In this document: positions 1 through 64,000 of the stretch, piece after piece
Layout: each line of letters opens with the position of its first letter
How positions within the stretch are numbered: the stretch's first letter is position 1
Sequence record: MG589383
Length of the DNA stretch: 64,000 bases
From: Shigella phage phi25-307
Direction: 5' to 3' (one strand)
Translations under genes and position numbers: made by a program
Notes under the pieces: generated by a model
Seen by the model: only the letters and a program-made list of their open reading frames with translations
Database searches by the model: none
What the model was told of the DNA's origin: nothing

Positions 1-1
1 A

Positions 2-415
2 TTATTGCCCCGCTTCAAATTCTCGCATATCCTGGATATGTTTAAGTGCAAAACTACGAGACTTGACTGCGTCAAGTGCACCACTACAGAACTCAAGTAA
101 AATTCCCCAGTATTGTAAAGTAGTCTCTATTTTAAGCACATCTTTATCTGCAGCCAGGACAGTTTTCATTTCAGATTTCTCGTATCGGTCCATACTGAAT
201 TCATCACCGTCACCTCGTCCCGAGTAGTAGTCTAATCTTGCTTTTAGAGCAGTTTTCTTCTGAGTCTCTATACGCAACATTTCTTTACGAATAAATGAGT
301 GCTTACGTAGCCATTTGCTGTATAACTTAACATTATTCGCTGTCTCATATTGCAACTTTGTCATATCAATAGCTAAGTCTGCGTCTAACTCTTCCTGTAA
401 ATCTTCCAGCTTCAT
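2..415 (-). CDS. uvsY: recombination mediator UvsY (137 aa; start taken at internal ATG 415 = MKLEDLQEEL)
   Basis: Near full-length similarity to T4 UvsY (LKARLDYYSGRGDGDEFSMDRYEKSEMKTV, HIQDM.EFEAG); stop TAA at 2-4; ORF-track N-extension rejected. Confidence 0.9.
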   Translation of the reverse strand: MKLEDLQEELDADLAIDMTKLQYETANNVKLYSKWLRKHSFIRKEMLRIETQKKTALKARLDYYSGRGDGDEFSMDRYEKSEMKTVLAADKDVLKIETTLQYWGILLEFCSGALDAVKSRSFALKHIQDMREFEAGQ

Positions 416-495
416 AATGTTCTCTCTTTTAACTAATAATCTCCCGGCTGTATCGGAAGGACCTAAAACCATTATACATAGGTTGCCTTGAAGCA

Positions 496-894
496 TTACA
501 CTCTATTGCTTGACGCTAACTGAAGTTTAATTTGTTCAATATCGTCAGGGTTGTCTACGACCGAAAATCTAATCTCTACTATAACCGTATAGTCATCATA
601 TACTGGCGTTACACTTACAGAAAGTTTGTCGATGCGTGGCTCGTAGTTACGAACAGCTGCCTGGATATTACGCTCAATCGTATCGGCTGTAAGTGGTGTC
701 ATGTTCTCGAAAAGTTCGTCGACCAAATCGCATCCAAATTCAGGGTCGAAGGGGCGTGAGCCTTTTCTAGTTGTCACTATGCCAAGAAGACTATTTTTAA
801 TAGAACGAAGTCCTACAGAACGAGCAACGTCCTTGTTCCAATCCATACGCATTTCTGGGTCGATATCTGAATAAAGTTTATTGATATTAGACAT
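496..894 (-). CDS. 25: baseplate wedge subunit gp25 (132 aa)
   Basis: Translation collinear with T4 gp25 (NINKLYSDIDPEM...IEQIKLQLASSNRV), same length. Confidence 0.93.
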   Translation of the reverse strand: MSNINKLYSDIDPEMRMDWNKDVARSVGLRSIKNSLLGIVTTRKGSRPFDPEFGCDLVDELFENMTPLTADTIERNIQAAVRNYEPRIDKLSVSVTPVYDDYTVIVEIRFSVVDNPDDIEQIKLQLASSNRV

Positions 895-1520
895 TATAGT
901 AACTCAAAGAATTCTTTGAGGCCTCGTATTGTGTGAACGTGTGACGCCCCACATTTGGGACATTTAATAGGGGTTGCCAGATAAATTGATGGCGATACTA
1001 AAAGATTTTTAATATTGATCATGTCATCTTCTGTTATAAGGCCGTAAAGGTCGTTTATTTCTGCTTCAGTTAAATCTTCAACAGGGATGGACTCTCCATT
1101 GACAAAAACGGCCTCAATACATGAAGCAATCATTAATGCGATATTTTTATCATCAAATAATTTAGGTTGACGGAACTTAATTTTAATACCACTGAACGAA
1201 TACCAGGGGTCGGCCTGTTCATCTAATTGAGTGTGCAATAAATTCATATAGACTTGAAATGAATGCCCACAGGAACAATTCCAGGTGTGTTCTTGATTCA
1301 CTTCACCTAATGAATGTGCCCACAGATTTACCAACAATAGCTCTGCTTCTTGTTTAGTCAAGTTTTTAGCGTTAGAGCAATTAGTGATAATATTGTTCAC
1401 TGCTGATTCAATAGTACCGGTAGCCCGCGCACCTATGAGTCCTAAATATTCTTTTAAAGTAAAGGCTCTACAATTCACTTCTTTATCGCCTAAACGTACG
1501 GTAAACGTATATTTGTACAT
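894..1520 (-). CDS. 26: baseplate hub subunit gp26 (208 aa)
   Basis: Size and position between 25 and 51 as in T4; late promoter TATAAATA about 20 nt upstream on minus strand. Confidence 0.85.
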   Translation of the reverse strand: MYKYTFTVRLGDKEVNCRAFTLKEYLGLIGARATGTIESAVNNIITNCSNAKNLTKQEAELLLVNLWAHSLGEVNQEHTWNCSCGHSFQVYMNLLHTQLDEQADPWYSFSGIKIKFRQPKLFDDKNIALMIASCIEAVFVNGESIPVEDLTEAEINDLYGLITEDDMINIKNLLVSPSIYLATPIKCPKCGASHVHTIRGLKEFFELL

Positions 1521-1538
1521 GTTAACTCCTTTATTGTG

Positions 1539-1550
1539 TATTTATAAATA
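1539..1550. promoter_or_regulatory. palindromic bidirectional late promoter (TATTTATAAATA) for divergent genes 26 and 51
   Basis: TATAAATA readable on both strands, about 20 nt from each start codon. Confidence 0.6.
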
Positions 1551-1567
1551 ATAGAAAAGGAGTAATT

Positions 1568-2320
1568 ATGGCTAATATAATTCGTTGTAAATTACCGGAT
1601 GGTGTTCATCGTTTTAAGCCGTTCACTGTGGCGGATTATAGAGACTTTTTACTAGTTAGAAATGATATCGAACATCGTTCGCCGCAAGAACAAAAAGAAA
1701 TAATTGCCGATCTGATTGATGATTATTTTGGCGAGTACCCTAAAACATGGCAACCATTTATATTCCTGCAAGTTTTTGCAGGCTCTATAGGCAAAACAAA
1801 AGTTCCCGTTATTTTCACTTGCCCTAAATGCTCTAAAGAAAAAACTGCACCATTTGAGATATATCAAAAAGAACTAGTCGAACCTGAACTTGATGTTGCT
1901 GGTATAAAAATACGTTTTTCTTTCCCTGAAAAGTTTTATGACAATAAGGCATTAATGATAAGTGAAAACATAAAAGAAATATATTATAATGGTGAATGGT
2001 ACCCATGGAATGATTTGACTGAAGAGAACCAAATCCAAGTAATAGAAGCAATAGACATTGACTCACTCGAAAAGGTTATTGCTTCTATGAACCCTATTAA
2101 TTTGACCCTTAGATTAGGTTGTTGTGAACGTCATGTTAAAACATATACTGATATCTTAGAGGTTTTTAAATTGTTAGTTAACCCTGATGAGATTTTTACA
2201 TTCTATCAGATAAACCATTCACTAGTAAAGAGTCAATACACATTGGATTCTATTATGCAAATGATTCCTGTTGAACGTGGTATTGCTTTAACATTAGTAG
2301 AAAAGGACCATAAAAAATGA
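1568..2320 (+). CDS. 51: baseplate hub assembly protein gp51 (250 aa)
   Basis: Position, size (T4 gp51 249 aa), SD AGGAG 7 nt upstream, late promoter upstream. Confidence 0.85.
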
Positions 2321-3489
2321 CAGTATTCCAACGTCCAGGATATCCTAACTTAAGCGTTAAATTATATCAAGATTATTCGGCTTGGCAAGAAAATAGATAT
2401 GTTGAACTCGCAGCAACAATAACAACTTTAACCATGCGAGATTCGCTATATGGAAGAAATGAAGGGATTCTTCAATTTTATGACACTAAAAACATCCACA
2501 CTAAAATGGATGGTAGACAGATAGTCCAAATCTCTGTTTCAAATTCAAACACACCTCTCCAAGTTAGAACTCGAATTTATGGATGTAGACATTATTCTGT
2601 GTCTGTGGACTCAAAAGGTGACAATATTATTGCAATTGAGCTTGGAACAATACATTCTATAGAGAACCTTAAATTTGGGCGACCATTCTTCTCAGACGCA
2701 GGAGAATCTATACGTGAAATGTTAGGTGTCATATATAAAGACCGTACGTTAATTACTCCGCCAATAAACACTATTAATGCTTATGTTCCTGATATTCCTT
2801 GGACAAGCACATTTGATGATTATTTGGCATATGTCAGAGAATTAGGACTTGCTACAGCGAGTGATAAGTTCGTATTCGTATGGCAAGATATTTTAGGCGT
2901 AAACATGATTGACTATGATACTCTTATTGGTCAGGAAGGCATTAAGATGGTTGTAGGTGAGCCAAATACTGTAGGTCAGTATATTCAAGAGCTTGAGTAT
3001 CCATTAGTATGGGATTTCACCTGGATGACTAAAGCTAACCAATTTACAAGAGACCCTATTAAAAACGCCACGATATTCGCTCATTCATTTTTAGATACAT
3101 CTATTCCGGTTATTGTTACAGGCGATGGTGATAATGCTATTCTTGTGTCAAGATCAGGTGGATATTCCGAAATGACCTATCGTAATGGATTTGAAGAAGC
3201 AAGTCGTCTTCAGACAATGGCTCAATACGACGGATATGCTAAATGCACTACTACAGGTAATTTTAACATAACGCCTGCTACTAAAATTATATTTGTTGAC
3301 CAAAAGAACCAATTCAAATCCGAATTTTACGTAGATGAAGTTATTCATGAGTTATCAAATAACAACTCGCAAACTCATCTGTACATGTTTACCAACTCAA
3401 TGGTGTTAGAACCTGTTAACCCAGTTAAGGTTAAAAATGAACTTAAATCTGATTCTACCTCTAAAGAAAATAATTCTACCACAGTCTAA
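2317..3489 (+). CDS. 27: baseplate hub subunit gp27 (390 aa)
   Basis: Size and synteny (T4 gp27 391 aa); ATGA start/stop overlap with gene 51. Confidence 0.88.
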
Positions 3490-3970
3490 TAAAAAGGTAA
3501 TGATTCCCAAATTAGGGCTCAAACATTATAATCTTTTAAAGGACGTTAAAGGCCCTGATGAAAACATGAAAATCTTAGCAGATTCTATTTGTAAAAATAT
3601 GAGTCCAGCAGATTTTGATTTTGCATGTCTACACATATTGGAATTTAATAACAAACTTAAGTCTGAAGTTGAAAAAGATGGATTCACTTATAAACTAGAT
3701 GACGTCTATGTATGCCAACGAACAGAATTCCAATTTCAAGGTAATACTTTTTATTTTAGACCCCCGGGCAAATTTGAACAATTCGCTACAATCAGTGAAA
3801 TGCTATCAAATTGCTTAATAAAAGTTAATGACGAAGAGAAAGAAATTTCTTTCCTTGAGATGCCTGCTTTTGTAATCAAATGGGCAGAAGACCTTTCGAC
3901 AACTATTGCTATTCCAGGCCCTAATGGCCCTATTAAGGGTATAGCAGAAATTATTGGATTGCTTGAATGA
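3437..3970 (+). CDS. 28: baseplate hub distal subunit gp28 (177 aa)
   Basis: Size identical to T4 gp28, synteny; overlaps 3-prime end of gene 27. Confidence 0.82.
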
Positions 3971-5739
3971 AACCTGAAGAAATGAAATCCATGCGTAGAA
4001 ATAAGGTCATTGCCGATAATAAACCACAAAAAGTAGCTGCAACAGCAGCTACTGATTCATTAGAAGCATTGAATGATATTTCATCAAAACTAGACGATGT
4101 CCAAGCCGCGTCTGAACTCACATCACAAAGTGTAGAAGATAAAGGCAATGGAATTATTGAATCAATTGGAGACTTAAAGAATTCGACAGATAATACTGCT
4201 GAAGGCACAGAGCTTATCGCAGAAGTTATTGAAAAACAAACTGAAGTCACTAAAAGTATAAACGAAGTTTCTAGTGCAATAAGCTCCAAGTTAGACCGAT
4301 TAGCTACATTATTAGAGCAAAAATTACAAACATCTACCGCTATTCAAAATACAGGAGGCACCTCTCTTGAAGTAATTGAGAACGCAATACCTGTTAAAGT
4401 GGTTGAGAATGAAACTTATGATGAGCTGTTTAAAGCATTACCTACACCTGAAAAGATTGATAATAAGCCAGACGAAGATTTCTTCCCAGCCCCGGTTCAA
4501 GAAAGTGCTAATTCTACTTCTGATTCTAAAGGCGGGATTAGCTTTAAATTGAGCGATAAAATTGCAATGCTCACCAAAACAGTTCAAGCCGGGTTTAATA
4601 AATCAATATCAATTTCTGACAGAATTGCTGGAATGCTTTTCAAATACACTATAACGGCTGCTATTGAAGCAGCAAAAATGGCCGCACTTATTCTTGGTAT
4701 TGTTATCGGTATTGATTTATTGATAGTCCATTTCAAATATTGGACAGACAAGTTCACTTCTGCCTGGGATTTATTTGATGAAAACTTTACTAAATTCTCC
4801 GATGAAGCTAAAGAGTGGGGTAAATTCTTAAGTGATATATTCACTTCTATTGACTCTATAAAACAATTGTGGGAAGCTGGAGACTGGGGTGGTTTAACCG
4901 TTGCTATTGTCAAAGGTGTAGGAACAGCATTAATGAACTTAGGTGAACTAATTCAATTAGGAATGGCTAAACTCTCCGCGTCTATATTGCGTGCTATAGG
5001 TTTTGGTGATACCGCAGACGAAATAGAAGGACGTGCTTTGGAAGGATTCCAAGAAACTACTGGGAACACATTAAAGAAAGAAGACCAAGAGAAAGTCGCT
5101 AAATATCAAATGAAGCGTGACGATGGGGAATTAGGAACCGTTTCTAAAGGTCTTGATATGTTACAACGCGGCAAAACATTCGTTACTAACTGGGTTCGTG
5201 GTAATGACAATAAAGAAGAGTTTAGTACAAGCGATGAGCGTGCTGCGGAATCGGCAAAATTAAAAGAGTTACCTGAAGAGGAGCGTAAAGAGGCGTATAT
5301 AAAAGCTAATGAAACTCGTGCGGCACTAGTTAGATTTGAGGATTATATCGATAAAATCGATATGACTAATCCAGAAAATGCTAAAAACGTCGAGAAGTCT
5401 TATGCTGATTTAAGTAAACTTATTAAAGACCCTGAACTTAATAAAACTCCTGTTGTTAAAAAGGAATTGGATGCTAGATTTGAAAAGCTAAATAATAAAA
5501 TGGCTGAAGCCAAAAAAGCCCAGACAACAGTTAAGCCTGAATCTTCGACTAAATCTCCTGAAGCAAAACAAGTTCAGTCAATAGAGAAAGGACGTGCTTC
5601 TGAATCTAAACAACAGCAACCGGTAGCGGCGATTAGTAACACAAATAATGTCGTCAAAAAGAATACCGTAGTCCAGAATATGACCCCTGTAACAAGTACA
5701 ACGGCTCCTGGAATTTTCCATGCCACCGGTGTTAATTAA
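3967..5739 (+). CDS. 29: baseplate hub / tail length determinator gp29 (590 aa)
   Basis: Size identical to T4 gp29, synteny, low-complexity coiled regions typical of a tape-measure-like protein. Confidence 0.88.
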   Translation: MKPEEMKSMRRNKVIADNKPQKVAATAATDSLEALNDISSKLDDVQAASELTSQSVEDKGNGIIESIGDLKNSTDNTAEGTELIAEVIEKQTEVTKSINEVSSAISSKLDRLATLLEQKLQTSTAIQNTGGTSLEVIENAIPVKVVENETYDELFKALPTPEKIDNKPDEDFFPAPVQESANSTSDSKGGISFKLSDKIAMLTKTVQAGFNKSISISDRIAGMLFKYTITAAIEAAKMAALILGIVIGIDLLIVHFKYWTDKFTSAWDLFDENFTKFSDEAKEWGKFLSDIFTSIDSIKQLWEAGDWGGLTVAIVKGVGTALMNLGELIQLGMAKLSASILRAIGFGDTADEIEGRALEGFQETTGNTLKKEDQEKVAKYQMKRDDGELGTVSKGLDMLQRGKTFVTNWVRGNDNKEEFSTSDERAAESAKLKELPEEERKEAYIKANETRAALVRFEDYIDKIDMTNPENAKNVEKSYADLSKLIKDPELNKTPVVKKELDARFEKLNNKMAEAKKAQTTVKPESSTKSPEAKQVQSIEKGRASESKQQQPVAAISNTNNVVKKNTVVQNMTPVTSTTAPGIFHATGVN

Positions 5740-5747
5740 GGATTATC

Positions 5748-6857
5748 ATGATTAGTGTAAAAGAAATAGTAGTAGATGCAAAGGATTTAAATAAAGCAAT
5801 CCCAGTCTCAGAAAGTGCTGGGCAAAGCACTAAAACCGAAACAACTACTAAAACTTATGTTGCTCAATTTCCTACAGGAAGAGCAGCCGGAAATGACTCC
5901 ACAGGAGACTTCCAGGTAACAGACCTTTATAAGAATGGATTATTATTTACCGCGTACAATATGTCTGCACGCGATTCAGGATCCCTCAGGAATTTACGTC
6001 CGGCATACGCCGGCACTTCATCTAATGGTATCATATCAGATTTAACTGATAATGTGAAAGATGCAGTGACTAAATTCTCTAATGGGTTGCTTCCTGCCGG
6101 AGCTAATAAACCTACTATAAATAAAACTCCTGTTGCTAATATACTTTTGCCACGTTCCAAATCTGACGTTGATACAACTTCACATCGTTTTAATGATGTT
6201 GGTGATAGCCTTATTACTAAAGGTGGAGGTACTGCTACGGGTGTTTTAAGTAACATTGCTTCTACTGCAGTTTTTGGTGCATTAGATTCTATTACTCAAG
6301 GGCTTATGGCTGATAATAACGAACAGATTTATACGACTTCTCGTAGTATGTATGGCGGTGCAGAGAACCGTACTAAAGTCTTTACATGGGATTTAACTCC
6401 GCGTTCAACTGAAGACCTTATGGCTATTATAAACATTTACCAGTATTTTAACTATTTCTCATATGGTGAGACCGGTAAATCACAGTACGCCCAAGAGATT
6501 AAAAGTTATTTAGACGAATGGTACCGTTCAACGTTTATTGAGCCTATGACGCCTGATGATGCAGTAAAAAATAAGACATTGTTTGAAAAGATTACTGCGT
6601 CATTAACAAATGTATTAGTTGTAAGCAACCCTACAATTTGGATGGTTAAAAACTTTGGTTATACGTCTAAATTTGATGGATTAACTGACGTATTTGGCCC
6701 ATGTCAAATTCAAAGCGTACGTTTTGATAAAACTCCAAATGGACAATTTAATGGTCTTTCTGTTGCTCCTAACTTACCGTCAACATTTACGTTAGAGATA
6801 ACAATGCGAGAAATTATTACATTAAACCGTTCTTCACTTTATGCGGGGACTTTCTAA
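5748..6857 (+). CDS. 48: baseplate-tail tube junction protein gp48 (369 aa)
   Basis: Size and synteny with T4 gp48. Confidence 0.87.
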   Translation: MISVKEIVVDAKDLNKAIPVSESAGQSTKTETTTKTYVAQFPTGRAAGNDSTGDFQVTDLYKNGLLFTAYNMSARDSGSLRNLRPAYAGTSSNGIISDLTDNVKDAVTKFSNGLLPAGANKPTINKTPVANILLPRSKSDVDTTSHRFNDVGDSLITKGGGTATGVLSNIASTAVFGALDSITQGLMADNNEQIYTTSRSMYGGAENRTKVFTWDLTPRSTEDLMAIINIYQYFNYFSYGETGKSQYAQEIKSYLDEWYRSTFIEPMTPDDAVKNKTLFEKITASLTNVLVVSNPTIWMVKNFGYTSKFDGLTDVFGPCQIQSVRFDKTPNGQFNGLSVAPNLPSTFTLEITMREIITLNRSSLYAGTF

Positions 6858-7819
6858 TGTACTCTTTAGAAGAATTTAATAACCAAGCTATAAATGCAGA
6901 TTTCCAACGAAACAATATGTTTAGTTGTGTATTTGCTACTACACCGTCGACCAAATCGTCTTCACTAATTTCGTCAATTGGTAGTTTTGCTTATAATAAC
7001 TTAGGGTTGGATTCCGATTGGCTAGGATTGACTCAAGGTGATATCAATCAGGGCGTAACAACCCTGATTACAGCAGGAACACAGAAATTAATTCGAAAAT
7101 CAGGTGTAAGTAAATATCTGATTGGAGCAATGAGTCAACGTACGGTACAAAGCTTGTTAGGTGAGTTCACAGTAGGAGCTTATCTGATAGACTTCTTCAA
7201 TATGGCATATAATAATACAGGTTTAATGATTTATTCTGTAAAAATGCCTGAGAACCGATTATCTTATGAAACGGATTTCAACTATAACTCACCGAACATC
7301 CGAATTACCGGCCGTGAAATGGACCCGTTAGTAATAAGCTTTAGAATGGATTCCGAAGCATCTAACTTTAGAGCAATGCAAGACTGGGTAAACTCAGTCC
7401 AAGACCCTGTAACAGGTCTCCGTGCTTTACCACAAGACGTCGAAGCAGATATTCAGGTTAATTTACATGCACGAAATGGTTTACCACATACCGCTGTCAT
7501 GTTCACCGGATGTATTCCTGTTAGTGTCTCTTCTCCTGAGTTAACGTATGACGGTGATAATCAGATAACAGTTTTTGATGTAACATTTGCTTATCGCGTT
7601 ATGCAATCAGGTGCTGTAAATAGACAGGCTGCTTTAGAATGGCTGGAATCAGGACTTATTAGTAGTGTTTCAGGAATGTTTGGAAATAACCAGAATGATT
7701 CTGGTCTAGGAAGTGCAGTATCAAGACTTTCTAGATTAGGTGGGACCGCTGGAGGTGTGTCTAATATAAACACATTGACAGGTGTGGTGAATTCTGCGTC
7801 AAGAGTTTTAGGACTATAA
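6857..7819 (+). CDS. 54: baseplate tail tube initiator gp54 (320 aa)
   Basis: Size identical to T4 gp54, synteny; followed by terminator hairpin. Confidence 0.88.
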   Translation: MYSLEEFNNQAINADFQRNNMFSCVFATTPSTKSSSLISSIGSFAYNNLGLDSDWLGLTQGDINQGVTTLITAGTQKLIRKSGVSKYLIGAMSQRTVQSLLGEFTVGAYLIDFFNMAYNNTGLMIYSVKMPENRLSYETDFNYNSPNIRITGREMDPLVISFRMDSEASNFRAMQDWVNSVQDPVTGLRALPQDVEADIQVNLHARNGLPHTAVMFTGCIPVSVSSPELTYDGDNQITVFDVTFAYRVMQSGAVNRQAALEWLESGLISSVSGMFGNNQNDSGLGSAVSRLSRLGGTAGGVSNINTLTGVVNSASRVLGL

Positions 7820-7827
7820 AGAAAAAA

Positions 7828-7849
7828 GGGAGACGTTGTCTCCCTTTAG
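7828..7849. terminator. bidirectional hairpin terminator between convergent gene 54 and the alt-downstream ORF
   Basis: GGGAGAC-GTTG-TCTCCC followed by TTT; 9 nt after gene 54 stop. Confidence 0.55.
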
Positions 7850-7853
7850 GGGT

Positions 7854-8147
7854 TTATTTACGGAATGAAAGGAATGCTGGTGCTCGGAATGGAGTATCAT
7901 CTTTAGAGTATTTAACTAATACGACCATTGGTACCTCTGTTTCTAAATGACCCGTCACTACACCGACAAAAATTTGATCAGTGTGTTCAGGGTCACGAAA
8001 GTTTTTAAGAGGTTCCATAGCAATATGGAATGCACCTGGGAATACTCGATTCAATTCGTCAATCACAGCTTCGTTAAAAGCATCATCCGCTGGGATAACA
8101 TCTTCAACTACTAGTTCTTGACCATTAAAGCGAAGCATAGATTTCAT
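7854..8147 (-). CDS. hypothetical early protein downstream of alt (98 aa; start at internal ATG 8147)
   Basis: ORF with SD GAGGA 7 nt upstream of ATG 8147; early promoter (-35 GTTTAC / -10 TACTAT) at 8177-8206; ORF-track N-extension overlapping alt rejected. Confidence 0.5.
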   Translation of the reverse strand: MKSMLRFNGQELVVEDVIPADDAFNEAVIDELNRVFPGAFHIAMEPLKNFRDPEHTDQIFVGVVTGHLETEVPMVVLVKYSKDDTPFRAPAFLSFRK

Positions 8148-8176
8148 AACGTTTTCCTCATGTTGTTGATGGGATG

Positions 8177-8206
8177 ATAGTATCACACATCCATGTGTTT
8201 GTAAAC
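8177..8206 (-). promoter_or_regulatory. T4-type early promoter (-35 GTTTAC, 18-nt spacer, -10 TACTAT)
   Basis: Minus-strand GTTTACAAACACATGGATGTGTGATACTAT; leader CAACAACATGAGGAAA precedes ATG 8147. Confidence 0.5.
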
Positions 8207-10293
8207 TATCCTTGGACAAATTTAAACGGAACTGATTCTAAATCCATTAAAGATGCTAACAATTTCAATCCTTTAGGAGCACTAGTTTTTTCTACAAATG
8301 AGGAGAACGATATCGGCTCATCTGATTCGATTTCACCCGTCATAGCAACCACCTCACCTGTTTCCATGAGAACATCACCGTCGTAAATGACAGCTTCGTC
8401 CAACTGGTCCGAGGACATGACTTCAGCTTGAATAAATTTAAGGTTGGATTCTAAACCTGCACCAGTGTCAGATGACGCATCTGTAATTTTATTTATCTGC
8501 AAGAGAATGCCTCTAGGCAAAATAATTTCTTGCTCATTAGGGTGATTACTCAACTGTCCAGGATAAATCACGTTAACTTTATGGGCGCCATCAATAGCCC
8601 ATCCAACGTTAACACGGATTTGGTCTGGTGCATGCATAGCTGTTCTTACTTGACTAGGAGAAATAGTAACACCTTCGTCATTATTGTCAATGTTAAGCTC
8701 TTTGCGAACTTCTTCAGGAGCAAGTCCAAGGGCAACGTTCTCTTTAAACCCACCGAAAATAATAGGAGCTAGTGAAGTGGAAACATAGTTTCTGAAGTAG
8801 AATACCTTATTTTTAACCATTGCTTCGTAAATAGGCATTCTGATAGACTGAGCTCTATATAACGTTAGTCCTTCAGGTAAACGGTCTCCATTTAAAAACG
8901 CTGAATCAAGACCATCAATAGCGCGTTTAACTTCATCTTCATCTGCAACATCGTAAAAATCTGGTTTATAACGACCTAACAGCATATTATTGATATCGGT
9001 ATACGCAGAAGAGGCATATTCACGAATAGCTCGTTTTTCAGCAACAGAGTATTGATTAGGGACCCGATTCATTGTTATATTAAAGGTGCCTCTAGCCGAT
9101 TCTCGTGCATAAGTATACATCACATTAGACAAGAACGCTGATTTACGTTGTTTCCAAGTTTTTTCAGATACTTCAGCTAAAACGTCGTCAGCCAGTTGGA
9201 AATTATCACGTCTAAAATCTTCAAACCATTCGTCTTTAATAGAGTCTGCAATTTCATTTGCAGCTTCAACAAAAGCAGTTAATGCTTTAACAGATGTTGT
9301 TTTTTCAGTTTTAATTTTCTTAGCAAACTTTTCTAAAGTTGGCTTAATAACACTACCATAAGAAACTTCATCAGCAAATCTAAAGGATTCATCAATACGA
9401 TTATAAATCTTATTTTCGATATCAGCAACTAAAGTGCCTTTTGCTGTGGACGATGCTTGGGCTAGTACGATTTCATATGCTTCAGGAAGTAATTCGGCTG
9501 TAGCTGGGCCACTAACTTCTTTAGCAGAATTTTCGTATTTCTGGAATAACTCACCTTCTTGTCGGTCAGCTTCTAAAGATTGACTTGCTGCAATAGCACG
9601 ACGAGAAATTTTAGTACGAGCAATAACAGGCTTATCTTTACGTTTTTCTTCTACAGCAGCAATAGAACCAGCGATAGCCGTTTCTTTGGTGACCTTTTCG
9701 CCAGTCTTTTTACTCACATAAACTTCGCCAACATCAGAATCTACTTTCGTGTACAACTCTGTGTTAATGTTAGGGATGCCTTTAATATCTTCAATGTTGG
9801 CATTTTTGCGAACCATCATCACATAGGTGTGTTTACCTGTGAATTGATACATTGCCGACAATACTTTAAAACGACCACCGGTTTTAGTAGAAACTAAACG
9901 AGCAAGAAGAGTTTGAAGCTGCTGTCCGCGTCCTTTCAATTTCTTGGTAGGGAATCGGAATAGAACTGCATCCATACGAAGAGCTTTAACCTGTTCATAT
10001 ACTGTATTGAAAATGGTGTTGATTGCATCAATAGGAGCAGGACCAAGGCCATTTTTCAATTCAGCGAGATTGCCCTTTTCAGATAGACTCATAATAACAA
10101 CATGAGCGTATTTGTCGCCAAGTTTAACTTGTTTTACAGCATCACCTTCGGAAAGGTAAGAGAATAAGCGAACTACGATGTTTGTATCGATATCACCAAT
10201 TTTCCAGACTTGTGGAACTTTAGCTTTAGGGTTCAAATTGACGACAGGAAGACTGCCTTCAGATTCAAACACTTCATTTAATTGTTCAGACAT
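8206..10293 (-). CDS. alt: ADP-ribosyltransferase Alt (695 aa)
   Basis: Collinear with T4 Alt (ISRRAIA.SQSLE, GITLYR.Q, YEAMVKN.VFYFRNFVSTSL, ILPRG, KFVQG C-terminus). Confidence 0.92.
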   Translation of the reverse strand: MSEQLNEVFESEGSLPVVNLNPKAKVPQVWKIGDIDTNIVVRLFSYLSEGDAVKQVKLGDKYAHVVIMSLSEKGNLAELKNGLGPAPIDAINTIFNTVYEQVKALRMDAVLFRFPTKKLKGRGQQLQTLLARLVSTKTGGRFKVLSAMYQFTGKHTYVMMVRKNANIEDIKGIPNINTELYTKVDSDVGEVYVSKKTGEKVTKETAIAGSIAAVEEKRKDKPVIARTKISRRAIAASQSLEADRQEGELFQKYENSAKEVSGPATAELLPEAYEIVLAQASSTAKGTLVADIENKIYNRIDESFRFADEVSYGSVIKPTLEKFAKKIKTEKTTSVKALTAFVEAANEIADSIKDEWFEDFRRDNFQLADDVLAEVSEKTWKQRKSAFLSNVMYTYARESARGTFNITMNRVPNQYSVAEKRAIREYASSAYTDINNMLLGRYKPDFYDVADEDEVKRAIDGLDSAFLNGDRLPEGLTLYRAQSIRMPIYEAMVKNKVFYFRNYVSTSLAPIIFGGFKENVALGLAPEEVRKELNIDNNDEGVTISPSQVRTAMHAPDQIRVNVGWAIDGAHKVNVIYPGQLSNHPNEQEIILPRGILLQINKITDASSDTGAGLESNLKFIQAEVMSSDQLDEAVIYDGDVLMETGEVVAMTGEIESDEPISFSSFVEKTSAPKGLKLLASLMDLESVPFKFVQG

Positions 10294-10329
10294 AGTGTTT
10301 TCCTTTTAGTAATAATTTATATTTATGCC

Positions 10330-10349
10330 AAAAAGAGCCCGAAGGCTCT
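10330..10349 (-). terminator. rho-independent terminator (stem AGAGCC/GGCTCT, UUCG loop, U-tract)
   Basis: Minus-strand AAGAGCC-TTCG-GGCTCTT-TTTGG immediately after ORF 10349-10537. Confidence 0.55.
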
Positions 10350-10537
10350 TAATCCACAATCGGGAGCAAAGTACGATAAACTTCAAAATTAGGGCCTTTT
10401 TCGTACCCATTAACGTTATCTACGAAAACCCGATACGAATTTTCATTAGGAAAATCTAATATAATCTGAGAGCAAGAGGTGGAAACATCTCCACCATCCT
10501 TCTTAGCTACAATAACTGTTTCTAAATAAGCTTTCAT
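10349..10537 (-). CDS. hypothetical small protein (62 aa), translationally coupled to ligase (TAATG overlap)
   Basis: ORF between ligase and alt; start ATG 10537 overlaps ligase stop; terminator hairpin at its 3-prime end. Confidence 0.45.
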   Translation of the reverse strand: MKAYLETVIVAKKDGGDVSTSCSQIILDFPNENSYRVFVDNVNGYEKGPNFEVYRTLLPIVD

Positions 10538-12030
10538 TATAAACCTGTCTGGGACCACGGTCCAAATACGTCTTCAAACGAATCCGCTTCTGTTTTATCA
10601 AAACGGAACCCTTTAATAATTGGAAGGAAAATACCTACAGTACCTTCACGGCCTTTAGAATGAACCCAACCATTACATTCACAATCAGCGATACGTCCAA
10701 TTAATTTACCTTCACGAGCTTCGGTCATTAATCGTTCACGGTCTAAATCATGACGCTCGTCTAAAGGAATAAGAACCTTTACACCGTCAACTGTTTTATG
10801 AGTTGTATCTTTAAACCCTGAACCACAATCGGTTGTAATACGACGACAACGTGATACGAGTTCGACACCACCTAATTTGTTAGGGTCTTTAGAGTGTTCA
10901 TAGTATCCTACAACTTCTAAAGCGATATCAATAACTTCTTTAAATTTAATTAGGTTCTTAGAGCGTTTGTTTTCCCAATATGAATCACGGTTTTTAAGGA
11001 TAATACCTTCAAGACCTTGGTCAACATATTTTTTATAAACTACTTTAGCTTCGTCAAGATTACGAACTAACTGATTTTCAATTGGTTCAATTCGCTTAAA
11101 GCCTTCAGCCATATTTTCAAGAGCAGCAAAACGAACATCGTATTTCTGACCTTTAATTTTGCCGTCAGAATAGACTTCATCTAAAGGAACATAGTCCCAG
11201 GCTTGAAGAACCATACCTTCCGCTTCTTTAGGAGAAATAGTCCCTTGAAGAGATTTATTTGCTAAACCATTTGAAGTGCTACGGTCTGCAACTTGTACTT
11301 CTTCGGATTCTTCATTATCACCAAATAAGAACGACAGGTCATTTCCTGAGCTCACAGCCTTTTTAATATCGAATGAATGATAAACTAATTCACCGTCGAT
11401 TAAAACCCCATTAGGGTGTCTTTCACGAGCTTCTTTAGTCATTTCCATTAGTTCATCCGCTAATAGAGTAAGACCATGGTATTCGTTACCAGCACGAGAA
11501 AAGAATTGAACACCATCATCGCGAACTTCAGCGAAACAACGAGCACCATCTGCTTTTAATTGGGCAAATGCGGGCCATTTAATATTTTTAGTAATCAATT
11601 TCTCATCATATGCAGATGCTAACATCTGTGGTTGCAATTGAATAAGTCCAGGCCACACCTTATTCGCGATAGACACTGAAGCACCTACTTCAAGGTCGCG
11701 CATCATTACACGACGAAGGACTTCTACATCATCAGGTTTACCATCAGCGATATAACCCATGAGCTCTTTAATTGCAGCATTACCGGTGAGTTTACGAGTG
11801 GCTAATGTGAACTCAATAAAATCCAACATGTCATCTAATTCAAGAAGACCATATGCTTGAGACCTTTCACCCGGTCCTGGCCATTTCTTAATATAATACT
11901 GGATACCACGTGCATATGTTAAACGATACACACGTTCAAGTAATTTGTTGTCCTTATTTTTCTTAAGGATTTCTTGTTTTGTTTTAGTAGAACCGATCGC
12001 AGCTATTTGGTTTAAAATATCTAAAATCAT
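10537..12030 (-). CDS. 30: ATP-dependent DNA ligase gp30 (497 aa)
   Basis: Collinear with T4 DNA ligase (MIL.ILN.IA.IGSTK.KQ, FAQLKADGARCFAEV, GVLIDGELV, ECECNGW). Confidence 0.94.
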   Translation of the reverse strand: MILDILNQIAAIGSTKTKQEILKKNKDNKLLERVYRLTYARGIQYYIKKWPGPGERSQAYGLLELDDMLDFIEFTLATRKLTGNAAIKELMGYIADGKPDDVEVLRRVMMRDLEVGASVSIANKVWPGLIQLQPQMLASAYDEKLITKNIKWPAFAQLKADGARCFAEVRDDGVQFFSRAGNEYHGLTLLADELMEMTKEARERHPNGVLIDGELVYHSFDIKKAVSSGNDLSFLFGDNEESEEVQVADRSTSNGLANKSLQGTISPKEAEGMVLQAWDYVPLDEVYSDGKIKGQKYDVRFAALENMAEGFKRIEPIENQLVRNLDEAKVVYKKYVDQGLEGIILKNRDSYWENKRSKNLIKFKEVIDIALEVVGYYEHSKDPNKLGGVELVSRCRRITTDCGSGFKDTTHKTVDGVKVLIPLDERHDLDRERLMTEAREGKLIGRIADCECNGWVHSKGREGTVGIFLPIIKGFRFDKTEADSFEDVFGPWSQTGL

Positions 12031-12296
12031 TTGATGTCCTCGATTTTGGTTACGGTTCTATTATAAGCCACTTCATCTAGAAGCGATTTCAGCGTTTTCT
12101 GATAAGTGGTAATCCATTTACCGAGACCTTCAACATAATATTCTGAAATGTAGATGAACCCTTGTTCAACACACTCTTTAAATATTTCTGCGTCTTTTAC
12201 TGAACGAAACATTGGCCAGTCTCGAAAGAACATGTTAACGTGACCGTAGTCACGCGTTGTGTTTTTGCCATCTGTAATATCATGAACTACAAACAT
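12027..12296 (-). CDS. hypothetical protein (89 aa)
   Basis: ORF in 30.x early block, 4-nt overlap with ligase start. Confidence 0.5.
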   Translation of the reverse strand: MFVVHDITDGKNTTRDYGHVNMFFRDWPMFRSVKDAEIFKECVEQGFIYISEYYVEGLGKWITTYQKTLKSLLDEVAYNRTVTKIEDIK

Positions 12297-12305
12297 AATT
12301 AACCC

Positions 12306-13130
12306 TTAACAATTTGTAGACCAAGTCCATTTGGACGAATCTAAAGGAAAGTTTTGAATCGTCCACCATGGCTGCATATCGGTTGGTCCTGGGGTTCGCC
12401 AGGTATATGGAGTACGTGTTGTCGAGGGGCCACCAATTTGATTAGGCCATGCACCTGGACTTGTTGTACCAGATTCTTTAAGCAAATCCGCCAATCGTTT
12501 TAAAAGGTCTTCACGATCTGAATCTGAATTATGCTCGGGTGGAACCAAACGAGATTCAATATCATCCCACGTGTGTACACGTTGTGCAGTACGAGGAATG
12601 GCATCACGTTCACCACGAGCCAACCAATAAATCGGTACATTAAGAATTTCTGCTGCATGGTCACAATGATGAGCTAAATCGTCAACGTAACAAATCACGT
12701 TATATTTTGTTTTAGCTAGTTCGAATAATTGTTCCTTTGAAGAATCATGACCACACATCATTACTTCAGAGAAAGCGCCTGGGAACAAAGCATTCAAATT
12801 AAATTGTCTATTCAATCGAGCATCAATTGAATCACCTAGCGCCGTCACGGCTACAAAATTATAGTCTTCTTTTAGTTTATTGATAACTCGAAGAGCATCC
12901 GAATAAGGCGCTAAGTAACGAATAAAATCAGAGCTATTATATTTTTCTATTAATTGTTTACCAAGGTTATCGTCGGTATTGAACAGTTTACCAGGAGAAA
13001 TAAATTTTTCGTCCTGAATCATTTTTAAAATATGTTCTAATGGAAGATTATATTTTTGGGCAAAATAAGGAAGTCCAGATTGCCAGCTTAAACATACACC
13101 ATCAATATCAGTCAAAATAGTAGGTTTCAT
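12306..13130 (-). CDS. HAD-superfamily hydrolase-like protein (274 aa)
   Basis: N-terminal ILTDIDGV motif (HAD motif I, DxDG[TV]); Trp/Pro-rich C-terminal tail of uncertain authenticity. Confidence 0.55.
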   Translation of the reverse strand: MKPTILTDIDGVCLSWQSGLPYFAQKYNLPLEHILKMIQDEKFISPGKLFNTDDNLGKQLIEKYNSSDFIRYLAPYSDALRVINKLKEDYNFVAVTALGDSIDARLNRQFNLNALFPGAFSEVMMCGHDSSKEQLFELAKTKYNVICYVDDLAHHCDHAAEILNVPIYWLARGERDAIPRTAQRVHTWDDIESRLVPPEHNSDSDREDLLKRLADLLKESGTTSPGAWPNQIGGPSTTRTPYTWRTPGPTDMQPWWTIQNFPLDSSKWTWSTNC

Positions 13131-13594
13131 AAAGAGTCTCTTAATAGGTTTAACACATCAATAAATTCAGCTTCGGTTAGTATTGTATCATCTTTTGTTA
13201 GACCGCTAGCCATGCTGTGCTTCAAAATTTTTCCTTTAGAGGCTTGTAAGGCATCACGAAACCCCTTGTTTTGGATCGCGGCTTCAAAATATGCATTTGT
13301 GTATAATTCTTTCCACGCTTCGGAGTATCTTGAAAATGGAACTCCTAACCAGAAGAGAGTTCCACGGTCCTGAGCTCTTGCATAAGACCTTCCAGCTTGC
13401 TGTGCAGCCAATCCAGACATCCCAAATATGCGTCTTTGTTGTTCAACATTTTTCACCTTACATCCTTGGAGAAATCCTTCAAGTCCTCCGAATTGAATAC
13501 CATCCATAACGAAAGGCCATTGAGCAAAGTTACTTAATGCACATGACGGCCATTTGAAATTGCTTCTTATTTCTAATTCAGACATCTTTAACAC
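13127..13594 (-). CDS. NADAR / YbiA-like domain protein (155 aa)
   Basis: LSNFAQWPFVMDGIQF resembles the YbiA/NADAR core motif (FSNFAAWP..DG); call from memory, not searched. Confidence 0.5.
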   Translation of the reverse strand: MLKMSELEIRSNFKWPSCALSNFAQWPFVMDGIQFGGLEGFLQGCKVKNVEQQRRIFGMSGLAAQQAGRSYARAQDRGTLFWLGVPFSRYSEAWKELYTNAYFEAAIQNKGFRDALQASKGKILKHSMASGLTKDDTILTEAEFIDVLNLLRDSL

Positions 13595-13796
13595 TTATAA
13601 TTTCAACATCAGCCCAATGGCCATATCCAGGTATACGGTCTTCGATAGATAAATTTCCGTCATTTTTAGGCATTTTAATTGACGTAACGTATGGTTCTAA
13701 ACGGTTTTCTGCATAATACGGAAAAACGTCTGTTACACGATAAGTAACTTCGATCATTTCCGTACCAAACAATTTCTGGATTAATTTATTCAACAT
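13578..13796 (-). CDS. hypothetical protein (72 aa)
   Basis: ORF in operon-like arrangement with overlapping starts/stops. Confidence 0.45.
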   Translation of the reverse strand: MLNKLIQKLFGTEMIEVTYRVTDVFPYYAENRLEPYVTSIKMPKNDGNLSIEDRIPGYGHWADVEIISVKDV

Positions 13797-13983
13797 GTTT
13801 CAACCCTTTAATAGGAGATAACTCTTTACCCATACGTATGTCAGAAGTCCAATCAACCCATTGAACAGCATACGCTTCATTGATAATTCCAGCGCCGGTT
13901 TTAAATTCAGGGAGAACTTTAAAAATCACCCCAGGAATTCCAACACCTTTTAATTGAACTGTTTGTGCTATTAAAAATTTCAT
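13786..13983 (-). CDS. hypothetical protein (65 aa)
   Basis: ORF preceded by early promoter at about 13995-14036. Confidence 0.45.
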   Translation of the reverse strand: MKFLIAQTVQLKGVGIPGVIFKVLPEFKTGAGIINEAYAVQWVDWTSDIRMGKELSPIKGLKHVE

Positions 13984-14037
13984 ATTTTTCCACTTACTAA
14001 AGAAATCATTATACTCTAATCCGTCCTTGGATGTAAA

Positions 14038-14652
14038 CTACTTAACGAAATTAATTTCTACTGGATGAACAACAGGTTGAGCAGTGATATATTGAGTAAT
14101 TGCTTTCATGACTAGAGCTTCAGAACCAGGATTTTTCTCAACGAATTCACGTGCTTGGTTATGAGCTTCAAGTTCACTTAGTAAACCACTTCGTTGGCAT
14201 CCACGGTCTTGAGTACCCTGTTCAGATAAAAAGACGACGATGTATTTTTCATCGTCATACGGTTTAGACGGTTGAGCAAATGTTCCTTTACTTCCAAAAG
14301 GAGAGTTATGACGCCACATCACGCCGTGAGGAGTTTCAACCTTCATATATTCGTGCGGGCCATTTTTCTTAGTTTCTTGATGTGGAACTTCGTGGACCTT
14401 AGGGTTAGGACATTCAATAAAATGCTCATCTAAATCGGTCGAGAATATTAAAGTAAAACAATTACTGAATTTACCAACACCTGCCTGATAAATTTTACCT
14501 TCAGAAGTTCTAATTTCACAAACCGAGCCGGCATCAGTAACTTCTAAAACTTCAAAAGGCTCGATAAGGTCATATGAGAACATGTTTTTAAGGCGTGGAG
14601 TAATATCCCCATTTTTAAAATTCATTTTATAAAAAGTATTAACTTTAAACAT
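14038..14652 (-). CDS. hypothetical protein (204 aa)
   Basis: Long ORF, SD GAGGAAATT upstream of ATG; no recognisable domain. Confidence 0.55.
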   Translation of the reverse strand: MFKVNTFYKMNFKNGDITPRLKNMFSYDLIEPFEVLEVTDAGSVCEIRTSEGKIYQAGVGKFSNCFTLIFSTDLDEHFIECPNPKVHEVPHQETKKNGPHEYMKVETPHGVMWRHNSPFGSKGTFAQPSKPYDDEKYIVVFLSEQGTQDRGCQRSGLLSELEAHNQAREFVEKNPGSEALVMKAITQYITAQPVVHPVEINFVK

Positions 14653-14687
14653 AATTTCCTCAGTGGGAGCCGAAGCTCCCAGTTAAA

Positions 14688-15053
14688 TTAGATATCGAAT
14701 TCGTTAAGAACTACATCAAAGATTGCTTCGAGATGTTCAGGTTTAGCTCGGTTACTCAGGATATGACGAATCCAAGTTTTAACCAGAAGTTTACGATTAT
14801 CACCGTTCCAGCAAGGATGAGTACCTAAATCACGTTGACGGAAATCGTCATCTAATGCAATTTTGAAGTTGGAACCTTCCATCGTGATTGAAACCGTGAT
14901 GCCATTTTCAAATCGCATATAAACGTAATTAGGAGTCATATACTGCTCAATTTCACATACTGAACCGTTATTATGTTTCCATAAGCAAATCGTATCAATA
15001 GAACCAGCAATACCGTTAGAAACATATTTACGTTCGAAGTTGATGTAGTTCAT
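14688..15053 (-). CDS. hypothetical protein (121 aa)
   Basis: ORF with early promoter (15092-15124) and SD GGAGAATAAA upstream. Confidence 0.5.
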   Translation of the reverse strand: MNYINFERKYVSNGIAGSIDTICLWKHNNGSVCEIEQYMTPNYVYMRFENGITVSITMEGSNFKIALDDDFRQRDLGTHPCWNGDNRKLLVKTWIRHILSNRAKPEHLEAIFDVVLNEFDI

Positions 15054-15091
15054 TTATTCTCCAGATGTTTAAGTTGTTTGTTGGTACAGGT

Positions 15092-15124
15092 CTATAATAA
15101 CAAAACCTGTACCAAAGTAAACAT
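15092..15124 (-). promoter_or_regulatory. T4-type early promoter with inverted repeat GGTACAGGT/ACCTGTACC flanking -10
   Basis: Minus-strand GTTTAC..17 nt..TATTAT; palindrome 15085-15112. Confidence 0.5.
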
Positions 15125-15126
15125 TT

Positions 15127-15498
15127 TTATTTGATTTTTGTCCACTTAGCTGAATCAATAACACCTTTTGCTTTAATCTTCTCGATTAATGACTCTGCAC
15201 GATTTCTAGCATTTTCGTACCATACAACATCTTCAGAGTAACCAGTCTCTTCATCTTCGTAAGTTTTAGAACGAATACAACCATAAACTGTAGAATTCAG
15301 ACGGTAAATTTCACCAGTGAAAAAGTTTTCGATTTCGATATGATAACAAAAATCGTCTGAAGGGCCATCAGGAGTTGTACAATAAACTACATCACCTTGA
15401 ACCGAACGAACCATCCACTGTAACTCGTTAACAACTTGAGATTTATATCCATCATGGTCACGGCATTTAATTGTAGCATTTAAATTGATAGTGTTCAT
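15127..15498 (-). CDS. hypothetical protein (123 aa)
   Basis: ORF with early promoter (15538-15570) and SD GGAGAATAAAA upstream. Confidence 0.5.
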   Translation of the reverse strand: MNTINLNATIKCRDHDGYKSQVVNELQWMVRSVQGDVVYCTTPDGPSDDFCYHIEIENFFTGEIYRLNSTVYGCIRSKTYEDEETGYSEDVVWYENARNRAESLIEKIKAKGVIDSAKWTKIK

Positions 15499-15537
15499 TT
15501 TATTCTCCGGTTGTTTTATTGATTAGGTGGTACAAGT

Positions 15538-15570
15538 CTATAGTAACACATCCTACAGGAGAGTAAACAT
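15538..15570 (-). promoter_or_regulatory. T4-type early promoter (-35 GTTTAC / -10 TACTAT)
   Basis: 17-nt spacer; upstream of ORF 15127-15498. Confidence 0.5.
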
Positions 15571-15600
15571 CTTTTTTAAACTTTTTCTGCCCTAAACGCA

Positions 15601-15623
15601 CAAAAGGGAGACCGAAGTCTCCC
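15601..15623 (-). terminator. rho-independent terminator (GGGAGAC-UUCG-GUCUCCC, U-tract)
   Basis: Minus-strand hairpin followed by TTTTG; after ORF 15629-15808. Confidence 0.55.
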
Positions 15624-15628
15624 TAAAA

Positions 15629-15808
15629 TTATGCAACAACCTTTCCAAAACGAGAAGCATCATCTCGAAGAACTGCACGTGCTCTGCGCATGATCTTCTC
15701 AACGGTTTGATTAATACGAGAGTTCGACCCACGCTTGTATCCAGCGCGTTTAGAGGTACCATCAACTTTCTTTTCAACTGCTTTCTTTGCTTTAGCTTGT
15801 TTTGCCAT
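15629..15808 (-). CDS. small lysine/arginine-rich protein (59 aa; not in ORF track)
   Basis: Hand-translated MAKQAKAKKAVEKKVDGTSKRAGYKRGSNSRINQTVEKIMRRARAVLRDDASRFGKVVA; followed by UUCG hairpin terminator 15606-15623. Confidence 0.4.
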   Translation of the reverse strand: MAKQAKAKKAVEKKVDGTSKRAGYKRGSNSRINQTVEKIMRRARAVLRDDASRFGKVVA

Positions 15809-16075
15809 TATAAATTCTCTTTAAATGAAAATGCAGGACTTATTGTCATTGCCTGCTCAAGCCCTCAAGGGGAATATAGGTTTTGGATATTTAACGACAG
15901 GATAACCATAAACCCGTCATCATACCGACCACGACTTAGACAGATAACCTTTTTCTGACGCGTGATAGTACAAAATACATTCAAGAGGTACACCGTAAAA
16001 TTGTCGGGGCGGTACTTCAAAACATACCGATTCGCAAATCGATAATCAGACAATTCGACGGCTCCTCGATTTAAC

Positions 16076-16324
16076 TTACTTCAGGGTAATAACAAAATGA
16101 CGAACTGCTTTACGTGCTGCAGAAGCCAGAGGCTTAGCATATTTCAATTCATCTTTCTGGACCAGGATATCGCGAAGATCGGCTTGTGCTGGATTCAGAT
16201 GTTTGAAATACTGTAAGATTTCAAGAGCTTCAGCTTCAACATCAATAGATGCGCCGTAATTGTCATGGCCATTATTCCATGCATGGCGTTGCAGTTCAAG
16301 AGCGTGTTGTAATTGTTTAGTCAT
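16076..16324 (-). CDS. rIII: lysis-inhibition accessory protein rIII (82 aa)
   Basis: Size and position immediately upstream of gene 31 as in T4; sequence recall of T4 rIII is approximate. Confidence 0.7.
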   Translation of the reverse strand: MTKQLQHALELQRHAWNNGHDNYGASIDVEAEALEILQYFKHLNPAQADLRDILVQKDELKYAKPLASAARKAVRHFVITLK

Positions 16325-16448
16325 TTTAAATTCTCAATTCGAGATAATATTTAGTAGCCACGTTCTTCTGAATTTCACCTTCTTTCGACAAGTCTCTCAG
16401 TTGTAGGCTACCGCTTAGAAGAATGTTCTCTTCATATAGTTATTTATA

Positions 16449-16781
16449 TCACTTATAAAGACACGGAATAGCTTTATAGTGGCATGTTACGAATTTCTGT
16501 TTAATTTCTTTAGGTTGTTTAAGTCCCAAAGCCACAAATGGATGCGGAACGTTTCGAATTTGACCAACTGGCAGAGAAGTCAAATCACCAACTTCAACAA
16601 AACCTTCAGGAACATCAGGACCTACAGAATGAACTACACATAGTTCAGGAACTTCACCTTGAACACGTTTACCAATCACAAGTCCTGATTCGGTAACTTC
16701 TTCATCACCTGCTTGAGCGGGTTCAGAAACCAGAATGACATATTCACCAACAGCACGAATTGGGAGTTGTACTTCAGACAT
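16449..16781 (-). CDS. 31: co-chaperonin gp31 (GroES analogue, 110 aa)
   Basis: Near-identical to T4 gp31 ([41 protein letters not shown]). Confidence 0.93.
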
Positions 16782-16810
16782 CTTATTTCCTTGTTGTTTG
16801 ACGATAGATT

Positions 16811-16838
16811 AATAATACTATACTATTCGTAAAGCATA
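16811..16838 (-). promoter_or_regulatory. candidate MotA-dependent middle promoter for gene 31 (MotA box ATGCTTTA, 12 nt, TATTAT)
   Basis: Minus-strand ATATGCTTTACGAATAGTATAGTATTATT about 30 nt upstream of ATG 16781. Confidence 0.35.
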
Positions 16839-17135
16839 TTACATAAGAAGCAAACGTTCCACCGGAGTACCATCAACCGAAATTACTTTATCAAGGCGGA
16901 AAGAACGCCACTGACCTAACTTGGTGTCGAATGCTCGAACTGATTCACGAGGTTCATAACGAACTTCTGTTGCCGGATTGTTATTTTCGTATTTGACTTC
17001 AAGTTCATCACGGGAGGCAAACATCGTACGAACATCACCGTTAGCCTTTTCAAATACAACACAATGAACGCCTACAGACAGAATAGTTTTAATACGTTCA
17101 CGAAGAACCATAGTTTCTTGTTCAGTTAAAATCAT
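16839..17135 (-). CDS. hypothetical protein (98 aa)
   Basis: ORF between cd and 31. Confidence 0.5.
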   Translation of the reverse strand: MILTEQETMVLRERIKTILSVGVHCVVFEKANGDVRTMFASRDELEVKYENNNPATEVRYEPRESVRAFDTKLGQWRSFRLDKVISVDGTPVERLLLM

Positions 17136-17137
17136 AA

Positions 17138-17719
17138 TTATTCACCACAAAAGTTTCGGATTTGTTCCCAATTCAGAGAACGAAGATTATTACGAGAGTA
17201 CTGAATTACTTCAATACCGGCTTGTTTTAGAATGTCTGCCCAATTTTCAGGAGATCTGTCATATAATTCTGCGTATACAACCTTTTTAATACCTGACTGC
17301 GTAATAGCTTTAGTGCAATCAGGACATGGAGAAAGTGTCGTATACAACGTAGCACCTTCAATAGAATTACCTTTACGAGCTGCAAACAAAATGGCATTCA
17401 ATTCAGCATGGATTTCGTTATTAGCAGACCATGCACTATGAGCGGCCCGATGTTCTTTAGCCAAAACAAAATTATCCACCCGTCCAAATGCTGTAGTGCC
17501 TTCTTTATGTCCGGCAACGATGACCGGGCTTGGTTTATTCTTCAACCAACCGTTTTCGGATGCATGTTCACAACAGTTAACGCCACCTGCTGGTGAGCCA
17601 TTATATCCAGTAGAGATAATGCGTCCATCTTTTTCAATGACGGCACCAACTTTCCATGAACAACATTTTGATTCTTGAGAAATCAGATATGCAATCTGAA
17701 GGTATGTGCTAGCTTTCAT
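17138..17719 (-). CDS. cd: dCMP deaminase (193 aa)
   Basis: Cytidine/dCMP deaminase zinc motifs HAELNA and PCPDC; size equals T4 Cd. Confidence 0.9.
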   Translation of the reverse strand: MKASTYLQIAYLISQESKCCSWKVGAVIEKDGRIISTGYNGSPAGGVNCCEHASENGWLKNKPSPVIVAGHKEGTTAFGRVDNFVLAKEHRAAHSAWSANNEIHAELNAILFAARKGNSIEGATLYTTLSPCPDCTKAITQSGIKKVVYAELYDRSPENWADILKQAGIEVIQYSRNNLRSLNWEQIRNFCGE

Positions 17720-18711
17720 TATTGAACCTTATTAATATAAGTTAACAGCTCTTTAGTTTGTTCCCAACCGATGCACGCATCGGTAACGGAAACGCCATAG
17801 GACATATTATCAGAAATTTTTTGATTTCCTTCATGTAGGAATGATTCTATCATAATTCCTTTGACCAAATCATTAGCTGCTAAATTTTTACCAATACCAA
17901 TTTGATTGCTATAATACCCATCAGCGTTTGCGTGGCTACAGTCAACCATTACATAATGATTCAGACCTAATGCACTTGCTTTGTTAGAAGCTTCTTGAAT
18001 ATCAGAAGAATGATAGTTCGGGCCGTTAGTCCCGCCACGCAATACGATATGCGTATTCTGATTACCTTCAGCTTCAACAATGCCTACAGTACCATCGACG
18101 TCCATACCCATATACCGATGAGGCCAGGCGGCACTATACATCGCGTCTGTAGCTACTTTAATAGAACCATTGGTTGCGTTCTTGAAGCCTACGCACATCG
18201 GTAGACCTGAAGCAATTTCACGATGTGTCTGACTTTCAGTCGTACGGGCGCCAATAGCAACCCATGAGAAAATACCAGAAAGATACTTAATCGTGAATGG
18301 GTCTAATACTTCAGTTGCTAATGGAAGTCCCATACGTAGAAGTTTACGACACAATGTTCGTGCAACTATAAGACCGTGGTTCATATCAAAACTTCCGTCA
18401 AGATATGGATCATTTACAAGACCTTTCCAACCTACGGTAGTTCGAGGCTTTTCAAAATAAACGCGCATCACTAACAGAACATTAGGAAGACGAGTTTGAA
18501 GTTCAGCCAGACGTTTGCCGTATTCAACAGCAGCAATAGGGTCATGAATTGAACAAGGACCTACAACAATAAGTTTGCGTGGGTCTTCACCGTTCATAAT
18601 CGAATTAACTTGTTCGCGATGAGAAGCCACTTGTGATGCGTAAGCTTCCGACAAAGGAATAATCTCAGCCAGTTCTTTTGGAGAAATAAGTTTTCTGACG
18701 ATAGGTAACAT
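17719..18711 (-). CDS. 3-deoxy-D-arabino-heptulosonate-7-phosphate (DAHP) synthase, class I-alpha AroG-like (330 aa)
   Basis: Motifs shared with E. coli AroG along the whole length: GPCSIHDP, VMRVYFEKPRTTVGWKGL.NDP, GARTTESQ.HRE.ASGL, VGFKN.T.G.IKVA.DA, LRGG, D.SHAN, ESFL.EGNQ, TDACIGWE. Confidence 0.85.
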   Translation of the reverse strand: MLPIVRKLISPKELAEIIPLSEAYASQVASHREQVNSIMNGEDPRKLIVVGPCSIHDPIAAVEYGKRLAELQTRLPNVLLVMRVYFEKPRTTVGWKGLVNDPYLDGSFDMNHGLIVARTLCRKLLRMGLPLATEVLDPFTIKYLSGIFSWVAIGARTTESQTHREIASGLPMCVGFKNATNGSIKVATDAMYSAAWPHRYMGMDVDGTVGIVEAEGNQNTHIVLRGGTNGPNYHSSDIQEASNKASALGLNHYVMVDCSHANADGYYSNQIGIGKNLAANDLVKGIMIESFLHEGNQKISDNMSYGVSVTDACIGWEQTKELLTYINKVQ

Positions 18712-18831
18712 AACAATCCTTAGGAGATATAAACAGATTCTGATTCAACAATACCTTTAACCGGATTAGACAGGCTAAGTTGGTAGTGCTCAGATTTATG
18801 ACCATTCTCGATAGTAATGAGATAGCTCTCA

Positions 18832-19068
18832 TTATAGTGTTCCATATACTCGAGTTGCTTCAACAAGACCATCACTGCCTAATTTAAGATTAGTAATTTG
18901 GTCACCATCTTTAGGATTAACGATTATGAGAAAAGAACGTGGAGATTCTTTAATAACTCGTAATGTTGCATCTTGGAAACGTTCAGACACTTTATTGATG
19001 AGTGCTTGAGCAAATTCTTTTACTTTAATCTGAAATTCGTGTACTGTAATTGGGTTTTCACTTAGCAT
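18832..19068 (-). CDS. hypothetical protein (78 aa)
   Basis: ORF with early promoter at about 19095-19125. Confidence 0.45.
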   Translation of the reverse strand: MLSENPITVHEFQIKVKEFAQALINKVSERFQDATLRVIKESPRSFLIIVNPKDGDQITNLKLGSDGLVEATRVYGTL

Positions 19069-19128
19069 TTCTATTTCCTCATTTGTTGGTAGAGTTATAG
19101 TATCACAACTCCACCATGTTGTAAACCA

Positions 19129-19404
19129 TTAAATTGCTTTGCATTCAATTTTTTGTGTACCGAAATTGATATCACATTGGATAACTAAATCGCCGTCAAG
19201 ATCAAATACCACTATGACGTGTGCAGACCCAGGGAGAAGAGTAATAGCAATAGAATCTACTTGGTCTGGGAGCAAAGCATTGAGTACATGAGTTAGTTGA
19301 GCATGAACTCTGAGTTCGGCTGCATTATCAAGCACTTCAAACATATTATTAGCAATAATCTGACTGAAGACTACCTTTACAATTTCAGAATAAGTTGGGA
19401 ACAT
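19129..19404 (-). CDS. hypothetical protein (91 aa)
   Basis: ORF in cd-pseT intergenic block. Confidence 0.45.
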   Translation of the reverse strand: MFPTYSEIVKVVFSQIIANNMFEVLDNAAELRVHAQLTHVLNALLPDQVDSIAITLLPGSAHVIVVFDLDGDLVIQCDINFGTQKIECKAI

Positions 19405-19411
19405 AATTACC

Positions 19412-19636
19412 TCAGTGTACAGTATTTACTTTAACTCGAACAACAAATCGCTCGGTCGGTTCACCTACAGGAACAAACTCTACATGATATTCACCTTTGT
19501 AACGAGTATTCAGATCATTACGAATTCCTGCGAGTTTGTTGATTAATGTAGGACTCATATTAAGTCCCACTAGTTTACGAAGCATTTTGTATGCTTCATC
19601 TTCGATTTCATGATGTTTATCGTACATAGTTTTCAT
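19412..19636 (-). CDS. hypothetical protein (74 aa)
   Basis: ORF in cd-pseT intergenic block. Confidence 0.45.
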   Translation of the reverse strand: MKTMYDKHHEIEDEAYKMLRKLVGLNMSPTLINKLAGIRNDLNTRYKGEYHVEFVPVGEPTERFVVRVKVNTVH

Positions 19637-19807
19637 TTAACCATTCAATTGCCTGGTCGACGTTATCAAATATACCGCCGTCCAACCATTCTTCATGTTC
19701 ATAGTCCAGCACATCAATACCGAACCGTCCATTTACTAAAGGCCATACTACAAACAAATATTCTTTATGCTGTTCGATGGCCTCAATCACTTCATATAAT
19801 CGTTTCA

Positions 19808-19808
<1 letters not shown>
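19617..19808 (-). CDS. hypothetical protein (63 aa)
   Basis: ORF abutting pseT. Confidence 0.4.
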
Positions 19809-20894
<1,086 letters not shown>

Positions 20895-20895
<1 letters not shown>

Positions 20896-21194
20896 TATTT
20901 TATTCCTAAGAAAATTTCAAGAATACGAATGTTATGCTCGCGCCGGTCTTTATTAATTTCAGCAACGTTTTTATTAATTGACGTACTTCTAACGTTTGAA
21001 GAAATAAATTTAATCATATGACTTTTGAGTTGTTGCAAATCCAACCCTTTTTCTTTAGCAGCTTTACGAAGAGCTTTACCTGCTTCATCTAGTGCCTTTG
21101 CTGCATCTTTGTCATAATTGCCGAGTGACATTCCACGACAGATATCAATATACTCATCAGACCGTTTGATGTAATTCTCTAGTAATGTTTTCAT
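20895..21194 (-). CDS. hypothetical protein (99 aa)
   Basis: ORF with early promoter at 21218-21250. Confidence 0.45.
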
Positions 21195-21251
21195 TTAGAT
21201 TTCCTCAATTATCCATAGGAGCATTATACTCTGCTCCTGAGAGTTTGTAAA

Positions 21252-21476
21252 CTATTTTACTAAAGATTCAATATACTCGTGAAGAGCTTTAGTCGCTACT
21301 GCCCACTTATTCTGATATTCATTTTTCAGATTAGCACGAGACTGAACTAACAATCGGTCATTAGTCGGAGGCAAAGATTCTAATCGTTGAATCTGGCGCC
21401 CATAAATCATAGCCGCCATTTCAGATTCATAGATAAGCCCTTTAATGTATTCATGTTGTTCTTTAGTCATTGGCAT
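21252..21476 (-). CDS. hypothetical protein (74 aa)
   Basis: ORF upstream of spanin pair. Confidence 0.4.
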   Translation of the reverse strand: MPMTKEQHEYIKGLIYESEMAAMIYGRQIQRLESLPPTNDRLLVQSRANLKNEYQNKWAVATKALHEYIESLVK

Positions 21477-21757
21477 TTTTCCTCTTTTAAACCACTACGA
21501 TAATAACATATCATAGTCTTCTGGTCATGTACATATCTTTTTACATCGTTTAACCAGATACGAAATTCTTGAGAGTCTTCAAACGGCATTCCAACCCACG
21601 GATTACCATCAATAACCTTTACTTGCCATTTCTGGTTATATTCAACAATAGATTCAGGCCATGGCGGATGTAAAGTTTCTTTAGGGCTTAAGGGCACATC
21701 CTGGGCACATCCAGCCAAAATACTAATAGATAATACAACTGCGGTTAATTTAATCAT
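21467..21757 (-). CDS. o-spanin-like outer-membrane lipoprotein (96 aa)
   Basis: Signal peptide with lipobox (MIKLTAVVLSISILAGC); position and size as T4 PseT.2. Confidence 0.6.
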   Translation of the reverse strand: MIKLTAVVLSISILAGCAQDVPLSPKETLHPPWPESIVEYNQKWQVKVIDGNPWVGMPFEDSQEFRIWLNDVKRYVHDQKTMICYYRSGLKEEKCQ

Positions 21758-22110
21758 TCTGAGAGCTTCCTGAGGTCTTCTGCAAAGGAATCGAAGGACT
21801 TGTTGATTTGTTTTTCGACCAATCCTGGTTTACTTGCCACCACGTTCTTCTTCTTCGAATCCTTACGGAGCTTTTCATTTTCGGCCTTAAGTTGGTCAAC
21901 TAAAACACGGTTCTTATAAGTCATTTCTTCGATTGACTGATACTGAACCTTGAAGTCGTCTAATACTTTAGCATTGTTTTTAGCGGTCTCTTTGACAGAA
22001 GCTAATTCAGTATTCAACGAATCAACTTTGTTGTTTAAGACAACTATTGTTACCGTAGAAACTAGAGCAAAAGCTGCTACTATAGTATAAATCGGATTTA
22101 CTTTAAGCAT
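21754..22110 (-). CDS. i-spanin-like protein (118 aa; N-terminal TM plus coiled coil)
   Basis: N-terminal TM (IYTIVAAFALVSTVTIVVL) then charged coiled-coil region; 4-nt overlap with the lipoprotein gene; position as T4 PseT.3. Confidence 0.6.
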   Translation of the reverse strand: MLKVNPIYTIVAAFALVSTVTIVVLNNKVDSLNTELASVKETAKNNAKVLDDFKVQYQSIEEMTYKNRVLVDQLKAENEKLRKDSKKKNVVASKPGLVEKQINKSFDSFAEDLRKLSE

Positions 22111-22598
22111 GTTTTAATAATCTCAATGATTTCATCTCGGGATAATCCATTGATAAGAACGGTTTTCGGACCATCGCACTGGATTTTGTACGATTCAAAC
22201 AATACACACAACTCTTCTGCTGTATGATACGGACTTGAAATTCCGAGGCGGTTGAATTTGTCGGTAAGAGGGTCGCAAATAATGTAGAATTTTATACCTG
22301 CGATATGTACATTTGGTTGACTAATATTAATGAACACATTAGCGTCATATTTAGTCAAATTGTTTTGAAGAAATTCTACCATGGCATTAACTGCTTCTGG
22401 CATCGCTTCACGTTTCTCTTCGGTGTAACGTGTTGAATATTCCTTTTGCTTTAACTTCTTTTTAGCATTTTTGGCCAGTGTAACACGTAGGTCAGTAAGA
22501 TAACCAACTGGACGTCCTTTCTTAAAGACCCTGATTCCATCTGAAGAATCACCAAATGCTGCCACAACCATATCGTTAGTAATCAATTGCATATTCAT
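22098..22598 (-). CDS. alc: Alc, inhibitor of host transcription on C-containing DNA (166 aa; start at internal ATG 22598)
   Basis: Begins MNMQLITNDM as T4 Alc; SD GAGGAG 8 nt upstream of ATG 22598; early promoter 22629-22658. Confidence 0.8.
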   Translation of the reverse strand: MNMQLITNDMVVAAFGDSSDGIRVFKKGRPVGYLTDLRVTLAKNAKKKLKQKEYSTRYTEEKREAMPEAVNAMVEFLQNNLTKYDANVFINISQPNVHIAGIKFYIICDPLTDKFNRLGISSPYHTAEELCVLFESYKIQCDGPKTVLINGLSRDEIIEIIKTCLK

Positions 22599-22628
22599 AA
22601 TTTTCTCCTCGTGATGTTGATAAAAGCC

Positions 22629-22658
22629 ATAGTAACACCATCCTTGGTGTTTGTAAAC
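22629..22658 (-). promoter_or_regulatory. T4-type early promoter upstream of alc
   Basis: Minus-strand GTTTACAAACACCAAGGATGGTGTTACTAT. Confidence 0.5.
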
Positions 22659-22660
22659 CA

Positions 22661-23794
<1,134 letters not shown>

Positions 23795-23808
23795 TCAGTT
23801 AGTTTTTT

Positions 23809-23841
23809 AAATTGTACCACAATCCTTGTGGCGTGTAAACT
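23809..23841 (-). promoter_or_regulatory. T4-type early promoter upstream of rnlA (-35 TTTACA / -10 TACAAT)
   Basis: 17-nt spacer; overlaps denA stop codon. Confidence 0.45.
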
Positions 23842-24250
23842 ACTTTTTCTTATGTTGGATATTCCAAGGCGGGTTGAACTTTTTGATAAAAAGCGGTTCT
23901 TCAAGGTCCATTGTTGCGATGGTCATTGAACCAAGTTCGTTGGTGACTGAAAGGTCAAAACATTGGCGGGCCCAGAATTCAACCTTTTTGCCTTGCATTA
24001 AGGCATCCAAAATCATAAGTGATTTTCTTGAATCTGAAGTCTGGTCTTTTCGATTTATGGCTGTTCGATAATAGTTAATGCGTTTCTTTAAATTCTTGGT
24101 TTTACCAATATACACAAGTTCGTCATCTATAGCAATAGCGTATATGACATTTTTCTTATTAGGGACATCAACTGTTTTAATTGTTGCATCTTCTAATAGC
24201 TCCAATTCTGTATATTTAATAAAGGAATATTCGGCGGCAATATCTTTCAT
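23840..24250 (-). CDS. denA: endonuclease II, GIY-YIG family (136 aa)
   Basis: Collinear with T4 DenA (YSFIKYTELEL, NVIYAIAI.DELVYIGKTKNL.KRINYYRTAINRKD, FNPPWNIQHKKK). Confidence 0.9.
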   Translation of the reverse strand: MKDIAAEYSFIKYTELELLEDATIKTVDVPNKKNVIYAIAIDDELVYIGKTKNLKKRINYYRTAINRKDQTSDSRKSLMILDALMQGKKVEFWARQCFDLSVTNELGSMTIATMDLEEPLFIKKFNPPWNIQHKKK

Positions 24251-24276
24251 AATAAAGTGGGACCGAAGTCCCGTCC

Positions 24277-25464
24277 TTAGAAATATTTTTTGTATGAATT
24301 GATTACATTTTGGTCTACATCATTATCAATTTGTGCGACAAGATAAGAACTGATTTCAACTTCCTGAGGAGCTGCTTGAACTAAATCAGAGTTCAGATAT
24401 TCACGAATCCAAGGATATGGATGCTTGGTCGGAGCATCAGTGATTGGGCATGGTAAACCACACTGTTTCATACGAGACACAGTCAAGTAATCAACAAAAG
24501 CACACATACTCTGCGTATTGATACCTGGGCATGTACCGTTTTTAAAGAGGTGTGCAGCCCATTCCTTCTCTTGTCTATTTACTTCCATAAAAATGTCAAC
24601 TGCTTCTTGTTCACATTCTTTAGCAATTTGAACCCACTCATCACCATCAGTACCAGATTGAAGTTGACGGATAATGTACTGAGTACCCTTGAGGTGGAGT
24701 TGTTCGTCACGAGCAATGAACTTCATAATCTTTGCATTACCTTCCATAATTTCCATATTTTTATGGAAGTTGAAAGTACATGCAAATGATACGTAAAAAC
24801 GAATAGCTTCTAAGGCATTGATAACATGCAAACAGAGATAAAGAGACTTCATTAAATCACGCTTGGCGTTAAACATTATTTCTTCATACATCTCAATATC
24901 ATTCTGCTGGCATGAGCCTATTGAACGCTCATAATCTTCCTTAGCGTTTTCCCAATAACGAGTTTTAACCAGAACATCATCGTAATATTTACCTATTGAT
25001 TCAGCTCGTTTCATGATTGCTTCGTCTAATACAATTTCATCAAATACCTTAGATGGGTCCGTATAAAGATTTCGCATAATATGAGTATACGAACGAGAGT
25101 GAATAGTTTCACTGAATGTCCATGTTGCAACCCACGTATCTAATGAAGGGTCAGAAATCAGTGCCATAAGTACCGCAGATGGGGCCCTGCCTTGGATAGA
25201 ATCTAATAATGATTGATACTTAAGATTGTTTGTAAAGATGTCCTGTTGGAACTGAGGAAGCTTATTGAACTGCGCAGAGTCCAACATCAAGTTTACCTCT
25301 TCTGGGCGCCAAAAAAACGATAATTGCTTTTCGGTCAAATCTTCAAAAACTTTATGGCGTTGAATATCATAACGCGCAATACCAAGACCAGAACCAAAGA
25401 ACATCGGTTCATTCAAAACATCAACTTGTTGTGTGTTAAAAACTGTACTCATTATATTTCTCAC
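24277..25464 (-). CDS. nrdB: ribonucleotide reductase small (beta) subunit (395 aa), uninterrupted
   Basis: Size and synteny with T4 NrdB; continuous reading frame, no intron-sized gap. Confidence 0.88.
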   Translation of the reverse strand: MRNIMSTVFNTQQVDVLNEPMFFGSGLGIARYDIQRHKVFEDLTEKQLSFFWRPEEVNLMLDSAQFNKLPQFQQDIFTNNLKYQSLLDSIQGRAPSAVLMALISDPSLDTWVATWTFSETIHSRSYTHIMRNLYTDPSKVFDEIVLDEAIMKRAESIGKYYDDVLVKTRYWENAKEDYERSIGSCQQNDIEMYEEIMFNAKRDLMKSLYLCLHVINALEAIRFYVSFACTFNFHKNMEIMEGNAKIMKFIARDEQLHLKGTQYIIRQLQSGTDGDEWVQIAKECEQEAVDIFMEVNRQEKEWAAHLFKNGTCPGINTQSMCAFVDYLTVSRMKQCGLPCPITDAPTKHPYPWIREYLNSDLVQAAPQEVEISSYLVAQIDNDVDQNVINSYKKYF

Positions 25465-25504
25465 TTAGTTTAACTCATCCATGAGTAAATTATAATCAAA
25501 AGTC

Positions 25505-27760
25505 TTAAAGCTTACAAGCAGAACAATCTTCAGCTTTAGGTGTTTCTAATTCGTAGTCATCTGTACCTGACCCATCACGAGTGTTATGATAGTAGAGGTT
25601 TTTTCCGCCAAAGTACCAGAAGTAAAGTAGATCGTCAAGCATTACTGACATTGGTACTTTACCTTTCTCAAATACTGCAGGGTCATAGTAAGTATTAGCA
25701 GAAGCAGATTGGCACACCCATTTCAACATGATAGCAACTTGGGTCAAATAAGGTTTATTACCTTTCTTAGCAAGTTTCCACGCGTAGTCGTAAAGACTCA
25801 TGTTATGTTCTATATTAGGAACAACCTGACGGAAGTTGCCTTCTTTAGATTCTTTAATACTTACTGGACCGCGTGGGGGCTCAATCCCGTTTGTAGAGTT
25901 TGATACTTGACTGCTTGACTCACAAGGCATGAGTGCAGACAACGTTGAGTTACGAATTCCATGTTCTTTGAGTTCAGCTCGAAGTTCTTCCCAGTCACAG
26001 ACGTAGTTCGGGGCTGCGATTTGGTCAATCTTTTTATTGTACCAGTCGATAGGTAATTCGCCTCTAGACCATTTAGTGTCTGAATAATACTCGCAACATC
26101 CTTTTTCTTTGGCGAGTTTGATTGAAGCTTTGATAAGGCCATATTGCAATCTCTCAAACAATTCATGAGTCAAATCGTTAGCGTCTTCATATGAAGCAAA
26201 GTTGGAAGCTAACCATGCGGCATAGTTCGTAACACCAACACCGAGGTTTCGACGCTTTTTAGCTTTTAAAGCTTCTGGAACCGGATAATCTTGATAGTCT
26301 AACAGGTTATCAAGTGCACGTACTTGTACTTCAGCAAGTTCATTAATTTTATCTTGGTCTTGCCAATCAAATTTATCTAATACAAAAGCAGATAATGTGC
26401 ATAAACCAATTTCAGCATCAGGACCATTCACATCATTAGTTGGAATAGCGATTTCACAACATAAGTTACTCTGACGAATTGGAGCTTTTTCACGAATAAA
26501 TGGAGTGTAGTTATTCGTGTTATCAACAAACTGTGGATAAATTCGAGCAGTGCCAGAACGTTCAGTCATGAACAATTCAAAGAGTTCTAGTGCTTTTATT
26601 CTTTTCTTTCTGATTGTTGGGTCTTTTTCAGCTTTCTCATAAAGCTCACGGAATTTATCTTGATCTTCAAAGAACGAGTAGTATAGTTCGCCTGACATTT
26701 CGTGAGGGCTAAATAAAGTAATATAATCATTTTTACCAAGGCGTTCCATCATAAGGTCATTAATCTGAATTCCGTAGTCCATATGACGAATACGGTTTTC
26801 ATCCACGCCTTTGTTATTTTTCAGAACTAATAGGTTCTCTACTTCTAAGTGCCACATCGGATAATACGCTGTAGCAGCACCACCACGAATACCACCTTGA
26901 GAACAAGATTTTACTGCAGTTTGGAAATGTTTCCAGAATGGAATAACACCTGTATGTCGAACTTCACCCATACCGATCTTAGAACCTTCTGCACGAAGCA
27001 TACCAACGTTGATACCGATACCAGCTCGTTTAGAAATATATTCAATAATTGATGCTGAAGTTTTGTTAATAGATTTTAACGAATCACCGGCTTCAATAAC
27101 TACACAACTAGAGAACTGGCGAGTTGGAGTACGAGCACCTGCCATAATTGGAGTAGGCAATGAAACTTGATGAGTAGAAACGGCATCATAAAAACGAATA
27201 ATATGTTTCAAACGGTCGTGAGTTTCGTCTTGATGTAAGGCCATACCAATAGCCATGATAGCAAACTGTGGAGTTTCATAAATCTTCCCAGTTGTTTTAT
27301 CTTTAACTAGATATTTTTCTTTAAGCTGCATAGCACCAGCATAAGTCAGGTCAAAGTCTCGTTCATGTTTAATCTGTGAATCGAGATAAATGATTTCTTC
27401 TGCTGAATATTGAGACAACAACTCAGGGTCATATTTGCCTTCATTAACACAGTAAGAAATATGGTCGATAAAAGCAGGTGGTTCAAACTGTCCGTATACA
27501 TCTTTACGAAGTGCAAACATTAGCCCTTTGGCGGCGACATACTGATAATCAGGTTCTTCGACAGAAATCAAGTTAGCTGCAACTTTAATACAAATCTTCT
27601 GAATATCTTTGGTGCTCATCCCATCGACAAGATGGGTCTTAATTTCTTCGTACAATTCATATGGATCAATTTGTGTTCCTTCACATTGCCAAGTTAAGAC
27701 TTGAATAATTTTCTGTGCATCAAAATTTTGGGATACACCACTGCTCTTAGTTACTTGCAT
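25505..27760 (-). CDS. nrdA: ribonucleotide reductase large (alpha) subunit (751 aa)
   Basis: Size (T4 NrdA 754 aa) and synteny; class I RNR C-terminal cysteines. Confidence 0.9.
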   Translation of the reverse strand: MQVTKSSGVSQNFDAQKIIQVLTWQCEGTQIDPYELYEEIKTHLVDGMSTKDIQKICIKVAANLISVEEPDYQYVAAKGLMFALRKDVYGQFEPPAFIDHISYCVNEGKYDPELLSQYSAEEIIYLDSQIKHERDFDLTYAGAMQLKEKYLVKDKTTGKIYETPQFAIMAIGMALHQDETHDRLKHIIRFYDAVSTHQVSLPTPIMAGARTPTRQFSSCVVIEAGDSLKSINKTSASIIEYISKRAGIGINVGMLRAEGSKIGMGEVRHTGVIPFWKHFQTAVKSCSQGGIRGGAATAYYPMWHLEVENLLVLKNNKGVDENRIRHMDYGIQINDLMMERLGKNDYITLFSPHEMSGELYYSFFEDQDKFRELYEKAEKDPTIRKKRIKALELFELFMTERSGTARIYPQFVDNTNNYTPFIREKAPIRQSNLCCEIAIPTNDVNGPDAEIGLCTLSAFVLDKFDWQDQDKINELAEVQVRALDNLLDYQDYPVPEALKAKKRRNLGVGVTNYAAWLASNFASYEDANDLTHELFERLQYGLIKASIKLAKEKGCCEYYSDTKWSRGELPIDWYNKKIDQIAAPNYVCDWEELRAELKEHGIRNSTLSALMPCESSSQVSNSTNGIEPPRGPVSIKESKEGNFRQVVPNIEHNMSLYDYAWKLAKKGNKPYLTQVAIMLKWVCQSASANTYYDPAVFEKGKVPMSVMLDDLLYFWYFGGKNLYYHNTRDGSGTDDYELETPKAEDCSACKL

Positions 27761-27848
27761 ATATTCCTCAGTATAGGTTGATAGACATTACTCCAAACGG
27801 GATAGTATTTATCCCGTTAATTTATTATACAACTTTTAAACTGAAGCG

Positions 27849-28103
27849 TTAATTATCCTCAGCAATAATTTCTTCGTATTCTTTAGGTGTCAAGACTGTG
27901 ATATCGAAATAAACCAACGGTTCTTTTTCTATACCGTAACCACCACAAAATTCACGATATTCATAAATTCGTTCATGTGAATAGCAAATGAATCGTTCAC
28001 CTTTAATTGTGATTTCACTATTCGGTGAAGGGATATCCAGTTCGGTAGGATTTTTCATTTCAAAAATTGTGGTGCCATATGAATTAATAAAACGTAAAAT
28101 CAT
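27849..28103 (-). CDS. hypothetical protein (84 aa)
   Basis: ORF between td and nrdA. Confidence 0.45.
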   Translation of the reverse strand: MILRFINSYGTTIFEMKNPTELDIPSPNSEITIKGERFICYSHERIYEYREFCGGYGIEKEPLVYFDITVLTPKEYEEIIAEDN

Positions 28104-28104
28104 T

Positions 28105-28965
28105 TTATACCGCCATTTTAGCTTTGATAGCTGGATGTGATTCGTAATTTTTAAGAACGAAATCAGAATGTGTCATTGTTCCGGTAACCCAGTCCATTTG
28201 GATTTTTGTAGGCCAATTCTCAAAATTACTAGGCCAATTAATTTCAAGAGAACATAACTCTTTAGGTTCACGACGAAGAACTTCTTTGCATTGTTCTACA
28301 TGATTGCTGTAGATATGCGTGTTGCCGCCTGAGAACACTAAATCACCTGGGGTAAGGTTACACATCTTCGCTACAATATGCGTCAAGGCAGCGTACGAGG
28401 CAATGTTGAACGGCAGGCCTAAGAAAACATCTACACTGCGTTGATACCATTGTAAATCAAGATGACCATTACGCACATTGAACTGATAGAACATATGGCA
28501 AGGAGGAAGAGCCATTTGATTTATTTCAGCTGGATTCCAGGCAGAAACAATTTGACGACGATCAGTTGGTAATTTTTTAATACGGTCGATTGTTTCAACT
28601 AATTGGTCTACACCACCAAAATCACGCCATTGCTTACCATAAATAGGACCAAGTTCGCCACTATGATATCCAAGGTCTTTTGCCTGATTTTCATAGTTAT
28701 CGTCCCAAATAGTTTTACCTTGAATAAGACTACCATGAGTACGAATACGCAAATCATTAACATTGGTAGAACCAGACATGAACCATAATAGCTCGGCAAT
28801 ACAAGCTTTCCATGCTAATTTCTTAGTTGTTACCGCAGGGAATCCTTTAGTCAGATCCCAACGTAATTTAGTTCCGAACAGGGCAATAGTGCCGGTACCT
28901 GTACGGTCGTCTGTTTCGTAGCCATTTTCTAAGATATCTTTAATTAGGTATTGGTATTGTTTCAT
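28105..28965 (-). CDS. td: thymidylate synthase (286 aa), uninterrupted
   Basis: Thymidylate synthase active-site region (LPPCH.FYQF); size equals spliced T4 Td; no intron. Confidence 0.92.
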   Translation of the reverse strand: MKQYQYLIKDILENGYETDDRTGTGTIALFGTKLRWDLTKGFPAVTTKKLAWKACIAELLWFMSGSTNVNDLRIRTHGSLIQGKTIWDDNYENQAKDLGYHSGELGPIYGKQWRDFGGVDQLVETIDRIKKLPTDRRQIVSAWNPAEINQMALPPCHMFYQFNVRNGHLDLQWYQRSVDVFLGLPFNIASYAALTHIVAKMCNLTPGDLVFSGGNTHIYSNHVEQCKEVLRREPKELCSLEINWPSNFENWPTKIQMDWVTGTMTHSDFVLKNYESHPAIKAKMAV

Positions 28966-29549
28966 TTATAAACGCTCTCAGTAATTTCGGTGAGTTCATC
29001 GATTCTGTAGTAATGAGATTCTACCATAGAACGTTGAAGCATAATATCTTGGACGAAATCTTTATCAAGTTGAACATCGGAATTAACACGACATTTCTTA
29101 ATGATTTTAGTCATCACGATTTCATCGGCATAAGGCAGTGCTTGTTTTAATAAAGCAGGACCACCAATAACCGAGACATTAACATGTTCAGTAGAAAGTT
29201 TAAACGGTACGTCAGTTGCAGGGCTAAACAGGTTAATTTCACCACCTGTTACCAAGGTAATAAATTCAGATTGGGTGATATAGAACCGTGCAAGTTCGTT
29301 GGTTTTAGTCCTAGGCAGTTTTCTGGCCATATCAGTGACAACCACATGAGTGCGATCTGGTAGTAGACGAGGTAATGATGCAAAAGTCTTAGCACCCATA
29401 ACCATTACAGTGTTTTTAGTGCGAGCAACAAAGTTACTCATATCTTGTTTGATATGCTTCCATGGAAGTCCATCACCTAATCCAAAAGCATATTCCAGTT
29501 TATCATCAACCGTTTTAGACGGTGCGCATGCGAATACTAATTTAAGCAT
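28962..29549 (-). CDS. frd: dihydrofolate reductase (195 aa; start at internal ATG 29549)
   Basis: Aligns with T4 Frd from MLKLVF (LPW, VMGAKTF.SLP.LLP.R.H.VV, VIGGPALL); ORF-track N-extension overlapping upstream gene rejected. Confidence 0.88.
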   Translation of the reverse strand: MLKLVFACAPSKTVDDKLEYAFGLGDGLPWKHIKQDMSNFVARTKNTVMVMGAKTFASLPRLLPDRTHVVVTDMARKLPRTKTNELARFYITQSEFITLVTGGEINLFSPATDVPFKLSTEHVNVSVIGGPALLKQALPYADEIVMTKIIKKCRVNSDVQLDKDFVQDIMLQRSMVESHYYRIDELTEITESVYK

Positions 29550-29790
29550 TTTTAAGTCCTTTAATAACTTTTTGGATTTGTGATTTAGAAGAAACCAAAT
29601 CAGTCTGGATTTGACAGCCGTCGGTCGGGTCAAATGTTGTAACACAAACACGAGGTTTTGTTGTGTATCGACCAGACAAATCAAATGCGTCACCAATGAA
29701 TTCGGCTAAATCCGGATGGTCCAAATTAACTGAAGTATAAACTTCATATCCGACATCAGCGCCTTGAGAGTATTCAACAACAACATTCAT
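29542..29790 (-). CDS. hypothetical protein (82 aa)
   Basis: ORF upstream of frd, overlapping its start by 8 nt. Confidence 0.5.
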   Translation of the reverse strand: MNVVVEYSQGADVGYEVYTSVNLDHPDLAEFIGDAFDLSGRYTTKPRVCVTTFDPTDGCQIQTDLVSSKSQIQKVIKGLKNA

Positions 29791-29792
29791 AA

Positions 29793-30056
29793 TTATTTCC
29801 TCAGATTTTTCTTAACAACTTTCCAATCGGCTTTAAACGATTCAACATCAGAGTGGTGAATCCAGAATCCTGCACTTTCACCATCTTCGTAGAGTGGACA
29901 TCCATCACATTCTTCGTTCCAACCCATTTCACGTAAAGCTTCTTCGGCTTGTTCAAGGAGTTCAGCGTCTTTACCAACTATGGTAAAGTACCATTTACCT
30001 CTAACTTCTGAATCTTTGATGCTCTGGCGTTGCAATCTCATTTTATTCTCCTTCAC
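29793..30056 (-). CDS. hypothetical protein (87 aa)
   Basis: ORF with early promoter upstream (about 30065-30100). Confidence 0.5.
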   Translation of the reverse strand: MKENKMRLQRQSIKDSEVRGKWYFTIVGKDAELLEQAEEALREMGWNEECDGCPLYEDGESAGFWIHHSDVESFKADWKVVKKNLRK

Positions 30057-30102
30057 TTTTATTTGATAGGACTACTATAACATAGCCCTATCTTGTTATA
30101 AA

Positions 30103-30495
30103 CTACTTTTTAAAAGTTTTTTGCAAAAGTTTGATGATTTCGTCGACGTTGGTTTCATCTACGATACAATGTATTTTTGTTACACCTAAAGCTATACCTT
30201 TGTTGGTAGATTGAGGCTTTACTAAATCTACCTCAGTAAAGTATTTGAACTCGTCAGGATAAATCTCAAAATAAGTTTCAATTTCACCAGCGGCAGAACA
30301 TACAGTACCGTCTTCCATAGTTACACTTACTACGTTTGGCGTATCGTCATCATAATCAGGTTCCATTCCGTTTACAACAAAACTAGGCCCGTGGAGTTCA
30401 ATCAATTTTAACATCTTAGCGTTATTGTGTGGCGCTTCTTGAACAAAGTCGTCTTTAAACAAAGGGTTAATGATATAAGATTTTCCGATTTCCAT
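30103..30495 (-). CDS. hypothetical protein (130 aa)
   Basis: ORF with early promoter upstream (about 30510-30558). Confidence 0.5.
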   Translation of the reverse strand: MEIGKSYIINPLFKDDFVQEAPHNNAKMLKLIELHGPSFVVNGMEPDYDDDTPNVVSVTMEDGTVCSAAGEIETYFEIYPDEFKYFTEVDLVKPQSTNKGIALGVTKIHCIVDETNVDEIIKLLQKTFKK

Positions 30496-30579
30496 TTTGA
30501 TTTCCTCATGTTGTTGATAGAACTATAATATCACATCTAGGGAAGAAGTAAACAACTTTTTTGGCAATTTACAGATACT

Positions 30580-30602
30580 CAAAAGGGAGACCGAAGTCTC
30601 CC
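30580..30602 (-). terminator. gene 32 terminator (GGGAGAC-UUCG-GUCUCCC, U-tract)
   Basis: Hairpin starts 6 nt after gene 32 stop; TTTTGAG follows. Confidence 0.65.
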
Positions 30603-30608
30603 GATTTA

Positions 30609-31508
30609 TTATAGACCAGCTAACAGGTCATCGAGGTCGCCATCGTCAGAAGACGAGGAACTCATGAAGTCATCTTCAGTTTTTGCAGAACTAAAGGCTT
30701 CCATGTCTTTATCAAAATCGTCGAGGTCAGAAGCAACTTTATCTGCAACAGAAGCTGCGGCAGCTGCTGCACCACCAAGAGCGGCAGTACCAAGAACTTG
30801 AGTAAATTTAGTATTCAATTCTTCAAACGATTTGAACTTATCTTTAGAAGTCATTTCAGAAAGGTCAACCATTTGTTCGAACAATTCTTTCTGGAAAGAT
30901 TCATCATCAATGTTTGGAATCGCAGATTGATTCAGGAATTTAGATTCGTCATAGTTACTGAAACCAGAAACCTGTTTAACTTTCAGCACAAAGTTAGCAC
31001 CTTCCCATGGGCAAGTTACATCAACAGGAGTTTCACCCATTTCAGTATCGACTGCAATCATTGCATTGATTTTGTCCCAAATCTTTTTACCAAAACGGTA
31101 TTTGAATACTTTACCTTCATTATCTGGAGCTTGTGGGTCTTTAACAACCAGGATATTAGCCCAATAAGAAGTTTTACGTTTCAGTTGAGAATATTCTGTT
31201 TTGTTTGTATTGTACAGATCATTTTTACTAATGTACTGACATACTGGACAAGAGTCATAATCGCCGTGTGTAGATGAACAGGTTTCAATATACCATTTGC
31301 CGTTTTTCTTGAACCCGTGGTTAACAAGAATTGCAAACGGAAGTGCGTCATCTGTTTTTGCCGGCAGGAAACGAATTACCGCTTGACCATTACCGGATGC
31401 ATCGAGTTTCAGCTTCCATTCACCTTTATCTTCTGAAGAGAAACCTTTGTTACCATTCAGTTTAGCCATCTGAGCTGCGAGGTCTGCGGTACTTTTACGT
31501 TTAAACAT
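30609..31508 (-). CDS. 32: single-stranded DNA-binding protein gp32 (299 aa)
   Basis: Collinear with T4 gp32 ([35 protein letters not shown], zinc site [16 protein letters not shown], acidic C-terminus). Confidence 0.95.
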
Positions 31509-31575
31509 TTTATTTGCCTTTATTTAGATTAATTAAATTTTACAGTTGGTTGCTACGACACTTATACCTCGTAGC
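31509..31575 (-). promoter_or_regulatory. gene 32 translational operator: AU-rich unstructured leader plus upstream hairpin/pseudoknot element
   Basis: Minus-strand leader AAAATTTAATTAATCTAAATAAAGGCAAATAAA-ATG; hairpin GCTACGA(10 nt)TCGTAGC at 31552-31575; matches known T4 gene 32 autoregulatory architecture. Confidence 0.5.
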
Positions 31576-31622
31576 TGGTATGATTTATTTATAAAGTAAT
31601 TTTAACACACAAGAAATAAAGC

Positions 31623-32276
31623 TTAATACTTACATGATTTGATTGTTTCTATGAACAATTTCTTAGCAGCATTTCCATCGATTTGAAGTATTTTTCGATA
31701 TGCCTTTAATTTGGTAGAATAATTTTGCCAGACTAAATTGTCAGTAAGTTCGTCGTGCTTATCTATAATATTCAAAAATGAGTCCAACAATAAGAAAGTC
31801 TCAAATGAGATTATATTGCTTTGTAGCAATTTGAATATGTAGCTCGACTGAACGTTGTTATTATAATCAAATATCTCTTGAAGCGCACTAACTTCAACTT
31901 TCTTACTGAAATAGTAGATGTTACGTACGTCTTCAGCAAACGTCTCCTTGGCTTGTTTGAGACGTCCAATATATTCCCTATAGAAAACTAATGCATCAGC
32001 GTCTGATATCTCACCAATCCATGCGTCTTGGTTAGCAACTAAGTTGCTTATGAATATCAAGGTGAGTTCCTTCAATTTATATTTCTCTGCTAGTTTTTCA
32101 AAGAAATATTTATCTCGGCGTTTTTGATACGCATTATCCGAAACACGCATGCACCAGTTATATTTGATTACGTCATACCGACCACCAAAGTGGTTTTTGC
32201 ACATCAAGTATAGTTTATATACTGATTTACCGTTAATATAACGTTCTCCGTCAGGAGGCATGCGTATTTTAATCAT
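31623..32276 (-). CDS. 59: helicase loader gp59 (217 aa)
   Basis: Size identical to T4 gp59; position between 32 and 33. Confidence 0.85.
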   Translation of the reverse strand: MIKIRMPPDGERYINGKSVYKLYLMCKNHFGGRYDVIKYNWCMRVSDNAYQKRRDKYFFEKLAEKYKLKELTLIFISNLVANQDAWIGEISDADALVFYREYIGRLKQAKETFAEDVRNIYYFSKKVEVSALQEIFDYNNNVQSSYIFKLLQSNIISFETFLLLDSFLNIIDKHDELTDNLVWQNYSTKLKAYRKILQIDGNAAKKLFIETIKSCKY

Positions 32277-32952
32277 AGTTCCATCCAGGCCATTTTGAAG
32301 ATTTAAGTCTATACGTAACTAGAGATGCAGAAATATTAAAAACATCCGAAACTTCTGTGCATGACGAGTATTTTATACCATCAATAATTATAGGTTTTTG
32401 TTTTTTAATAGTTCTTTCTTTAGAATGCGGCTTTGAATTTGCTATTCTAAGAGCTTCTTTGGTTGAATCAGGCATCGGCTTATTCGTTTTTCGCCCTTTT
32501 CGGACTTTACTCAAAGCTAATTTATGAGCTTCAGATAGTTTCTTACCCTTATTAGGGGATGGTATTTTTCTTTCTAATCTGGTTTTAGATACTTTAGCCT
32601 TAGTCTCTTCAGATCTAGGTTTACCTAATTTAGAAAGTGAAATAGCCCTTTTAGCTTCATCACTTTGTTTTTTACCAGGGCCACCTTTACCACCGGGAAC
32701 TAAGTTATAAGTATCAGTTCGCAAAACAAAATCTTCATTAACCAATTCTGCTTCTTTTTTATAGGCGTCCTTGTCATTATCATATTCATAAAGAATTTCG
32801 GTATAAAAATTTTTTAGTCCATATTTAGCTTTGGCCGCTAATATAGCGCGGCCTGATCCAATATACCAATCTTTCTCTTTATGTTTTTTGTGTACGCCTA
32901 TATAAATTTTACCATTTATTTTATTGGTAGTTTTATACACAACGTATTTCAT
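32269..32952 (-). CDS. free-standing GIY-YIG homing endonuclease, Seg-like (227 aa)
   Basis: N-terminal GIY-YIG module (KYVVYKTTNKINGKIYIGVH...R...E) followed by Lys/Ser-rich DNA-binding-type repeats; wedged between 59 and 33 with overlapping stops/starts. Confidence 0.75.
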   Translation of the reverse strand: MKYVVYKTTNKINGKIYIGVHKKHKEKDWYIGSGRAILAAKAKYGLKNFYTEILYEYDNDKDAYKKEAELVNEDFVLRTDTYNLVPGGKGGPGKKQSDEAKRAISLSKLGKPRSEETKAKVSKTRLERKIPSPNKGKKLSEAHKLALSKVRKGRKTNKPMPDSTKEALRIANSKPHSKERTIKKQKPIIIDGIKYSSCTEVSDVFNISASLVTYRLKSSKWPGWNYD

Positions 32953-33287
32953 AATAAGAAATCTAACGTATTAGTTTTTTCACCACGAGCAACTGATGGG
33001 CGAAGCATGTTTTCGTCAATTGCTTCGCTTGTAATTTTTTCAACAATTCCTGTAGGAATAAATTTAGCAAATTGTGTTTCTGGAATAGAATTTTCTTCCA
33101 AGAAAGCAGTTGTTGCTTCTAAATAAGACATACCAAATCGTTCAACCATGGATTCGATAATGAATCCGTTTTCTTGTCGGTCAAGTAATTTAGCGATATC
33201 ATCTTTATCGTGTTTTACTGCTAATTCTTGTTCAGATAAACCGGCCTCATCAACCGGTTTAATATCACTTAGTGAAAACTGTGTCAT
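32949..33287 (-). CDS. 33: late transcription accessory protein gp33 (112 aa)
   Basis: Collinear with T4 gp33 (MVERFGMSYLEATTAFLEENSIPETQFAKFIP, KTNTLDFLL). Confidence 0.93.
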   Translation of the reverse strand: MTQFSLSDIKPVDEAGLSEQELAVKHDKDDIAKLLDRQENGFIIESMVERFGMSYLEATTAFLEENSIPETQFAKFIPTGIVEKITSEAIDENMLRPSVARGEKTNTLDFLL

Positions 33288-33534
33288 AAAGCTCGACTAC
33301 CTCTTCGTTTTCAGCTTCAAATTGATCACGAGCGTCTTTATGATAAAGAGCTAACAAACGATTAAACATTTTTCCATCGACGCCAAGCTCTTCTTTAGCA
33401 CGAGTACGAATGTCTTTAATCAGTTCATTATAACCAGAAATTTTAAGTTTGTTATCGGAAGCTTCTTTGACTAGTTTAGCCAGTTCTTCACCATGCACAT
33501 CTTGATTAAATTCAACTGCTTCTTTCTTAGCCAT
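33265..33534 (-). CDS. dsbA: dsDNA-binding protein DsbA (89 aa; start at internal ATG 33534)
   Basis: MAKKE..VEF...HGE.LAK..KEASD.KLKISGYNELIKDIR as T4 DsbA; SD GAGGT upstream of ATG 33534. Confidence 0.88.
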   Translation of the reverse strand: MAKKEAVEFNQDVHGEELAKLVKEASDNKLKISGYNELIKDIRTRAKEELGVDGKMFNRLLALYHKDARDQFEAENEEVVELYDTVFTK

Positions 33535-33541
33535 GTTTACC

Positions 33542-34459
33542 TCAGAATTCATTAATTACACTTGTTAATTTAGAAAGACCAGATTTTACAAAGTATGAAT
33601 AAATCTTGCCTTTAGGTTGTGGTTTATATGAGTTATAATACTCTATAATGGTTGAAGCAATATTATCAGGGATATAATCAAAATCAATGAGAACCAAATT
33701 TTCTTGATACCGTTTATATTCTTCTGCACTTAATAATACTTCGGCTTGAGAACGGTCATTGGCAATTGCTTCAATAATCGTTGTTTTCATGCTCGGAGTT
33801 CGTTCACCATCAACTCGAGTAAACCAGAAGTCACCACGAACTCGAACAGATGCAACGCCATCTTTACGGTCACCTTTAAGAATTTTAGTCATGCAATCAA
33901 TTTCAGCAGAACCGTTCTTAATTTTAACCCATTTTTTCTGTGGTGGCGACCACTGTTTAACGTTAGGATATTTGTGTAATTGTGTAAAGTCACCATCTGA
34001 TGCAACAATACATACCTTATGACCAGCTAATGACAAATATTTAGTTAATACACCGATATGGTCATCCGCTTCATACTTGTCAATATCCATTACAACGTAT
34101 GGCATGTATTTCTTAATCTCATCAACAACTTGATGGAGTGCAGTAAAATATCCTTCCCAATCCCACTTTGAAGCTTCACGATCGGTTTTACGATTTTTCT
34201 TGTAATAGTAAGCAAAGTCACGACGCCAATAACCTGAAGTAGCATTATCCATACACAATACAAATTTTGTATAGCCTTGCTTACGGAACATCACCACGTT
34301 TTTACGAATTGAATTCAAGATTACATGGCGAACCATCGGAACAGTAATTTTATCGCCGTCTTCAAAGTTGTTTAATGCGGCTGCCAATGCAATGTTACTA
34401 AAGTCGGCAAGTGCAATACCTTCTTTGTAATCTTCATCCAACATCATTTCTAAATCCAT
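33542..34459 (-). CDS. rnh: RNase H / 5-prime flap exonuclease (305 aa)
   Basis: Size identical to T4 RNase H; position between dsbA and gene 34. Confidence 0.85.
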   Translation of the reverse strand: MDLEMMLDEDYKEGIALADFSNIALAAALNNFEDGDKITVPMVRHVILNSIRKNVVMFRKQGYTKFVLCMDNATSGYWRRDFAYYYKKNRKTDREASKWDWEGYFTALHQVVDEIKKYMPYVVMDIDKYEADDHIGVLTKYLSLAGHKVCIVASDGDFTQLHKYPNVKQWSPPQKKWVKIKNGSAEIDCMTKILKGDRKDGVASVRVRGDFWFTRVDGERTPSMKTTIIEAIANDRSQAEVLLSAEEYKRYQENLVLIDFDYIPDNIASTIIEYYNSYKPQPKGKIYSYFVKSGLSKLTSVINEF

Positions 34460-34524
34460 ATGAACCTCTTGTTCAGTTAGTCAACTTGACTATAGTAACA
34501 TACTCATTTGAAAGCGTAAACTGG

Positions 34525-34532
34525 TATAAATA
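34525..34532 (+). promoter_or_regulatory. late promoter TATAAATA for gene 34
   Basis: Exact T4 late -10 consensus 31 nt upstream of ATG 34563. Confidence 0.65.
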
Positions 34533-34562
34533 AGTATTATTGAAACAATAAAGGAAAAACGA

Positions 34563-37500
34563 ATGGCCGACATCAAACGTAAGTTCAGAGCCGAAGACGG
34601 TCTGGACGCCGGTGGCGACAAGATTGTTAACGTAGCATTAGCCGACCGTACAGTAGGTACTGATGGCGTAAACGTTGACTTCCTGGTACAAGAAAACACC
34701 GTTCAAGTATATGATTCTACGCGTGGATATAACAAAGGATTTGTTGTTCTTTATGACAACCGTTTATATCAAGCAATAAATGATATCGTGTCTCCTTCCG
34801 GGGCATTTAACCTTTTACAATGGCGCACAGTTCGTACCGATGCACAATGGATAACTGTCGCTTCTGGGACTTATCAACTTTCTTCAGGTGAATCGATTTC
34901 GGTTAACACTGCTGCCGGCAATGATATGGTTTTCACATTGCCAAGTACGCCGGTTGATGGTGATACTGTTGTTTTGGCTGATATCGGTGGAAGAACCGGG
35001 ACAGTTAAAGTACAGATTAACGCGTCTGTGCAGAGTATTTTAAACTTTAGAGGTGAACAAGTTCGTTCAGTTTTAATGACGCGACCACGTTCACAACTAG
35101 TGTTTGTGTTTAGTAATCGTTTGTGGCAGATGTATATCATTGATTACGGTAAAGAATCAATCACTGTTACACCAGCGGCACCATATCAAGCACAAGCAAA
35201 TGATTTTATCGTTCGTCGTTTTACTAGTGCAGCACCAATCAACATTACACTTCCACGTAATGCTAACAATGGTGATATAATCAGCCTAGTCGATTTAGAT
35301 AAATTAAACCCACTGTATCATACAATTGTTAAAACATTTGATGATACAACGTCTATTGGTGAAGTCGGGACTCATATTGCCGAAGGCAGAAATGACTCTG
35401 ACGCGTTTTTTGTTTTTGATGCTGCAAATAGTTTATGGCGTATATGGGAAGGCGACCAGAAATCGCGTCTTCGTATTATCCGTGCGGATTCAAATATTCG
35501 TCCAAATGAAGAAGTTCTTATTTTTGGCACAAATAACGCTGCAACCGGAACTATTAATCTTACGCTGCCTACCGGAATTTTGAGTGGTGACACTGTTAAA
35601 ATTTCAATGAACTACATGCGTAAAGGCCAAACAGTAAAAATTAAAGCTGCCGAAGGTGATACAATTGCTTCTTCTGTTGCGTTGCTTCAGTTCCCTAAAC
35701 GTTCTGAGTATCCACCTGATGCTCAATGGGTCTCTGTTACTGAACTAGAATTCAATGGCACTACTTCATATGTTCCTGTATTAGAATTATCGTATATCGA
35801 AGACACCGTTGCTGGTACACGTTATTGGGTTGTGCAACAAAACGTCCCAACTGTAGAACGTGTTGATGCTGGAACTGATGCTACACGAGCTCGTTTAGGT
35901 GTTATTGCTCTTGCTACTCAAGCGCAAGCAAACGTTGATTTTGAAAATTCTCCGGCTAAAGAAGTTGCTATTACTCCTGAAACGTTGGCAAATCGTACAG
36001 CAACTGAAGCTCGACGTGGTATCGCTAAAATTGCTACAACAGCACAAGTTAACCAGAATTCCACAGCATCATTTGTGGACGATACTATTGTTACGCCTAA
36101 AAAACTAAATGAGCGTACAGCAACTGAAACTCGTCGTGGTCTTGCTGAAATTGCTACTCAGGCTGAAACAGATGCTGGTCTTGATGACACAACGATTATT
36201 ACACCTAAGAAATTGCAGGCACGTCAGGGTTCTGAAACACTATCTGGTATAGTTAAATATGTATCAACTACTTCTGCTACTCCTGCTGAAACTCGTGGGG
36301 CTGCAGGCACTAATGTTTATAATAAAACCGTAAATAATTTAACTATTTCTCCTAAAGCCCTTGACCAATATAAAGCAACTTACGCCCAACAAGGTGCAGT
36401 AATTTTAGCTATTGATAGTGAAGTAATTGCTGGACAATCTCAGTCTGGATACTCTCATGCTGTAGTAACTCCTGAAACACTACATAAGAAAACTTCTACT
36501 GATGGACGTATTGGTTTAATTGAAATTGCTACGCAAGCAGAAACTAATGCTGGGACTGATTATACACGTGCAGTAACGCCTAAGACGTTAAATGATAGGA
36601 GAGCGACGGAAGGATTATCCGGCATAGCCGAAATTGCTACGCAAGTTGAATTTGATACTGGAACTGATGATACTCGTATCTCGACTCCACTGAAAATTAA
36701 AACTCATTTTGATTCTTCTGACCGTACCAGTGTTAATTCTGATTCCGGACTTATTGAAGAAGGAACCTTGTGGAACCATTATACTCTTGATATTTCTAAA
36801 GCAAATGAAACACAACGTGGTACACTTCGCGTAGCGACCCAGGCAGAATCTAATGCAGGAACTTTAGATGATGTTCTTATTACTCCTAAAAAGCTTTTAG
36901 GGACTAAGTCCACTGAAACGTCTGAAGGTGTAATCAAGGTTGCAACCCAGTCTGAAACTGTGACTGGAACGTCAGCGAACACTGCTGTATCTCCTAAGAA
37001 TTTAAAATGGATTGTGCAGAGTGAACCAACATGGGCTGCTACTACAGCAATTCGCGGATTCGTTAAAACTTCATCCGGTTCTATTACATTCGTTGGTAAT
37101 GATACAGTCGGTTCTACACAAAACTTAGAGCTATACGAGAAAAATAGCTATGCAGTATCACCGTATGAATTAAACCGTGTATTGGCAAATTACTTGCCAT
37201 TAAAAGCAAAAGCTGCTGACGCAAATTTATTAGATGGCCTAGATTCATCTCAGTTCATTCGTAGGGACATTGCACAGACGGTTAATGGTTCACTAACCTT
37301 AACCCAACAAACGAATCTGAGTGCCCCTCTTGTATCATCTAGTACGGCTACGTTTGGTGGTTCGGTATCTGCTAATAGTACATTAACTATTTCTAATACA
37401 GGTGCTTCAACTCGCTTAATATTTGAAAAAGGTCCACAAACTGGAAACAACCCTGCTCAGGCGATGAATATCCGTGTATGGGGTAACCAATTCGCCGGCG

Positions 37501-38438
37501 GTTCTGATACATCTCGTGCTACGATATTTGAAGTTGGTGATGAAACATCTAACCACTTTTATTCACAACGGGATAACCTTGGTAATATTACTTTCAGCAT
37601 CAACGGTACAGTTCGGCCGATTAATGTTAATGCATCCGGAACATTGAATGCTAATGGTGCGGCAACATTTGGACGTTCGGTGACAGCACAGGGTGAATTT
37701 ATAACCTATAGTGCAAACGCATTCAGAGCAATTAGTGGTAATTACGGATTCTTTATTCGTAATGATGCTGCTAATACCTATTTTATGCTTACTGCATCAG
37801 GTGATCAGACTGGCGGATTTAATGGATTACGTCCTTTAGCTATTAATAATGCATCCGGCCAAGTAACGATTGGTGAAGGCTTAATCATTGCCAAAGGTGC
37901 TACTATAAATTCAGGTGGTTTAACTGTTAACTCGAGAATTCGTTCTCATGGTTCTAAAACTGCTGATTTATACACTCGTGCTCCTACTGCTGATACAGTC
38001 GGATTCTGGTCAATCGATATTAACGATTCAGCCACTTATAACCAGTTCCCGGGTTATTTTAAAATGGTTGAAAAAACTAATGAAGTGACTGGACTTCCAT
38101 ACTTAGAACGTGGCGAAGAAGTTAAATCTCCTGGTACACTGACTCAGTTTGGTAACACACTTGATTCGCTTTACCAAGATTGGATTACTTATCCAACAAC
38201 TCCAGAAGCACGTACAACCCGTTGGACACGTACATGGCAGAAAACTAAAAATTCTTGGTCGAGTTTTGTTCAGGTATTTGATGGTGGAAACCCTCCTCAA
38301 CCTTCTGATATTGGTGCTTTACCTTCTGATAATGCAACAATCGGAAACTTGACAATAAGAGATTTCTTAAGGATTGGTAACGTCCGCATTATTCCAGACC
38401 CTGTGAATAAATCTGTTAAATTCGAGTGGATTGAATAA
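34563..38438 (+). CDS. 34: long tail fibre proximal subunit gp34 (1291 aa)
   Basis: Size (T4 1289 aa), synteny, internal repeated fibre motifs, late promoter TATAAATA at 34525-34532. Confidence 0.93.
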   Translation: MADIKRKFRAEDGLDAGGDKIVNVALADRTVGTDGVNVDFLVQENTVQVYDSTRGYNKGFVVLYDNRLYQAINDIVSPSGAFNLLQWRTVRTDAQWITVASGTYQLSSGESISVNTAAGNDMVFTLPSTPVDGDTVVLADIGGRTGTVKVQINASVQSILNFRGEQVRSVLMTRPRSQLVFVFSNRLWQMYIIDYGKESITVTPAAPYQAQANDFIVRRFTSAAPINITLPRNANNGDIISLVDLDKLNPLYHTIVKTFDDTTSIGEVGTHIAEGRNDSDAFFVFDAANSLWRIWEGDQKSRLRIIRADSNIRPNEEVLIFGTNNAATGTINLTLPTGILSGDTVKISMNYMRKGQTVKIKAAEGDTIASSVALLQFPKRSEYPPDAQWVSVTELEFNGTTSYVPVLELSYIEDTVAGTRYWVVQQNVPTVERVDAGTDATRARLGVIALATQAQANVDFENSPAKEVAITPETLANRTATEARRGIAKIATTAQVNQNSTASFVDDTIVTPKKLNERTATETRRGLAEIATQAETDAGLDDTTIITPKKLQARQGSETLSGIVKYVSTTSATPAETRGAAGTNVYNKTVNNLTISPKALDQYKATYAQQGAVILAIDSEVIAGQSQSGYSHAVVTPETLHKKTSTDGRIGLIEIATQAETNAGTDYTRAVTPKTLNDRRATEGLSGIAEIATQVEFDTGTDDTRISTPLKIKTHFDSSDRTSVNSDSGLIEEGTLWNHYTLDISKANETQRGTLRVATQAESNAGTLDDVLITPKKLLGTKSTETSEGVIKVATQSETVTGTSANTAVSPKNLKWIVQSEPTWAATTAIRGFVKTSSGSITFVGNDTVGSTQNLELYEKNSYAVSPYELNRVLANYLPLKAKAADANLLDGLDSSQFIRRDIAQTVNGSLTLTQQTNLSAPLVSSSTATFGGSVSANSTLTISNTGASTRLIFEKGPQTGNNPAQAMNIRVWGNQFAGGSDTSRATIFEVGDETSNHFYSQRDNLGNITFSINGTVRPINVNASGTLNANGAATFGRSVTAQGEFITYSANAFRAISGNYGFFIRNDAANTYFMLTASGDQTGGFNGLRPLAINNASGQVTIGEGLIIAKGATINSGGLTVNSRIRSHGSKTADLYTRAPTADTVGFWSIDINDSATYNQFPGYFKMVEKTNEVTGLPYLERGEEVKSPGTLTQFGNTLDSLYQDWITYPTTPEARTTRWTRTWQKTKNSWSSFVQVFDGGNPPQPSDIGALPSDNATIGNLTIRDFLRIGNVRIIPDPVNKSVKFEWIE

Positions 38439-38446
38439 GAGGTATT

Positions 38447-39574
38447 ATGGAAAAATTTATGGCTAAGTTTGGACAAGGATACGTCCAAACGCCATTTTTA
38501 TCGGAAAGCAATTCAGTACGATTTAAATTAAGCATAGCGGGCTCTTGCCCGCTATCAACATCTCCTGCTTATATTAAGTTCCAGGATAATCCACTTGGGT
38601 CCCAGGTTTTTTCTGTTGGATTAAACGTTCGTGTAATAAATCCTACAACAGGTGCAGTAGTTGAATCTAAGTCATATAATTTCTCTACTGAAAACGACAC
38701 AACGTCAAGTGCATTTGTTACTTTCATGGACACATATGCTTCAAATTTTATATTTGCTCTTGTTACTAACGCTAAAACAAACTTTCCGCCTGAAGTTCTT
38801 ACATGGTTTAATAAAGCCGGAAGTTCTGCTATTCCATTAGCTCAACAAGTTTTAAATATAGTGGACATTTCTTATTCGGCATTTTATATTTCTGGTAAGA
38901 ATGCTATAGCACTAGAACATATTAAGTATAGTAATAAGAAAACTTCAACCGACTATAGTACACCACTTGATGTTGTGTATGACACGATCGACGATATTGG
39001 TGCTACCGGCTTCCCTAGTCGTACGTATGAATCGACAGACACATTTTTATCTGCCGTTGGAGGTACTAATAATGAAATTAAAAGGATGCCTACAACATCC
39101 CTTATTACACCTCTCGCTGGGTATAAATTGAAGCCTGGAGATTTCCTTTATATGAAATTCCAACTAATGGCTGATGCCGATTTGTTAGCACAAGGGACGA
39201 CACGACTTTCTATTCGTTTCTTTAAATCTCCTTCTACTTCACCTATTTCATTTAAGGATACAAACTTTGATGGGGCTGCAGGTGAATGGAAGATATATGA
39301 AGACTACATAGAAATTCCTGCTGGTGCTGACGGGTTCACGATTTATTGTTATCGTACAGCTCCAGTCGGGCAAGGTGGATTAAGAAACGTTATATTCACT
39401 GAAGTATCATGTAATGGAAGCGTTTCAAAACCTGCTGAGTTTGGTGTAAATGGTATTCGTGTAAATTATGTTTCAGAATCTTTAAGTGCCCCAGACATAA
39501 TGACATTACCTACTCAATCTTCAACTGATACTGGTAAGGTATTTGGTCAAGAATTTAAAGAAGCATCAGAATAA
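38447..39574 (+). CDS. 35: long tail fibre hinge connector gp35 (375 aa)
   Basis: Size and synteny with T4 gp35. Confidence 0.85.
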   Translation: MEKFMAKFGQGYVQTPFLSESNSVRFKLSIAGSCPLSTSPAYIKFQDNPLGSQVFSVGLNVRVINPTTGAVVESKSYNFSTENDTTSSAFVTFMDTYASNFIFALVTNAKTNFPPEVLTWFNKAGSSAIPLAQQVLNIVDISYSAFYISGKNAIALEHIKYSNKKTSTDYSTPLDVVYDTIDDIGATGFPSRTYESTDTFLSAVGGTNNEIKRMPTTSLITPLAGYKLKPGDFLYMKFQLMADADLLAQGTTRLSIRFFKSPSTSPISFKDTNFDGAAGEWKIYEDYIEIPAGADGFTIYCYRTAPVGQGGLRNVIFTEVSCNGSVSKPAEFGVNGIRVNYVSESLSAPDIMTLPTQSSTDTGKVFGQEFKEASE

Positions 39575-39579
39575 ATTTA

Positions 39580-39604
39580 GGGAGACTTCAGTCTCCCATT
39601 TTTG
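39580..39604 (+). terminator. terminator after gene 35 (GGGAGAC-TTCA-GTCTCCC, T-tract)
   Basis: Hairpin then ATTTTTG; directly upstream of gene 36 late promoter. Confidence 0.6.
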
Positions 39605-39612
39605 TATAAATA
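39605..39612 (+). promoter_or_regulatory. late promoter TATAAATA for gene 36-37
   Basis: Exact consensus 25 nt upstream of ATG 39637, just downstream of the gene 35 terminator. Confidence 0.65.
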
Positions 39613-39636
39613 TGGTATACATATAAGGAGACAACT

Positions 39637-40302
39637 ATGGCCGATTTAAAAGCTGGTAGTACAACTGGCGGCGCCGTTATATGGCATCAAGGTAATTTCC
39701 CTTTAATGCCAGCAGGTGATGACGTCCTGTATAAAACGTTTAAACTCTATTCAGAATATAATAAACCACAAGCGGCTGATAACGATTTCGTTTCTAAAGC
39801 TAATGGTGGTACGTATGCCGCTCGAGTAACATTTAATAATGGTGTGCAAGTACCTTATGCCGTAAATAACACAAATCAAAGTGGTATTTATCCTGGCAAT
39901 GGCGATGCTGCTACTTTTGATACAGCAAATATTGATATTGTTTCATGGTATGGCATTGGTTTTAAATCATCACAAGGATCTGCAGGTAGAACTGTTGTTG
40001 TTAACACTCGTACTGGTGATATCAGCACTAAAGGTGGTATTTATGCAACTGGTCCTGTCCGTTCTAACGCTACTGCTCCGGTTGCAGCAAATGATCTCAC
40101 AAGAAAAGATTACGTTGATGGACGAATAAATATTGTTACAGATAACGCAAATTCCCGTGTATTGCGTTCTGGCGATACCATGGCTGGTACTTTAACAGCA
40201 CCAAACTTTTTCTCACAGAATCCGGCGTCTGAGGCTAATCATGTTCCTCGTTTCGACCAGATTGTAATTAAAGATTCTGTTCAAGATTTCGGCTATTATT
40301 AA
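39637..40302 (+). CDS. 36: long tail fibre distal connector gp36 (221 aa)
   Basis: Size identical to T4 gp36; late promoter at 39605-39612. Confidence 0.88.
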
Positions 40303-40310
40303 GAGGACTT

Positions 40311-43300
40311 ATGGCTACATTAAAACAGATACAATTTAAAAGAAGCAAAGTAGCAGGAGTTAATCCTACTGCAGCACAATTAGCCGAAGGCGAATTAGCG
40401 ATAAACTTAAAAGATCGAACTCTTTTTACTAAAGATGACCTCGGTAATATTATTAGCCTAGGCTTTGCTAAGGGCGGGGATATTAACGGTAATGTAACTC
40501 AAAATGGAGATTATTTACAGAACGGTACATATAATCTCAATGGAAACCAGTTTGTTTATGCAGGAAAATATATTGAATTTTTACCTAAAACTGCAGGCAA
40601 TGGTGCTTGGGCTAACCAACATTTGAATAAAGCCCCTATCTTTACAGATTTAAGTTCAACTACTTCTGTTTCAGAATACCATCCGCTGATTAAACAACGC
40701 TATAAAGATGGAACTTTTTCTGCTGGTACATTAGTAAACGAAGGTAGTTTTAAATTCCATTATATTGATGAAACCAGGACTTCAAAATACTGGACTTTTA
40801 ATCGAAACGGTAATTTTCAAGTTGATTCCGGAAGTTTATTAGTATCTAATGGATATTTAGTTACTCAAAGTAATATTGAAACTAAAGCTGGTTCTTTAAT
40901 TGGTCCTAAAGTTATTACCAAAAATATCAATGTGAGCACTAAATCTTGGGACACTAATATTGATACTGCATATGATTTAGTTTCATTACCTACTTGGCAG
41001 TATACTCCAACCGAAACGGATTTGGATACTAATGGTATAAACTACCTTCGTAAATTCCGCGGACATGTTTCTTCTGCTATTTTCCATGAAGTTGCTGATG
41101 CTCGTTCAGGTAAACCACAGAATATTTCGTATTGGACGGGACGTAATGCTGAAGTTTATCAATGGTCTTATACCACAGATGGGCGTATGTCTGTTGCTAA
41201 TTCGATAGGTATAGGTCTTGCTGATGTTGGTGACCAAGGACGTTATCCATTGGTTTCGTTTGGTAAAGGTATTGCAATTGGTGACAATGATACTGGTATT
41301 AAATGGGTTCGTGACGGGGTTATCGATTTAGTTGCGAATGGTATTTCTGCCGGCACTATTCTTAATAACGGTATTAACAGTACTAAAAAATTGATGGTCG
41401 GTTATAGCCGCGATTCTGGTACTACTTGGGATTTCCCAAATAACAACCAAGCAATGTTTACCGCACGCACCGATGTTGATGGTAATAATAACGGCGATGG
41501 TCAGACTCATATCGGTTATAACAGTAATTCTAAAATGTATCACTATTTCCGTGGTACAGGTCGTATGGCTGTTGGTATGTCCCAAGGTCTCCTTGTTGAA
41601 CCAGGAATTTTAGATATTAGCACTGGTTCAAATACATTAAGTTTGCGTGCTGACGGTACTGTTGCTTCTGTTCAAACGTTAAAGCTTAATAATGGATTAT
41701 ATTTTAATGGTGATGGAACTAATGCTTCTTTAGTTTTTAAAGCAGCTTCAGGTATTGATGGCACTAAGCAAATTATGTGGGAAGGTGGTAAGCGTGCTGG
41801 TCAAAATAAAAGTTATGTGACAGCTAAAGCTTGGGGTAATTCATTTAACGCATCTGGCGATCGTAATCGTGAAACAGTTTTTGAAGTAGCTGACGGACAA
41901 GGTTATTACTTTTATGCGCAGCGTGTAGCTCCCGCTTCAGGATCTACTGTCGGACCAATTCAATTTAGAATTGCTGGAGCATTATTAACCGGTGGTGGTA
42001 TTACATCATCCGGCTCGATTGTTACAGAATCAAGTTTAGTTGCTAATAACGGATTATCTGTAAATGGCCAGGCTAAATTTGGCGGAACAGCTGATGCATT
42101 AAGAATTTGGGATGCCGAATATGGCGCTATTTTCCGTCGTTCAGAAACAGCATTACATATTATCCCGACCAATAAAGATGCTGGTGAATCTGGTGGAATA
42201 AGCAATCTGCGCCCATTGAGCATCGCACTTAACAACGGTATGGTTCAAATGCGTCATTCTGTCACGTTAGGTGATGATGGTGCAGGCGGTAATATGATTA
42301 CTGTGGACAACGATAACAAACTTGTTGTTGTTACTAGTCATAGTCGTATTTCTCCTAATTACCGTATGCAGGTAGGACAAGCAGCTTATATTGATGCTGA
42401 ATGTACTGACACCGTTCGCCCGGCTGGTGCAGGGTCTTTTGCTTCACAAAATAATGAAAACGTTCGTGCTCCGTTCTATATGAATATTAATCGCACAGAT
42501 ACAAGTACTTACGTTCCTATTTTAAAACAACGTTATGTTCAAGGAAATAGCTGTTATTCTTTAGGTACTTTAATAAATGGCGGTAACTTCAGAGTTCATT
42601 ATCATGAAGGTGGAGACGGAAGTTCAACAGGCGCAACTATAAAAGATTTAGGCTGGGAATTTACACGTTCTGGTGATTTTATATCTCCTAAGCGCATTTC
42701 TGCTGGGGGTTCAGTTTATTTAGGCACAGACGGTAACATTACTGGTGGTTCTGGTAATTTTGCCAACTTAAATAGTACAATTGAATCACTTAAAACTGAT
42801 ATTGTTTCAAGTTATCCTATTGGAGCTCCGATTCCTTGGCCTACTGATACACCTCCTGAAGGTTACGCCATAATGGAAGGTCAAACATTTGATGCTGGCT
42901 TGTATCCTAAGTTAGCTGCTGTGTATCCTTCCGGCTCTCTGCCTGATATGCGTGGTCAAACTATCAAGGGTAAACCATCTGGGCGTGCTGTATTAAGTAC
43001 AGAAGCAGACGGTGTTAAGTCACATAGCCATAGTGCAAGTGCATCAAACACGGATTTGGGTACTAAAACCACTTCTAGTTTTGATTACGGTAGCAAAACG
43101 ACTTCAAGCTTTGATTATGGTACTAAGACCAGTAATACCACTGGCAACCATAACCATACAGTGAGTGGTAATACTAGTTCCGCTGGTGCTCACCGACACG
43201 CGCGTTCAGGCCCTCAGATTCAATACGGCGTACACACTAGCATATTCTATGATGGATACAATAGTGCTGGTCCAAATGGCAACGCTAAAATCACTGGAAC

Positions 43301-43568
43301 CGTGAGTGGTGCTACTGCATCGTCGAATATGGCCAAAACTTCTTCAGACGGTGCCCACACCCATAGTTGGTCTGGTACTACTAGCACCACAGGTAACCAT
43401 GCCCACACCGTAGGTATTGGCGCCCATACTCACACCGTAGGTATTGGCGCTCACACCCATTCGGTTGCAATTGGTTCACATGGTCATACAATAACTGTAA
43501 ATGCCACAGGAAATACAGAAAACACAGTTAAAAACGTTGCTTTTAACTATATCGTTCGTTTAGCATAA
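40311..43568 (+). CDS. 37: long tail fibre distal subunit / receptor-recognising gp37 (1085 aa)
   Basis: Size, synteny, C-terminal HxH repeat region, followed by T4-type gp38 gene. Confidence 0.9.
43407..43514 (+). repeat. four tandem 27-nt coding repeats in gene 37 encoding H-x-H-[TS]-[VI]-x-[IV]-[GN]-x units
   Basis: CATGCCCACACCGTAGGTATTGGCGCC / CATACTCACACCGTAGGTATTGGCGCT and two degenerate copies, in frame. Confidence 0.8.
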
Positions 43569-43574
43569 GGAGAA

Positions 43575-43593
43575 GGGACTTCTGTCCCTTTTT
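43575..43593 (+). terminator. terminator after gene 37 (GGGAC-TTCT-GTCCC, T-tract)
   Basis: Hairpin then TTTTTAT, 7 nt after gene 37 stop. Confidence 0.55.
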
Positions 43594-43598
43594 ATAAT

Positions 43599-44150
43599 AT
43601 GAAACTCTATCACTATTATTTTGACACTAAAGAATTTTACAAAGAAGAAAATTATAAACCATTAAAAGGCGTAGGATTTCCAGCTCATTCGACACCAAAA
43701 AAACCTTTAGACCCTAAAGAAGGCTATGCTGTTGTATTTGATGAACGCGAACAAGAATGGGTATATGTTGAAGACCATCGTGGAAAAACAGTATGGACTT
43801 ATGATAAGCAAAAAATTGTTATTGACACTCCAGGTGCTCTTCAAAATGTTACTACAGAAGAACCTGGTGAATTTGACATTTGGACCGGCGACGGGTGGAA
43901 GGAAGATGAAGCATATAAACGCGTAGTTCAACGTGATAAGAAAATTCATGAACTCTATAAATTATTCAGTGTTTTAAGTTCTCTTATTGACGCAGAGGTT
44001 GCTAATAGAGAAGAAAAACGAAAATTTAAAGAGCTCAAAAAATTCTTTGCCCTTTTAGAAAAACATGAACATCTTGGTGGTGAATTCCCTAAATTCCCTG
44101 ACCTTGAAAACAAATCTATTGTCAAAGCGATTATAAATATCTTTAAGTAA
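43599..44150 (+). CDS. 38: gp38, T4-type tail fibre assembly chaperone (183 aa)
   Basis: Collinear with T4 gp38 (YHYYFDTKEFYKEENYKP, EGYAVVFDER, FALLEKHEHLGGEFP), same length. Confidence 0.88.
   Translation: MKLYHYYFDTKEFYKEENYKPLKGVGFPAHSTPKKPLDPKEGYAVVFDEREQEWVYVEDHRGKTVWTYDKQKIVIDTPGALQNVTTEEPGEFDIWTGDGWKEDEAYKRVVQRDKKIHELYKLFSVLSSLIDAEVANREEKRKFKELKKFFALLEKHEHLGGEFPKFPDLENKSIVKAIINIFK
44132..44139 (+). promoter_or_regulatory. late promoter TATAAATA for holin gene t (inside 3-prime end of gene 38)
   Basis: Exact consensus 21 nt upstream of ATG 44160. Confidence 0.6.
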
Positions 44151-44159
44151 GGAGGTATT

Positions 44160-44819
44160 ATGGCAACACCAAAAGTATCATTTTCGCCTAGTGATATTCT
44201 ATTTGGGTTGCTAGATCGTATTTTCAAAGATAACGCTACTGGAAAGGTTTTAATGTCTCGAGTAGCGGTAATTATTCTTTTGTTCCTAATGGCACTAATA
44301 TGGTACAAAGGAAGTATTTTGCTGGATTATTATGTAAGAGCTAAGTATGATACTTATACTGAAATAATCCAAAAAGAACGAGCTTTACGTTTTGAATCTG
44401 CGGCTCTAGAACAACTGCAAATAGTTCATATCTCATCTGGTGCAGATTTTAGTGCTGTGTATTCTTTCAGACCTAAAAACTTAAATTATTTCGTCGACCT
44501 TATAGCTTATGAAGGCAAACTACCTAGCACAATTTCTGAAAAGTCCCTTGGCGGATTTCCGGTGGATAAAACGGCCAATGAATATATAATTCATTTAAGT
44601 GGCCGTCATTTCTCATCTAAATCAGAATTTGCATTTTTGCCTACAAAATCTAAGACCGCCGAACTTTCTTATATGTATAGTTGCCCATACTTTAATTTGG
44701 ATAACATCTATGCTGGGACTGTGACGATGTATTGGTATAAGGGGAGTAATATACTTGAGGAGGATCGCTTAGCGGCTATATGCAACCAAGCGATCCGAAT
44801 ACTAGGAAGGGCTAAATAA
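44160..44819 (+). CDS. t: holin T (219 aa)
   Basis: Collinear with T4 holin (ISFSPSDILFG.LDR.FKDNATGKVL, YMYSCPYFNLDNIYAGT, RILGRAK); late promoter 44132-44139. Confidence 0.93.
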   Translation: MATPKVSFSPSDILFGLLDRIFKDNATGKVLMSRVAVIILLFLMALIWYKGSILLDYYVRAKYDTYTEIIQKERALRFESAALEQLQIVHISSGADFSAVYSFRPKNLNYFVDLIAYEGKLPSTISEKSLGGFPVDKTANEYIIHLSGRHFSSKSEFAFLPTKSKTAELSYMYSCPYFNLDNIYAGTVTMYWYKGSNILEEDRLAAICNQAIRILGRAK

Positions 44820-45092
44820 TTAGTTGTTAGAATACATCGCTAAATGACGATAAATATTTTCAAAACCTTCATTGAATTCACTAATCAGTGTTTTCTTTTC
44901 TTCGGCAGTTAAATTTGTAATTAGTTTTCTGAACGAATTCTGATTTAGCTGCCGACCATCTTTTTTAATTCCAATCTCATTCAAGAAACCGATGAAACTT
45001 GCTCGGTCTTCAACAATATCTTCCCTAGAGAATTTAATCAAAATAGAAGCAATAGTAATAATTTCACGTACGATTTCAATGTCTTTATTCAT
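44820..45092 (-). CDS. asiA: anti-sigma-70 factor AsiA (90 aa)
   Basis: Collinear with T4 AsiA (VREIIT.ASILIKFSREDIVE.RA.FI.FLNEIG, NEGFE); early promoter 45127-45156. Confidence 0.92.
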   Translation of the reverse strand: MNKDIEIVREIITIASILIKFSREDIVEDRASFIGFLNEIGIKKDGRQLNQNSFRKLITNLTAEEKKTLISEFNEGFENIYRHLAMYSNN

Positions 45093-45124
45093 AACGTTTT
45101 ATTCATTCCACTTAATTGATAGGA

Positions 45125-45158
45125 GTATAGTACCACTATCAGTGTTGATTGTAAACGG
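45125..45158 (-). promoter_or_regulatory. T4-type early promoter upstream of asiA
   Basis: Minus-strand GTTTACAATCAACACTGATAGTGGTACTAT. Confidence 0.5.
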
Positions 45159-45354
45159 CTTTTTCTACGCTTTTAACGTAATTGGTGTAGTCTTCCTGTT
45201 CGTACGAGTGTAAGGCCAAGAACGGAGCTAATAGTTCATTATAGACTAAAGCCTCACGCTCACGTTCGGCCTCTACTACGTTCTGAAGATTATGACTCAT
45301 ACTGTTCCTTATAACTATCAATGTAGTCCTGTATGTCGAAGAATGATATTTCAT
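45139..45354 (-). CDS. hypothetical small protein (71 aa as drawn; true start uncertain)
   Basis: ORF only; overlaps next ORF by 65 nt. Confidence 0.3.
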   Translation of the reverse strand: MKYHSSTYRTTLIVIRNSMSHNLQNVVEAEREREALVYNELLAPFLALHSYEQEDYTNYVKSVEKAVYNQH

Positions 45355-45589
45355 ATTCTAAGGCATTAAGAGCCTGTTCTTCAGTGTAGTCAGAACCAAA
45401 TACAATAGTGATTTCACCAGGTTTAGAATGACTGAAATCAACACTAAACTCAAGTCGAGAGCAGACTTCATCTTCCATATCTATGATAACACTACGATAC
45501 ACTTCTCGGTTAACCTGATAAAGCTCTGCAAGTTCTTCGCATCGAATAACAAGTTCAGTGGCAGGATTTTCTTTGATTTTAGTAAGCAT
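45290..45589 (-). CDS. hypothetical acidic protein (100 aa; start at internal ATG 45589)
   Basis: ORF only; weak SD. Confidence 0.35.
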   Translation of the reverse strand: MLTKIKENPATELVIRCEELAELYQVNREVYRSVIIDMEDEVCSRLEFSVDFSHSKPGEITIVFGSDYTEEQALNALEYEISFFDIQDYIDSYKEQYES

Positions 45590-45672
45590 AGTCTTTACCC
45601 TTATGTTTTTGTTTGCGTTTAGATTGAAGTTCTGATTTCTTCTTGTCCTTATGGACGGAAGCCTTATTGAAA

Positions 45673-45891
45673 TCATGTTTTGCTACAAAATTGTTCATAA
45701 TGCTTTATAACCTCGTTTAAACATTTGTCTGTGAAAGAAAACTTTTTAGCCACAGAACATTCGATAATGTGCTCTTTCAAATCTTTAGAGTCAGTATAAC
45801 CCATCTCAGTAATAAAGTGGCGAATTAAAGCTTTATTCTTATCATTAACAGAATTAAAATAATCTGCTTTAGAATCAATTATTCTCATCAT
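45673..45891 (-). CDS. hypothetical protein (72 aa)
   Basis: ORF in asiA-motA early block. Confidence 0.4.
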   Translation of the reverse strand: MMRIIDSKADYFNSVNDKNKALIRHFITEMGYTDSKDLKEHIIECSVAKKFSFTDKCLNEVIKHYEQFCSKT

Positions 45892-46156
45892 CTAATTTCC
45901 TTAATTGATATTGCAACGAGCCAATAATTTCTTCGTTCATTTTAATATACATGTCGCGCAAGAAAGGTTTTAACCCATCACGAATAATTGCTAATGTATC
46001 ACCTTTACATAAATTAACCAAATAAGGATGGTCTAAAGCATCCCAACCAGGCTGATTAGCATACATACCATAATTTTCTTCCATCATATGATTAAGACGT
46101 TTGATATCTTGGATACGTGATTCAATAGCATCTTTCTGGAGTTGTTTAATATTCAT
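45875..46156 (-). CDS. hypothetical acidic protein (93 aa); size compatible with Arn but not verified
   Basis: ORF; T4 Arn is 92 aa and lies in this block, but sequence identity could not be confirmed from memory. Confidence 0.4.
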
Positions 46157-46418
46157 TAATAAAGGTCCTCTGAATAAAGTTCTTTCTCGCTTCCGCCACG
46201 TTCAATTTAAACCTATTAGCTGCACATACTATAACACGTTGAACTTTTTGGTCATTATTCCAATAGCACGTTTGCCAACAGATTTCAGGAACTTCATTCA
46301 TTATATCATCAGCAGAATAATTATAACCGTAGGACTGGAATTTTTCTGCTAGACTTTCAGGAGTCTCACGAGACAAGGCCAAATCTAATAGCTCTAAACG
46401 TTCTTTAAATGATTTCAT
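46146..46418 (-). CDS. hypothetical protein (90 aa)
   Basis: ORF in asiA-motA early block. Confidence 0.4.
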
Positions 46419-46744
46419 TTAAACCATTCCTTAATACGTTGCCAAATAGATTTTTGTGCTTGTTTATTTACACCAATCGAACGAATAACTGGTTGTGACT
46501 GCTGATATTCTTTATAATCTTCTTTATAGATTTCGTAAGCGGCATCAACAAATGAACTGATCGCTGCCATGTAGTTTTTACGAAGGCCGAATGGTGCGTC
46601 ATTATTTTCACGAATAACCATATATTGGCCTGCTTTAATCTTTACAATTGTCCCTAAATAAGCCCCGTGGTACCAAATATCCCATCCTTCCTGAGTAGGT
46701 TCTGCACATTTACGAAGTTCGTTAATAATATTCAGCTTATTCAT
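46415..46744 (-). CDS. hypothetical protein (109 aa)
   Basis: ORF in asiA-motA early block. Confidence 0.45.
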
Positions 46745-46754
46745 TATGTATTCC

Positions 46755-47387
46755 TCACAGTACGTTAGTTACAAGGGTAATGATTTCTTTGGACACATTA
46801 GGGAAGTCAATGTAAGTATATTTACCACCGATCTTAATCTTAACATCATTTTCAAGAGAAGTAAACAGCTTTGATTCAGTTTCTGACATGTTATATGCAA
46901 ATATTCTAAGACAACCGTCTCGACGAATTTCGATCTGACGAATACCTAGAACTCGTTTTGCAAATCGAACTTCCAAGTTACTACGGTTTTCACCAATTTC
47001 TTTAACTTCAACTTTATCTTTAATATTTTCAAAAACAAAGTTTGCTAATTCATGCATTTCGGGAGTAACTCCACGTGCTTTTCTAGTGTTACGTTTCTGA
47101 AGAAGTTCTGGAGCATTTTCTTGGGCAAAGAGGTCTGCAGCTTTTTGGATAATATCCATTGCTTCGCCTGTTGCTATAAGTCCATCACCAGATTTTTCGA
47201 CTAAACCTTTCTTAATCAATACACCAATGTTAGAGTTAACAACCGATGCATTGTATTCCGCTTCCAGAGCTTCACGGACATTGGCAGCAGTGGTGAAGTT
47301 GTTCTTAATGATATAAACCATTATTGCAGCAGTTTTTTCATTCAGAGCGTTTTCGGAAGCTTTGATGATGTAAGCAACTTTAGACAT
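46755..47387 (-). CDS. motA: middle-transcription activator MotA (210 aa)
   Basis: N-terminal domain collinear with T4 MotA (MSKV.YIIKAS...LNEKTA, VVNSNIGVLIKKGLVEKSGDGLI.TGEA, AQENAPELL.KR.TRKAR); early promoter 47427-47454. Confidence 0.88.
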   Translation of the reverse strand: MSKVAYIIKASENALNEKTAAIMVYIIKNNFTTAANVREALEAEYNASVVNSNIGVLIKKGLVEKSGDGLIATGEAMDIIQKAADLFAQENAPELLQKRNTRKARGVTPEMHELANFVFENIKDKVEVKEIGENRSNLEVRFAKRVLGIRQIEIRRDGCLRIFAYNMSETESKLFTSLENDVKIKIGGKYTYIDFPNVSKEIITLVTNVL

Positions 47388-47424
47388 TTTATTTCTCCAA
47401 TTTGGTTGTTTTGTTTTGATAGGT

Positions 47425-47456
47425 CTATAATATCATGTTTGAAGCACATGTAAACT
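47425..47456 (-). promoter_or_regulatory. T4-type early promoter upstream of motA
   Basis: Minus-strand TTTACATGTGCTTCAAACATGATATTAT. Confidence 0.5.
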
Positions 47457-47475
47457 GTTTTGTGAGAAAAATGCA

Positions 47476-47496
47476 CAAAAGGGAGCCGAAGCTCCC
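47476..47496 (-). terminator. terminator downstream of gene 52 (GGGAGC-UUCG-GCUCCC, U-tract)
   Basis: Minus-strand hairpin followed by TTTTGTG; upstream of motA promoter. Confidence 0.55.
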
Positions 47497-47572
47497 TAAT
47501 CGTGTTTGTCCAACCAATACAGCCAAATCACTAGTGCAGCTATTGCACCGAGAAATCCTAAGGCTAGGGCAC

Positions 47573-48898
47573 TCAAAGTGCCTCCAAGTCTTTAGTGTAC
47601 TCTGTCACAACATCAGTAGACTTCCAATACTCATTTTCTTCTTTCTTAGCTTTAGCTTCTTCTGCCAGTTTACGTGCTTCGTCGGAAGTGATATGGAAGA
47701 TGTTAAGGCCTACCAGTTTATCGACATGTTCTTTATACATTTCGATTTGTGCTAGCTCTTCAGTCAAAGCTTTACGAGTCTTGCCCTGAATCACAATTTC
47801 GCCACTGATAACTTTTTTGATGAAGTGTGCCTTAGCAAAAGCCAGTTTAAATGCTTTTTCAGATTCAAGGATTTTGTTGTCAATACGTTTCTGAACGTAA
47901 GTCTTACGGACTTCAACAAAATCTTTGATTAAGTCCACTACGTTATCATAGACGGCTAATTTACCCTTTTCATTAATCACTGTGATGTTTTGTGAACGAC
48001 GTTCGATGAGACTAAAATCTTTCATGATTTTTTCATGACGTAGCTCTTCATCATCAGGAAGCGAGTACTCTTTACGGAACTTCACCTTAAACCCAAAGCC
48101 GTGTTCACCACAATCATCTTCCCATGAGATTAGACCTTTGTCTTCCAATGGGTCAAGAACCTTACTCACATACGTTTCACGGTCGAATTTATATGGGATT
48201 TCAGTTATCTGCATTTGAGTGCGAGATGTGAACTTATATGTTCCGTGAATCTCATAACGCCCATCAACTTCGTGTACTTCACCACGGAATTCCGGGAATT
48301 CAACTTTTGGCTTAGTGACATTTTTACCTTGAAGAGCTTGTAATACGGCCTTTTTTACCGATTTAAAACTATGAGGCAGAATATTTGTTGCGTAACCGGT
48401 TGCAATACCAGAGACACCATTCAAAAGAACTGTCGGAATAATAGGAAGATAGAATTTTGGTGGAATGTGTTCTTTATCTTCATGGGCTGGAGCATATTCA
48501 GTATCTTTATATACGTTATAGAAATTTTTACTTACACGAGCAAAAATATAACGAGATGCTGCAGCTTTTTGGACTGTTCGAGAACCAAAGTTGCCTTGGC
48601 CATCTAACAGTGGATAGTTGTTGTTCCATGTGTTAGCCATCAATGCACCTGCATCTTGTGCAGAAGATTCACCATGGTGATAACCTAAATCTGCAACACC
48701 GCCTGCAATTGACGCAAGTTTATGAAATTTTTCTTTATTACCACGAGCCAAATCTAACGCACGATGAACCACAAAACGTTGAACCGGCTTAAATCCATCA
48801 ATCATGTTTGGGATTGCACGGTTTTCAACGGTGTACATCGCGTATGCTAAGGCTTCGTTATCAATAATACTTTTTAGATTACGAGAATTCAATTGCAT
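47573..48898 (-). CDS. 52: DNA topoisomerase II medium subunit gp52 (GyrA-like, 441 aa)
   Basis: Size (T4 442 aa), synteny, GyrA/ParC-type N-terminal region with putative catalytic Tyr; not searched. Confidence 0.9.
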   Translation of the reverse strand: MQLNSRNLKSIIDNEALAYAMYTVENRAIPNMIDGFKPVQRFVVHRALDLARGNKEKFHKLASIAGGVADLGYHHGESSAQDAGALMANTWNNNYPLLDGQGNFGSRTVQKAAASRYIFARVSKNFYNVYKDTEYAPAHEDKEHIPPKFYLPIIPTVLLNGVSGIATGYATNILPHSFKSVKKAVLQALQGKNVTKPKVEFPEFRGEVHEVDGRYEIHGTYKFTSRTQMQITEIPYKFDRETYVSKVLDPLEDKGLISWEDDCGEHGFGFKVKFRKEYSLPDDEELRHEKIMKDFSLIERRSQNITVINEKGKLAVYDNVVDLIKDFVEVRKTYVQKRIDNKILESEKAFKLAFAKAHFIKKVISGEIVIQGKTRKALTEELAQIEMYKEHVDKLVGLNIFHITSDEARKLAEEAKAKKEENEYWKSTDVVTEYTKDLEAL

Positions 48899-48902
48899 AT
48901 TT

Positions 48903-49043
48903 TCACCATATTAATGAACGAATAGCCATTATAACATCTGAAATGAAAAGCACTACTTGGATTAGCCCAAACATCACACCATAGTACAGAACCGTAAGCA
49001 ACAACAAGAGCCCGAAGGCTCCTGCTAAGATTTTCTTAATCAT
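48903..49043 (-). CDS. small hydrophobic membrane peptide (46 aa; not in ORF track)
   Basis: Hand-translated MIKKILAGAFGLLLLLTVLYYGVMFGLIQVVLFISDVIMAIRSLIW; stop 4 nt before gene 52 ATG; start overlaps upstream peptide stop (ATGATTAA). Confidence 0.4.
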   Translation of the reverse strand: MIKKILAGAFGLLLLLTVLYYGVMFGLIQVVLFISDVIMAIRSLIW

Positions 49044-49188
49044 TACTCGCCTTTAATACGTTAAAAAGAGCTAAGACCGCTAAGGTACCTTGTGACACAG
49101 CCTGTTGAAATACTGTTGTTTCGCCTGTAACTAAAGTGTTAACGAATAAAAACGACCAACACAGCAATGCAATAATCCATGCTACCAT
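49036..49188 (-). CDS. small membrane protein (50 aa; not in ORF track), candidate ac-like
   Basis: Hand-translated MVAWIIALLCWSFLFVNTLVTGETTVFQQAVSQGTLAVLALFNVLKASND; SD GAGGT upstream; T4 ac is a 51-aa membrane protein in this position. Confidence 0.4.
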   Translation of the reverse strand: MVAWIIALLCWSFLFVNTLVTGETTVFQQAVSQGTLAVLALFNVLKASND

Positions 49189-49240
49189 TTTAATTACCTC
49201 AAAAATAAATTAAAGGCCTAGCTTAATAGGCCTGTATAAA

Positions 49241-49687
49241 TTAGTAACTCTGCAGAATGAATTTGAAGTTATCAGCCAGAAGACGGTTCATTTCAGTGAG
49301 TGTTTGATATTCTGATGTATGGTTGCGAGTGAATGCCAGAGCCAATTGACCTTTACCGTAACCAGTAGTCAGGGGTTTCATGTTCTTAGCTGCAACAAAG
49401 ATTACATCATATTCAATATTGTTAGTGCCCATGGTACGGGCTAGTTGCGAACGGCCTTGACGAATGTGAGAAAGAATTGCATCTAACCCTTGTTTAGAAC
49501 GTTGACGTCCTACAAAGAATCGTGCTGCTACTTGACGCCAATCAGATGAACCTTTAACAAAGAAGTAAAAACCTTCACGAGAACGAAACTCTTTAGAAAC
49601 TTCAGAACCGTATTCGCCATTACGAACTACTGCAACAACTTCACCGCCAACTGCCAGAAGGTCTTTACGAGTTAAATATTTGGACAT
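49241..49687 (-). CDS. ndd: nucleoid disruption protein Ndd (148 aa)
   Basis: Collinear with T4 Ndd ([71 protein letters not shown]). Confidence 0.9.
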
Positions 49688-49727
49688 GCTAATTTCCTCA
49701 ATTGATTAATGATTTTATTATCCAATG

Positions 49728-49762
49728 AGAGCATTATACTCTGCTCTCAAGAGTTTGTACAA
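49728..49762 (-). promoter_or_regulatory. early promoter upstream of ndd with palindrome GAGAGCAGAGTATAATGCTCTC over the -10
   Basis: -10 TATAAT inside an inverted repeat; near-identical cassette at 21218-21250. Confidence 0.45.
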
Positions 49763-49764
49763 TT

Positions 49765-49965
49765 TTATTCGGCTATATCAGAACGTTCAAAAAGCTCTTC
49801 AACAGTTAAACATTCGGTGTCGTCCTCAATAAAGAATCGAGTCCAACACGTTGGGGCGATACAGTTATGAGTTTGTCCGGCGATAGAAGCTACACGAATA
49901 AGCTGCTGACCATTATTCAGAACAAATTTTTCACCAATTTCAACATCTTTAAAAAGCTTAGCCAT
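49765..49965 (-). CDS. hypothetical protein (66 aa)
   Basis: ORF with early promoter upstream (about 49995-50030). Confidence 0.45.
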   Translation of the reverse strand: MAKLFKDVEIGEKFVLNNGQQLIRVASIAGQTHNCIAPTCWTRFFIEDDTECLTVEELFERSDIAE

Positions 49966-50215
49966 TTTGTGTTCCTCATGTTTCAGTAGGACTACTATAC
50001 CATAATCCTACCTTGATGTAAACAATTAAATTACATTAAAATATGTTAAAGCCAACCATGTTCCAGTGAACGAACATACGATGTAAAAACCCGTATCACA
50101 AATTGTTCTTAGTACAATAAGAAGCGCATTTTTCATAAGTACCTCAATGCAATTGAAAATATTATACAAATCATAGGGATACTAAGCAACCATATTCCGA
50201 TCCACATTTTAGAGC

Positions 50216-50479
50216 TCATATCTCAACTTCCGCGAGTTCCATATATCCTTTGTTGATAACCTCTTTAAGGTCTTTAGAAAGAATAACACTAAAATGGTCG
50301 TTCATATGTCCATTAACTAAACGAGTTATTTCTGCTTCAGATGACATATAAGGCACGTCTGAGTCCCAATGAGATAGACTCAAATGGGTATAAATCATCC
50401 CTTCGTCATCTGCGGTGTTGTACATTGAAACAAATTCGCCTGTTACTTTATGTTTTGCGTAGAAAAATTTAAATTTCAT
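50216..50479 (-). CDS. hypothetical protein (87 aa)
   Basis: ORF with palindromic early promoter upstream (50495-50535). Confidence 0.45.
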   Translation of the reverse strand: MKFKFFYAKHKVTGEFVSMYNTADDEGMIYTHLSLSHWDSDVPYMSSEAEITRLVNGHMNDHFSVILSKDLKEVINKGYMELAEVEI

Positions 50480-50547
50480 GATGTTATCCTCTTTTAGATA
50501 GGACTACTATATCATAGTCCTACTTAGTTGTAAACACTTTTATGAAA

Positions 50548-51105
50548 TTAAAGATGAAGATACCACCCGTTGTAGTTGCTCTTGCGGACGATTTTCTTTA
50601 GGTCTTCATGGTCTCCCACGAACTTTATAGAATAAGAGAAGACGTCAGGTGAGGTTTCTTTGACATCTAATATAATAATGCAATCTGCGACTCGATGGTT
50701 CAAGAAGGGCCCTATATTGATTCCATTACCACCCGGATAATCACCACTGTATCCTGTGGTAACCGAAATCCATTTAGAATCTATCTGGTGTGTCTTGACT
50801 TCTACACGAATTCCACAATACTTGGGATGGGCTAACACGTCCCATGCATACGTGTACGGGTCTTCTACGTCTTCAATACCTTTATTAACATATCCGTCTA
50901 GCCAATTTGCTACTACATACTCTGCAAAGACCGCAACCTTACAACGTCGAACTACGTCTTCTTTTATTTGACCTGGATCTTGTTTCAACGAGTACCGAGC
51001 AGTGTCAGCAATCTTCACCTTCATTTCACTAGTCAAAAACTCATTCGACAGGATAAATGTCGGAAGATTCTTCAGTCTCAACAGTCCCAAGTTCGTCTTT
51101 ACCAT
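50548..51105 (-). CDS. denB: endonuclease IV-like protein (185 aa; start at internal ATG 51105)
   Basis: Position between ndd block and rIIB; 185 aa as T4 DenB when started at ATG 51105, which has SD GAGG 5 nt upstream; identity by synteny and size only. Confidence 0.6.
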   Translation of the reverse strand: MVKTNLGLLRLKNLPTFILSNEFLTSEMKVKIADTARYSLKQDPGQIKEDVVRRCKVAVFAEYVVANWLDGYVNKGIEDVEDPYTYAWDVLAHPKYCGIRVEVKTHQIDSKWISVTTGYSGDYPGGNGINIGPFLNHRVADCIIILDVKETSPDVFSYSIKFVGDHEDLKKIVRKSNYNGWYLHL

Positions 51106-51328
51106 AGATACCTCTGATGTGTAGTTCGCCAAAATAAATGCGGTCACCTTCTTCAAGATATTCTGCATCTACAGGCGGAATTTCAATAACAACTTCGTCA
51201 CATTCTAACCAGCCGTAGTGTGCATCGCCAGGATGTTTTACCAATTTAGCACAATAAACTGATTTACACTTATGATGACCACGAAGATTAGCAATTTTGG
51301 ATTCTGATACGTCAAATGGATGAATCAT
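51041..51328 (-). CDS. hypothetical protein (95 aa; start at internal ATG 51328) overlapping denB start
   Basis: ORF with SD AGGGG 6 nt upstream of ATG 51328; overlaps the denB-like ORF by 64 nt in another frame. Confidence 0.4.
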   Translation of the reverse strand: MIHPFDVSESKIANLRGHHKCKSVYCAKLVKHPGDAHYGWLECDEVVIEIPPVDAEYLEEGDRIYFGELHIRGIYGKDELGTVETEESSDIYPVE

Positions 51329-51340
51329 AATTACCCCTAA

Positions 51341-51366
51341 AGAAAAAAAAGGGGACCGAAGTCCCC
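51341..51366 (-). terminator. rIIB terminator (GGGGAC-UUCG-GUCCCC, U8 tract)
   Basis: Hairpin begins 6 nt after rIIB stop; followed by TTTTTTTTCTTT on the minus strand. Confidence 0.7.
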
Positions 51367-51371
51367 AATTA

Positions 51372-52307
51372 TTATTCTGCAAATAATTCAGTAACGTCTG
51401 AAATTACTTCATAACGACAAGTACGCATCTTAGCATCACCATAGTCAACTGGGATAGATACAACATCACGTGGATGAACTTTAACCTTAACAACTTTATC
51501 TGAGCTAGAACCAAAGTAACGAATATATGATTTAGCACAAACATGTAGACCACGGGAACAAGTTTGTGTATCATCATCGTTAACACGAGTACGAGGCATT
51601 GAAACAACTTTACCAGGCGAGTTATCAAATGTGCCACTATAGCAATCTAAATAGTCTTTACGAACTACTTTCCACGCATAGAAATGCCCATCTTCAGTGA
51701 TTTCAATATCGTTTGCAACCAAGAAGTCGAATAAACGTTGTACAGCTTTTTCGCTTGGGTTTTCTAACAGGTTTTCAAGGAACGGCAGATAGAATTTAAA
51801 GTCTTCGCCTTTTTCCATGGAATCAATAATACGATTAACCAGTCCTGAACGAATTTCTATACCTTGATAAAATAAACTACCACCTTCAATAGTAACATTA
51901 CCGTCAACAAACTTAGTAATAGCTTTCTTGATGTTAATAAGTTCGACAGCTTTACTAAGGTTTCCTGCGACCAAATTGGCTTTAATTTCTTCAAAATTTG
52001 CATGACTTGTTGGGGTCGCATTGTATGCTACGCGTCCTTCAATGATTGAAATAAATTTAGATGACGCGTTCCATACGATTTCTGGACGATGACCTGTAAT
52101 AATAGGTTCATTATTTTCTGGGACCTGTTCTTCGTCTTCAAATTCAGCTGCTTTCTCTTCAGCTTTAAAATTCTTAACAATCTTACGAAGAGTATCTGTT
52201 GAAATGCCGAAGTAATCGGCAATTTCTTTACGAGTCCATTTGCCTGATTCAACCAGGCCGTAAGCTTCTAACTGTTCTTCTTGGGACAAGCATTTAATAT
52301 TGTACAT
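51372..52307 (-). CDS. rIIB: rapid-lysis / Rex-exclusion protein rIIB (311 aa)
   Basis: Collinear with T4 rIIB (MYNIKCL, IEGGSLFYQ.IE.RSGLV.RI.DSMEKGE.F.FY.PFLENLLENPS.KAV.RLFDFLVANDIEITEDG.FYAWKVVR, SRGLHVC.KSYI, VKVKVHPRDVVSIP.DY.DAKMRTC.YEV). Confidence 0.94.
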   Translation of the reverse strand: MYNIKCLSQEEQLEAYGLVESGKWTRKEIADYFGISTDTLRKIVKNFKAEEKAAEFEDEEQVPENNEPIITGHRPEIVWNASSKFISIIEGRVAYNATPTSHANFEEIKANLVAGNLSKAVELINIKKAITKFVDGNVTIEGGSLFYQGIEIRSGLVNRIIDSMEKGEDFKFYLPFLENLLENPSEKAVQRLFDFLVANDIEITEDGHFYAWKVVRKDYLDCYSGTFDNSPGKVVSMPRTRVNDDDTQTCSRGLHVCAKSYIRYFGSSSDKVVKVKVHPRDVVSIPVDYGDAKMRTCRYEVISDVTELFAE

Positions 52308-52316
52308 AATGTTTCC

Positions 52317-54530
52317 TTATTTGGCCGCTTCCACGGCCTTCATGAATTTAACGATTTGAGCGACCTGTTCTTTGGAAAGAGTACCACGTCGTCCCATGTA
52401 TTCTGACACAATATGATAATTGGTTTCGAATTCAATAACCATTTTATCATCATTATCGTAAGCATTATCTTTAAGCTTATCGAAAATTTTAGCACACAAT
52501 TCTAACTTCTTATTCAGGTCTGTATTAGTAGCACCTGCGAATCGATTCCATCCCCAACGATTATTTACTGTTGAGAGTTTTGCAAAGTCTTTACTGATTT
52601 CTTTGTTCTTAGAGCTAAAATACTTACTAAGGAAGTTAAGCTCTTCGTTACGAGTAATATGATTCAAATAAGGCTGTGCTCTACGACTTGGTGATACATA
52701 CTCATCATAATCCACTTTGTCAATTAGCGTAATATAGTCATTAATTGATTTTTCGAACAAGCATTCTACTTCACCAAGTTTACGAACTTTCTTAGCAATC
52801 TGTGGACGGACTACAGTGAACTCTTTAATACCTGACAAATCAGCAATACGAGTCAAGAAACTAGAATCATAGTTCAACCAACCTTTATCTGCGTCAAGAC
52901 ATTCGGCGTTAGAACGATTACGAATTACAACATAACCTTGAATCTCATCGGCTTTACCGGCCGGAATAAAGAGATCTTCTGATACCCAAACATCGTTTTC
53001 ATTCTTAAAGAACCGATGAGCACTTGGGGATTTAGGACGAGGCTGCGATGAACGTTCTTTAACTTCAATCCACGGTTTAACTAATGCAAGAATTTCAGAG
53101 GTCTTATAAAATTTAAGGCTATCACCAGCGAAAATAACCTTTAATCGTTCTAGAAGTTTCATTGCAACTTCATCTTCCGGATTAACGAATAATACGCTAC
53201 TACCCCATCCGGAAGGAACCTTATCAACGAGTGTTGATGCATCGGTGGAAGTCAAAGCATCGTTCAGAGCACGCATCATTGGTACGCGGCCTTTCACATC
53301 GTCAATAACAATATCAATATGCTTACGACTAATACCTAGCAGGCTATTAATTGAAATAGTTGAAGACGAGCTTCCGCTTTCACGAATACGACGAAGTCGT
53401 GGATCTGAAACGATATCGTATACAACACCAAGGTTGCACCATTCAGGTCCCATTTTAAACCGTTTGTACAACTCAGAATAAGTTAGCTGTTCTTTAGAAT
53501 ATTTCAGTGATTCAATATTAGAACCGGCTTTTTCCATGTATTTACGAGCAGAGTAACCAAGAGAATCGATTTCACGGAATACATGACGTGGATATTCACA
53601 ATCAATCCATTTCTTAGAATCTTCAGCAAATAATTTTGCATCGATTTCTGCAACACGTTTATGGATATTTGCTACTGTACGTTTATCAAATGACAATGCT
53701 TCACGAGACGGGGCTACATCTAGTTCACCCATAGGGAATTTAATATAAGCTGTAGTGCATCGCGTCATCATCCATGTTTGTTCTTTAATAACACTTCCGA
53801 TTGGATATACAATACCACCATAAACAGCCATGATATTACCACGTTCACCCCATGGAGCTTCCTTGGCTAAATAAACATCATCGAATTCCGGGAAGTATTT
53901 GATATCTTTAACACCACGAACTTCTGCAATATCGCCGAGAGGACGCATAACATATGCAATTTCAGATGCGAACTTTTCAAAATCTTCTGGGTTAACCGGT
54001 ACAACTACTTCTACACCCGTACGGTCATCAGGGCCCATCTTATCTACAAAGGTTGGCTTAATCTGTGGACCGCTGTCATCTTGATAAATTACATAACCAC
54101 GAACTTCACCGTTGTGATAAGACGTAAGGTTAAACGTATCGGTATACGCTAGTGGAGCTTTAGAGCCGAGTCCGAATCCACCAATGAAATCGTTACTCGA
54201 TGTTTTAGTTGAAGCAAAATATGAATTATAGATTCCTGGCTCTTCGTCATTACCTCGAATGGTGAAATCACTCATACCAGGACCAAAGTCTCGAACTACA
54301 AAACGTGGGTCTAAACGACCTGGAGCCTGAACAATAAACTTATCAGTGCAACCATTAAGAATTTGACCATCGATACAGTTTGTGATTAATTCGCGTACAC
54401 AAGCCAATTCTTTGTTTGTATAAAGGTCATTAGACAAAATCTTATAAACTTTGCTATTGCCTTGAATAGTAAATGCTGTGCTCTTATCGCCTGAACCAAT
54501 AATCGTTTCTTTAGCCGTTTCAATAATCAT
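52317..54530 (-). CDS. rIIA: rIIA protein (737 aa)
   Basis: Collinear with T4 rIIA (CVRELITN, GRLDPRFV.RDFGPGMSDF, DFIGGFGLGSK, GPQIKPTFV, IYGGIVYPI). Confidence 0.93.
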   Translation of the reverse strand: MIIETAKETIIGSGDKSTAFTIQGNSKVYKILSNDLYTNKELACVRELITNCIDGQILNGCTDKFIVQAPGRLDPRFVVRDFGPGMSDFTIRGNDEEPGIYNSYFASTKTSSNDFIGGFGLGSKAPLAYTDTFNLTSYHNGEVRGYVIYQDDSGPQIKPTFVDKMGPDDRTGVEVVVPVNPEDFEKFASEIAYVMRPLGDIAEVRGVKDIKYFPEFDDVYLAKEAPWGERGNIMAVYGGIVYPIGSVIKEQTWMMTRCTTAYIKFPMGELDVAPSREALSFDKRTVANIHKRVAEIDAKLFAEDSKKWIDCEYPRHVFREIDSLGYSARKYMEKAGSNIESLKYSKEQLTYSELYKRFKMGPEWCNLGVVYDIVSDPRLRRIRESGSSSSTISINSLLGISRKHIDIVIDDVKGRVPMMRALNDALTSTDASTLVDKVPSGWGSSVLFVNPEDEVAMKLLERLKVIFAGDSLKFYKTSEILALVKPWIEVKERSSQPRPKSPSAHRFFKNENDVWVSEDLFIPAGKADEIQGYVVIRNRSNAECLDADKGWLNYDSSFLTRIADLSGIKEFTVVRPQIAKKVRKLGEVECLFEKSINDYITLIDKVDYDEYVSPSRRAQPYLNHITRNEELNFLSKYFSSKNKEISKDFAKLSTVNNRWGWNRFAGATNTDLNKKLELCAKIFDKLKDNAYDNDDKMVIEFETNYHIVSEYMGRRGTLSKEQVAQIVKFMKAVEAAK

Positions 54531-54542
54531 ATTTTTCTCTCA

Positions 54543-54743
54543 TCACAAGTTACGTTTAAAAATTTCTGCTACTTCAAGAAGTTCTTCTTTAGTAGCTGTA
54601 TCGGTTTGTATTTTATATCGAATTTCCTTAAAGCGTTCTTTAAAGGCTTCAGCTGATTCGATATCAAAAAATCTTTGGATAAGCCGGAATTCCCGGAGCA
54701 CAGCTTTATCAAAAAGTTCCAAGTCCACGTTATATGTTCTCAT
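54543..54743 (-). CDS. hypothetical protein rIIA.1-like (66 aa)
   Basis: ORF immediately upstream of rIIA; SD GAAGAGAAT. Confidence 0.5.
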   Translation of the reverse strand: MRTYNVDLELFDKAVLREFRLIQRFFDIESAEAFKERFKEIRYKIQTDTATKEELLEVAEIFKRNL

Positions 54744-54835
54744 AATATTCTCTTCAGTAGATTCCTAGGGCACTATTACTAAAGACCATATAATCTATCA
54801 TCTTATGTGTAATAGTGCCTCAGGCTATTCAGGAT

Positions 54836-55936
54836 TTACGCTGTGAAGATTTTATCCCACATCGCAACAACTGCATCTCGGTTATACTTCTTCCATACTG
54901 CTTCAGCACGTTTAACTCGAGCTTCGTATGTATCAGTGAATTCTAATACAGCTTTTGTGTAAAGCGCAACTACTTCTTTCTTAGGAGTAGAGGAATCAAT
55001 TTCTACACGCACAGTATCTGGGTCGTATTCAAATGTCGCATGAGGATAATCCTTAAAAACTAACTGGATTACAGGGACACCTTTAGAGATGGCTTCAATA
55101 GAACTATTCTCTACCGTACCTGTGTCAGGACATGTATTAATAAGTGCTTTAGCTGTTTTAAGACGTTCCATGATTTCACTGTGTGGAGCATCAATAATAA
55201 CAGGATATTTAGCTGGTGGTGCCCATTTGCTTGGACAGTATCCTACACCATTTTCGCCTAGTGCTTTAATCGCTTCAAGAGCAACATCAGTACGACGCAT
55301 TTTAGTGTCATAACGTTGTGCACTAATAATCAGATCAGTCGCCGGAAGAACTTCAGGTTTCTCATTCAAACAAATAACCGGATAATCTTCGGCTTCAAAC
55401 AACGGATTTGCTCGCCAATAATCATAATCAATTTTGTCAGTCAGAGCTGAAGTCATATGGCAATATTTACGTTCAAATTCACGGAAGGCTTTAGTAGGAG
55501 CATAACTCTTACCGCCATTCTTATGAATTTGAATAGTCTGGTCCCAAATTTGAACAATGCCACGAGATACCGGTTCAAATGGTGTTGCCATAAAATTCTT
55601 ATGAACTTTAGAGAGACCTGCGTCTTTAATTGCCTGAACGGTTAGTTTAGTCGGTTCCATAGTAACAACAAAATCGTATTCATGGATGCCGGCTAGTTCA
55701 ACAATCTTACGAGCCATAGTATAACTCATACCTAGACTGAATTTAGTCAGATGACCAACAGGATGGTGTGTAACTTTCCAGTCACCAAACGTGTCATTAT
55801 CAAAGCCGATATAATCAATATCAGCACCAATGGACACAAGATATTTCAACACATTTAAATGTACTGCTTCAAGGCCACCTTGTACACGGTCAGGATTAAA
55901 TGGGACTGCACGAGATGGGATAAACATAACTTTCAT
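54836..55936 (-). CDS. GT-B fold glycosyltransferase, GT4-like (366 aa); candidate DNA-hmC sugar transferase
   Basis: N-terminal GG.E motif (RVQGGLEAVHLNVLKYL) and C-terminal GT4 donor-binding signature (ENSSIEAISKGVPVIQ); position between rIIA.1 and gene 39. Confidence 0.6.
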   Translation of the reverse strand: MKVMFIPSRAVPFNPDRVQGGLEAVHLNVLKYLVSIGADIDYIGFDNDTFGDWKVTHHPVGHLTKFSLGMSYTMARKIVELAGIHEYDFVVTMEPTKLTVQAIKDAGLSKVHKNFMATPFEPVSRGIVQIWDQTIQIHKNGGKSYAPTKAFREFERKYCHMTSALTDKIDYDYWRANPLFEAEDYPVICLNEKPEVLPATDLIISAQRYDTKMRRTDVALEAIKALGENGVGYCPSKWAPPAKYPVIIDAPHSEIMERLKTAKALINTCPDTGTVENSSIEAISKGVPVIQLVFKDYPHATFEYDPDTVRVEIDSSTPKKEVVALYTKAVLEFTDTYEARVKRAEAVWKKYNRDAVVAMWDKIFTA

Positions 55937-55978
55937 AATTAAGCCTTATTAAAATTAAAATGAAGCTCCCGAAGGAGC

Positions 55979-56791
55979 TTAGGACATCCAACACATTTTA
56001 TAACCTTTGCAGGTTCTGTTAGGATTATTTAATGCTTTCAATATATTAGAAGACCCTATATCTAAATACTCCCTTAATTCATAAAGATAGTTAAAATCAA
56101 TAGTTTCACCTGTTTTTACACTTGTGATTCTTATAGGCCTTCTTTCATATTTAGATTTATACAACTCTCTAGTCTTAGCTTTAGTTTCTTCTGACCTAGG
56201 AGTGTATGGTTTAAATCCTTTTGTTTTAAATGTTTCCATTCTTGATTTAGTTATTTTATCCTGGTGTTCTTTTGTTTTTACAGGTGCTTTTCGCCCATTC
56301 TCCCAAGATAACTTGTTGGCCTGTATTATTTTATCTATTGCTTCTTGCGTATGAGTTTTACCATAAAATGGATTTAATTCGCCTATACGTTGTGAAGCAA
56401 TATGTGACATTAATTCTCTTGTTGCTTTAGTATGTTTTTTACCTTTAAATGGGTTGCCATTTTTAGCAATCCATTCTTTCATAAATCTAGAGTGCTCTTT
56501 AGAGAATTCTTGTTTAAGCCAATCATAATCTCTAGAATTTCTAGCTCCCATGTAAAAAGCTCTAATAGCCATAAGCATAGAACGGTTCTTATGAATTTTA
56601 TAAAGCAATAAATGGGCGATAAAATGCTCTCTAGGGGTCATTTTAACTAGATTTGATTTAGCATTACTCCCACCCATAGATTTAGGCAAAATATGGTGAG
56701 TTTCAGTATAATTAGGAATAGTGCTGCGGTTTTTAGCCGCAGCGATAAGTTTATCATAAATTTTACGATAATTCATTATCCTAGCATCCAA
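55979..56791 (-). CDS. free-standing HNH homing endonuclease, Mob-like (270 aa)
   Basis: HNH core (TETHHILPKSMGGSNAKSNLVKMTPREHFIAH) plus repeated NUMOD-like DNA-binding modules (NPFKGKKHT, NPFYGKTHT); overlaps 3-prime end of gene 39 by 16 nt. Confidence 0.8.
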   Translation of the reverse strand: MDARIMNYRKIYDKLIAAAKNRSTIPNYTETHHILPKSMGGSNAKSNLVKMTPREHFIAHLLLYKIHKNRSMLMAIRAFYMGARNSRDYDWLKQEFSKEHSRFMKEWIAKNGNPFKGKKHTKATRELMSHIASQRIGELNPFYGKTHTQEAIDKIIQANKLSWENGRKAPVKTKEHQDKITKSRMETFKTKGFKPYTPRSEETKAKTRELYKSKYERRPIRITSVKTGETIDFNYLYELREYLDIGSSNILKALNNPNRTCKGYKMCWMS

Positions 56792-58596
56792 TCTTTACGG
56801 AGTTCAGGGTCGTTACCCATGAGCATTTCAAATAGTTCTTTCCAATTTTCAGGAAGTTTAACTACGTCGTACACAGGGTTTTGAATCATTTCTTTATATT
56901 CATCCCGCTGAAGTGAGCCCAATCCCTTGATGTATCGAATACTATGCTTAGGCAGTGTATCTTTGGCTTCTTCATACTCAGCTACAGTATAAAACCATTT
57001 TTGAGTTTTGCCAATTTGTGCAATAATTACAGGCGTTTTAACAAAGCGAATACGTCCTTGTTCAAACAATTCAGGCCAATTACTAAAGAAAGCAAGCAAA
57101 GCCGGATAAATACTTCCAAGACCGTCATGATCGGCATCGGTCATAATTGCAATATTACGATAGTTCGTATTCTCTGCCTTTTCACCAAGAATAAGACCTG
57201 TGATAGCACAGATATCAAAGAGCTCTTTGTTCTTCATCATATCAGCATATGACATACCCCAGCTATTCATCACCTTACCACGTAATGGGAATCCACCGTG
57301 TAGTTCACGGTCACGAACATCAATGAGATAACCAATTGCCGAATCACCTTCTGTTAAAAACAATGTCGTATCTGCATCTTTACCACATTGGTTAGCTTTA
57401 ATATGCTTATGAACCTTAGCTTTAGTTGCCTTTTTAGCTGCTTTAGTTTCTGCAGCCTTTTCTGCTGCCAATTTACGAGCTAATGCTGCTTCAACAATAG
57501 GCATAATCAAAGCTTCATTTTTAAGAAGTGCCTGAGCAATTTTCTTAGCATCTAATTGGATATGATTACGAATATCACCATACGTTGACGTTAAACGTTC
57601 TTTAGTCTGAGAATCAAAACGCATGTTGCTCATGTCTCTAATAAACATCAACATTGTGAGGCATTCTTTAACACGAGCTTTAGTGACTTCAATACCCTTA
57701 TATTTCTTTTTAATACCGGGCAAAAGATGTTCGCAGATATCATCCATTACACATTCAACATGATGACCACCATTTTTAGTATGGATGTTATTCACATAAG
57801 TTAAATGACGGAAGCCATCTGGTGATGTTGTGAATGCTATAGAGACTTTATCATTTTCTTGAATGATGTTATCTTCGCCAAATTGTTTAGCAAATCGTTT
57901 AAAATTACCATCAACCTTTTTACCATTAAATGTGAACTTGATATCAGGATAAACGACTGCCAATGTTTGAAGACGGTCTAAAGTAATATCTAAATAAATT
58001 TGAGATAAATTATGCTCTTCAAATGAAGAGAAATCAGGAGTGAAGATTACTTTAGTGCCTTTACCTTTAGATTTCTTAGAAGACCATGATTTGTTTTCCA
58101 TTCCGTTTGAACAGTTAACAGTGATTTCATTTTCGCCATCTGACGTGATGCCTGTAAACAACGTAGAGAAGATATTAGTTAAACTACTCCCGACGCCGTT
58201 CATACCACCAGTCTTGCGTTCAGAGTCATCACCAAAGTTACCACCGGCCTTTGGAATAGTCCAGGCCGCTACAGGCCCAGGAATTTGTTCACCTGTTTGG
58301 TCGGTAACTAAACCTTGAGGAATACCACGTCCGTTATCTTCCACTGAGACTTGATTATTTTTAATTTGCACATCAATTTTATTTGCAAACTTAAATGATG
58401 TACGAATAGCTTCATCAACCGAGTTGTCAATAATCTCATCGATTAATTTAACAAGACCAGGAACATATTCAACTTGTTGATATTTACCAAACAAAAAACG
58501 CTCATGGGCTTCTTTAGCCGAAGAACCAATATACATGCCACTGCGTTTCTTAATATGTTCTACATCTGACAATACCTTAATTTCATTTTTAATCAT
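56776..58596 (-). CDS. 39: DNA topoisomerase II large subunit, fused 39+60 type (606 aa)
   Basis: GHKL ATPase N-terminus collinear with T4 gp39 and Toprim C-terminus collinear with T4 gp60 (AIMTDADHDGLGSIYP.LL.FFSNWPELFEQGRIRFVKTPVIIAQ) in one uninterrupted frame. Confidence 0.93.
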   Translation of the reverse strand: MIKNEIKVLSDVEHIKKRSGMYIGSSAKEAHERFLFGKYQQVEYVPGLVKLIDEIIDNSVDEAIRTSFKFANKIDVQIKNNQVSVEDNGRGIPQGLVTDQTGEQIPGPVAAWTIPKAGGNFGDDSERKTGGMNGVGSSLTNIFSTLFTGITSDGENEITVNCSNGMENKSWSSKKSKGKGTKVIFTPDFSSFEEHNLSQIYLDITLDRLQTLAVVYPDIKFTFNGKKVDGNFKRFAKQFGEDNIIQENDKVSIAFTTSPDGFRHLTYVNNIHTKNGGHHVECVMDDICEHLLPGIKKKYKGIEVTKARVKECLTMLMFIRDMSNMRFDSQTKERLTSTYGDIRNHIQLDAKKIAQALLKNEALIMPIVEAALARKLAAEKAAETKAAKKATKAKVHKHIKANQCGKDADTTLFLTEGDSAIGYLIDVRDRELHGGFPLRGKVMNSWGMSYADMMKNKELFDICAITGLILGEKAENTNYRNIAIMTDADHDGLGSIYPALLAFFSNWPELFEQGRIRFVKTPVIIAQIGKTQKWFYTVAEYEEAKDTLPKHSIRYIKGLGSLQRDEYKEMIQNPVYDVVKLPENWKELFEMLMGNDPELRKDWMLG

Positions 58597-58641
58597 GTTG
58601 TCTCCTCGTTATGAAGGTATTCTATCATCCGAAATCTAAAG

Positions 58642-58660
58642 CAAAAAGGGCCGAAGCCCT
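58642..58660 (-). terminator. terminator (GGGC-UUCG-GCCC, U-tract) upstream of gene 39
   Basis: Minus-strand hairpin followed by TTTTTGC; abuts stop of ORF 58660-59085. Confidence 0.5.
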
Positions 58661-59085
58661 TATTTAAATTTAATTTTCTGAAGTGCATCAATTGCAGCCA
58701 AACGCCCTTGTTCACTTTTAACTGTAATGACCACATCGCCTGATACGATCACCGAACCATCAACAAATTCTATAGAGCCTTTTTTGAAATCGACAGATGT
58801 ATCTGGTTCCGGAACTTCTTCAAAGAATTTAAATTCTGCACCATAAAGCAGAATATCACCTTGCATACTATGAATAGTTCGGCCATAATCGCCTACGGCT
58901 TCTACAGCAATCACAGAAACGCCGTAACCAATCATCTCTTCCACAATAAAATCTTTGGACAATAAAGTAGTATGCAGATTAGTATTAAGACGTTTACCAG
59001 TCGTATTAAGAATTCTCAAGAAATTATCTTCCTGTCCTTTGATAATACGATATTTCTTACCAACTTCAAAACCTTTAAAAGCCAT
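58660..59085 (-). CDS. hypothetical protein (141 aa)
   Basis: ORF; terminator hairpin at its 3-prime end. Confidence 0.5.
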   Translation of the reverse strand: MAFKGFEVGKKYRIIKGQEDNFLRILNTTGKRLNTNLHTTLLSKDFIVEEMIGYGVSVIAVEAVGDYGRTIHSMQGDILLYGAEFKFFEEVPEPDTSVDFKKGSIEFVDGSVIVSGDVVITVKSEQGRLAAIDALQKIKFK

Positions 59086-59123
59086 AATTAACCCTTCTTA
59101 AGTAAGTCGTAAAAACCACCGTT

Positions 59124-59267
59124 CACATGTTTAGGAGCAGAAACCCGACGAGTAGACAAACGATGACATTCAGGGCAAACATCGTTTTCTCGTTCAGAAA
59201 TTCTTTTAATTTTTTCATATTCATGACCACAATCTTCAGATTGGCATTTATAGTCGTATAACGGCAT
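59124..59267 (-). CDS. small Cys-containing membrane-anchored peptide (47 aa; not in ORF track)
   Basis: Hand-translated MPLYDYKCQSEDCGHDMKKLKEFLNEKTMFALNVIVCLLVGFLLLNM; SD AAGGA upstream. Confidence 0.3.
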
Positions 59268-59269
59268 TA

Positions 59270-59698
59270 TTATTCCTTAAAATGTGCTTTCAACATTTGA
59301 TACAAAGACCATGCCTGGTCGTTATTTTCGATAGTAATCGTCATCACCGGAAATTCAGACAATTCGTCAAGTTCACCAGAATCTTGCTCTTCGGACGCTT
59401 GATATGGATTTTCAACTTCGTCAAAGAACTCTGCTTCATTCGTGGAGAGCCAGATAAAGTTTTCATCAAGGATATCACCGCCTGTTGCGTATCCAACCGT
59501 GCCAGTAGATGTCACAATTTTAGTAGGACGGCCAAGATGGTCAACATCTAATACTTTAAATGGTTCCATGCCAAGACGTCGTGCATAAATCCCATTATCA
59601 GTGTGGTCTTTAATAAACTCTTCTTGGGCACGTTTATCTATAAATTGGTACCATGAGTTAACGCGGAATTTATTAGCCATTAGTAAGTTTCCTTCCAA
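59270..59698 (-). CDS. hypothetical protein (142 aa)
   Basis: ORF. Confidence 0.5.
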
Positions 59699-59907
59699 TA
59701 AGTTGTACCGTTTTCAGTGATTTCACGGAAGATACCATAGATAGGCATTTCATCACCGAGTTTTTCGTAAACGTAAATCACTTCTGTGTAGCATAAAAAT
59801 TCGGTCCAGTTTTTCTGTACAACAACTAAATCAGGATTAAACAGAACATCTTCAAACTCATCGATGTTTGAATCAGTAGTTACGTTTTTAATGATTTGGC
59901 GTTTCAT
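59680..59907 (-). CDS. hypothetical protein (75 aa; start at internal ATG 59907)
   Basis: SD GAGGAG upstream of ATG 59907 and early promoter at 59933-59962 argue against the longer ORF-track start. Confidence 0.45.
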
Positions 59908-59968
59908 AATATTCTCCTCTTGTTTTGATAGGTCTATAGTAACACATCTAGAGGAGAAGTAAACAACT

Positions 59969-60388
59969 TTATGCAAAAGATGCTGGACAATATTTTTTGA
60001 TTTGGAACTCAGGAACTACCATGAACTGTCCAGCGAAAACGATGTTATAAAGCTTAACACCATCTTCTACCCAACGGTCGCTAATAAATCCGGCGATTTG
60101 CTTAGTTTTCCACGGCGTTCCATCGGTTCCCGCAGCAATAGTGAATTCATGGTCTTTTACAACTAAAACAGACCTGCACAGTTTCCATTTGAACGCTTTT
60201 TCTTCTGGCTCAATGAATTGGCTTGAGACGTAGCCAATGTTGCCATCGGCGTCACGAACTTTAACTTGATGTGGACTAAAGAGTCCACAACTTACAGAAA
60301 GAACTTCAACCAACTTCCCGGCAACTTTAGAGCGAGAAGCAACAGATACATATACGTAATCACCTGTAGAGAGATTTACAATATTCAT
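59969..60388 (-). CDS. hypothetical protein, tandem paralogue A (139 aa)
   Basis: Shares ASRSK.AG.LVEV, FKW.LC and GFISD.WVEDG.KLYNIVF.G.F.VV motifs with the adjacent upstream gene. Confidence 0.55.
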   Translation of the reverse strand: MNIVNLSTGDYVYVSVASRSKVAGKLVEVLSVSCGLFSPHQVKVRDADGNIGYVSSQFIEPEEKAFKWKLCRSVLVVKDHEFTIAAGTDGTPWKTKQIAGFISDRWVEDGVKLYNIVFAGQFMVVPEFQIKKYCPASFA

Positions 60389-60397
60389 AATAATTCC

Positions 60398-60853
60398 TTA
60401 AGCTTTACGAGGAGACACATAGCGAGTGATTTCAGATTCTTTAACAACTCGGAAGTCACCTAAGAATACGATATTGTATAACTTTTCACCATCTTCAACC
60501 CATTGGTCACTAATGAAGCCACACATAGTATCAGTTTTGCTTGGATAACCGTATTCGTCGATGTAATCAAATTCTTTATCGGTTATAAATTCAACGCCTT
60601 TGCAAAGGGCCCATTTGAACTGTACATTAGGTTCAGTAGAAGCAAAATGAGCACTCACATGAGTTTCCAGGAATTTAGGACTTACGTAAGCGTACTGAGT
60701 ATCCTGACGTCCAAAACTAGGAATGATTCGAACTTTAACTTCTTTAATACGTCCCATGCCATTTGTGCGAAGTCCGACAACTTCAACCAGACGACCTGCG
60801 GCTTTAGACCGGGATGCAGTTGATACACGCTTAATTTCACCAATAGTAATCAT
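60398..60853 (-). CDS. hypothetical protein, tandem paralogue B (151 aa; start at internal ATG 60853)
   Basis: Paralogue of 59969-60388; early promoter 60866-60907 and SD upstream of ATG 60853. Confidence 0.55.
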   Translation of the reverse strand: MITIGEIKRVSTASRSKAAGRLVEVVGLRTNGMGRIKEVKVRIIPSFGRQDTQYAYVSPKFLETHVSAHFASTEPNVQFKWALCKGVEFITDKEFDYIDEYGYPSKTDTMCGFISDQWVEDGEKLYNIVFLGDFRVVKESEITRYVSPRKA

Positions 60854-60918
60854 AATTTTTCTCTCTTTGTTTAAGTTGAATTCATTATACTCCATCCATC
60901 CTTGGATGTAAACTGGTT

Positions 60919-61596
60919 TTATCGCTGTTTTACACTTAACGGGTCAGGATTTTCAGGGACATCTTCAAGGCCAAGCGCATAACGCTGAGCATATTTTAAC
61001 ATCAAAATATCTTTAGCACAATCATGAATACTATCATGGGCAACGAATCCTTTTAACGTACCCAACGGTAATGGACACATACTTAATCCTCGTGTCAACG
61101 AGTAAGCTTCGATTGCCGTACGAATATCGCGTTGAGCCCAGAATTTAACCGGTTCTAATTTATCAGTATCAATCTCTGGTTCAGGAACACCTTCATCACG
61201 ATAGAGGTCACGAATCAAATCGACTAATATCGGGAAGTCAAAGCTCATACCACGGCACCACATCTGTGATTTCCATTGGTCAACTTTATTAGCTCGACAA
61301 TAATCTAAAAAGATTTTAATGCCTTCAAGCGTAGTGACATCGTCTTCAGACGGAGCCAAGTTTTTACGTGCTTCAGCCGATTGTTCTTTCCACCATTTCA
61401 TAGTGGATTTAGCGAAAACTCGCTTCCCTTTCTGAGAAGCTAAATTAAATTTAATTCGTTTACCTCGTTGAACAAGTTCTTCAAATGATTCAACAACTTC
61501 AGGGTCGGAATTATATGCAATAACCGCAAGGTCAATAACAGCCGCTTTTGATGTATTGCCGAATGTTTCAAAATCTATAATAACATCAGTGCTCAT
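60919..61596 (-). CDS. dexA: exonuclease A, DEDD family (225 aa)
   Basis: DEDD exonuclease motif I (IIDFETFG) and later H/D motif; size and synteny with T4 DexA. Confidence 0.88.
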   Translation of the reverse strand: MSTDVIIDFETFGNTSKAAVIDLAVIAYNSDPEVVESFEELVQRGKRIKFNLASQKGKRVFAKSTMKWWKEQSAEARKNLAPSEDDVTTLEGIKIFLDYCRANKVDQWKSQMWCRGMSFDFPILVDLIRDLYRDEGVPEPEIDTDKLEPVKFWAQRDIRTAIEAYSLTRGLSMCPLPLGTLKGFVAHDSIHDCAKDILMLKYAQRYALGLEDVPENPDPLSVKQR

Positions 61597-61605
61597 AATT
61601 TTCTC

Positions 61606-62919
61606 TCAAATAAAATGGACGTCAAACCGGCCACGAGTTGTGCCGACATACAATAACTGTTTAGCTAATTCTGAATCGGCATAATGGATACACGGTGTAT
61701 AAACAAAGGCCGTGTCAACAGACATACCCTGGGCCTTATGGAAGGTTGATACTGGTAGTGCCTTCACCTTAGTGAACATACGTTTAGCATCCCAGAATTC
61801 GCTCCATGGAGCTTTACCACCTTTATTCCAAAATTTGTATGTTTCTGCGGTCTTAGCCAAAAACAAATTGAATTTATAAAGCTCTTCTTCAGAAGAAATA
61901 ACCTTTATATCTTCGCGGATGTATTCTTCATCATCCCCATATGTTTCTACTGTAAGATTCCAGTATCGTATCATATATTCGCCCGAAACACCACGTGCTT
62001 TAACGAATGTAGACGTTTCTACAGCATCTCTAATACGAACGAATTGGCCGTTATTGAAAAGCATTTCGGTAATATTTTTACCATCTAGCTTATATGTCTT
62101 AGTAAATGGCTCCTGTAGAACAATGACTTCGTCTTTAATAAATGGTTTTTCTGTTTCAAGAAGTTTTCGTCGAATAATTGAATTTAACTTGTCCACCGAC
62201 TTATTTGTGAATGCCATCATTCGATTTTCGAAAAGGTCTTCAGGAGTTTTAACGACGTTAAAATAGTTCATCATATACGATTTAAGGTCTGTATATCCGT
62301 GAACACCATGTCCATCAACTACTTTATCGTAAATCCATTTGCCATTACGAATATCAGTAGCAACATCAATAATTGGTGCATTGCTACGTTTAACTTCTGT
62401 AAGGTTGCATTGCACGAAGTCTTTGTGAGTGAAGAAAGGACTTAGATACGCAGTTGATTCGCCTGGGTCTACCGGACGAATCTGGCATCGGTCGCCGATG
62501 CCAATTACTGTACACCATTTAGGGATACTAGCTAACATTATTTTAAACAGAGAACGGTCGCACATTGACGCTTCATCAAATAACAGTACACGGCACAAGG
62601 CTAGGTCTGGAACCTTTTTCTGTTCAAACAATACGTTTTCTTCGTATGTAGTTGGGTTGATTTTAAGAATGCTATGAATAGTCGATGCTTCTTGTCCCGC
62701 AAGTTTACTTAGAACCTTTTTAGCGGCATGTGTAGGGGCTGCTAAAATAATACCTGATTCTCCAGAAGAAATAAGGGCTTCAACGATGAATCTAGTAAGG
62801 GTTGTTTTACCTGTACCAGCAGGCCCATTAATAGTTACGTGATGTTTCTTTTCTTTAATAGCGTTCATAACAACGTTGAAGGCGTTTTTCTGGCCTTCAG
62901 TCAAATCATCAAATGTCAT
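61606..62919 (-). CDS. dda: Dda DNA helicase, SF1B (437 aa)
   Basis: Collinear with T4 Dda (MTFDDLTEGQKNAFN.VM.AIKEKKHHVTINGPAGTGKTTLT, STFHKAQGMSVD.AF.YTPCIHYAD). Confidence 0.94.
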   Translation of the reverse strand: MTFDDLTEGQKNAFNVVMNAIKEKKHHVTINGPAGTGKTTLTRFIVEALISSGESGIILAAPTHAAKKVLSKLAGQEASTIHSILKINPTTYEENVLFEQKKVPDLALCRVLLFDEASMCDRSLFKIMLASIPKWCTVIGIGDRCQIRPVDPGESTAYLSPFFTHKDFVQCNLTEVKRSNAPIIDVATDIRNGKWIYDKVVDGHGVHGYTDLKSYMMNYFNVVKTPEDLFENRMMAFTNKSVDKLNSIIRRKLLETEKPFIKDEVIVLQEPFTKTYKLDGKNITEMLFNNGQFVRIRDAVETSTFVKARGVSGEYMIRYWNLTVETYGDDEEYIREDIKVISSEEELYKFNLFLAKTAETYKFWNKGGKAPWSEFWDAKRMFTKVKALPVSTFHKAQGMSVDTAFVYTPCIHYADSELAKQLLYVGTTRGRFDVHFI

Positions 62920-63227
62920 CGTAAAGTCCCTGCAATTGGAATACTAACAATACGGCCTGTATCCAGGATTCGTTGATACAATTTTTGCGTCTCCGCATCT
63001 AGTTTAACGTGTTTCATTTCAAGCTTATTAAACCAGAACTTACGCGGAGTTTCGACCATTCTTAGAACTCCCATTTTTAAATCTGTTTTATACTGTGTTT
63101 TCAAAGTATCGAAAACTTTATCTGCAATATCCTTTCTAAAAAATACTGCAGGACGATGCTCATCAAGTGGAACCGGGACAGTAAATCCTTCCATATCTCG
63201 ATAAACTATTGCATATACATAAACCAT
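62916..63227 (-). CDS. hypothetical protein dda.1-like (103 aa)
   Basis: ORF overlapping dda start by 4 nt. Confidence 0.5.
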   Translation of the reverse strand: MVYVYAIVYRDMEGFTVPVPLDEHRPAVFFRKDIADKVFDTLKTQYKTDLKMGVLRMVETPRKFWFNKLEMKHVKLDAETQKLYQRILDTGRIVSIPIAGTLR

Positions 63228-63229
63228 AA

Positions 63230-63976
63230 TTAACCTTTAATCAGTTGGAATAATGATGCGCTAAGTGGTAAGCCACGTTTCAATTTTAATTTACCAATGA
63301 AACCGATCTTTTCAAAACGTTGCAGACCTTGGATAACTTTATCATATGTATCGAAAAGCGATTCAGCGTCAGTTAATTTAGTTTTAGTTTTCCAGTCAGA
63401 GCCTTTAAGAAGAACGTTGAGTTTAGTAAGTTCATGGCCTTCTGCTTGATGCGAGCCATTAATGCGTGCTTTCAAAGCAACAATTCTAAGTTTAGCTTCG
63501 TCAGATAAAGGTTGATTTTTCATCATGTTCGCCATATGCTTAACACGATTTTCACGTTTTGCTCGGATTTTTAAAATGGTATCATAAACCTTTTTAATTT
63601 GGGCCCATTTCTTCTCGTCGAGATTAAGTTTCTCTACTTTACGGGCGGAAGGATTAGCGATACGTCTTGCAATAGCGTCACGTTTCTCAATAAGTTCTTC
63701 TAATGTTAAATCAGAACGAGCCGTGTTATATTTTTTCTTAACTGGGATAACATTACCTTTAATGTAACCGATATCGTTATTAAAACGTTCTAAGGATAAT
63801 TTCTCACCTTCAACAGAGTTATTGAAAGATTCACCTGAGTAAGCGCAGACCTTTTGATCAAGAATGTTTTTAAGGTAATTAAAGTCTAAGTTAAAATCCT
63901 TAGAGCGTCTCTTCGCAGAAGCTCTGGTGTGGTCAAGACGACGATTGATTTTGTTAATTTTATTATTTGATAACAT
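63230..63976 (-). CDS. srd: Srd-like protein (248 aa)
   Basis: Size and position downstream of dda as T4 srd; identity by synteny only. Confidence 0.55.
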   Translation of the reverse strand: MLSNNKINKINRRLDHTRASAKRRSKDFNLDFNYLKNILDQKVCAYSGESFNNSVEGEKLSLERFNNDIGYIKGNVIPVKKKYNTARSDLTLEELIEKRDAIARRIANPSARKVEKLNLDEKKWAQIKKVYDTILKIRAKRENRVKHMANMMKNQPLSDEAKLRIVALKARINGSHQAEGHELTKLNVLLKGSDWKTKTKLTDAESLFDTYDKVIQGLQRFEKIGFIGKLKLKRGLPLSASLFQLIKG

Positions 63977-64000
63977 AATATTTTCCTCTGTCTTACGGAC

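Follow-up and report, generated by a model that had tools for sequence, protein, structure and literature searches.

The closest described counterpart of the locus considered here is AdfN, the product of gene 30.3 of bacteriophage T4, which was found by Johannesman, Carlson and LeRoux to be both necessary and sufficient to defeat the DarTG1 defence system (PMC11257639). The purified protein takes ADP-ribose off DNA (PMC11257639), the T4 NADAR alone being active in vitro (PMC11125620, PMC12945103), and it has been characterized as a guanine-specific (G-ADPr) DNA ADP-ribosylglycohydrolase (PMC12945103; PMC11125620). The substitutions E36A and K43A each abolish DarTG1 protection (PMC11257639), and roles have been assigned to the catalytic Glu and Lys and to a phage-specific His in the last strand (PMC11257639, PMC11543638). 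Deletion of adfN from T4 causes a defect on a DarTG1 host only, and AdfN is effective in T-even infection only, for which the published, still unproven, explanation is the hydroxymethylated DNA of these phages (PMC11257639). All these functional data come from T4, T2 and RB69.

Published transposon sequencing of T4 on a DarTG1 host has further delimited the genes involved. Insertions in 30.3 were strongly depleted (log2FC -7.25, padj 0), while those in 30.2 (log2FC -0.12, p 0.61, 71 sites) and alt (log2FC -0.01, p 0.97) were neutral; for 30.2, this neutrality was measured with one DarTG1 system and one host. Insertions in 30.4 were mildly depleted (log2FC -1.79, padj 0.014), which we infer to be a polar effect on 30.3.

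Two further comparisons frame the locus. The NADAR antitoxins of the DarG1 and BC4488 type and E. coli YbiA share with AdfN the fold, the Glu/Lys catalytic pair and the chemistry, i.e. the removal of ADP-ribose from guanine. Nevertheless, the third catalytic position is His in AdfN, Asp in DarG1 and Glu in YbiA, AdfN comprises the core domain only with no DarT gene alongside, and T4 AdfN, unlike DarG1-type antitoxins, fails as an antitoxin in uninfected cells. The second is RB69, where a one-base T insertion removes the last 15 residues of gp30.3, leaving a naturally inactive allele and a DarTG1-sensitive phage.

The window, a stretch of 64,000 nucleotides from Shigella phage phi25-307 (MG589383), belongs to Mosigvirus, the RB69-like T-even phages, and shows 99.2% DNA identity to Mosigvirus S143_2. 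The span under study is the usual T-even 'alt - 30 - 30.x' block, with the same gene order as in RB69 and T4 and about 97% DNA identity to RB69 over the block. The initial annotation had placed Alt, a HAD-like and a NADAR-like gene within about 5 kb on one strand, and this was confirmed, since alt (8206-10293), 30.2 (12306-13130) and 30.3 (13127-13585) all lie on the minus strand inside 8206-13594. However, Alt is not directly followed by the HAD gene, as had been proposed, because three genes, also on the minus strand, intervene: alt.1, of the Phage_blade family (10349-10537; PF24647, 1.7e-28) and so annotated in T4 and RB69, the ATP-dependent DNA ligase gene 30 (10537-12030; PF01068, 1.9e-26) and 30.1 (DUF3045; 12027-12296; PF11243, 9.9e-27), which sits between 30.2 and the ligase gene. 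The block is flanked on the same strand by alt.-3 (DUF5498; 7854-8147; PF17602, 6e-26), 3' of alt and annotated in T4 and RB69, and by the small open reading frame 30.4 (13578-13796; PHROG 2042), the 3' end of which overlaps the adfN start by 8 nt.

The sequence of gene 30.3 identifies it as the adfN orthologue; it codes for a DNA ADP-ribosylglycohydrolase of the phage NADAR type, equal in length to the T4 protein, and lies, as in T4, between 30.4 and 30.2. Its product matches PF08010 (Phage_30_3) along all 138 positions of the profile (E=3.8e-69; 231 bits, the cut-off being 36 bits) and is identical to T4 gp30.3 in 147 of 152 residues (96.7%; 90.2% at the nucleotide level), differing by five substitutions. 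Most neighbouring genes are only 44-84% identical to T4 in amino acids, so that the far higher identity of gp30.3 points to strong purifying selection. An internal out-of-frame reading frame, 30.3' of T4, was considered as the cause of this unusual conservation and rejected, its counterpart here being only 34 aa long. The accepted start is the ATG at 13585, giving the 152 aa that are also annotated for T4 and in related records, and not the GTG at 13594. The T insertion of RB69 is absent, and the protein is therefore full length with an intact C-terminal helix; E36 (13478-13480), K43 (13457-13459) and H123 (13217-13219) are all present, E36 and H123 being invariant across a seven-sequence alignment.

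The NADAR fold call of the initial annotation, made from a short motif, was borne out, although the link is visible by profile or fold comparison only, the phage family having its own Pfam model. The gp30.3 profile matches E. coli YbiA at the 'SNFAxWP..DG' motif (E=0.008), and the three best PDB fold matches of the structure model, itself of moderate quality (pLDDT 78.5), are all NADARs, namely YbiA (2b3w; E 2.2e-4, TM 0.60), PnNADAR (8bau) and the G. lovleyi NADAR (8bat). A single-sequence search against the PDB gave no match, only the profile search being successful, and neither NCBIfam nor PADLOC contained a match for gp30.3. Above-threshold hits to the Pfam NADAR and HAD profiles had been named beforehand as a check on the two fold calls; formally it fails for both, since the Pfam NADAR profile PF08719 does not match gp30.3 at E<=0.1 and HAD_2 scores gp30.2 at 16.0 bits against a cut-off of 23.8 bits (E=0.014).

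That the NADAR-like protein counters DarT-type ADP-ribosylation of DNA had been correctly suggested, but this is already known, having been reported for its T4 counterpart, to which it is 97% identical (PMC11257639; PMC11125620; PMC12945103). By analogy with the T4 orthologues, the genes studied here are inferred to have the same functions. The identification of the genes, their folds and motifs, the intactness, the synteny counts and the transcription signals come from the present analysis; what is said of enzymatic activity, of the behaviour on DarTG1 and of the neutral 30.2 and alt insertions is taken from the literature on T4. Accordingly worded, the product of 30.3 would be a small single-domain NADAR enzyme, produced early in infection, which would cleave the N-glycosidic bond that joins ADP-ribose to guanine in the DNA of the phage by means of E36, K43 and H123, thus erasing the replication-blocking marks of the host toxin DarT1 and allowing growth on DarTG1 hosts; its target would be the DNA, rather than the toxin through binding. 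One difference from T4 lies in the DNA itself, since the hydroxymethylcytosine of RB69 is arabosylated and not glucosylated (PMC11257639).

The overall reading to which we give high confidence is that alt, 30.2 and 30.3 are three functionally separate genes, neighbours through inherited gene order, of which 30.3 encodes the AdfN-type anti-DarTG1 enzyme. Gene 30.2 encodes a protein of 274 aa, of which residues 1-222 (12465-13130) form a HAD core with a helical cap and residues 223-274 (12309-12464) a disordered tail rich in W, P and T. The HAD call of the initial annotation was upheld, for motifs I-IV are present (DIDGV at residues 8-12, T96, K132 and D150-D151) and a Rossmann-like core was modelled with confidence; among 53 homologues, D8, D10, K132, D150 and D151 are invariant and T96 nearly so (at least 90%). 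The DxDGV nucleophile motif, the Thr, Lys and DD positions and the Rossmann-like core with helical cap are shared with the 5'(3')-deoxyribonucleotidases cdN/mdN (Pfam NT5C) and other subfamily-I HAD phosphatases. In fact, cdN/mdN were the best Foldseek matches, and 2jao the best PDB match by sequence. In NCBIfam, TIGR01428 remained far below threshold (12.7 against 125.4), and PADLOC gave no match. The protein would thus be a Mg2+-dependent HAD phosphomonoesterase, most likely acting on a small nucleotide-like substrate, a substrate class suggested by the likeness to the deoxyribonucleotidases.

gp30.2 is a conserved and widespread phage phosphatase-like protein. Its family, for which Pfam has no model, is made up of at least 1,074 clusters when grouped at 50% identity, and about 1,440 phage genomes carry a member. 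The listed homologues carry no precomputed Pfam domain, save PF11243 in one database protein (P0035) that joins it to a 30.2-like region, and the longer family members scanned (P0120, P0164, P0175 and P0212) contain no informative fused domains. In T4, 30.2 is non-essential and neutral in LB vs M9; a full-text literature search for gp30.2 retrieved no paper.

One role that could be imagined for gp30.2 is a partnership with the DNA ligase when nucleic-acid ends are processed, in which it might, as a 3'-phosphatase, ready nicks for sealing. Among the neighbours within 6 kb in 78 phage loci anchored on 30.2, the ligase gene was the most constant (72 loci), ahead of alt (56) and 30.3 (37). Capped members of the HAD superfamily, however, usually act on small substrates and cap-less ones on macromolecules, and in the gp30.2 model a helical cap is inserted after motif I. 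Moreover, T4 PNK is outscored by many other HAD enzymes as a match, the phage already carries pseT, and the T4 ligase is essential while 30.2 is not. Such a partnership is consequently considered unlikely. An equally unlikely idea is that the family has a new role, for instance in breaking down a nucleotide-derived defence signal, in editing the pool of modified nucleotides, or in acting with the ligase or AdfN against another DNA-modifying defence.

A closer tie to AdfN itself, with gp30.2 as an accessory that dephosphorylates or disposes of an ADP-ribose-derived product, or as the T-even-specific cofactor because of which AdfN is effective in T-even infection only, would fit several observations. 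The start of 30.2 overlaps the stop of 30.3 (ATGA), the two genes are directly adjacent in 22/78 loci besides lying within 6 kb of each other in the 37 mentioned, each is found in about 1,450-1,500 phage records, the hosts being distributed almost identically for both, and DarT1 is not neutralized by AdfN outside T-even infection. From the overlap and the adjacency, some co-expression is likely. Nevertheless, AdfN purified alone is active in vitro, the neutrality of 30.2 insertions on DarTG1 stands against the strong depletion of those in 30.3, and the two genes are far apart in many genomes, in some by tens of kb to about 100 kb. We therefore regard an accessory function as very improbable, and in the reading of three separate genes 30.2 would be dispensable both for growth and for the anti-DarTG1 activity.

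When loci were anchored on 30.3, 14 of 15 divergent loci had neither 30.2 nor ligase nor alt within 8 kb, and the loss of linkage that this suggested is softened by the sample anchored on 30.2; the linkage between 30.2 and 30.3 is partial rather than absent. Open reading frames of about 200 aa beside gp30.3 in divergent phages were also inspected as hidden 30.2 homologues, and proved to be a PDDEXK nuclease and a DprA-like protein. The wider gp30.3 neighbourhoods of these phages contain helicase, topoisomerase, nrdAB and RNA ligase genes.

As regards alt, its 695-aa product is an arginine-specific ADP-ribosyltransferase by its matches to PF03496 (E=3.8e-28) and, over its full length, to PHROG 802 (7e-260), NCBIfam and PADLOC giving no match. 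The ART domain covers approximately residues 409-610 (8464-9069) and displays the R-S-ExE signature (R480, S505 within STS, and E587-Q-E589). The protein is 92% identical to RB69 Alt; with T4 Alt it shares family, length class, genomic position and the R-S-ExE motif, but only 43.5% identity. Upstream of the gene, just 3' of alt.1, a terminator-like hairpin was read from the minus-strand sequence at 10328-10350 (AGAGCC-UUCG-GGCUCU followed by a U run; -10.5 kcal/mol, z = -2.7), which RB69 shares and T4 retains with compensating changes, although it was not listed by a consensus terminator scan. The T4 late-promoter consensus is TATAAATA. The element CATAAATATAAATT, at 10314-10327 on the same strand and about 20 nt 5' of the alt ATG, contains two overlapping 7/8 matches to it, none of them full, and the exact TATAAATA occurs at the aligned position in T4. 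Because the hairpin and this late-promoter-like element precede it, alt appears to be a separate unit. It would be a late gene, whose product, carried in the particle according to the T4 record annotation, would be packaged, injected and ADP-ribosylate host proteins at arginine (the RNA polymerase alpha subunit and others), a substrate not common to AdfN. Alt variants are moreover reported to differ in function, T4 Alt countering Mokosh type I while Bas37 Alt does not (bioRxiv 10.1101/2025.11.20.689424).

The notion of a writer/eraser set, in which AdfN, alone or together with the HAD enzyme, would reverse or limit ADP-ribosylation by the phage's own Alt in a toxin-antitoxin-like manner, draws on the handling of ADP-ribose by both proteins, on their encoding within 5 kb on one strand and on the frequent proximity of alt to 30.2, but is scarcely credible given the protein-arginine signature of Alt against the specificity of the T4 NADAR for guanosine-linked ADP-ribose on nucleic acid, the separate transcription signals of alt, the tolerance of T4 to insertions in either adfN or alt, the restriction of the adfN deletion defect to DarTG1, which unmasks no Alt toxicity, and the location of 30.3 elsewhere in many T4-like genomes. 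In contrast to a DarTG-type operon, alt and 30.3 are not an adjacent, co-transcribed transferase and hydrolase of the same substrate. The intervening genes, the separate alt unit, the synteny and the neutral 30.2 and alt insertions likewise speak against the three genes forming one counter-defence module, as the initial annotation had offered.

Neither alt nor the HAD gene near 30.3 should be annotated as part of an ADP-ribose writer/eraser or an anti-DarT module. As the 30.3 copy is full length, the phage is predicted, by analogy with T4, to be resistant to DarTG1, unlike its close relative RB69.

The 6-kb stretch around alt-30.3 shares 99.2% identity with Escherichia phage S143_2 and 97-98% with many other Mosigvirus genomes, and RB69 is about 97% identical to the window over the alt-30.x block. 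The minus-strand order, alt.-3, alt, alt.1, 30 (DNA ligase), 30.1, 30.2, 30.3, 30.4, 30.5 onward, is that annotated in T4 and RB69. The initial annotation, in which the ADP-ribosyltransferase gene alt (8206-10293, minus strand) was followed by a HAD-like gene (30.2; 12306-13130, minus) and a NADAR-like gene (30.3; 13127-13585, minus, from its annotated ATG, the earlier limit of 13594 being an upstream GTG), was right as to the order but not as to direct succession, since alt.1, the DNA ligase gene and 30.1 intervene. Further along, the DNA alignments of T4 and RB69 to the window are interrupted at ~13800/13984-14646, over a 204-aa ORF (14038-14652, minus; PHROG 17531, unknown function) which occupies the position of T4/RB69 gene 30.6, has no Pfam or PADLOC match and is also found in other Mosigviruses. 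Immediately upstream of dCMP deaminase is a DAHP-synthase-family gene (17719-18711, minus; PF00793, 1.8e-74), in place of the cd.1 and cd.2 of the T4 record.

All three domain assignments proved correct. Alt matches PF03496 (3.8e-28) and, over its full length, PHROG 802, and contains R480, S505 (STS) and E587-Q-E589. The Pfam check proposed for the other two proteins gave no hit above threshold for either (HAD_2, 16 bits against a 23.8-bit cut-off; general NADAR model, no match), but both folds were supported by better tests. Thus, gp30.3 matches its own dedicated family, PF08010 (3.8e-69), a profile of its homologues matches E. coli YbiA (E 0.008) on the SNFAxWP..DG motif originally noticed, and the best three fold matches of its predicted model are all NADARs. 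As for gp30.2, recognized by its HAD catalytic motifs, the catalytic apparatus of a HAD phosphatase is complete, including the second Asp of DxD, which is the general acid in these enzymes, and in the predicted model motif I is followed by an inserted helical cap, usually a small-substrate design. Its best matches by sequence and Foldseek are deoxyribonucleotidases, whose MDGV-type motif I resembles its DIDGV, and a HAD phosphatase is its most likely identity. At 50% identity the family falls into at least 1,074 clusters; it has no Pfam model, and a full-text literature search on gp30.2 found no paper. The C-terminal tail of gp30.2 (12309-12464, minus), of ~50 residues, is W/P/T-rich, disordered and variable; many homologues lack it, and its sequence bears no relation to that of the T4 tail. 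Even ~97-99% identical Mosigviruses differ in it by small in-frame indels (274 aa in the window, 271 in RB69, 270 in S143_2). One database homologue, P0035 (302 aa), which matches window 12027-13130, joins a 30.2-like region and a PF11243 (gp30.1) domain in one protein, and may represent a true fusion or a read-through/assembly artefact.

The suggestion that the NADAR-like protein acts against DarT was well founded, and this role is already published for its T4 orthologue (PMC11257639); T4 gp30.3, to which the window protein is orthologous, now bears the name AdfN. Johannesman, Carlson and LeRoux mapped the DarTG1 resistance of T-even phages to gene 30.3: plating of T4 or T2 without 30.3 on DarTG1 fell by about four logs, AdfN given in trans rescued RB69, the mutants E36A and K43A were inactive, and purified AdfN freed DarT1-modified DNA of ADP-ribose (PMC11257639). 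Independent biochemistry showed the removal of guanosine-linked ADP-ribose by the T4 NADAR, which is absent from the cytidine-linked ADP-ribose removers in the authors' summary table (PMC11125620, PMC12945103). The hallmark of the AdfN family is a His where other NADARs carry Glu or Asp. The window protein is identical to T4 AdfN at 147 of 152 positions, keeping E36, K43 and H123, and lacks the single-T insertion which leaves the RB69 copy 15 residues shorter and the phage DarTG1-sensitive. Because of this near-identity, the retained catalytic residues and the missing insertion, phage phi25-307 is predicted by orthology to resist DarTG1, as do the RB69 relatives Bas46 and Bas47 (PMC11257639). 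Conservation of gp30.3 with T4 is unusually high (96.7% aa and 90.2% nt identity, compared with 43.5% aa for Alt, 66.5% for ligase, 71.2% for gp30.2 and 84.3% for the structural protein gp54), and the differences are mostly synonymous, which indicates strong purifying selection on the gene. Similar values are seen for gp30.7 (14688-15053; 97.5% aa, ~90% nt), the neighbours of the two genes showing 44-84% aa. The out-of-frame internal gene 30.3' annotated in T4 appears not to be conserved here, since inside the window 30.3 no same-strand ORF reaches 30 aa except one of just 34 aa (13345-13449, minus). In a 256-kb vibriophage-like contig (L030, 7720-8163), the gp30.3 homologue is split into two ORFs of 67 and 50 aa, which suggests another naturally disrupted, RB69-like adfN allele.

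The grouping of Alt, HAD and NADAR proteins as an ADP-ribosylation module was not supported, because transcription signals, chemistry, comparative genomics and T4 transposon sequencing all speak against it. The alt.1-alt gap contains, in this order, a stable hairpin, a U run and, ~20 nt before the alt start, CATAAATATAAATT; the aligned position in T4 carries a hairpin and a perfect copy of TATAAATA, the T4 late-promoter consensus. Given these signals, alt looks like a separate late transcription unit. Moreover, the ExE signature of R-S-E transferases marks Alt as an arginine-specific protein transferase, its target being protein arginine, whereas that of AdfN is guanine-linked ADP-ribose in nucleic acid. 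The T4 record, where Alt is carried in the particle, agrees with a late alt unit.

Published T4 transposon-insertion sequencing (HIDEN-SEQ; bioRxiv 10.1101/2025.11.20.689424, Data S6) showed that 30.3 insertions are lost on the DarTG1 host (log2FC -7.25, adjusted p 0), and that insertions are neutral in 30.2 (-0.12 over 71 sites, p 0.61), in alt (-0.01 over 178 sites, p 0.97) and in adfA/61.2 (-0.34). In the same work, 30.2 was non-essential and also neutral in RnlAB, LB-versus-M9 and an earlier comparison sheet, and Alt was tied to another defence, Mokosh type I. As regards neighbouring genes, 30.5 was lower on DarTG1, non-significantly (-3.0), and 30.4 was depleted (log2FC -1.79, padj 0.014) (bioRxiv 10.1101/2025.11.20.689424). 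In the window, 30.4 (13578-13796, minus) overlaps the adfN start; the depletion may stem from polarity on adfN or from a real contribution.

Around gp30.2 homologues, used to anchor 78 IMG/VR loci, ligase was found within 6 kb in 72, usually at less than 600 bp, alt in 56, and gp30.3 in just 37, being adjacent in 22. When 15 divergent loci were anchored on gp30.3 and searched by tblastn over 8 kb around, 14 had none of 30.2, ligase or alt; their gp30.3 neighbours were helicase, topoisomerase, nrdAB or RNA ligase genes, and no 30.2 homologue emerged when the same-strand ORFs up to 3.5 kb away were searched with a profile. In several genomes having both, the distance between 30.2 and 30.3 ranges from tens of kilobases up to ~100 kb. 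Database records (~1,509 for gp30.3, ~1,440 for gp30.2) have near-identical host distributions, both genes being near-universal in T4-like phages, so their co-occurrence carries little information. The gene order most plausibly reflects an ancestral syntenic block, out of which 30.3 would have been repeatedly relocated.

Follow-up and report, generated by a model that had tools for sequence, protein, structure and literature searches.

Four sites in a segment of the genome of Shigella phage phi25-307 are very probably immediate-early promoter cassettes of an RB69-like T-even phage, of the kind described in T4-type phages as promoter-early stem-loop (PeSL) elements. The segment, hereafter the window, is the whole stretch of 64,000 nucleotides analysed (sequence record MG589383), and the sites are designated S1 to S4 (Table 1). 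The PeSL reading had been proposed in an earlier note on this DNA, and it is supported on most of the sequence-testable points, namely the promoter, its placement, the stem at S3 and S4, and the breakpoints. Support appears most direct at S2 and good at S1 and S3, and S4 is assigned through its family membership.

Genomic context of the cassettes

By its sequence, the window is a segment of an RB69-like T-even (T4-type) phage genome belonging to the genus Mosigvirus. Identity to complete Mosigvirus genomes (e.g. S143_2, JS09, HX01, SA79RD and SF) is 96-99% around all four sites. The gene order is T4-like: the first part holds uvsY, baseplate genes, alt, ligase (30), the 30.x genes, rIII, 31, cd, pseT, alc, rnlA and denA, the middle nrdB/A, td, frd, 32, 59, 33, rnh and the tail fibre genes 34-38, and the last part t, asiA, motA, 52, ac, ndd, denB and rIIB, with cef, motB, dexA, dda and srd later. 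S1, S3, S4 and S2 fall respectively in the 30.x, pseT.x, ndd-denB and dexA-motB-cef regions, where the minus strand is the coding strand of early genes and the flanking ORFs match PHROGs of unknown function. All four thus occupy the small-ORF, hyperplastic type of region in which PeSLs are expected.

Sequence and anatomy of the four sites

Both copies of the roughly 40-bp promoter that the earlier note had paired are present on the minus strand, as S1 and S2, a few bases away from where they had been placed. The 33-mer quoted there, CATTATACTCTAATCCGTCCTTGGATGTAAACT, maps to 14007-14039 instead of 13995-14036, and its partner at about 60883-60914, the previously given range of 60866-60907 omitting the -35 hexamer (60908-60913). 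To call the copies almost identical was slightly generous, as they differ by a 1-nt indel and about three substitutions, the spacer after GTTTAC measuring 19 nt in S1 and 18 nt in S2. The second cassette, also said to occur at two loci, is found within the ranges given for it, with AGCAGAGTATAATGCTC on the minus strand at 21219-21235 and 49729-49745; S3 and S4 share 84% identity across 38 nt (repeat family D14 of the repeat search).

At each site, an A/T-rich upstream flank contains the stop codon of the upstream gene, and an SD and an ATG follow. The promoters can be compared with the T4/PST PeSL consensus TTTACW-N17-TAYWAT (Comeau et al. 2014, PMC4122927): S2 and S3 read TTTACA-N17-TATAAT, S4 reads TGTACA-N17-TATAAT, and S1 reads TTTACA-N18-TATAAT, with one spacer base extra. 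Only S1, S2 and S3 reach 11 of the 12 sigma-70 consensus positions in the 40 kb scanned. T4 early promoters have a consensus that extends beyond the standard elements, and most of them carry UP-like, -35, TGn and -10 elements (Hinton 2010, PMC2988021). The window's sites agree with them in the -35 (GTTTAC at S1-S3), the A-rich flank upstream and the -10; unlike those promoters, S1-S4 lack the typical TGn of the extended -10, and GAG precedes a perfect TATAAT. The annotation of SA79RD places promoters at the sites mapping to S1 and S3, the latter overlapping a predicted 'terminator', and has only a 'terminator' at the S4 site. The T4 RefSeq record has no annotated promoter features.

Table 1. 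Cassettes, their parts, neighbouring ORFs and junction overlaps in the window. Promoters are given from the start of the -35 to the end of the -10; z is the folding score of minus-strand RNA against shuffles.
Feature	Coordinates	Strand	Family	Stem and z	Remarks
S1 cassette	13981..14040	-	A	4-6 bp between boxes (ATCC..GGAT), z -0.9, not significant alone	Stop, -35, -10, ATG of gene 30.5 homologue; upstream stop TAG 14038-14040 overlapping -35; ATG 13981-13983
S1 promoter	14038..14008	-	A		5' to 3' GTTTAC (14038-14033)-atccaaggacggattagag-TATAAT (14013-14008)
S1 weak inverted repeat	14019-14032	-	A		ATCC..GGAT, between boxes
ORF beside S1	14038..14652	-			204 aa, unknown function (phrog_17531)
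S2 cassette	60851..60921	-	A	4-6 bp between boxes, z -0.5, not significant alone	dexA stop TAA 60919-60921; ATG of motB-like gene 60851-60853
S2 promoter	60913..60884	-	A		5' to 3' GTTTAC (60913-60908)-atccaaggatggatggag-TATAAT (60889-60884)
S2 weak hairpin	60893-60908	-	A		CATCCA-AGGA-TGGATG, between boxes
S2 junction overlap	60847..60913	-			67 bp; aligns to both copies flanking the extra ORF
S3 cassette	21192..21254	-	B	7 bp bracketing -10, z -2.2	pseT.1 stop TAG 21252-21254 overlapping -35; ATG of 99-aa ORF 21192-21194
S3 promoter	21252..21223	-	B		5' to 3' GTTTAC (21252-21247)-aaactctcaggagcagag-TATAAT (21228-21223)-gctcct
S3 hairpin	21217-21238	-	B		AGGAGCA-gagtataa-TGCTCCT, -10 in loop
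ORFs led by S3	20704..21194	-			99 aa (20895-21194) and 63 aa (20704-20895)
S4 cassette	49685..49767	-	B	8 bp bracketing -10, z -3.2, 0/200 shuffles as stable	ndd.1 stop TAA 49765-49767; ndd ATG 49685-49687
S4 promoter	49762..49733	-	B		5' to 3' TTGTAC (49762-49757)-aaactcttgagagcagag-TATAAT (49738-49733)-gctctca
S4 hairpin	49726-49749	-	B		TGAGAGCA-gagtataa-TGCTCTCA, -10 in loop
Cassette 50535	50535..50506	-	C	Brackets -10, z -2.8	ndd-denB variable region (span of both family-C cassettes there 49994..50535); hairpin TAGGACT../..AGTCCTA straddling -10, repeat family D2
Cassette 50023	50023..49994	-	C	Brackets -10, z -3.4	ndd-denB variable region; hairpin TAGGACT../..AGTCCTA straddling -10, repeat family D2
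Cassette 47455	47455..47427	-	D		Upstream of motA
47455 junction overlap	47379..47456	-			78 bp; upstream of motA
Cassette 59964	59964..59936	-	D		Upstream of cef; element 59905..59964
59964 junction overlap	59905-59941	-			37 bp
Cassette 45156	45156..45127	-
Cassette 34521	34521..34492	-
Cassette 30553	30553..30525	-	D
Cassette 30103	30103..30074	-	C
Cassette 23840	23840..23811	-	E	Between boxes, z -0.9, not significant alone
Cassette 22658	22658..22629	-	E	Between boxes, z -1.2, not significant alone
Cassette 19126	19126..19097	-	E	Brackets -10, z -4.2
Cassette 15568	15568..15540	-	D
Cassette 15122	15122..15094	-	D	Brackets -10, z -4.6
Cassette 8206	8206..8177	-	E

Cassette families in the window

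The earlier note had named a wider motif search as a check, and when carried out across the window it returned 18 minus-strand cassettes, each between a stop codon and an SD/ATG and all on the coding strand of early genes. S1-S4 make up two sub-families among them, A and B; three further families were recognised, of which C is characterised by TATAGT-AGTCCTA and D by TAYTAT-AGACCTATCAAA. The sub-families were recovered independently by the repeat search (D2, D3, D4, D6, D12, D14). The 14 cassettes other than S1-S4 have an imperfect -10 preceded by TGn, and for several of those in the span 8177..45156 the SA79RD annotation has a promoter, a terminator or both.

Specific patterns were compared with 100 shuffles. 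Allowing at most two mismatches, GTTTACATCCAAGGANGGAT has two matches against 0.00 expected, and the 32-nt S3/S4 pattern, with at most three mismatches, likewise has two against 0.00 expected. A stricter null, that any two early promoters resemble one another, was examined with the 153 pairs among the 18 cassettes: the S1-S2 spacer identity of 15/17 ranks at the top of these (mean 0.40, sd 0.14), and S3 and S4 agree at 14/17. Other pairs (30553/59964, 30103/50535, 15122/15568 and 50023/50535) are equally or more alike once the flanks are counted. A scan for the T-even early pattern (GTTTAC, 17-19 nt, TAnnnT, at most two mismatches) gave 35 matches on the minus strand, the 18 cassettes among them, versus 7 on the plus strand, with about 16 expected per strand. 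A generic sigma-70 scan, on the other hand, is not enriched overall (79 vs 63.9 +/- 7.6 and 55 vs 66.9 +/- 7.4 in shuffled sequence), so promoters cannot be established by such a count, and only its top matches and the T-even-specific pattern are informative.

Stem-loops

Minus-strand RNA was folded for S1-S4 and six other cassettes and scored against shuffles (Table 1). The stem-loop component of a PeSL is convincing at S3 and S4 and marginal at S1 and S2. A C-A-AGGA-T-G theme like the S1/S2 stem recurs at 22658 and 23840.

The family-B stem was followed further in IMG/VR, where a search for ACAAACTCT-N7-AGAGTATAAT returned 31 true T-even matches and a few unrelated chance matches. In a gap-free alignment of the 15 distinct 38-mers, 99.2% of the cells of the 8-bp stem are paired, and pairing falls to 36-49% when the 3' arm is slid as a control. 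Compensatory change on both sides affects four of the eight pairs, one position occurring as CG, GC and UA as well as wobble, and none of 500 shuffles matched the observed pairing or covariation. Among orthologous S3 copies in Mosigvirus relatives, one stem position can be followed from A-T to G.T to G-C. Neither the loop GAGTATAA nor the spacer start AAACTCT varies in family B, but the search pattern had fixed these columns. Because pairing survives base changes in the 15 copies, the family-B stem is selected as a structure, with the promoter hexamers also kept. The palindrome over the -10 reported by the earlier note is consequently backed by covariation, and its position is among the commonest recorded for PeSL stem-loops, along with that between the two boxes (Arbiol et al. 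2010, PMC2839356).

No T-run follows the stem at S3 or S4, where the sequence continues with gctcctATGGATAATTG and gctctcaTTGGATAATAA, and a simple terminator scan of the minus strand reported neither. Both fall outside the definition of an intrinsic terminator as a G/C-rich hairpin with a direct U-run; lacking a U-tract, these hairpins would be at best weak intrinsic terminators. The tetraloop hairpins, which the earlier note had cited together with the cassettes as a match to PeSLs, have to be set apart from the cassettes. C(UUCG)G tetraloop hairpins were reportedly described by Tuerk and colleagues in 1988 in T4 intercistronic regions, and like structures occur on the minus strand of the window at 14658-14675, 24259-24272, 47480-47497, 51351-51366, 55963-55980 and 58646-58661. 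Unlike the stems of S1-S4, they are separate, G/C-rich elements of terminator type, some followed by T-runs, and they lie outside the four cassettes. One of them is located just upstream of the 47455 cassette.

Reuse ahead of unrelated genes and comparison with T4

Across T-even genomes in IMG/VR, family B precedes at least 10 different first ORFs, with up to three copies per genome. These ORFs include ndd, motB and the 99-aa ORF of S3, together with others starting MTLRDNSF, MSQAIKN, MKVEAG, MTTYM, MNTLKK, MKILWYVE and MSKVFFG. Family A precedes three genes: the motB-like gene, the 30.5 homologue and an ORF starting MTRTEYINAF. Upstream of motB, T4 has a family-B element versus family A in the window phage.

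The gene content beside the cassettes differs from that of other T-even genomes to varying degrees. S1, together with an unrelated 204-aa ORF, stands in place of gene 30.6 of T4 and of its homologue in ECO111 5-P; both of these have a 30.6-type ORF (about 96 aa) in direct coupling with 30.5 and no promoter. In T4, pseT.1 directly abuts pseT, with no cassette at the position of S3, and neither of the ORFs led by S3 (99 and 63 aa) had a match among the T4 proteins encoded in the four compared regions. What follows the orthologous S3 cassette in other T-even genomes is either the 99-aa ORF directly or an added ORF of 160 or 153 aa, which sits exactly at the ATG of the S3-type cassette without a second cassette. 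The ndd.1-ndd spacer of T4 contains a GGCCG..CGGCC hairpin and lacks a family-B promoter, S4 occupying this place in the window; gene content at S4 is unchanged with respect to five Mosigvirus relatives and T4, and only the regulatory cassette differs from T4. Pfam assigned no function to the ORFs beside the cassettes.

Further counterparts are found elsewhere in T4. The motB.1-motB spacer holds GTTTACaaactcttgggaccagagTATAATggtccc, a promoter-like motif of the S3/S4 sub-family with a compensated stem, and the 30.8-30.7 and cd.3-cd.2 spacers hold promoter-like motifs seemingly orthologous to those at 15122 and 19126, with the palindrome kept.

Breakpoints among Mosigvirus relatives

The window was aligned with five relatives (LNA2, EP02SG, mar005p1, ECO111 5-P and SA79RD) and with phage SF. 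Three indel junctions, at S2, 59964 and 47455, have long overlaps (67, 37 and 78 bp) inside cassettes. At S2, an extra 164-aa ORF is present between dexA and the motB-like gene in SF, LNA2, EP02SG, mar005p1 and ECO111 5-P and is flanked by two promoter copies with a common core of about 30 bp and two mismatches. The single S2 of the window is a hybrid: up to and including the -35 it corresponds to the upstream copy, and beyond that, beginning with the spacer, to the downstream one. The tandem motB-like paralogues have a common C-terminal domain, and unequal crossing-over between them was considered as the cause of this indel and rejected, the junction mapping to the cassette. At 47455, an extra 71-aa ORF (SA79RD_264) is present in LNA2, EP02SG and SA79RD, flanked by two 86-bp copies that are ~90% identical from the -35 through ATG TCT AAA. 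At 59964, relatives have a further ORF, of 174 aa, which separates the motB-like gene from cef and lies between two cassette copies; in SF, its flanks are only about 70% identical apart from the SD/ATG. The three loci bear what we read as footprints of recombination. S3 and S4 have no indel among the five Mosigvirus relatives.

Cassettes are involved in 3-4 of 13 indel events, the count leaving out the tail-fibre stretch at 40.5-43.4 kb because its low-identity, patchy alignment gives no discrete indels to call. The other 9-10 lie elsewhere, and the idea that indels are all at cassettes was discarded: most are homing-endonuclease genes, events at ATG/SD microhomology or the like. Homing-endonuclease genes account for four events: two of the genes are present in the window (32278-32948 and 55991-56784), the other two in ECO111. 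Other events away from cassettes are a methyltransferase-like ORF in EP02SG and nrdA.1 in SA79RD; two ORF-precise deletions are at ATGA or SD/ATG microhomology (17723-18816 and 29553-29794), and the remaining differences are one of 193 bp within a gene (46201-46206) and one of 104 bp in non-coding DNA at about 16000. A rough binomial estimate gives P of about 0.002 for at least 3 of 13 junctions within cassettes, which cover ~2% of the window. Under a null of gene junctions, ~18% of which carry a cassette, P is about 0.02 for 4/7 and 0.12 for 3/7, a modest enrichment. The count is therefore secondary, and the stronger argument comes from the footprint itself, in which duplicated cassettes surround the variable ORF and the lone copy is a hybrid.

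The proposal that the flanking ORFs are exchangeable cargo is accordingly upheld by the comparison of gene content for the most part: at S2, 47455 and 59964, on one side at S1, and between genera and in other T-even genomes at S3, with nothing in its favour at S4. Loci with a PeSL on one side only have also been noted in other phages (Comeau et al. 2014, PMC4122927).

Alternative explanations

Chance matches in A/T-rich intergenic DNA are scarcely credible as an explanation. The generic sigma-70 scan does find about as many weak sites as shuffled sequence, but the absence of expected matches to either specific pattern in the 100 shuffles refutes chance as the source of the S1/S2 and S3/S4 repeats. 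The strand bias is strong, each cassette is preceded by a stop codon and followed by an SD/ATG, and the elements are conserved among relatives and occur in dozens of further T-even genomes. A less trivial objection is that the copies are alike only through a long and strong early-promoter consensus, comprising UP element, -35, spacer and -10, the indels being coincidental. T4 early promoters do share a consensus beyond the hexamers (Hinton 2010, PMC2988021), the 18 cassettes have GTTTAC and related -10 regions in common with a mean non-hexamer identity of 42%, and the enrichment of breakpoints is modest under the gene-junction null. We nevertheless consider this unlikely: a general consensus would not need spacers identical at 15/17 and 14/17 positions within sub-families, against a mean of 40%, and stem bases that vary in family B yet stay paired point to descent and structural constraint rather than to fixed contacts with RNA polymerase. 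The overlaps at three loci, moreover, map exactly onto duplicated cassettes flanking an extra ORF.

The S3/S4 palindromes could also be primarily rho-independent terminators or stabilisers of RNA 3' ends, with the hexamers incidental. WebGeSTer and TransTermHP, used in the SA79RD annotation, called terminators at S3, S4 and other cassette sites, the stem is under structural selection, and one PeSL stem-loop of RB49/phi1 acted as a terminator when assayed with a reporter (Arbiol et al. 2010, PMC2839356). As the main role this is very unlikely, given the lack of a T-run after the stems and the silence of the minus-strand terminator scan. The loop GAGTATAA and a perfect TATAAT, placed 18 nt downstream of GTTTAC or a similar hexamer, occur in 15/15 copies, the loop columns having been fixed by the search pattern; such constancy is difficult to account for if the promoter is not under selection too. 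Terminator and promoter readings are in any case compatible, PeSLs being defined as composites.

Comparison with known systems

In RB49/phi1, a PeSL consists of an A/T-rich region with an upstream stop codon, a strong sigma-70-like promoter, a stem-loop and an SD/ATG; promoter and terminator activity was shown for selected PeSLs, and mini-circles arise from exchange between neighbouring ones (Arbiol et al. 2010, PMC2839356). The concept was later extended to T4/PST and KVP40/nt-1, the T4/PST stems often being of the form AGNA..TCNT (Comeau et al. 2014, PMC4122927). RB69 is absent from both papers (PMC2839356, PMC4122927), and no paper pairing PeSLs with RB69 or Mosigvirus was found in the literature collection searched. 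The window's cassettes have the same intergenic composite order, with a stem-loop between the boxes or over the -10, and cluster among small ORFs of unknown function. Their promoters fit the T4/PST consensus, and their stems contain the AGNA..TCNT theme of PST. The extra ORF flanked by two copies in relatives, with a single hybrid where the ORF is missing, parallels ORF192 of RB49 compared with phi1. Differences lie in the stems, which in the window are of mixed A/T-G/C composition and 5-9 bp long, unlike the polyG/polyC stems of RB49, and which are at most marginal at S1 and S2; furthermore, the host genome is RB69-like.

A second point of reference is offered by the morons of lambdoid phages, a concept of Juhala and Hendrix that is also discussed in PMC2839356. 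Morons are units of promoter, gene and terminator lodged between other genes; illegitimate recombination is the presumed route of their arrival, and they have no repeated linker in common. The S3 module (a promoter and two small ORFs) and the S1 module (an ORF and a promoter) resemble such self-contained expression units, each lying between genes that are adjacent in a relative. Unlike morons, the cassettes of the window phage are repeated and would themselves supply the homology.

Proposed mechanism

Each cassette occupies the space between two early genes and comprises, in order, the upstream stop in an A/T-rich stretch, GTTTAC, a spacer of 17-19 nt, TATAAT, a leader of ~25-45 nt, an SD and an ATG. 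The host sigma-70 RNA polymerase is expected to initiate about 7 nt past the -10, which would give the downstream small gene its own early promoter. In the S3/S4 sub-family, the inverted repeat of 7-8 bp brackets the -10, with GAGTATAA as the loop. Since the cassette's own transcripts would start inside the 3' arm, the hairpin could form only in read-through RNA or in DNA, and following the PeSL model its likeliest role would lie in attenuating transcripts from upstream or marking where they end. As the same 30-90 bp cassette is present at many loci, the homology-driven recombination of the phage could cross over between copies, an event that would delete, insert or swap the intervening ORF. 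The recombination mechanism and a mini-circle intermediate are suggested by analogy with RB49/phi1 (Arbiol et al. 2010), and we infer that promoter, terminator and mini-circle activity would be found at the window's cassettes.

A more speculative reading, which we hold to be improbable, is that the family-B hairpin, with the -10 hexamer in its 8-nt loop, acts at the DNA level and not as a terminator, either as a small cruciform or single-strand hairpin aiding promoter opening or as a structure at which a structure-specific phage enzyme, e.g. endonuclease VII, cuts or pauses. It is prompted by the stem being compensated in all family-B copies examined, lacking a U-tract and being absent from the cassette's own transcript. 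Were enzyme cutting or pausing at the hairpin true, the cassette would be an active recombination hot spot and not a passive patch of homology.

Conclusions

The PeSL-type cassettes of the window are one more example of a described element, from a genus for which it had not yet been set out explicitly, and will not surprise a specialist. The present analysis contributes covariation in support of the stem that spans the -10, together with explicit junctions at hybrid cassettes; the covariation result leaves the picture of T4-type genome plasticity unchanged. For annotation, overlapping 'terminator plus promoter' calls in these genomes are best treated as one composite element. PeSL-style shuffling of small early genes would extend to the RB69-like coliphages, a group isolated widely with phage therapy and biocontrol in view, and cassette-bounded ORFs may be the likeliest differences between near-identical therapeutic phages.

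Gene-content and length differences from relatives

Several differences in gene content and length separate the window from related Mosigvirus genomes. Both homing-endonuclease-like ORFs (see table) are present in the window and missing from LNA2, EP02SG and mar005p1, with a junction overlap of only 5-6 bp. At the position of the tandem motB-like pair, relatives carry an array in which as many as four ORFs bear the annotation 'transcriptional regulator', and the motB C-terminal domain is also found in the extra 164-aa ORF of phage SF.

A 330-aa ORF at 17719-18711, for which there were zero matches among the T4 proteins compared, is missing from ECO111 5-P, where the deletion junction falls on the ATGA in which start and stop codons overlap and the homology amounts to 19 bp. 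Its homologue in SA79RD is annotated as a Tyr-sensitive DAHP synthase, which is a host-like aromatic amino-acid biosynthesis gene. Both mar005p1 and ECO111 5-P lack precisely the small ORF at 29553-29794, which is homologous to SA79RD_241; the junction there lies at the SD/ATG, and a promoter cassette plays no part in it.

In the opposite direction, 193 bp common to all five relatives are missing from the window at 46201-46206, within an arn-region ORF (SA79RD_261 homologue) that may be truncated or frameshifted in phi25-307. EP02SG (merged L007/L008) has an 863-bp insertion in the nrdA|nrdB spacer, opposite 25467-25512 of the window, which codes for a 273-aa methyltransferase-like ORF. Within a long tail-fibre gene, 35863-36838 holds several direct-repeat families (units of 44-48 nt, 61-89% identity), which presumably correspond to structural motifs that recur along the proximal fibre.

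Coordinates of genes and hairpins in the window
Feature	Position	Strand	Description
Homing-endonuclease-like ORF	32278-32948		GIY-YIG type, 227 aa
Homing-endonuclease-like ORF	55991-56784		HNH type, 265 aa
Tandem pair of motB-like genes	59969-60853		Pfam PF17613
UUCG-tetraloop hairpins, G/C-rich	14658-14675, 24259-24272, 47480-47497, 51351-51366, 55963-55980, 58646-58661	minus	

Promoter designs and tetraloop hairpins

Across all 18 early-promoter cassettes two designs can be distinguished, exemplified by 14008-14017 versus 50506-50515. Cassettes S1-S4, the four on which the analysis centred, have GAG directly before a perfect TATAAT and lack TGn, whereas the remaining 14 place TGn before an imperfect -10 (TACTAT, TATAGT, TATTAT or TACAAT). 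At 14038-14040, 21252-21254 and 23840-23842 the TAG stop of the upstream gene overlaps the first -35 base (TAGTTTAC), and the coding sequence extends straight into the promoter.

The earlier note had joined the reused cassettes with recurring tetraloop hairpins as PeSL elements. Such hairpins do occur, likely being the G/C-rich UUCG hairpins at six minus-strand sites, but they are separate from S1-S4. T-runs follow some of them, and as a group they probably represent either ordinary terminators of the T4 type or hairpins that stabilise RNA.

Follow-up and report, generated by a model that had tools for sequence, protein, structure and literature searches.

Two intercistronic C(UUCG)G hairpins of the T4-like Shigella phage phi25-307: candidates for a read-through decay barrier and for the bridge of a split ribosome-binding site

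In the DNA of Shigella phage phi25-307 (MG589383), of which a stretch of 64,000 nt was analysed (the window), a short G+C-rich hairpin with a UUCG loop is located in the 35-nt gap at 14653–14687, between the stop codon of gene 30.7 (at 14688) and the start codon of the following open reading frame (AUG at 14652). The question raised by this locus is what such a hairpin does inside an operon if it is not followed by the U-tract of an intrinsic terminator. The first-pass annotation had grouped it with hairpins at ten or more intergenic sites, most of them regarded as terminators, and had set it apart, together with the hairpin at 24259–24272, as a candidate RNA stability or processing element. 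Our overall reading, to which a probability of about 0.5 is assigned, is that this T4-like UUCG hairpin set consists mostly of terminators, that the hairpin after gene 30.7 (the 14664 hairpin) is a decay barrier that is transcribed through, and that the hairpin at 24259 bridges a split ribosome-binding site of denA. Coordinates are collected in Table 1.

Table 1. Hairpins and neighbouring signals in the window, with the C(UUCG)G hairpins obtained by the hairpin scan marked in the fourth column.
Feature	Coordinates	Strand	Scan	Context
Bidirectional terminator, AAAGGGAGAC-GUUG-GUCUCCCUUU	7825–7847	both		between convergent genes 54 (+) and alt.-3 (−); loop not UUCG
Terminator-like, AAGAGCC-UUCG-GGCUCUU then UUUGG	10333–10350	−	yes	between alt.1 and alt; T4 orthologue with different stem, 125541–125564
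204-aa ORF (phrog_17531)	14038–14652	−		in the place of T4 gene 30.6; no own promoter in the 35-nt gap
Translation initiation region of the 204-aa ORF	14650–14661	−		GAGG 14658–14661, 5-nt spacer, AUG 14650–14652
Hairpin UGGGAGC-UUCG-GCUCCCA	14664–14681	−	yes	between gene 30.7 and the 204-aa ORF; 2 nt upstream of the GAGG Shine-Dalgarno sequence
Gene 30.7 (Pfam Phage_T4_Gp30_7)	14688–15053	−		cistron upstream of the hairpin; stop codon 6 nt before the stem
Early promoter in inverted repeat (PeSL type, GTTTAC-17-TATTAT), then 30.7 Shine-Dalgarno sequence	15052–15121	−		T4 orthologue found
Terminator-like, AGGGAGAC-UUCG-GUCUCCCU then UUUGUG	15605–15624	−	yes	after gene 30.9; 30.8 early promoter next; T4 orthologue 130339–130360
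denA (endonuclease II) start codon	24248–24250	−		preceded by ACUUUAUU, without Shine-Dalgarno sequence
Hairpin GGGAC-UUCG-GUCCC	24259–24272	−	yes	between denA Shine-Dalgarno sequence and start codon; proposed to bridge a split ribosome-binding site
UAAGGA, nrdB stop (24277–24279) fused to AAGGA (24274–24278)	24274–24279	−		sole Shine-Dalgarno-like sequence upstream of denA
Terminator-like, GGGAGAC-UUCG-GUCUCCC then UUUUG	30585–30602	−	yes	directly after gene 32
Gene 38 split ribosome-binding site: UAAGGAG, AAGGGAC-UUCU-GUCCCUU, UUUAUAAU, AUG	43566–43601	+		internal positive control; T4 mechanism in PMC3014915
Terminator-like, AGGGAGC-UUCG-GCUCCCU then UUUGUG	47480–47497	−	yes	between genes 52 and motA
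C(UUCG)G hairpin	49002–49027	−	yes	in the 5' part of the 52.1 coding sequence; a T4 hairpin in the same place differs in sequence
Canonical intrinsic terminator, GGGGAC-UUCG-GUCCCC then eight U	51351–51366	−	yes	after rIIB
AAGCUCC-UUCG-GGAGCUU then CAUUUUAAUUUU (displaced U-run)	55963–55980	−	yes	mobE-like HNH endonuclease ORF, at its stop codon
Terminator-like, AAGGGC-UUCG-GCCCUU then UUUGCUUU	58646–58661	−	yes	upstream of gene 39; T4 orthologue 5381–5398

By sequence comparison, the window is a T4-like (Tequatrovirus) genome, 93–98% identical to Tequatrovirus genomes and collinear with T4. A scan for C(UUCG)G tetraloops on stems of 5 bp or longer, with three or more G–C pairs, gave ten hairpins, every one on the minus strand, which is the transcribed strand. 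In 300 dinucleotide-preserving shuffles a mean of 0.08 such hairpins was obtained on both strands together (maximum 1), and a chance origin was rejected on this count, so that the RNA hairpin family noted earlier is borne out as real, non-random and situated on the transcribed strand; a looser pattern search without a pairing requirement was uninformative. On G+C-rich stems of the window, UUCG clearly outnumbered every other tetraloop, with 10 cases against one each for the other loops shown, and it reads on the strand of the flanking genes at 10/10 hairpins; nine of these lie between genes or at the edge of one, and the hairpin at 49002 lies within a coding region. The list given by the first-pass annotation (ten sites with CGAA/TTCG loops) holds for nine of its entries, whereas the stem-loop at 7828 reads GGGAGAC-GUUG-GUCUCCC, and the 49002 hairpin was absent from it. 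The stem family GGGAG(A)C named there describes five of the ten listed stems, but not AAGAGCC, GGGAC, GGGGAC, AAGCUCC and AAGGGC.

C(UUCG)G hairpins of bacteriophage T4 mRNA were reportedly described by Tuerk et al. in 1988 (PNAS 85:1364). The hairpins of the window belong to this intercistronic RNA hairpin family, which is not new; the discovery is recounted in PMC4371310. At 14664 and 24259, a UUCG loop closed by a C–G pair, an intercistronic position in mRNA sense and high predicted stability were all found, the predicted free energies (predictions, not melting data) being −12.4 kcal/mol (z = −3.9) and −7.5 kcal/mol (z = −2.4), respectively. No essential difference from the T4 hairpins was seen: loop, closing pair and intercistronic site on the transcribed strand are alike, and several sites are positional orthologues, some with different stems. 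UUCG is present in this phage where T4 has UUCA (30.7/30.6 hairpin) or GCAA (nrdB/denA hairpin), at T4 positions 129460–129479 and 137936–137949, respectively, and the converse applies at other sites. A search of Rfam returned no family match at the gathering threshold anywhere in the window. In the literature searched, which did not include the mapping of transcripts and RegB processing in the 30.9–30.1 region reported by Truncaite et al. 2006 (Virology 344:378), no published 3'-end, cleavage or translation data were found for either focal hairpin, in this phage or in T4, nor any 3'-end data for T4-type phages, and we infer the functions proposed for them below.

At eight of the ten sites listed earlier the hairpin is accompanied by a U-run, and these sites resemble intrinsic terminators, in agreement with what had been said of most of them; these terminator-like hairpins often directly precede the next early promoter. 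At 55963 the U-run (CAUUUUAA) is displaced, as it is at 24259. The two focal hairpins match those at 15605, 30585, 47480 and 51351 in G+C-richness, size and energy, but they differ in what follows, since a U-tract is lacking in every orthologue of 14664 and the tail of 24259 is U-rich but interrupted, and also in that expression of the next gene requires read-through. The sequence after the 14664 stem, CUGAGGAA, has 1 U in 8 nt and thus no terminator U-tract; the same statement about 24259 was correct only in part, its 3' flank ACUUUAUU having 5 U in 8 nt with the run displaced by AC. The location of both hairpins within operons was confirmed. No promoter was found in the 35-nt gap (14653–14687) or in the 26-nt gap between the nrdB stop codon and the denA AUG (24251–24276), which hold a hairpin and translation signals only, and because the 35-nt gap lacks a promoter, the open reading frame after 14664 needs read-through, as is the case for denA.

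In the predicted context fold at 14664, the Shine-Dalgarno sequence and AUG of the 204-aa ORF are left unpaired, while the flank 5' of the hairpin is A/U-rich and no gap is left before the ribosome-binding site. A split ribosome-binding site was rejected for this locus, GAGG being located 3' of the hairpin and 5 nt before the AUG, which is normal spacing. The hairpin was compared in T4 and 18 relatives, four other genera among them (about 20 orthologues from five genera), and is kept after 30.7 in T4, the 14 IMG/VR loci and four other genera, in which the 30.7 protein is only 50–59% identical. Stems (GGGAGC, GGAGGC, GGGGC) and loops (UUCG, UACG, GAAA, UUCA, UUUG) differ between orthologues; nevertheless, pairing at the five core positions is kept in 100% of cells, with changes on both sides at two of the pairs, the covariation score was reached by 0/500 shuffles, and slid registers drop to 36–70% paired. 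A full U-tract after the stem was found neither in T4 nor in the 14 IMG/VR loci nor in the 4 distant genera, the longest run being three U.

The hairpin is followed by gene 30.6 in T4, by phrog_17531 in this phage and in the relative L014, and by other genes in the distant genera; GAGGAAA is invariant in all relatives. In Klebsiella phage AmPh_EK29 the hairpin is kept although 30.7 there uses GAGG, and a link to a RegB-type Shine-Dalgarno sequence is therefore not universal; in Serratia phage 92A1 no hairpin follows 30.7 and a plain UGAGGAG overlap is present instead. When other genomic contexts of the downstream genes were searched, only the same contigs were returned. From these data we infer that the 14664 hairpin is selected for its RNA structure, is not terminating and is transcribed through. 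The earlier proposal of an RNA stability or processing element is the best available reading for this hairpin and is backed by its deep conservation, its covariation and the consistent absence of a U-tract; at 24259, by contrast, the anatomy points to translation initiation.

Hairpins at 5' termini reportedly protect against RNase E/G attack that depends on the 5' end (Emory, Bouvet and Belasco, 1992), and 3' exonucleases are reported to be blocked by REP elements or other 3' hairpins (Newbury et al., 1987). Like such mRNA-stabilising stem-loops, the 14664 hairpin is short, very stable and situated in an untranslated gap of a polycistronic mRNA, with A/U-rich single strand on its 5' side; it differs in being internal, so that it would become terminal only after processing, and its stabilising effect is putative, the anatomy being consistent with one. 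Cleavage within the element was considered and rejected for two nucleases. RNase III requires a stem much longer than the 5–7 bp present, and a RegB site was dismissed, since GGAG is paired in the stem and followed by CUUCGG without the A-rich 3' consensus, structured GGAG being RegB-resistant (PMC1702504). The same resistance is described for T4 intergenic stem-loops containing GGAG, 'often' with UUCG tetraloops (PMC1702504).

The decay machinery that would meet the hairpin is that of early T4 mRNA, namely RegB, PNK, RNase G/E and 3' exonucleases (PMC3014915); in T4 generally, cleavage by RegB is followed by successive RNase G/E cuts that proceed as a cascade from 5' to 3', and 3' exonucleases are also involved in decay (PMC3014915). 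The Shine-Dalgarno sequence of 30.7, GGAGAAUAAAU (15052–15062), fits the RegB consensus GGAGAAUAAAA (PMC1702504), and its T4 counterpart (GGAGAAUAAA) is an experimental RegB cleavage site (PMC9409239). Only three sites in the window, at 15508, 15062 and 30051, were found by a scan with this consensus, and behind frd.1, the RegB-type cistron with site 30051, there is no such hairpin. Most likely, the 14664 hairpin is a read-through decay barrier by which the fates of the RegB-sensitive 30.7 cistron and of the next cistron are separated. In this model, a bicistronic early mRNA would start at the promoter before gene 30.7 and run through the hairpin; RegB would cut the 30.7 Shine-Dalgarno sequence and set off the RNase G/E cascade toward the 3' side; and the hairpin, set against a ribosome-bound GAGG, would leave no naked RNA for the cascade and would cap the 5' side of the downstream message, while from the other side it would block the entry of 3' exonucleases into the 30.7 segment. 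Capping on the 5' side, a barrier on the 3' side and translational insulation fit the sequence alike.

At the nrdB/denA junction, AAGGA lies 22–23 nt from the denA AUG, beyond the 15 nt taken as the limit for a split site; the distance is reduced to 9 nt, within the range of about 5–11 nt asked of such a site, if the hairpin is excluded (1 nt, 14-nt hairpin, 8 nt). The order UAAGGA, hairpin, 7–9 nt, AUG is kept in T4 and 28 IMG/VR loci, and in 11/11 denA variants the best anti-Shine-Dalgarno duplex is 5' of the hairpin, always 22–24 nt from the AUG, with none after the hairpin. Among the 15 distinct sequences of the denA hairpin, 96% of cells are paired, slid registers reach at most 73%, and the covariation score is 0.339 versus 0.105 for shuffled sequences, 0/500 of which reach the observed value; one pair occurs as GC (7), CG (6), AU (1) and GU (1), and the loops are UUCG, GCAA and GUAA. 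The one relative without the hairpin has an ATGA stop/start overlap instead.

Split ribosome-binding sites have been described for T4 genes 38 and 25 (Nivinskas et al. 1999; Malys and Nivinskas 2009; reviewed in PMC3014915), the Shine-Dalgarno-to-AUG distance of T4 gene 38 being 22 nt (PMC3014915). The denA junction shares with them a stop-fused Shine-Dalgarno sequence (UAAGGA) followed by a stable hairpin with a tetraloop, about 8 nt of A/U-rich spacer and the AUG, with 22–24 nt from Shine-Dalgarno sequence to AUG and none at normal spacing, and the gene 38 site in the window is a near copy of it. It differs in that denA is an early or middle gene and not a late one. By this analogy, the 24259 hairpin most likely bridges the two halves of a split denA ribosome-binding site, and its folding would leave AAGGA at an effective distance of about 9 nt from the start codon; the junction would then be a third natural case of this kind. 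In the minimum-free-energy fold, part of the denA Shine-Dalgarno sequence is paired with the U-rich flank, and gene 38 folds likewise; sequestration by this pairing could equally occur at denA.

Both a hidden small ORF and an in-frame upstream start for denA were rejected: at the hairpin's 5' edge T4 has the codon GUG, some relatives have AUG, and others have AUA, GAG or ACG. The 136-aa denA product agrees with the published mass (PMC2764454), and the T4 RefSeq record places the start of denA at a GTG on the hairpin edge, which is probably wrong. No description of denA as a split ribosome-binding site was found in the literature searched.

An extended form of the decay-barrier model would treat tetraloop hairpin, 2–6 nt and GAGG as a module, present in at least five genera, that acts as a differential-decay device: the PNK-dependent RNase G/E cascade would be halted and the RegB-insensitive second cistron would outlive the first, with denA as the third natural split site in addition. 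In this full form the proposal is doubtful.

Both focal hairpins might instead be weak intrinsic terminators, that is, attenuators which lower downstream transcription and have no post-transcriptional role. They share the G+C-rich UUCG hairpin with the bona fide terminators of the window; 24259 with its flank was scored terminator-like by the consensus terminator scan; the 3' flank of the denA hairpin is U-rich in most relatives, ranging from UUCUGUU through forms such as AUUUUAUU and UUUGUUAU to a full UUUUUU, canonical U6 tracts being present in two; and in three relatives of 14664 UUU precedes GAGG. Some weak termination after nrdB may indeed be caused by the U-rich tail of 24259. However, no U-tract follows the hairpin in the approximately 20 orthologues of 14664, while nearby true terminators keep theirs, and there is no room for promoters of the downstream genes, which strong termination would silence. 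A U-rich spacer between Shine-Dalgarno sequence and AUG is moreover normal, the proven gene 38 split site in the window having UUUUUAUAAU after its hairpin, and attenuation leaves unexplained both the invariant UAAGGA before the denA hairpin and the fixed 2–6 nt to GAGG. We regard attenuation as the sole role of the two hairpins as unlikely.

Similarly improbable is the view that the 14664 hairpin mainly aids downstream translation, by keeping GAGG single-stranded, by insulating it from upstream sequence or terminating ribosomes, or by stacking on the Shine-Dalgarno helix, and has no role in decay. The hairpin-to-GAGG distance among the orthologues is tight (2–6 nt) and that from stop codon to hairpin drifts (4–15 nt), a layout of hairpin, 2–5 nt and Shine-Dalgarno sequence recurs before T4 ac and before rIIB, and the unpaired initiation signals of the context fold would suit such a role. 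GAGG-N5-AUG is, however, already a strong initiation region, and Serratia phage 92A1 copes with its plain overlap; furthermore, we know of no precedent in which a hairpin is required 5' of a canonical Shine-Dalgarno sequence at optimal spacing. An effect on translation would be compatible with the decay-barrier model rather than exclusive of it.

The hairpins could also act as DNA, as short conserved linkers for modular recombination of the kind proposed for PeSL (promoter-early stem-loop) elements, the RNA structure being incidental. A module boundary at 14664 is suggested by the constant hairpin-GAGGAAA-AUG before a gene that varies by phage; a 16-nt core, GGGAGCTTCGGCTCCC, is identical at 14665–14680 and at 47481 within the 47480–47497 hairpin, GGGAGAC...GTCTCCC occurs at four sites, and PeSL-mediated shuffling is documented in T4-type phages (PMC2839356, PMC4122927). 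The focal hairpins resemble PeSL cassettes in being intergenic stem-loops of hyperplastic early regions at boundaries of differing gene content (PMC2839356, PMC4122927), and true PeSLs occur nearby, e.g. before 30.7. Neither 14664 nor 24259, however, contains an early promoter of sigma-70 type, which PeSLs require, nor is the stem-loop between or over −35 and −10 boxes, and PeSL membership was therefore rejected for both. A DNA palindrome has no strand preference, yet 10/10 loops read UUCG on the transcribed strand; the loop replacements are RNA-stable tetraloops (GAAA, GCAA, GUAA, UACG) and are accompanied by compensatory stem changes, which argues that the fold and not the sequence is conserved; and 16 bp is short for homologous recombination. 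A role as DNA linker is accordingly very unlikely. Least probable of all is an operator at 14664 to which a phage translational repressor or another RNA-binding protein would bind, as at the gene 43 hairpin operator or the RegA sites. The downstream AAAUUAUGUUU does resemble the RegA targets AAAUUAUGAUU and AAAAUUAUGUAC, and the operator of gp43 is likewise a hairpin, placed immediately before the ribosome-binding site (PMC3014915). However, the free variation of both stem and loop among relatives disfavours recognition of a specific sequence, UUCG loops bind no proteins according to PMC4371310, and RegA sites are described as unstructured (PMC3014915).

The discovery value of the hairpins as such is small, the family being textbook knowledge since 1988 and shown here in a T4 relative. 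For annotation and engineering it follows that G+C-rich UUCG hairpins in T4-type genomes are not automatically terminators. The hairpin after 30.7 is read through, deeply conserved and coupled in position to the ribosome-binding site that follows. If the proposed roles are true, many of the 'terminator-like' UUCG hairpins in T4-type genomes would be post-transcriptional punctuation, each with a defined and differing job.

Hairpins were collected by searching for TTCG tetraloops with complementary arms on either side, and were counted when a C-G pair closed the loop and the stem had a minimum of 5 bp and of 3 G-C pairs. Ten C(UUCG)G hairpins were found in the window, all on the minus strand, which carries its early and middle genes, and in 300 dinucleotide-preserving shuffles the mean was 0.08 hairpins and the maximum 1. 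The set is real and highly non-random, and is a classic T4 feature rediscovered, the discovery in T4 mRNA being reportedly that of Tuerk et al. in 1988. It was in T4 mRNA that UUCG hairpins were first found (PMC4371310), and according to Durand et al. the GGAG-containing intergenic stem-loops of T4, which resist RegB, 'often' have a UUCG tetraloop, 'like transcription terminators' (PMC1702504). The first-pass annotation had proposed a family of at least ten sites; the family was recovered at nine of the ten coordinates, but 7828 has a GUUG and not a UUCG loop, the hairpin inside 52.1 (49002-49027) had been missed, and the proposed GGGAG(A)C stem consensus fits five stems only. Most sites do have a U-run, as had been stated (six directly after the stem, 55963 displaced by two bases). 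The U-tract was said to be lacking at 14664 and 24259, which was borne out for 14664 (1 U in the 8 bases after the stem) and overstated for 24259 (5 of 8, ACUUUAUU; terminator-like in the consensus scan), so that a division into terminators and non-terminators is clean for 14664 only. Of their proposed role as RNA stability or processing elements it stood that both are not plain terminators and probably act post-transcriptionally, but 24259 points to translation initiation and not to stability.

The window was collinear with T4 throughout (uvsY/25, gene 30, 31, nrdB, 32, tail-fibre genes 34-38, motA, 52, rIIB/rIIA, 39, dexA, dda), and 4 kb around 14664 shared 93-98% identity with the genomes of many Tequatrovirus (T4-like) coliphages. 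An Rfam search of the entire window recognised no family. Minus-strand inverted repeats of -10 to -16 kcal/mol were also present, with the early promoter -10 box in the loop and GTTTACA preceding (for example GTTTACAactaaGTAGGAC-TATGATATAGTA-GTCCTAT); their layout is that published for PeSL cassettes, whose stem-loop overlies the -35 and -10 boxes or lies between them (PMC2839356), and they could form as hairpins solely in read-through RNA from upstream.

Coordinates of hairpins, ribosome-binding sites, promoters and ORFs
Feature	Position (strand)	Structure	Context and T4 counterpart
UUCG hairpin	10333 (minus)		U-run directly 3'; T4 125541, different stem
UUCG hairpin	14664-14681 (minus)		after gene 30.7
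UUCG hairpin	15605 (minus)		U-run directly 3'; T4 130339, different stem
UUCG hairpin	24259-24272 (minus)		nrdB/denA
UUCG hairpin	30585 (minus)		U-run directly 3'
UUCG hairpin	47480 (minus)		U-run directly 3'
UUCG hairpin	49002-49027 (minus)	11 bp	within 5' coding region of 52.1, begins 16 nt past AUG; T4, same place: GGGCUA-UUCAU-UAGCCC, so structure appears conserved within coding sequence, just past ac stop codon
UUCG hairpin	51351 (minus)		U-run directly 3'; T4 167716, different stem
UUCG hairpin	55963 (minus)		U-run shifted
UUCG hairpin	58646 (minus)		U-run directly 3'; T4 5381, different stem
Bidirectional terminator	7828	GGGAGAC-GUUG-GUCUCCC	between convergent genes 54 and alt.-3
Late-gene hairpin	39580-39597 (plus)	GGGAGAC-UUCA-GUCUCCC then AUUUUUGU	between genes 35 and 36; 7-bp stem recurs at 7828, 15605, 30585
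rIIA-end hairpin	52323-52338 (minus)	GGCCG-UGGAAG-CGGCC	extreme 3' end of rIIA coding region, 4-5 nt before rIIB Shine-Dalgarno AAGGA; another U-tract-free hairpin against an early ribosome-binding site; T4 about 12-30, same place: GGCC-CUUGC-GGCC
Hairpin in place of stp	49189-49240	AGGCCU-N8-AGGCCU	between ndd and ac-like ORF; stp seems absent
Gene 38 split site	43566-43601 (plus)	UAAGGAG-AAGGGAC-UUCU-GUCCCUU-uuuauaau-AUG	
Gene 25 split site	894-925 (minus)		recognisable
PeSL-type inverted repeats	19087-19116, 21217-21238, 30065-30092, 49726-49749, 49985-50012, 50498-50523, 15080-15121 (minus)		
RegB consensus matches	15508, 15062, 30051 (minus)		Shine-Dalgarno sequences of 30.8, 30.7, frd.1
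phrog_17531 ORF, 204 aa	14038-14652 (minus)		function unassigned; replaces T4 gene 30.6, swap junction directly after shared hairpin-GAGG-AUGUUUA
Early promoter, near-consensus	13984-14037	TTTACA-18-TATAAT	after 204-aa ORF
DAHP_synth_1 ORF, 330 aa (E = 2e-74)	17719-18711 (minus)		between cd and cd.2; counterpart absent from T4 segments compared, suggestive of an auxiliary metabolic gene of a hyperplastic region
GIY-YIG seg-like ORF	32269-32952 (minus)		between genes 59 and 33
mobE-like HNH/NUMOD3 endonuclease ORF	55979-56791 (minus)		adjoins gene 39
Gene 39 ORF, 606 aa	56776-58596 (minus)		spans T4 gene 60 homology too, so topoisomerase subunit appears unsplit

The nrdB/denA junction (UAAGGA-c-GGGAC-UUCG-GUCCC-acuuuauu-AUG) has the same layout in T4 (UAAGGAG-u-GGGCC-GCAA-GGCCC-auuuuauu-AUG), and 28 of the 29 close IMG/VR relatives share it, with stems GGGAC, GGGCC, GGGGC or AAGGGC and loops UUCG, GCAA or GUAA. 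Across 15 distinct aligned sequences 96% of cells paired, one pair occurring as GC (7), CG (6), AU (1) and GU (1), and the covariation score was reached by none of 500 shuffles. The best anti-Shine-Dalgarno duplex was located 5' of the hairpin in all 11 junction variants, 22-24 nt from the AUG, and none between hairpin and AUG; the same scoring placed it at 22 nt in T4 gene 38. The window's own gene 38 site is a near copy of the denA junction, differing from T4's AGAGGGGC-UUCG by its UUCU loop and AAGGGAC stem, and a predicted pairing of AAGG with the U-rich flank is common to both. From this anatomy, conservation and likeness to gene 38, the hairpin at 24259 is probably part of a split ribosome-binding site for denA, of the type of T4 gene 38, for which, as for gene 25, mutational support exists (PMC3014915). 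A weak terminator as a side role, with partial termination after nrdB, is plausible, given the U-rich 3' flank, a full U6 in two relatives. One relative (locus L042) is without the hairpin; there the nrdB stop overlaps the denA start (ATGA), an alternative initiation route.

In the T4 RefSeq entry, denA starts with a GTG at 137951, at the hairpin's 5' edge (NC_000866 137927-137951; 2927-2951 in the T4 segment L005) and eight codons before the ATG that is conserved; this GTG codon is not kept as a start among relatives. The published mass of MHHHHHH-EndoII is 16.8 kDa (PMC2764454), which agrees with the 16.76 kDa computed for the 136-aa ATG form but not with the 17.7 kDa of the 144-aa GTG form. 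The latter was rejected on its mass and the unconserved codon, and the comparative data and published mass favour the ATG as the likely start.

Between gene 30.7 (Pfam Phage_T4_Gp30_7) and the next ORF, the mRNA strand reads UAA-uuuaac-UGGGAGC-UUCG-GCUCCCA-cu-GAGG-aaauu-AUG. The predicted fold of 14664-14681 (-12.4 kcal/mol, z = -3.9) was retained in that of a 91-nt context, with Shine-Dalgarno and AUG unpaired. As this 35-nt gap is too small for a promoter and the promoter scan reports none in it, the 204-aa ORF must be transcribed through the hairpin. The T4 counterpart, before gene 30.6, is GAGGGGC-UUCA-GCCCCUU; fourteen IMG/VR loci have a hairpin after 30.7, with stems GGGAGC, GGAGGC or GGGGC and loops UUCG, UUUG or GAAA. 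In Winklervirus, Marfavirus, Karamvirus (CC31) and Jiaodavirus, whose 30.7 homologues are only 50-59% identical and whose downstream gene is a different one, GGGGC-UUCG/UACG-GCCCC is followed by GAGGAAA, and Serratia phage 92A1 has UGAGGAG in place of the hairpin. In 11 distinct aligned sequences the five core pairs were 100% paired, two pairs were changed on both sides, none of 500 shuffles reached the covariation score, and slid registers were only 36-70% paired. Judged by these alignments, selection is on the RNA fold; the way the loops are oriented, and their exchange for other RNA-stable tetraloops, ruled out a mere DNA palindrome.

The hairpin-to-GAGG distance among orthologues was 2-6 nt, compared with 4-15 nt from stop to hairpin; the fold is by all signs a non-terminator placed relative to the downstream ribosome-binding site, and a purely translational role is possible. 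A weak terminator is unlikely: a full U-tract is absent from every orthologue, and runs after the stem reach three U at most. A protein operator is likewise unlikely, because stem and loop both vary. That such hairpins are DNA-level recombination linkers agrees with the module boundary at 14664 but is contradicted by strand-specific loops, compensatory stem changes and the absent promoter.

An early promoter of its own, within a PeSL-type inverted repeat, precedes gene 30.7, whose Shine-Dalgarno sequence is GGAGAAUAAAU. The RegB consensus GGAGAAUAAAA (GGAGRAYARA; PMC1702504) has three matches only in the window, and that RegB cleaves the T4 30.7 Shine-Dalgarno has been established by experiment (PMC9409239, which cites Truncaite et al. 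2006). RegB cuts initiate a cascade, dependent on PNK, in which RNase G/E cleaves 5'-to-3' over about 200 nt, and they also leave 3' ends open to attack by RNase II, RNase R and PNPase (PMC3014915). The cistron downstream of 14664 has the Shine-Dalgarno GAGG, of a type that RegB does not cut. We put the chance that the hairpin is a 'decay barrier with read-through' at roughly 0.45-0.5, having weighed against it that the Klebsiella phage AmPh_EK29 keeps the hairpin though its 30.7 Shine-Dalgarno is GAGG, and that frd.1 is followed by no such hairpin. As a decay barrier, a very stable hairpin against the GAGG site would halt the RNase G/E cascade and cap the downstream message, and would equally bar 3' exonucleases from entering 30.7; a 5' cap, a 3' barrier and a translational insulator would alike fit the sequence.

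Follow-up and report, generated by a model that had tools for sequence, protein, structure and literature searches.

A type I-alpha DAHP synthase of T4-like phages with a remodelled inhibitor site, predicted to escape feedback by aromatic amino acids

We analyzed a 64,000-nucleotide stretch of DNA from Shigella phage phi25-307 (sequence record MG589383), referred to here as the window, and found that an open reading frame (ORF) between pseT and cd encodes a type I-alpha DAHP synthase with intact catalytic residues. Comparison with bacterial and phage homologues suggests that this is probably an early-expressed enzyme insensitive to Phe, Tyr, and Trp, in which an intact barrel is combined with a remodelled allosteric site. 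The gene itself is no discovery. It is already present in RefSeq, has its own PHROG (5045), and is mentioned as a putative auxiliary metabolic gene by a handful of genome papers; the novelty implied by the original prediction was overstated, as the gene is routinely annotated in Mosigvirus. Our search of the full-text literature found no experimental study of a phage DAHP synthase and returned annotation-level mentions only (PMC11845039, PMC8022965). Added here to the known annotation are an analysis of the clade and of the genomic slot it occupies, seven signature positions, five of them in the inhibitor site, and a truncation of the N-terminus.

The gene, its neighbors, and the codons discussed below all lie on the minus strand and are listed by their positions in the window.

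17138..17719, minus strand: dCMP deaminase (cd), 193 aa (Pfam dCMP_cyt_deam_1, 1.6e-26; phrog_174; 73% identical to T4 Cd)
17717..17721, minus strand: TAATG stop/start overlap of the DAHP synthase gene and cd, seen in the sequence; absent from phages F48 and PM2
17719..18711, minus strand: DAHP synthase coding sequence, 330 aa, type I-alpha, phage clade phrog_5045 (profiles, identity, model)
18112..18114, minus strand: Tyr200 codon (AroG Phe209, start of the beta6a/6b hairpin), from the alignment
18199..18201, minus strand: Pro171 codon (AroG Ser180, AroF Ser181), from the alignment
18271..18303, minus strand: codons of the inhibitor-site loop, residues 137–147 (DPFTIKYLSGI), from the alignment and residue mapping
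18717..18721, minus strand: Shine-Dalgarno-like AAGGA, 5 nt 5' of the DAHP synthase ATG, seen in the sequence
18720..18845, minus strand: 41-aa ORF directly upstream of the DAHP synthase gene (ORF call)
18832..19068, minus strand: homologue of T4 cd.2 (DUF7320), 65% identical to T4 Cd.2
19097..19125, minus strand: sigma-70-type promoter-like site, TTTACA-17 nt-TACTAT with TG (9/12 matches plus TG)
19129..19404, minus strand: homologue of T4 cd.3 (DUF7355), 79% identical
19808..20707, minus strand: polynucleotide kinase/phosphatase PseT, the upstream boundary of the slot, 75% identical to T4 PseT

The 330-aa reading frame starts with ATG, and its translation contains all six of the conserved DAHP synthase blocks that had been claimed for it: GPCSIHDP (residues 51–58), KPRTTVGWKGL (88–98), GARTTESQTHRE (154–165), VGFKN (174–178), DCSHAN (257–262), and TDACIGWE (310–317). 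The protein matches Pfam DAHP_synth_1 (PF00793; E = 1.8e-74, 250.5 bits against a cut-off of 25.5), the aroFGH model TIGR00034 of NCBIfam (426.4 bits; cut-off 173.2), and PRK12755 (454.2 bits; cut-off 343). It also matches phrog_5045 with 603.3 bits, residues 1–330 aligning with profile positions 8–337 of 341. Isozyme-specific NCBIfam models scored below their cut-offs (AroG NF006723, 363.9 against 568; AroH NF009396, 383.8 against 463); an AroF-specific model was not among the NCBIfam matches listed for the protein. The closest sequence in the PDB is the E. coli AroF structure 6AGM (E = 3.6e-104). Identity is 51% to AroF and 48% to AroG, and Kimura distances are 0.81, 0.87, and 0.99 to AroF, AroG, and AroH, respectively. 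The label AroG-type was thus right as to family and wrong as to isozyme, since the protein is nearer to AroF, falls below the cut-off of the AroG model, and has Gly at the position of AroG residue 211.

All residues that bind the metal and phosphoenolpyruvate (PEP) are retained. The metal ligands C53, H260, E289, and D311 correspond to AroG C61, H268, E302, and D326 and are kept in 25 of 25 phage-clade sequences. The PEP set consists of R83, K88, G154-A155-R156, K177, and R225 (AroG R92, K97, G163-A164-R165, K186, and R234), and the KPRT motif for erythrose-4-phosphate (E4P) lies at residues 88–91. Across the 25 phage sequences, each of the 11 catalytic positions checked is conserved. An AlphaFold2 model of the protein (pLDDT 90.1) shows a (beta/alpha)8 barrel bearing the beta6a/6b hairpin insertion, with strands at residues 198–203 and 209–214. 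Foldseek matched the model to 4HSN, 1KFL, and 3TQK, the DAH7PS structures of Neisseria, E. coli, and Francisella, with TM scores of 0.94–0.96 and an RMSD of 1.6–1.8 Å. Assignment to class I-alpha is borne out by the aroFGH profiles together with the intact metal, PEP, and KPRT residues, and the loss of catalytic residues that would have counted against it was not observed. The original prediction had left the sugar substrate in doubt between E4P and arabinose-5-phosphate. The passed aroFGH equivalog, the retained KPRT motif and metal-binding Cys, and the lack of any KdsA match at E <= 0.01 among the NCBIfam hits all point to E4P. The protein is confirmed as a type I-alpha DAHP synthase with intact catalytic residues, and most likely it is a catalytically competent, metal-dependent enzyme that converts PEP and E4P to DAHP.

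The inhibitor site tells a different story from the barrel. In type I-alpha enzymes, the Phe site is formed by the N-terminal extension and the beta-hairpin (PMC4735112), and its residues sit in the tight-dimer interface about 8.5 Å from the active site (PMC9529685, PMC4735112). Gln151 takes part in the inhibition of AroG by Phe, and contacts to the inhibitor are made by Q151/Q152 and S180/S181, the side chain of Ser180/Ser181 touching the main chain of the inhibitor (PMC9529685). The P150L mutation renders AroG completely resistant to Phe, and S180F, F209A, and F209S also confer resistance (PMC9529685), while Tyr-insensitive AroF has been obtained through replacement of Q152 or deletion of Ile11 (PMC5791370). 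Equivalent substitutions can act differently among DAHP synthases (PMC9529685).

Phage residues 137–147 align with AroG 146–156 (DMITPQYLADL), and the changes P150I, Q151K, D155G, and L156I in this loop are clade-wide; Ile141 and Lys142 (AroG 150 and 151) each occur in 24 of 25 phage sequences. At AroG position 180, Pro is found in 25/25 phage sequences, whereas Ser is found in 95 of 98 bacterial sequences; at position 209, Tyr occupies 25/25 phage sequences and Phe 95/98 bacterial ones. The bacterial set comprises the 95 highest-scoring hits from bacteria together with AroF, AroG, and AroH of E. coli, and is an unbalanced sample of type I-alpha enzymes. Of 331 positions, seven show a residue that all but defines the phage clade, being fixed there and seldom seen in these 98 bacterial sequences: P150I, Q151K, D155G, L156I, S180P, F209Y, and T223A. 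Five of the seven (P150I, Q151K, D155G, S180P, and F209Y) fall within a 14-residue set of inhibitor-site and feedback-resistance positions (Fisher p = 1.2e-6), a set that was drawn from PMC9529685 and compiled after the alignment had been seen. The phage enzyme therefore carries Ile141, Lys142, Gly146, Pro171, and Tyr200 in place of the inhibitor-site residues of AroG, AroF, and AroH. This clade-wide remodelling of five feedback-inhibitor residues points to the bypass of feedback that had been suggested.

The N-terminus differs as well. Phage sequences have 5–9 residues before the equivalent of AroG L16, as opposed to 13–50 in bacteria. Equivalents of AroG 1–9 are missing from the regulatory extension, and its helical part (residues 11–39) is present in the model. 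The N-terminus cannot be extended, since a stop closes the frame 11 codons 5' of the ATG and the region holds no alternative start. In HX01, F48, and the P0022 contig, too, the gene follows an aagga or aaggaa similar to the Shine-Dalgarno-like site in the window. The short N-termini uphold the claim of a diverged N-terminal regulatory region, the arm being about 9 residues shorter. They qualify the description of the protein as full-length: it is nearly complete and lacks the first ~9 and last ~5–9 residues of the E. coli isozymes. Other features of the inhibitor site are retained, namely D146, the AroF-type P148, L179, the Tyr-type Gly at 211, and the whole beta6a/6b hairpin, so residual or altered regulation is possible. 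Within the phage clade, conservation is 0.91 at the remodelled inhibitor-site positions and 0.74 in the remaining protein, a pattern that accords with continued selection on the pocket no less well than with plain loss. The positions of AroG E24 and R124, which form a salt bridge at the tetramer interface, are both variable in bacteria and phages.

The window belongs to Mosigvirus rather than T4, with 98.8–99.6% nucleotide identity to Mosigvirus genomes, and its DAHP synthase is 98–99.7% identical in amino acids to the annotated genes of HX01, PNJ-9, and JS09. A tblastn search detected the gene in 211 deposited phage genomes, all 211 hits covering at least 80% of the query. About one-sixth of the phage records that contain a T4-type cd gene also carry it, and the pseT-cd slot harbors it in Mosigvirus, Marfavirus, and Bragavirus alike. 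The phage sequences, which span 57–98% identity, are monophyletic in 200 of 200 neighbor-joining bootstraps. Window and HX01 genes differ at only five sites (2 synonymous, 3 non-synonymous), too few for dN/dS, and distant pairs were used instead; these gave a dN of 0.31–0.40 while dS was saturated at >1.8. In the neighbor-joining tree, the sisters of the phage clade are P0086 and P0096, divergent sequences from bacteria that likewise carry Pro at position 180; we do not trust this placement because of possible long-branch attraction. The phage DAHP synthases are an old, phage-specific clade that holds the slot between pseT and cd in several T4-like genera.

Around the gene lie homologues of T4 cd, cd.2, cd.3, cd.4, pseT, gp31, and rIII. 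Its location between pseT and cd, overlapping the cd start, agrees with the ORF coordinates, and its reported absence from T4 holds: the T4 pseT-cd interval contains cd.1–cd.5 only. The stop codon TAA (17721–17719) shares one base with the ATG of cd (17719–17717), generating TAATG. Translational coupling to cd had been proposed on this ground; the overlap is real in the window and is not conserved in other genera. A 2-nt gap separates the two genes in Marfavirus F48 and two ORFs intervene in Bragavirus PM2, so that the position next to cd argues only weakly for a functional link. On the other side, 8 nt separate the stop of the 41-aa ORF from the ATG of the DAHP synthase gene, and at its own start this ORF overlaps the end of the cd.2 homologue. 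The PNJ-9 annotation lists it as a hypothetical protein, and the HX01 RefSeq record does not annotate it; comparison of the window neighbors with T4 proteins revealed no T4 homologue. The promoter-like site falls within the 60 nt that separate the homologues of cd.3 and cd.2, and the T4 early promoter Pe133295 occupies the equivalent junction. The sigma-70 scan as a whole was not enriched over shuffled sequences (21 sites versus 17.5 +/- 4.8 expected), nor was the terminator scan (3 versus 3.4). Called solely from its positional correspondence with Pe133295, the site is likely an early promoter for cd.2, the 41-aa ORF, the DAHP synthase gene, and cd.

These results suggest the following model. 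Transcription would probably begin early at the cd.3/cd.2 junction and proceed through the packed run of cd.2, the 41-aa ORF, the DAHP synthase gene, and cd. In the resulting enzyme, the catalytic barrel is unchanged, and the allosteric machinery through which Phe, Tyr, or Trp shuts off the host isozymes is specifically remodelled: the N-terminal arm (AroG 1–9), a contributor to the inhibitor site, is absent; both side chains that touch the main chain of the inhibitor are swapped (Gln151 to Lys and Ser180 to Pro); the Asp whose salt bridge stabilizes the site is lost (Asp155 to Gly); and Pro150 to Ile and Phe209 to Tyr lie at positions where single substitutions yield feedback-resistant AroG. 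Because the change in the inhibitor pocket runs through the entire phage lineage, the enzyme probably ignores the host's normal brake. Uninhibited, it would keep carbon entry into the shikimate/chorismate pathway open during infection regardless of aromatic amino-acid pools, and pre-existing host enzymes would carry out the remaining steps. It is tempting to speculate that the phage gains aromatic amino acids for a Tyr/Phe-rich proteome or chorismate-derived cofactors. The predicted proteome of the window contains 4.4% Phe and 4.1% Tyr, higher than the ~3.9% Phe and ~2.8% Tyr of the E. coli proteome. However, T4 has an equally AT-rich, Tyr/Phe-rich proteome and lacks the gene; the argument from aromatic demand is therefore weak.

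Other readings of these data differ as to regulation or purpose. The protein could be an ordinary AroF-like, Tyr-sensitive isozyme that acts by gene dosage, its pocket substitutions being tolerated variation. AroF is indeed its nearest relative among the E. coli isozymes (51% identity, with the Kimura distances given above), it shares Gly at AroG 211 and Pro at AroF 148 with Tyr-type enzymes, and D146, L179, and the beta-hairpin are in place. We nevertheless consider this quite unlikely: Q151K and S180P replace the side chains that hold the inhibitor, Asp155 is Gly, P150 is Ile, and the N-terminal arm is missing. Moreover, the pocket changes are fixed throughout the phage clade, ~95% of bacterial homologues lack them, and single changes at several such positions abolish inhibition of AroG or AroF (PMC9529685, PMC5791370). 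Alternatively, the pocket may have been re-tuned rather than lost, with Lys142, Pro171, Tyr200, and Gly146 binding another effector such as a nucleotide, a metabolite made by the phage, or a protein partner. A phage-specific signal, for example one tied to nucleotide metabolism, would then govern entry into the shikimate pathway. The near invariance of these positions over 57–98% identity (I and K in 24/25, P and Y in 25/25), their higher conservation relative to the rest of the protein, the retention of the hairpin instead of its deletion, and the location of the gene among nucleotide-metabolism genes in every genus examined all speak for re-tuning. However, none of the results indicates a candidate ligand, and loss of the N-terminal arm takes away part of the pocket. 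The residues also lie in the tight-dimer interface close to the active site, and structural constraint alone could therefore explain their conservation; we regard re-tuning, too, as having a low probability.

A third view keeps the enzymology of the favored model, feedback-insensitive DAHP synthesis, and changes its purpose alone, the benefit being the draining or redirecting of central carbon. Consumption of E4P can draw the non-oxidative pentose-phosphate pathway toward ribose-5-phosphate for nucleotides; folate and pABA derive from chorismate, and T-even phages are heavy folate users. Use of E4P by the phage enzyme might thus pull pentose-phosphate flux to ribose-5-phosphate, or its product might supply chorismate for folate and pABA. 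The gene is consistently found in a region of early genes for nucleotide metabolism (cd and, close by, nrdAB, td, and frd), and no other shikimate or aromatic amino-acid gene was found within +/-20 kb of it in PNJ-9. Against this stand the purely inferential nature of the argument, the looseness of the adjacency to cd, as in PM2, and the differing small-ORF content of the pseT-cd interval between T4 and the phages examined. Folate is also a recycled cofactor, so the demand for new synthesis would be small. We judge such a purpose unlikely. Finally, the ORF might encode a different aldolase (one resembling KDO8P synthase and using arabinose-5-phosphate) or a pseudoenzyme, or might be a host-DNA contaminant or recent capture. 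PF00793 is common to DAHP and KDO8P synthases, and one member of the cluster, P0001, is labelled Escherichia coli in NCBI. That record is phage-sized (170.9 kb), however, and the aroFGH equivalog, the KPRT motif, the metal-binding Cys, and the absence of KdsA matches speak against another aldolase. Catalytic residues conserved clade-wide under purifying selection are not those of a pseudoenzyme, and 51% identity to host AroF, a GC content of 0.41 in the gene versus 0.38 in the window, and synteny in >200 phage genomes disagree with contamination or recent capture. The profile matches and the conservation of the catalytic residues led us to reject KDO8P synthase and pseudoenzyme, which are effectively refuted; recent capture from the host was rejected on the identity to AroF, the ameliorated GC content, and the monophyly of the clade. 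Altogether, these last possibilities are extremely improbable.

DAHP synthase controls flux at the entry to the shikimate pathway and is itself regulated in the host mainly by feedback inhibition. If the favored model of a feedback-insensitive enzyme is true, a single uninhibitable phage gene would override host control economically, without the rest of the pathway. This would provide a concrete, testable mechanism for an auxiliary metabolic gene so far noted only in genome annotations. It would also offer metabolic engineers a set of stable type I-alpha enzymes, 57–98% identical to one another, in which feedback resistance has evolved in nature.

Among known systems, E. coli AroF (PDB 6AGM/6AGL) is 51% identical to the phage protein over its full length. 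The two share the metal, PEP, and E4P residues, Gly at the position that discriminates between Phe and Tyr, Pro at AroF 148, and a (beta/alpha)8 barrel with the beta6a/6b hairpin. In contrast to AroF, the phage protein lacks the equivalents of residues 1–10 (including N8), its L2 aligning with Ile11; it carries Q152K, S181P, D156G, P151I, and F210Y; and it is missing 5 residues at AroG 286–290, 3 near AroG 312–315, and ~9 at the C-terminus. Engineered feedback-resistant variants of AroG (P150L, S180F, D146N, and F209A/S) and AroF (P148L, Q152I, and delta-Ile11) use the same positions, those in common with the phage changes being 150, 151, 180, 209, and the N-terminal arm (PMC9529685, PMC5791370). 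Unlike the engineered substitutions, the phage changes are natural, occur in combination (at least five plus the truncation), involve other residues (I, K, P, Y, and G), and have long been fixed; their effect is predicted. The phrog_5045 members annotated as phospho-2-dehydro-3-deoxyheptonate aldolase in HX01 (gp250), JS09, ST0, PNJ-9, Klebsiella phage F48 (gp193), and Proteus phage PM2 (gp158) are the same gene, with 98–99.7% amino acid identity within Mosigvirus, 58–77% in other genera, and a shared pseT-cd slot; unlike PNJ-9, the window has no SegD homing endonuclease beside pseT. The expected outcome, DAHP synthesis free of aromatic amino-acid feedback, recalls the unregulated type I-beta DAHP synthases. 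Those enzymes are bare barrels without N-terminal extension or hairpin and share ~30% identity with type I-alpha, whereas the phage enzyme clearly belongs to type I-alpha and retains the hairpin and most of the extension (helices 11–39).

Homology of the open reading frame (ORF) at 17719..18711 to DAHP synthases is overwhelming. The 330-amino acid protein matches Pfam DAHP_synth_1 (E = 1.8e-74), the NCBIfam aroFGH equivalog (426 bits; cut-off 173), and the E. coli AroF structure 6AGM (E = 3.6e-104). The ORF call and these matches bear out the original prediction of a DAHP synthase-type ORF, and all of the conserved motifs it quoted were found in the translation. An in-frame stop 11 codons 5' of the ATG, with no alternative start between, fixes the N-terminus; AAGGA lies 5 bases 5' of the ATG. 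In addition to rIII, gp31, cd, and pseT, blastp against T4 identified counterparts of several neighboring ORFs. Features of the locus are as follows:

16839..17135, minus strand: 31.1 homologue (WYL_2 / SH3 beta-barrel; blastp against T4)
17719..18711, minus strand: DAHP synthase ORF, 330 amino acids, ATG start (ORF call)
18720..18845, minus strand: 41-amino acid ORF (MEHYNESYLITIENGHKSEHYQLSLSNPVKGIVESESVYIS) between the cd.2 homologue and DAHP synthase
18832..19068, minus strand: cd.2 homologue (DUF7320; blastp against T4)
19129..19404: cd.3 homologue (blastp against T4)
19617..19808: cd.4 homologue (blastp against T4)
19808..20707: PseT, 75% identical to T4 PseT, upstream of DAHP synthase

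The gene 3' of DAHP synthase encodes a dCMP deaminase that is 73% identical to T4 Cd. T4 was noted as not known to carry this enzyme, and its cd-pseT interval indeed contains only cd.1-cd.5; the place of cd.1 is taken in the window by DAHP synthase and the 41-amino acid ORF. This small ORF, for which blastp against T4 found no homologue, shares 14 nt with the cd.2 homologue and stops 8 nt short of DAHP synthase; it is annotated in PNJ-9 and absent from the RefSeq annotation of HX01. A promoter-like site (TTTACA and TACTAT separated by 17 nt, with a TG) lies within the 60-nt gap that separates the cd.3 and cd.2 homologues, the same junction that contains the T4 early promoter Pe133295. From this site to cd and 31.1, genes overlap or are separated by gaps of no more than 8 nt. 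The position of the site and the tight packing of the genes make early co-transcription of the cd.2-to-31.1 run, including DAHP synthase, plausible; the promoter scan overall revealed no enrichment over shuffles.

DAHP synthase also occupies the pseT-cd slot in Marfavirus F48 and Bragavirus PM2. The slot is thus conserved across genera, whereas translational coupling to cd is not. The overlap proposed originally is present in the window, where the DAHP synthase stop shares 1 base with the cd ATG (TAATG); coupling does not extend to F48, which has a 2-nt gap, or to PM2, in which two small ORFs separate the genes. No other shikimate genes were found within 20 kb on either side in the close relative PNJ-9. 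This phage, the closest relative, carries a SegD homing endonuclease (locus L011, 22711-23433) between pseT and the cd.4-like ORFs; in the window, where SegD is absent, cd.4 abuts pseT directly (19617..19808 and 19808..20707). In Proteus phage PM2, this junction is occupied by another homing endonuclease (locus L005, 2106-2822), and mobile endonucleases may insert preferentially in the pseT-cd interval. Several database names in this region look like propagated misannotations: "tail fibers protein" for the 31.1 homologue (16839..17135; HX01 locus L001, 4740-5036), "olfactory receptor-like protein" for the cd.2 homologue (18832..19068; L001, 6732-6968), and, in some records, "ribD riboflavin biosynthesis protein" or "tRNA-specific adenosine deaminase" for cd.

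Alignment with authentic K-12 AroG, AroF, and AroH (48, 51, and 44% identity, respectively) showed that no metal- or PEP-binding residue has been lost. All four metal ligands (C53, H260, E289, D311) and all PEP-binding residues (R83, K88, G154-A155-R156, K177, R225) are present, and the 11 catalytic positions checked are kept in each of the 25 sequences of the phage clade. An AlphaFold2 model of the protein is confident (pLDDT 90, pTM 0.91), retains the beta6a/6b hairpin, and superimposes on the Neisseria, E. coli, and Francisella enzymes with TM scores of 0.94-0.96. Its sole segment of very low confidence (pLDDT < 50) comprises residues 90-94 (18430..18444, minus strand), just after the KPRT motif at residues 88-91. 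This is probably no defect, since the segment is the beta2-alpha2 loop, for which structures of DAHP synthase without substrate show disorder. Comparisons between genera, in which dS is saturated (>1.8), gave dN of 0.31-0.40, which indicates purifying selection. Profile, residue, and structure comparisons thus uphold the functional interpretation. We rejected a pseudoenzyme because catalytic residues are kept clade-wide under purifying selection, and a KDO8P synthase because no KdsA model match was found and the aroFGH equivalog was passed. The reading of the gene as a contaminant was rejected as well.

Signature columns were chosen without reference to function as those fixed in at least 90% of the phage clade, with a bacterial frequency of at most 5% and bacterial conservation of at least 70% among 98 bacterial sequences. 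Seven of 331 columns qualified (AroG numbering): P150I, Q151K, D155G, L156I, S180P, F209Y, and T223A. Five fall within a 14-position set, drawn from Jayaraman et al. 2022 (PMC9529685), of residues involved in inhibitor binding or feedback resistance (Fisher p = 1.2e-6), and the other two adjoin members of it. In AroG, P150L confers complete Phe resistance, S180F, F209A, and F209S are resistant variants, and Gln151 has a role in Phe inhibition; the side chains of Q151/Q152 and S180/S181 (AroG/AroF) bind the inhibitor main chain, and a salt bridge of D155/D156 stabilizes the site (PMC9529685). Replacement of Q152 or deletion of Ile11 renders AroF insensitive to Tyr (PMC5791370), and the type I-alpha inhibitor site is formed jointly by the N-terminal extension and the hairpin (PMC4735112).

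As predicted, the N-terminal regulatory region has diverged. The phage proteins have 5-9 residues before the equivalent of AroG L16, compared with 13-50 in bacteria; an in-frame stop excludes an N-terminal extension in four of five loci checked, and the fifth, PM2, has room for no more than 3 extra residues. The phage proteins have no counterpart of AroG residues 1-9, a segment that includes Asp6 and Asp7, contacts of bound Phe in structure 1KFL. Judged from the residue checks, the signature columns, and these missing residues, the catalytic core is untouched, with nearly all lineage-defining change in the allosteric machinery.

The best-supported reading is that the phage would supply a DAHP synthase, predicted to be expressed early, that stays active in the presence of aromatic amino acids. 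Some room is left for two other readings. The phage enzyme keeps D146, an AroF-type P148, L179, Gly211, and the hairpin, features that count against insensitivity and would be expected of an ordinary Tyr-sensitive enzyme; equivalent substitutions can also differ in effect between enzymes. We consider such an enzyme unlikely. Conservation within the phage clade, which is higher for the remodeled residues (0.91) than for the rest of the protein (0.74), likewise counts against insensitivity and could reflect an inhibitor pocket re-tuned to another ligand, but the tight-dimer interface could equally account for it, and we regard re-tuning as improbable.

Over the 2-kb region, identity to many Mosigvirus phages of Escherichia and Shigella (among them PNJ-9, HX01, ST0, SF, and JS09) is 98.5-99.6%, which places the window in Mosigvirus rather than T4. 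The gene is already annotated and catalogued: it is gp250, "phospho-2-dehydro-3-deoxyheptonate aldolase," in RefSeq HX01, and the protein matches phrog_5045, of the same name and assigned to auxiliary metabolic genes, over its full length (603 bits). Two genome papers (PMC8022965, PMC11845039) refer to it, either as a domain hit or as a putative auxiliary metabolic gene; full-text literature searches found no experimental work on the phage enzyme. With tblastn, the gene was found in 211 phage records, each at coverage of at least 80%. The search also detected copies with 58-77% identity in T4-like phages that infect Klebsiella, Enterobacter, Erwinia, Serratia, Providencia, and Proteus. A T4-type cd gene occurs in 1215 records, so about one-sixth of these also have DAHP synthase.

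Among the best 120 homologues from 5.8 billion proteins, phage-type sequences are 319-343 amino acids long, share 57-98% identity with the window protein, and group as a single clade in 200 of 200 NJ bootstraps. No bacterial enzyme in this sample exceeds 55% identity; of the E. coli isozymes, AroF is nearest, yet distant. Gene and window GC contents are close (0.41 and 0.38). These sequence comparisons point to an old phage lineage, and recent capture was rejected on the basis of the single clade, the low bacterial identity, and the GC content. A basal phage-type protein, P0022, is encoded on two T4-like metagenomic contigs (L008, 2517-3515; L009, 2010-3008), one of them from a crustacean metagenome, beside a 394-amino acid kinase-like gene and DUF2828. 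It is intermediate, with Q151K, S180P, and F209Y present, Pro150 kept, and a slightly longer N-terminus (9 residues), and could reveal which of the pocket changes came first. In the NJ tree, the phage clade is sister to P0086 and P0096, bacterial type I-alpha homologues (360-374 amino acids) with Pro at the Ser180 position and a very different pocket (QPMAAGY ... H); this placement may reflect long-branch attraction or a second naturally deregulated lineage. The unrelated, non-T4-like Aeromonas phage HJ05 (79 kb) encodes a 387-amino acid "hypothetical protein" (L007, 3899-5062) among entirely unannotated neighbors; this DAHP synthase homologue is 38% identical to the window protein and seems to have been acquired independently. 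Two short contigs labeled "Acinetobacter phage MD-2021a" (CAKLQH020000056.1, 13 kb, and CAKLQH020000043.1, 24 kb) encode aroF_1 and aroF_2 at 45-47% identity, the bacterial range, and may be of bacterial origin and wrongly binned as phage.

What the analysis offers is a sharp, cheap, and testable prediction of natural feedback resistance arising from five or six substitutions plus N-terminal truncation. The enzyme might serve to supply aromatic amino acids, since Phe and Tyr make up 4.4% and 4.1% of the proteome predicted from the window, to supply chorismate-derived cofactors such as folate, or to drain E4P and PEP in favor of ribose-5-phosphate. T4 does without a DAHP synthase gene.
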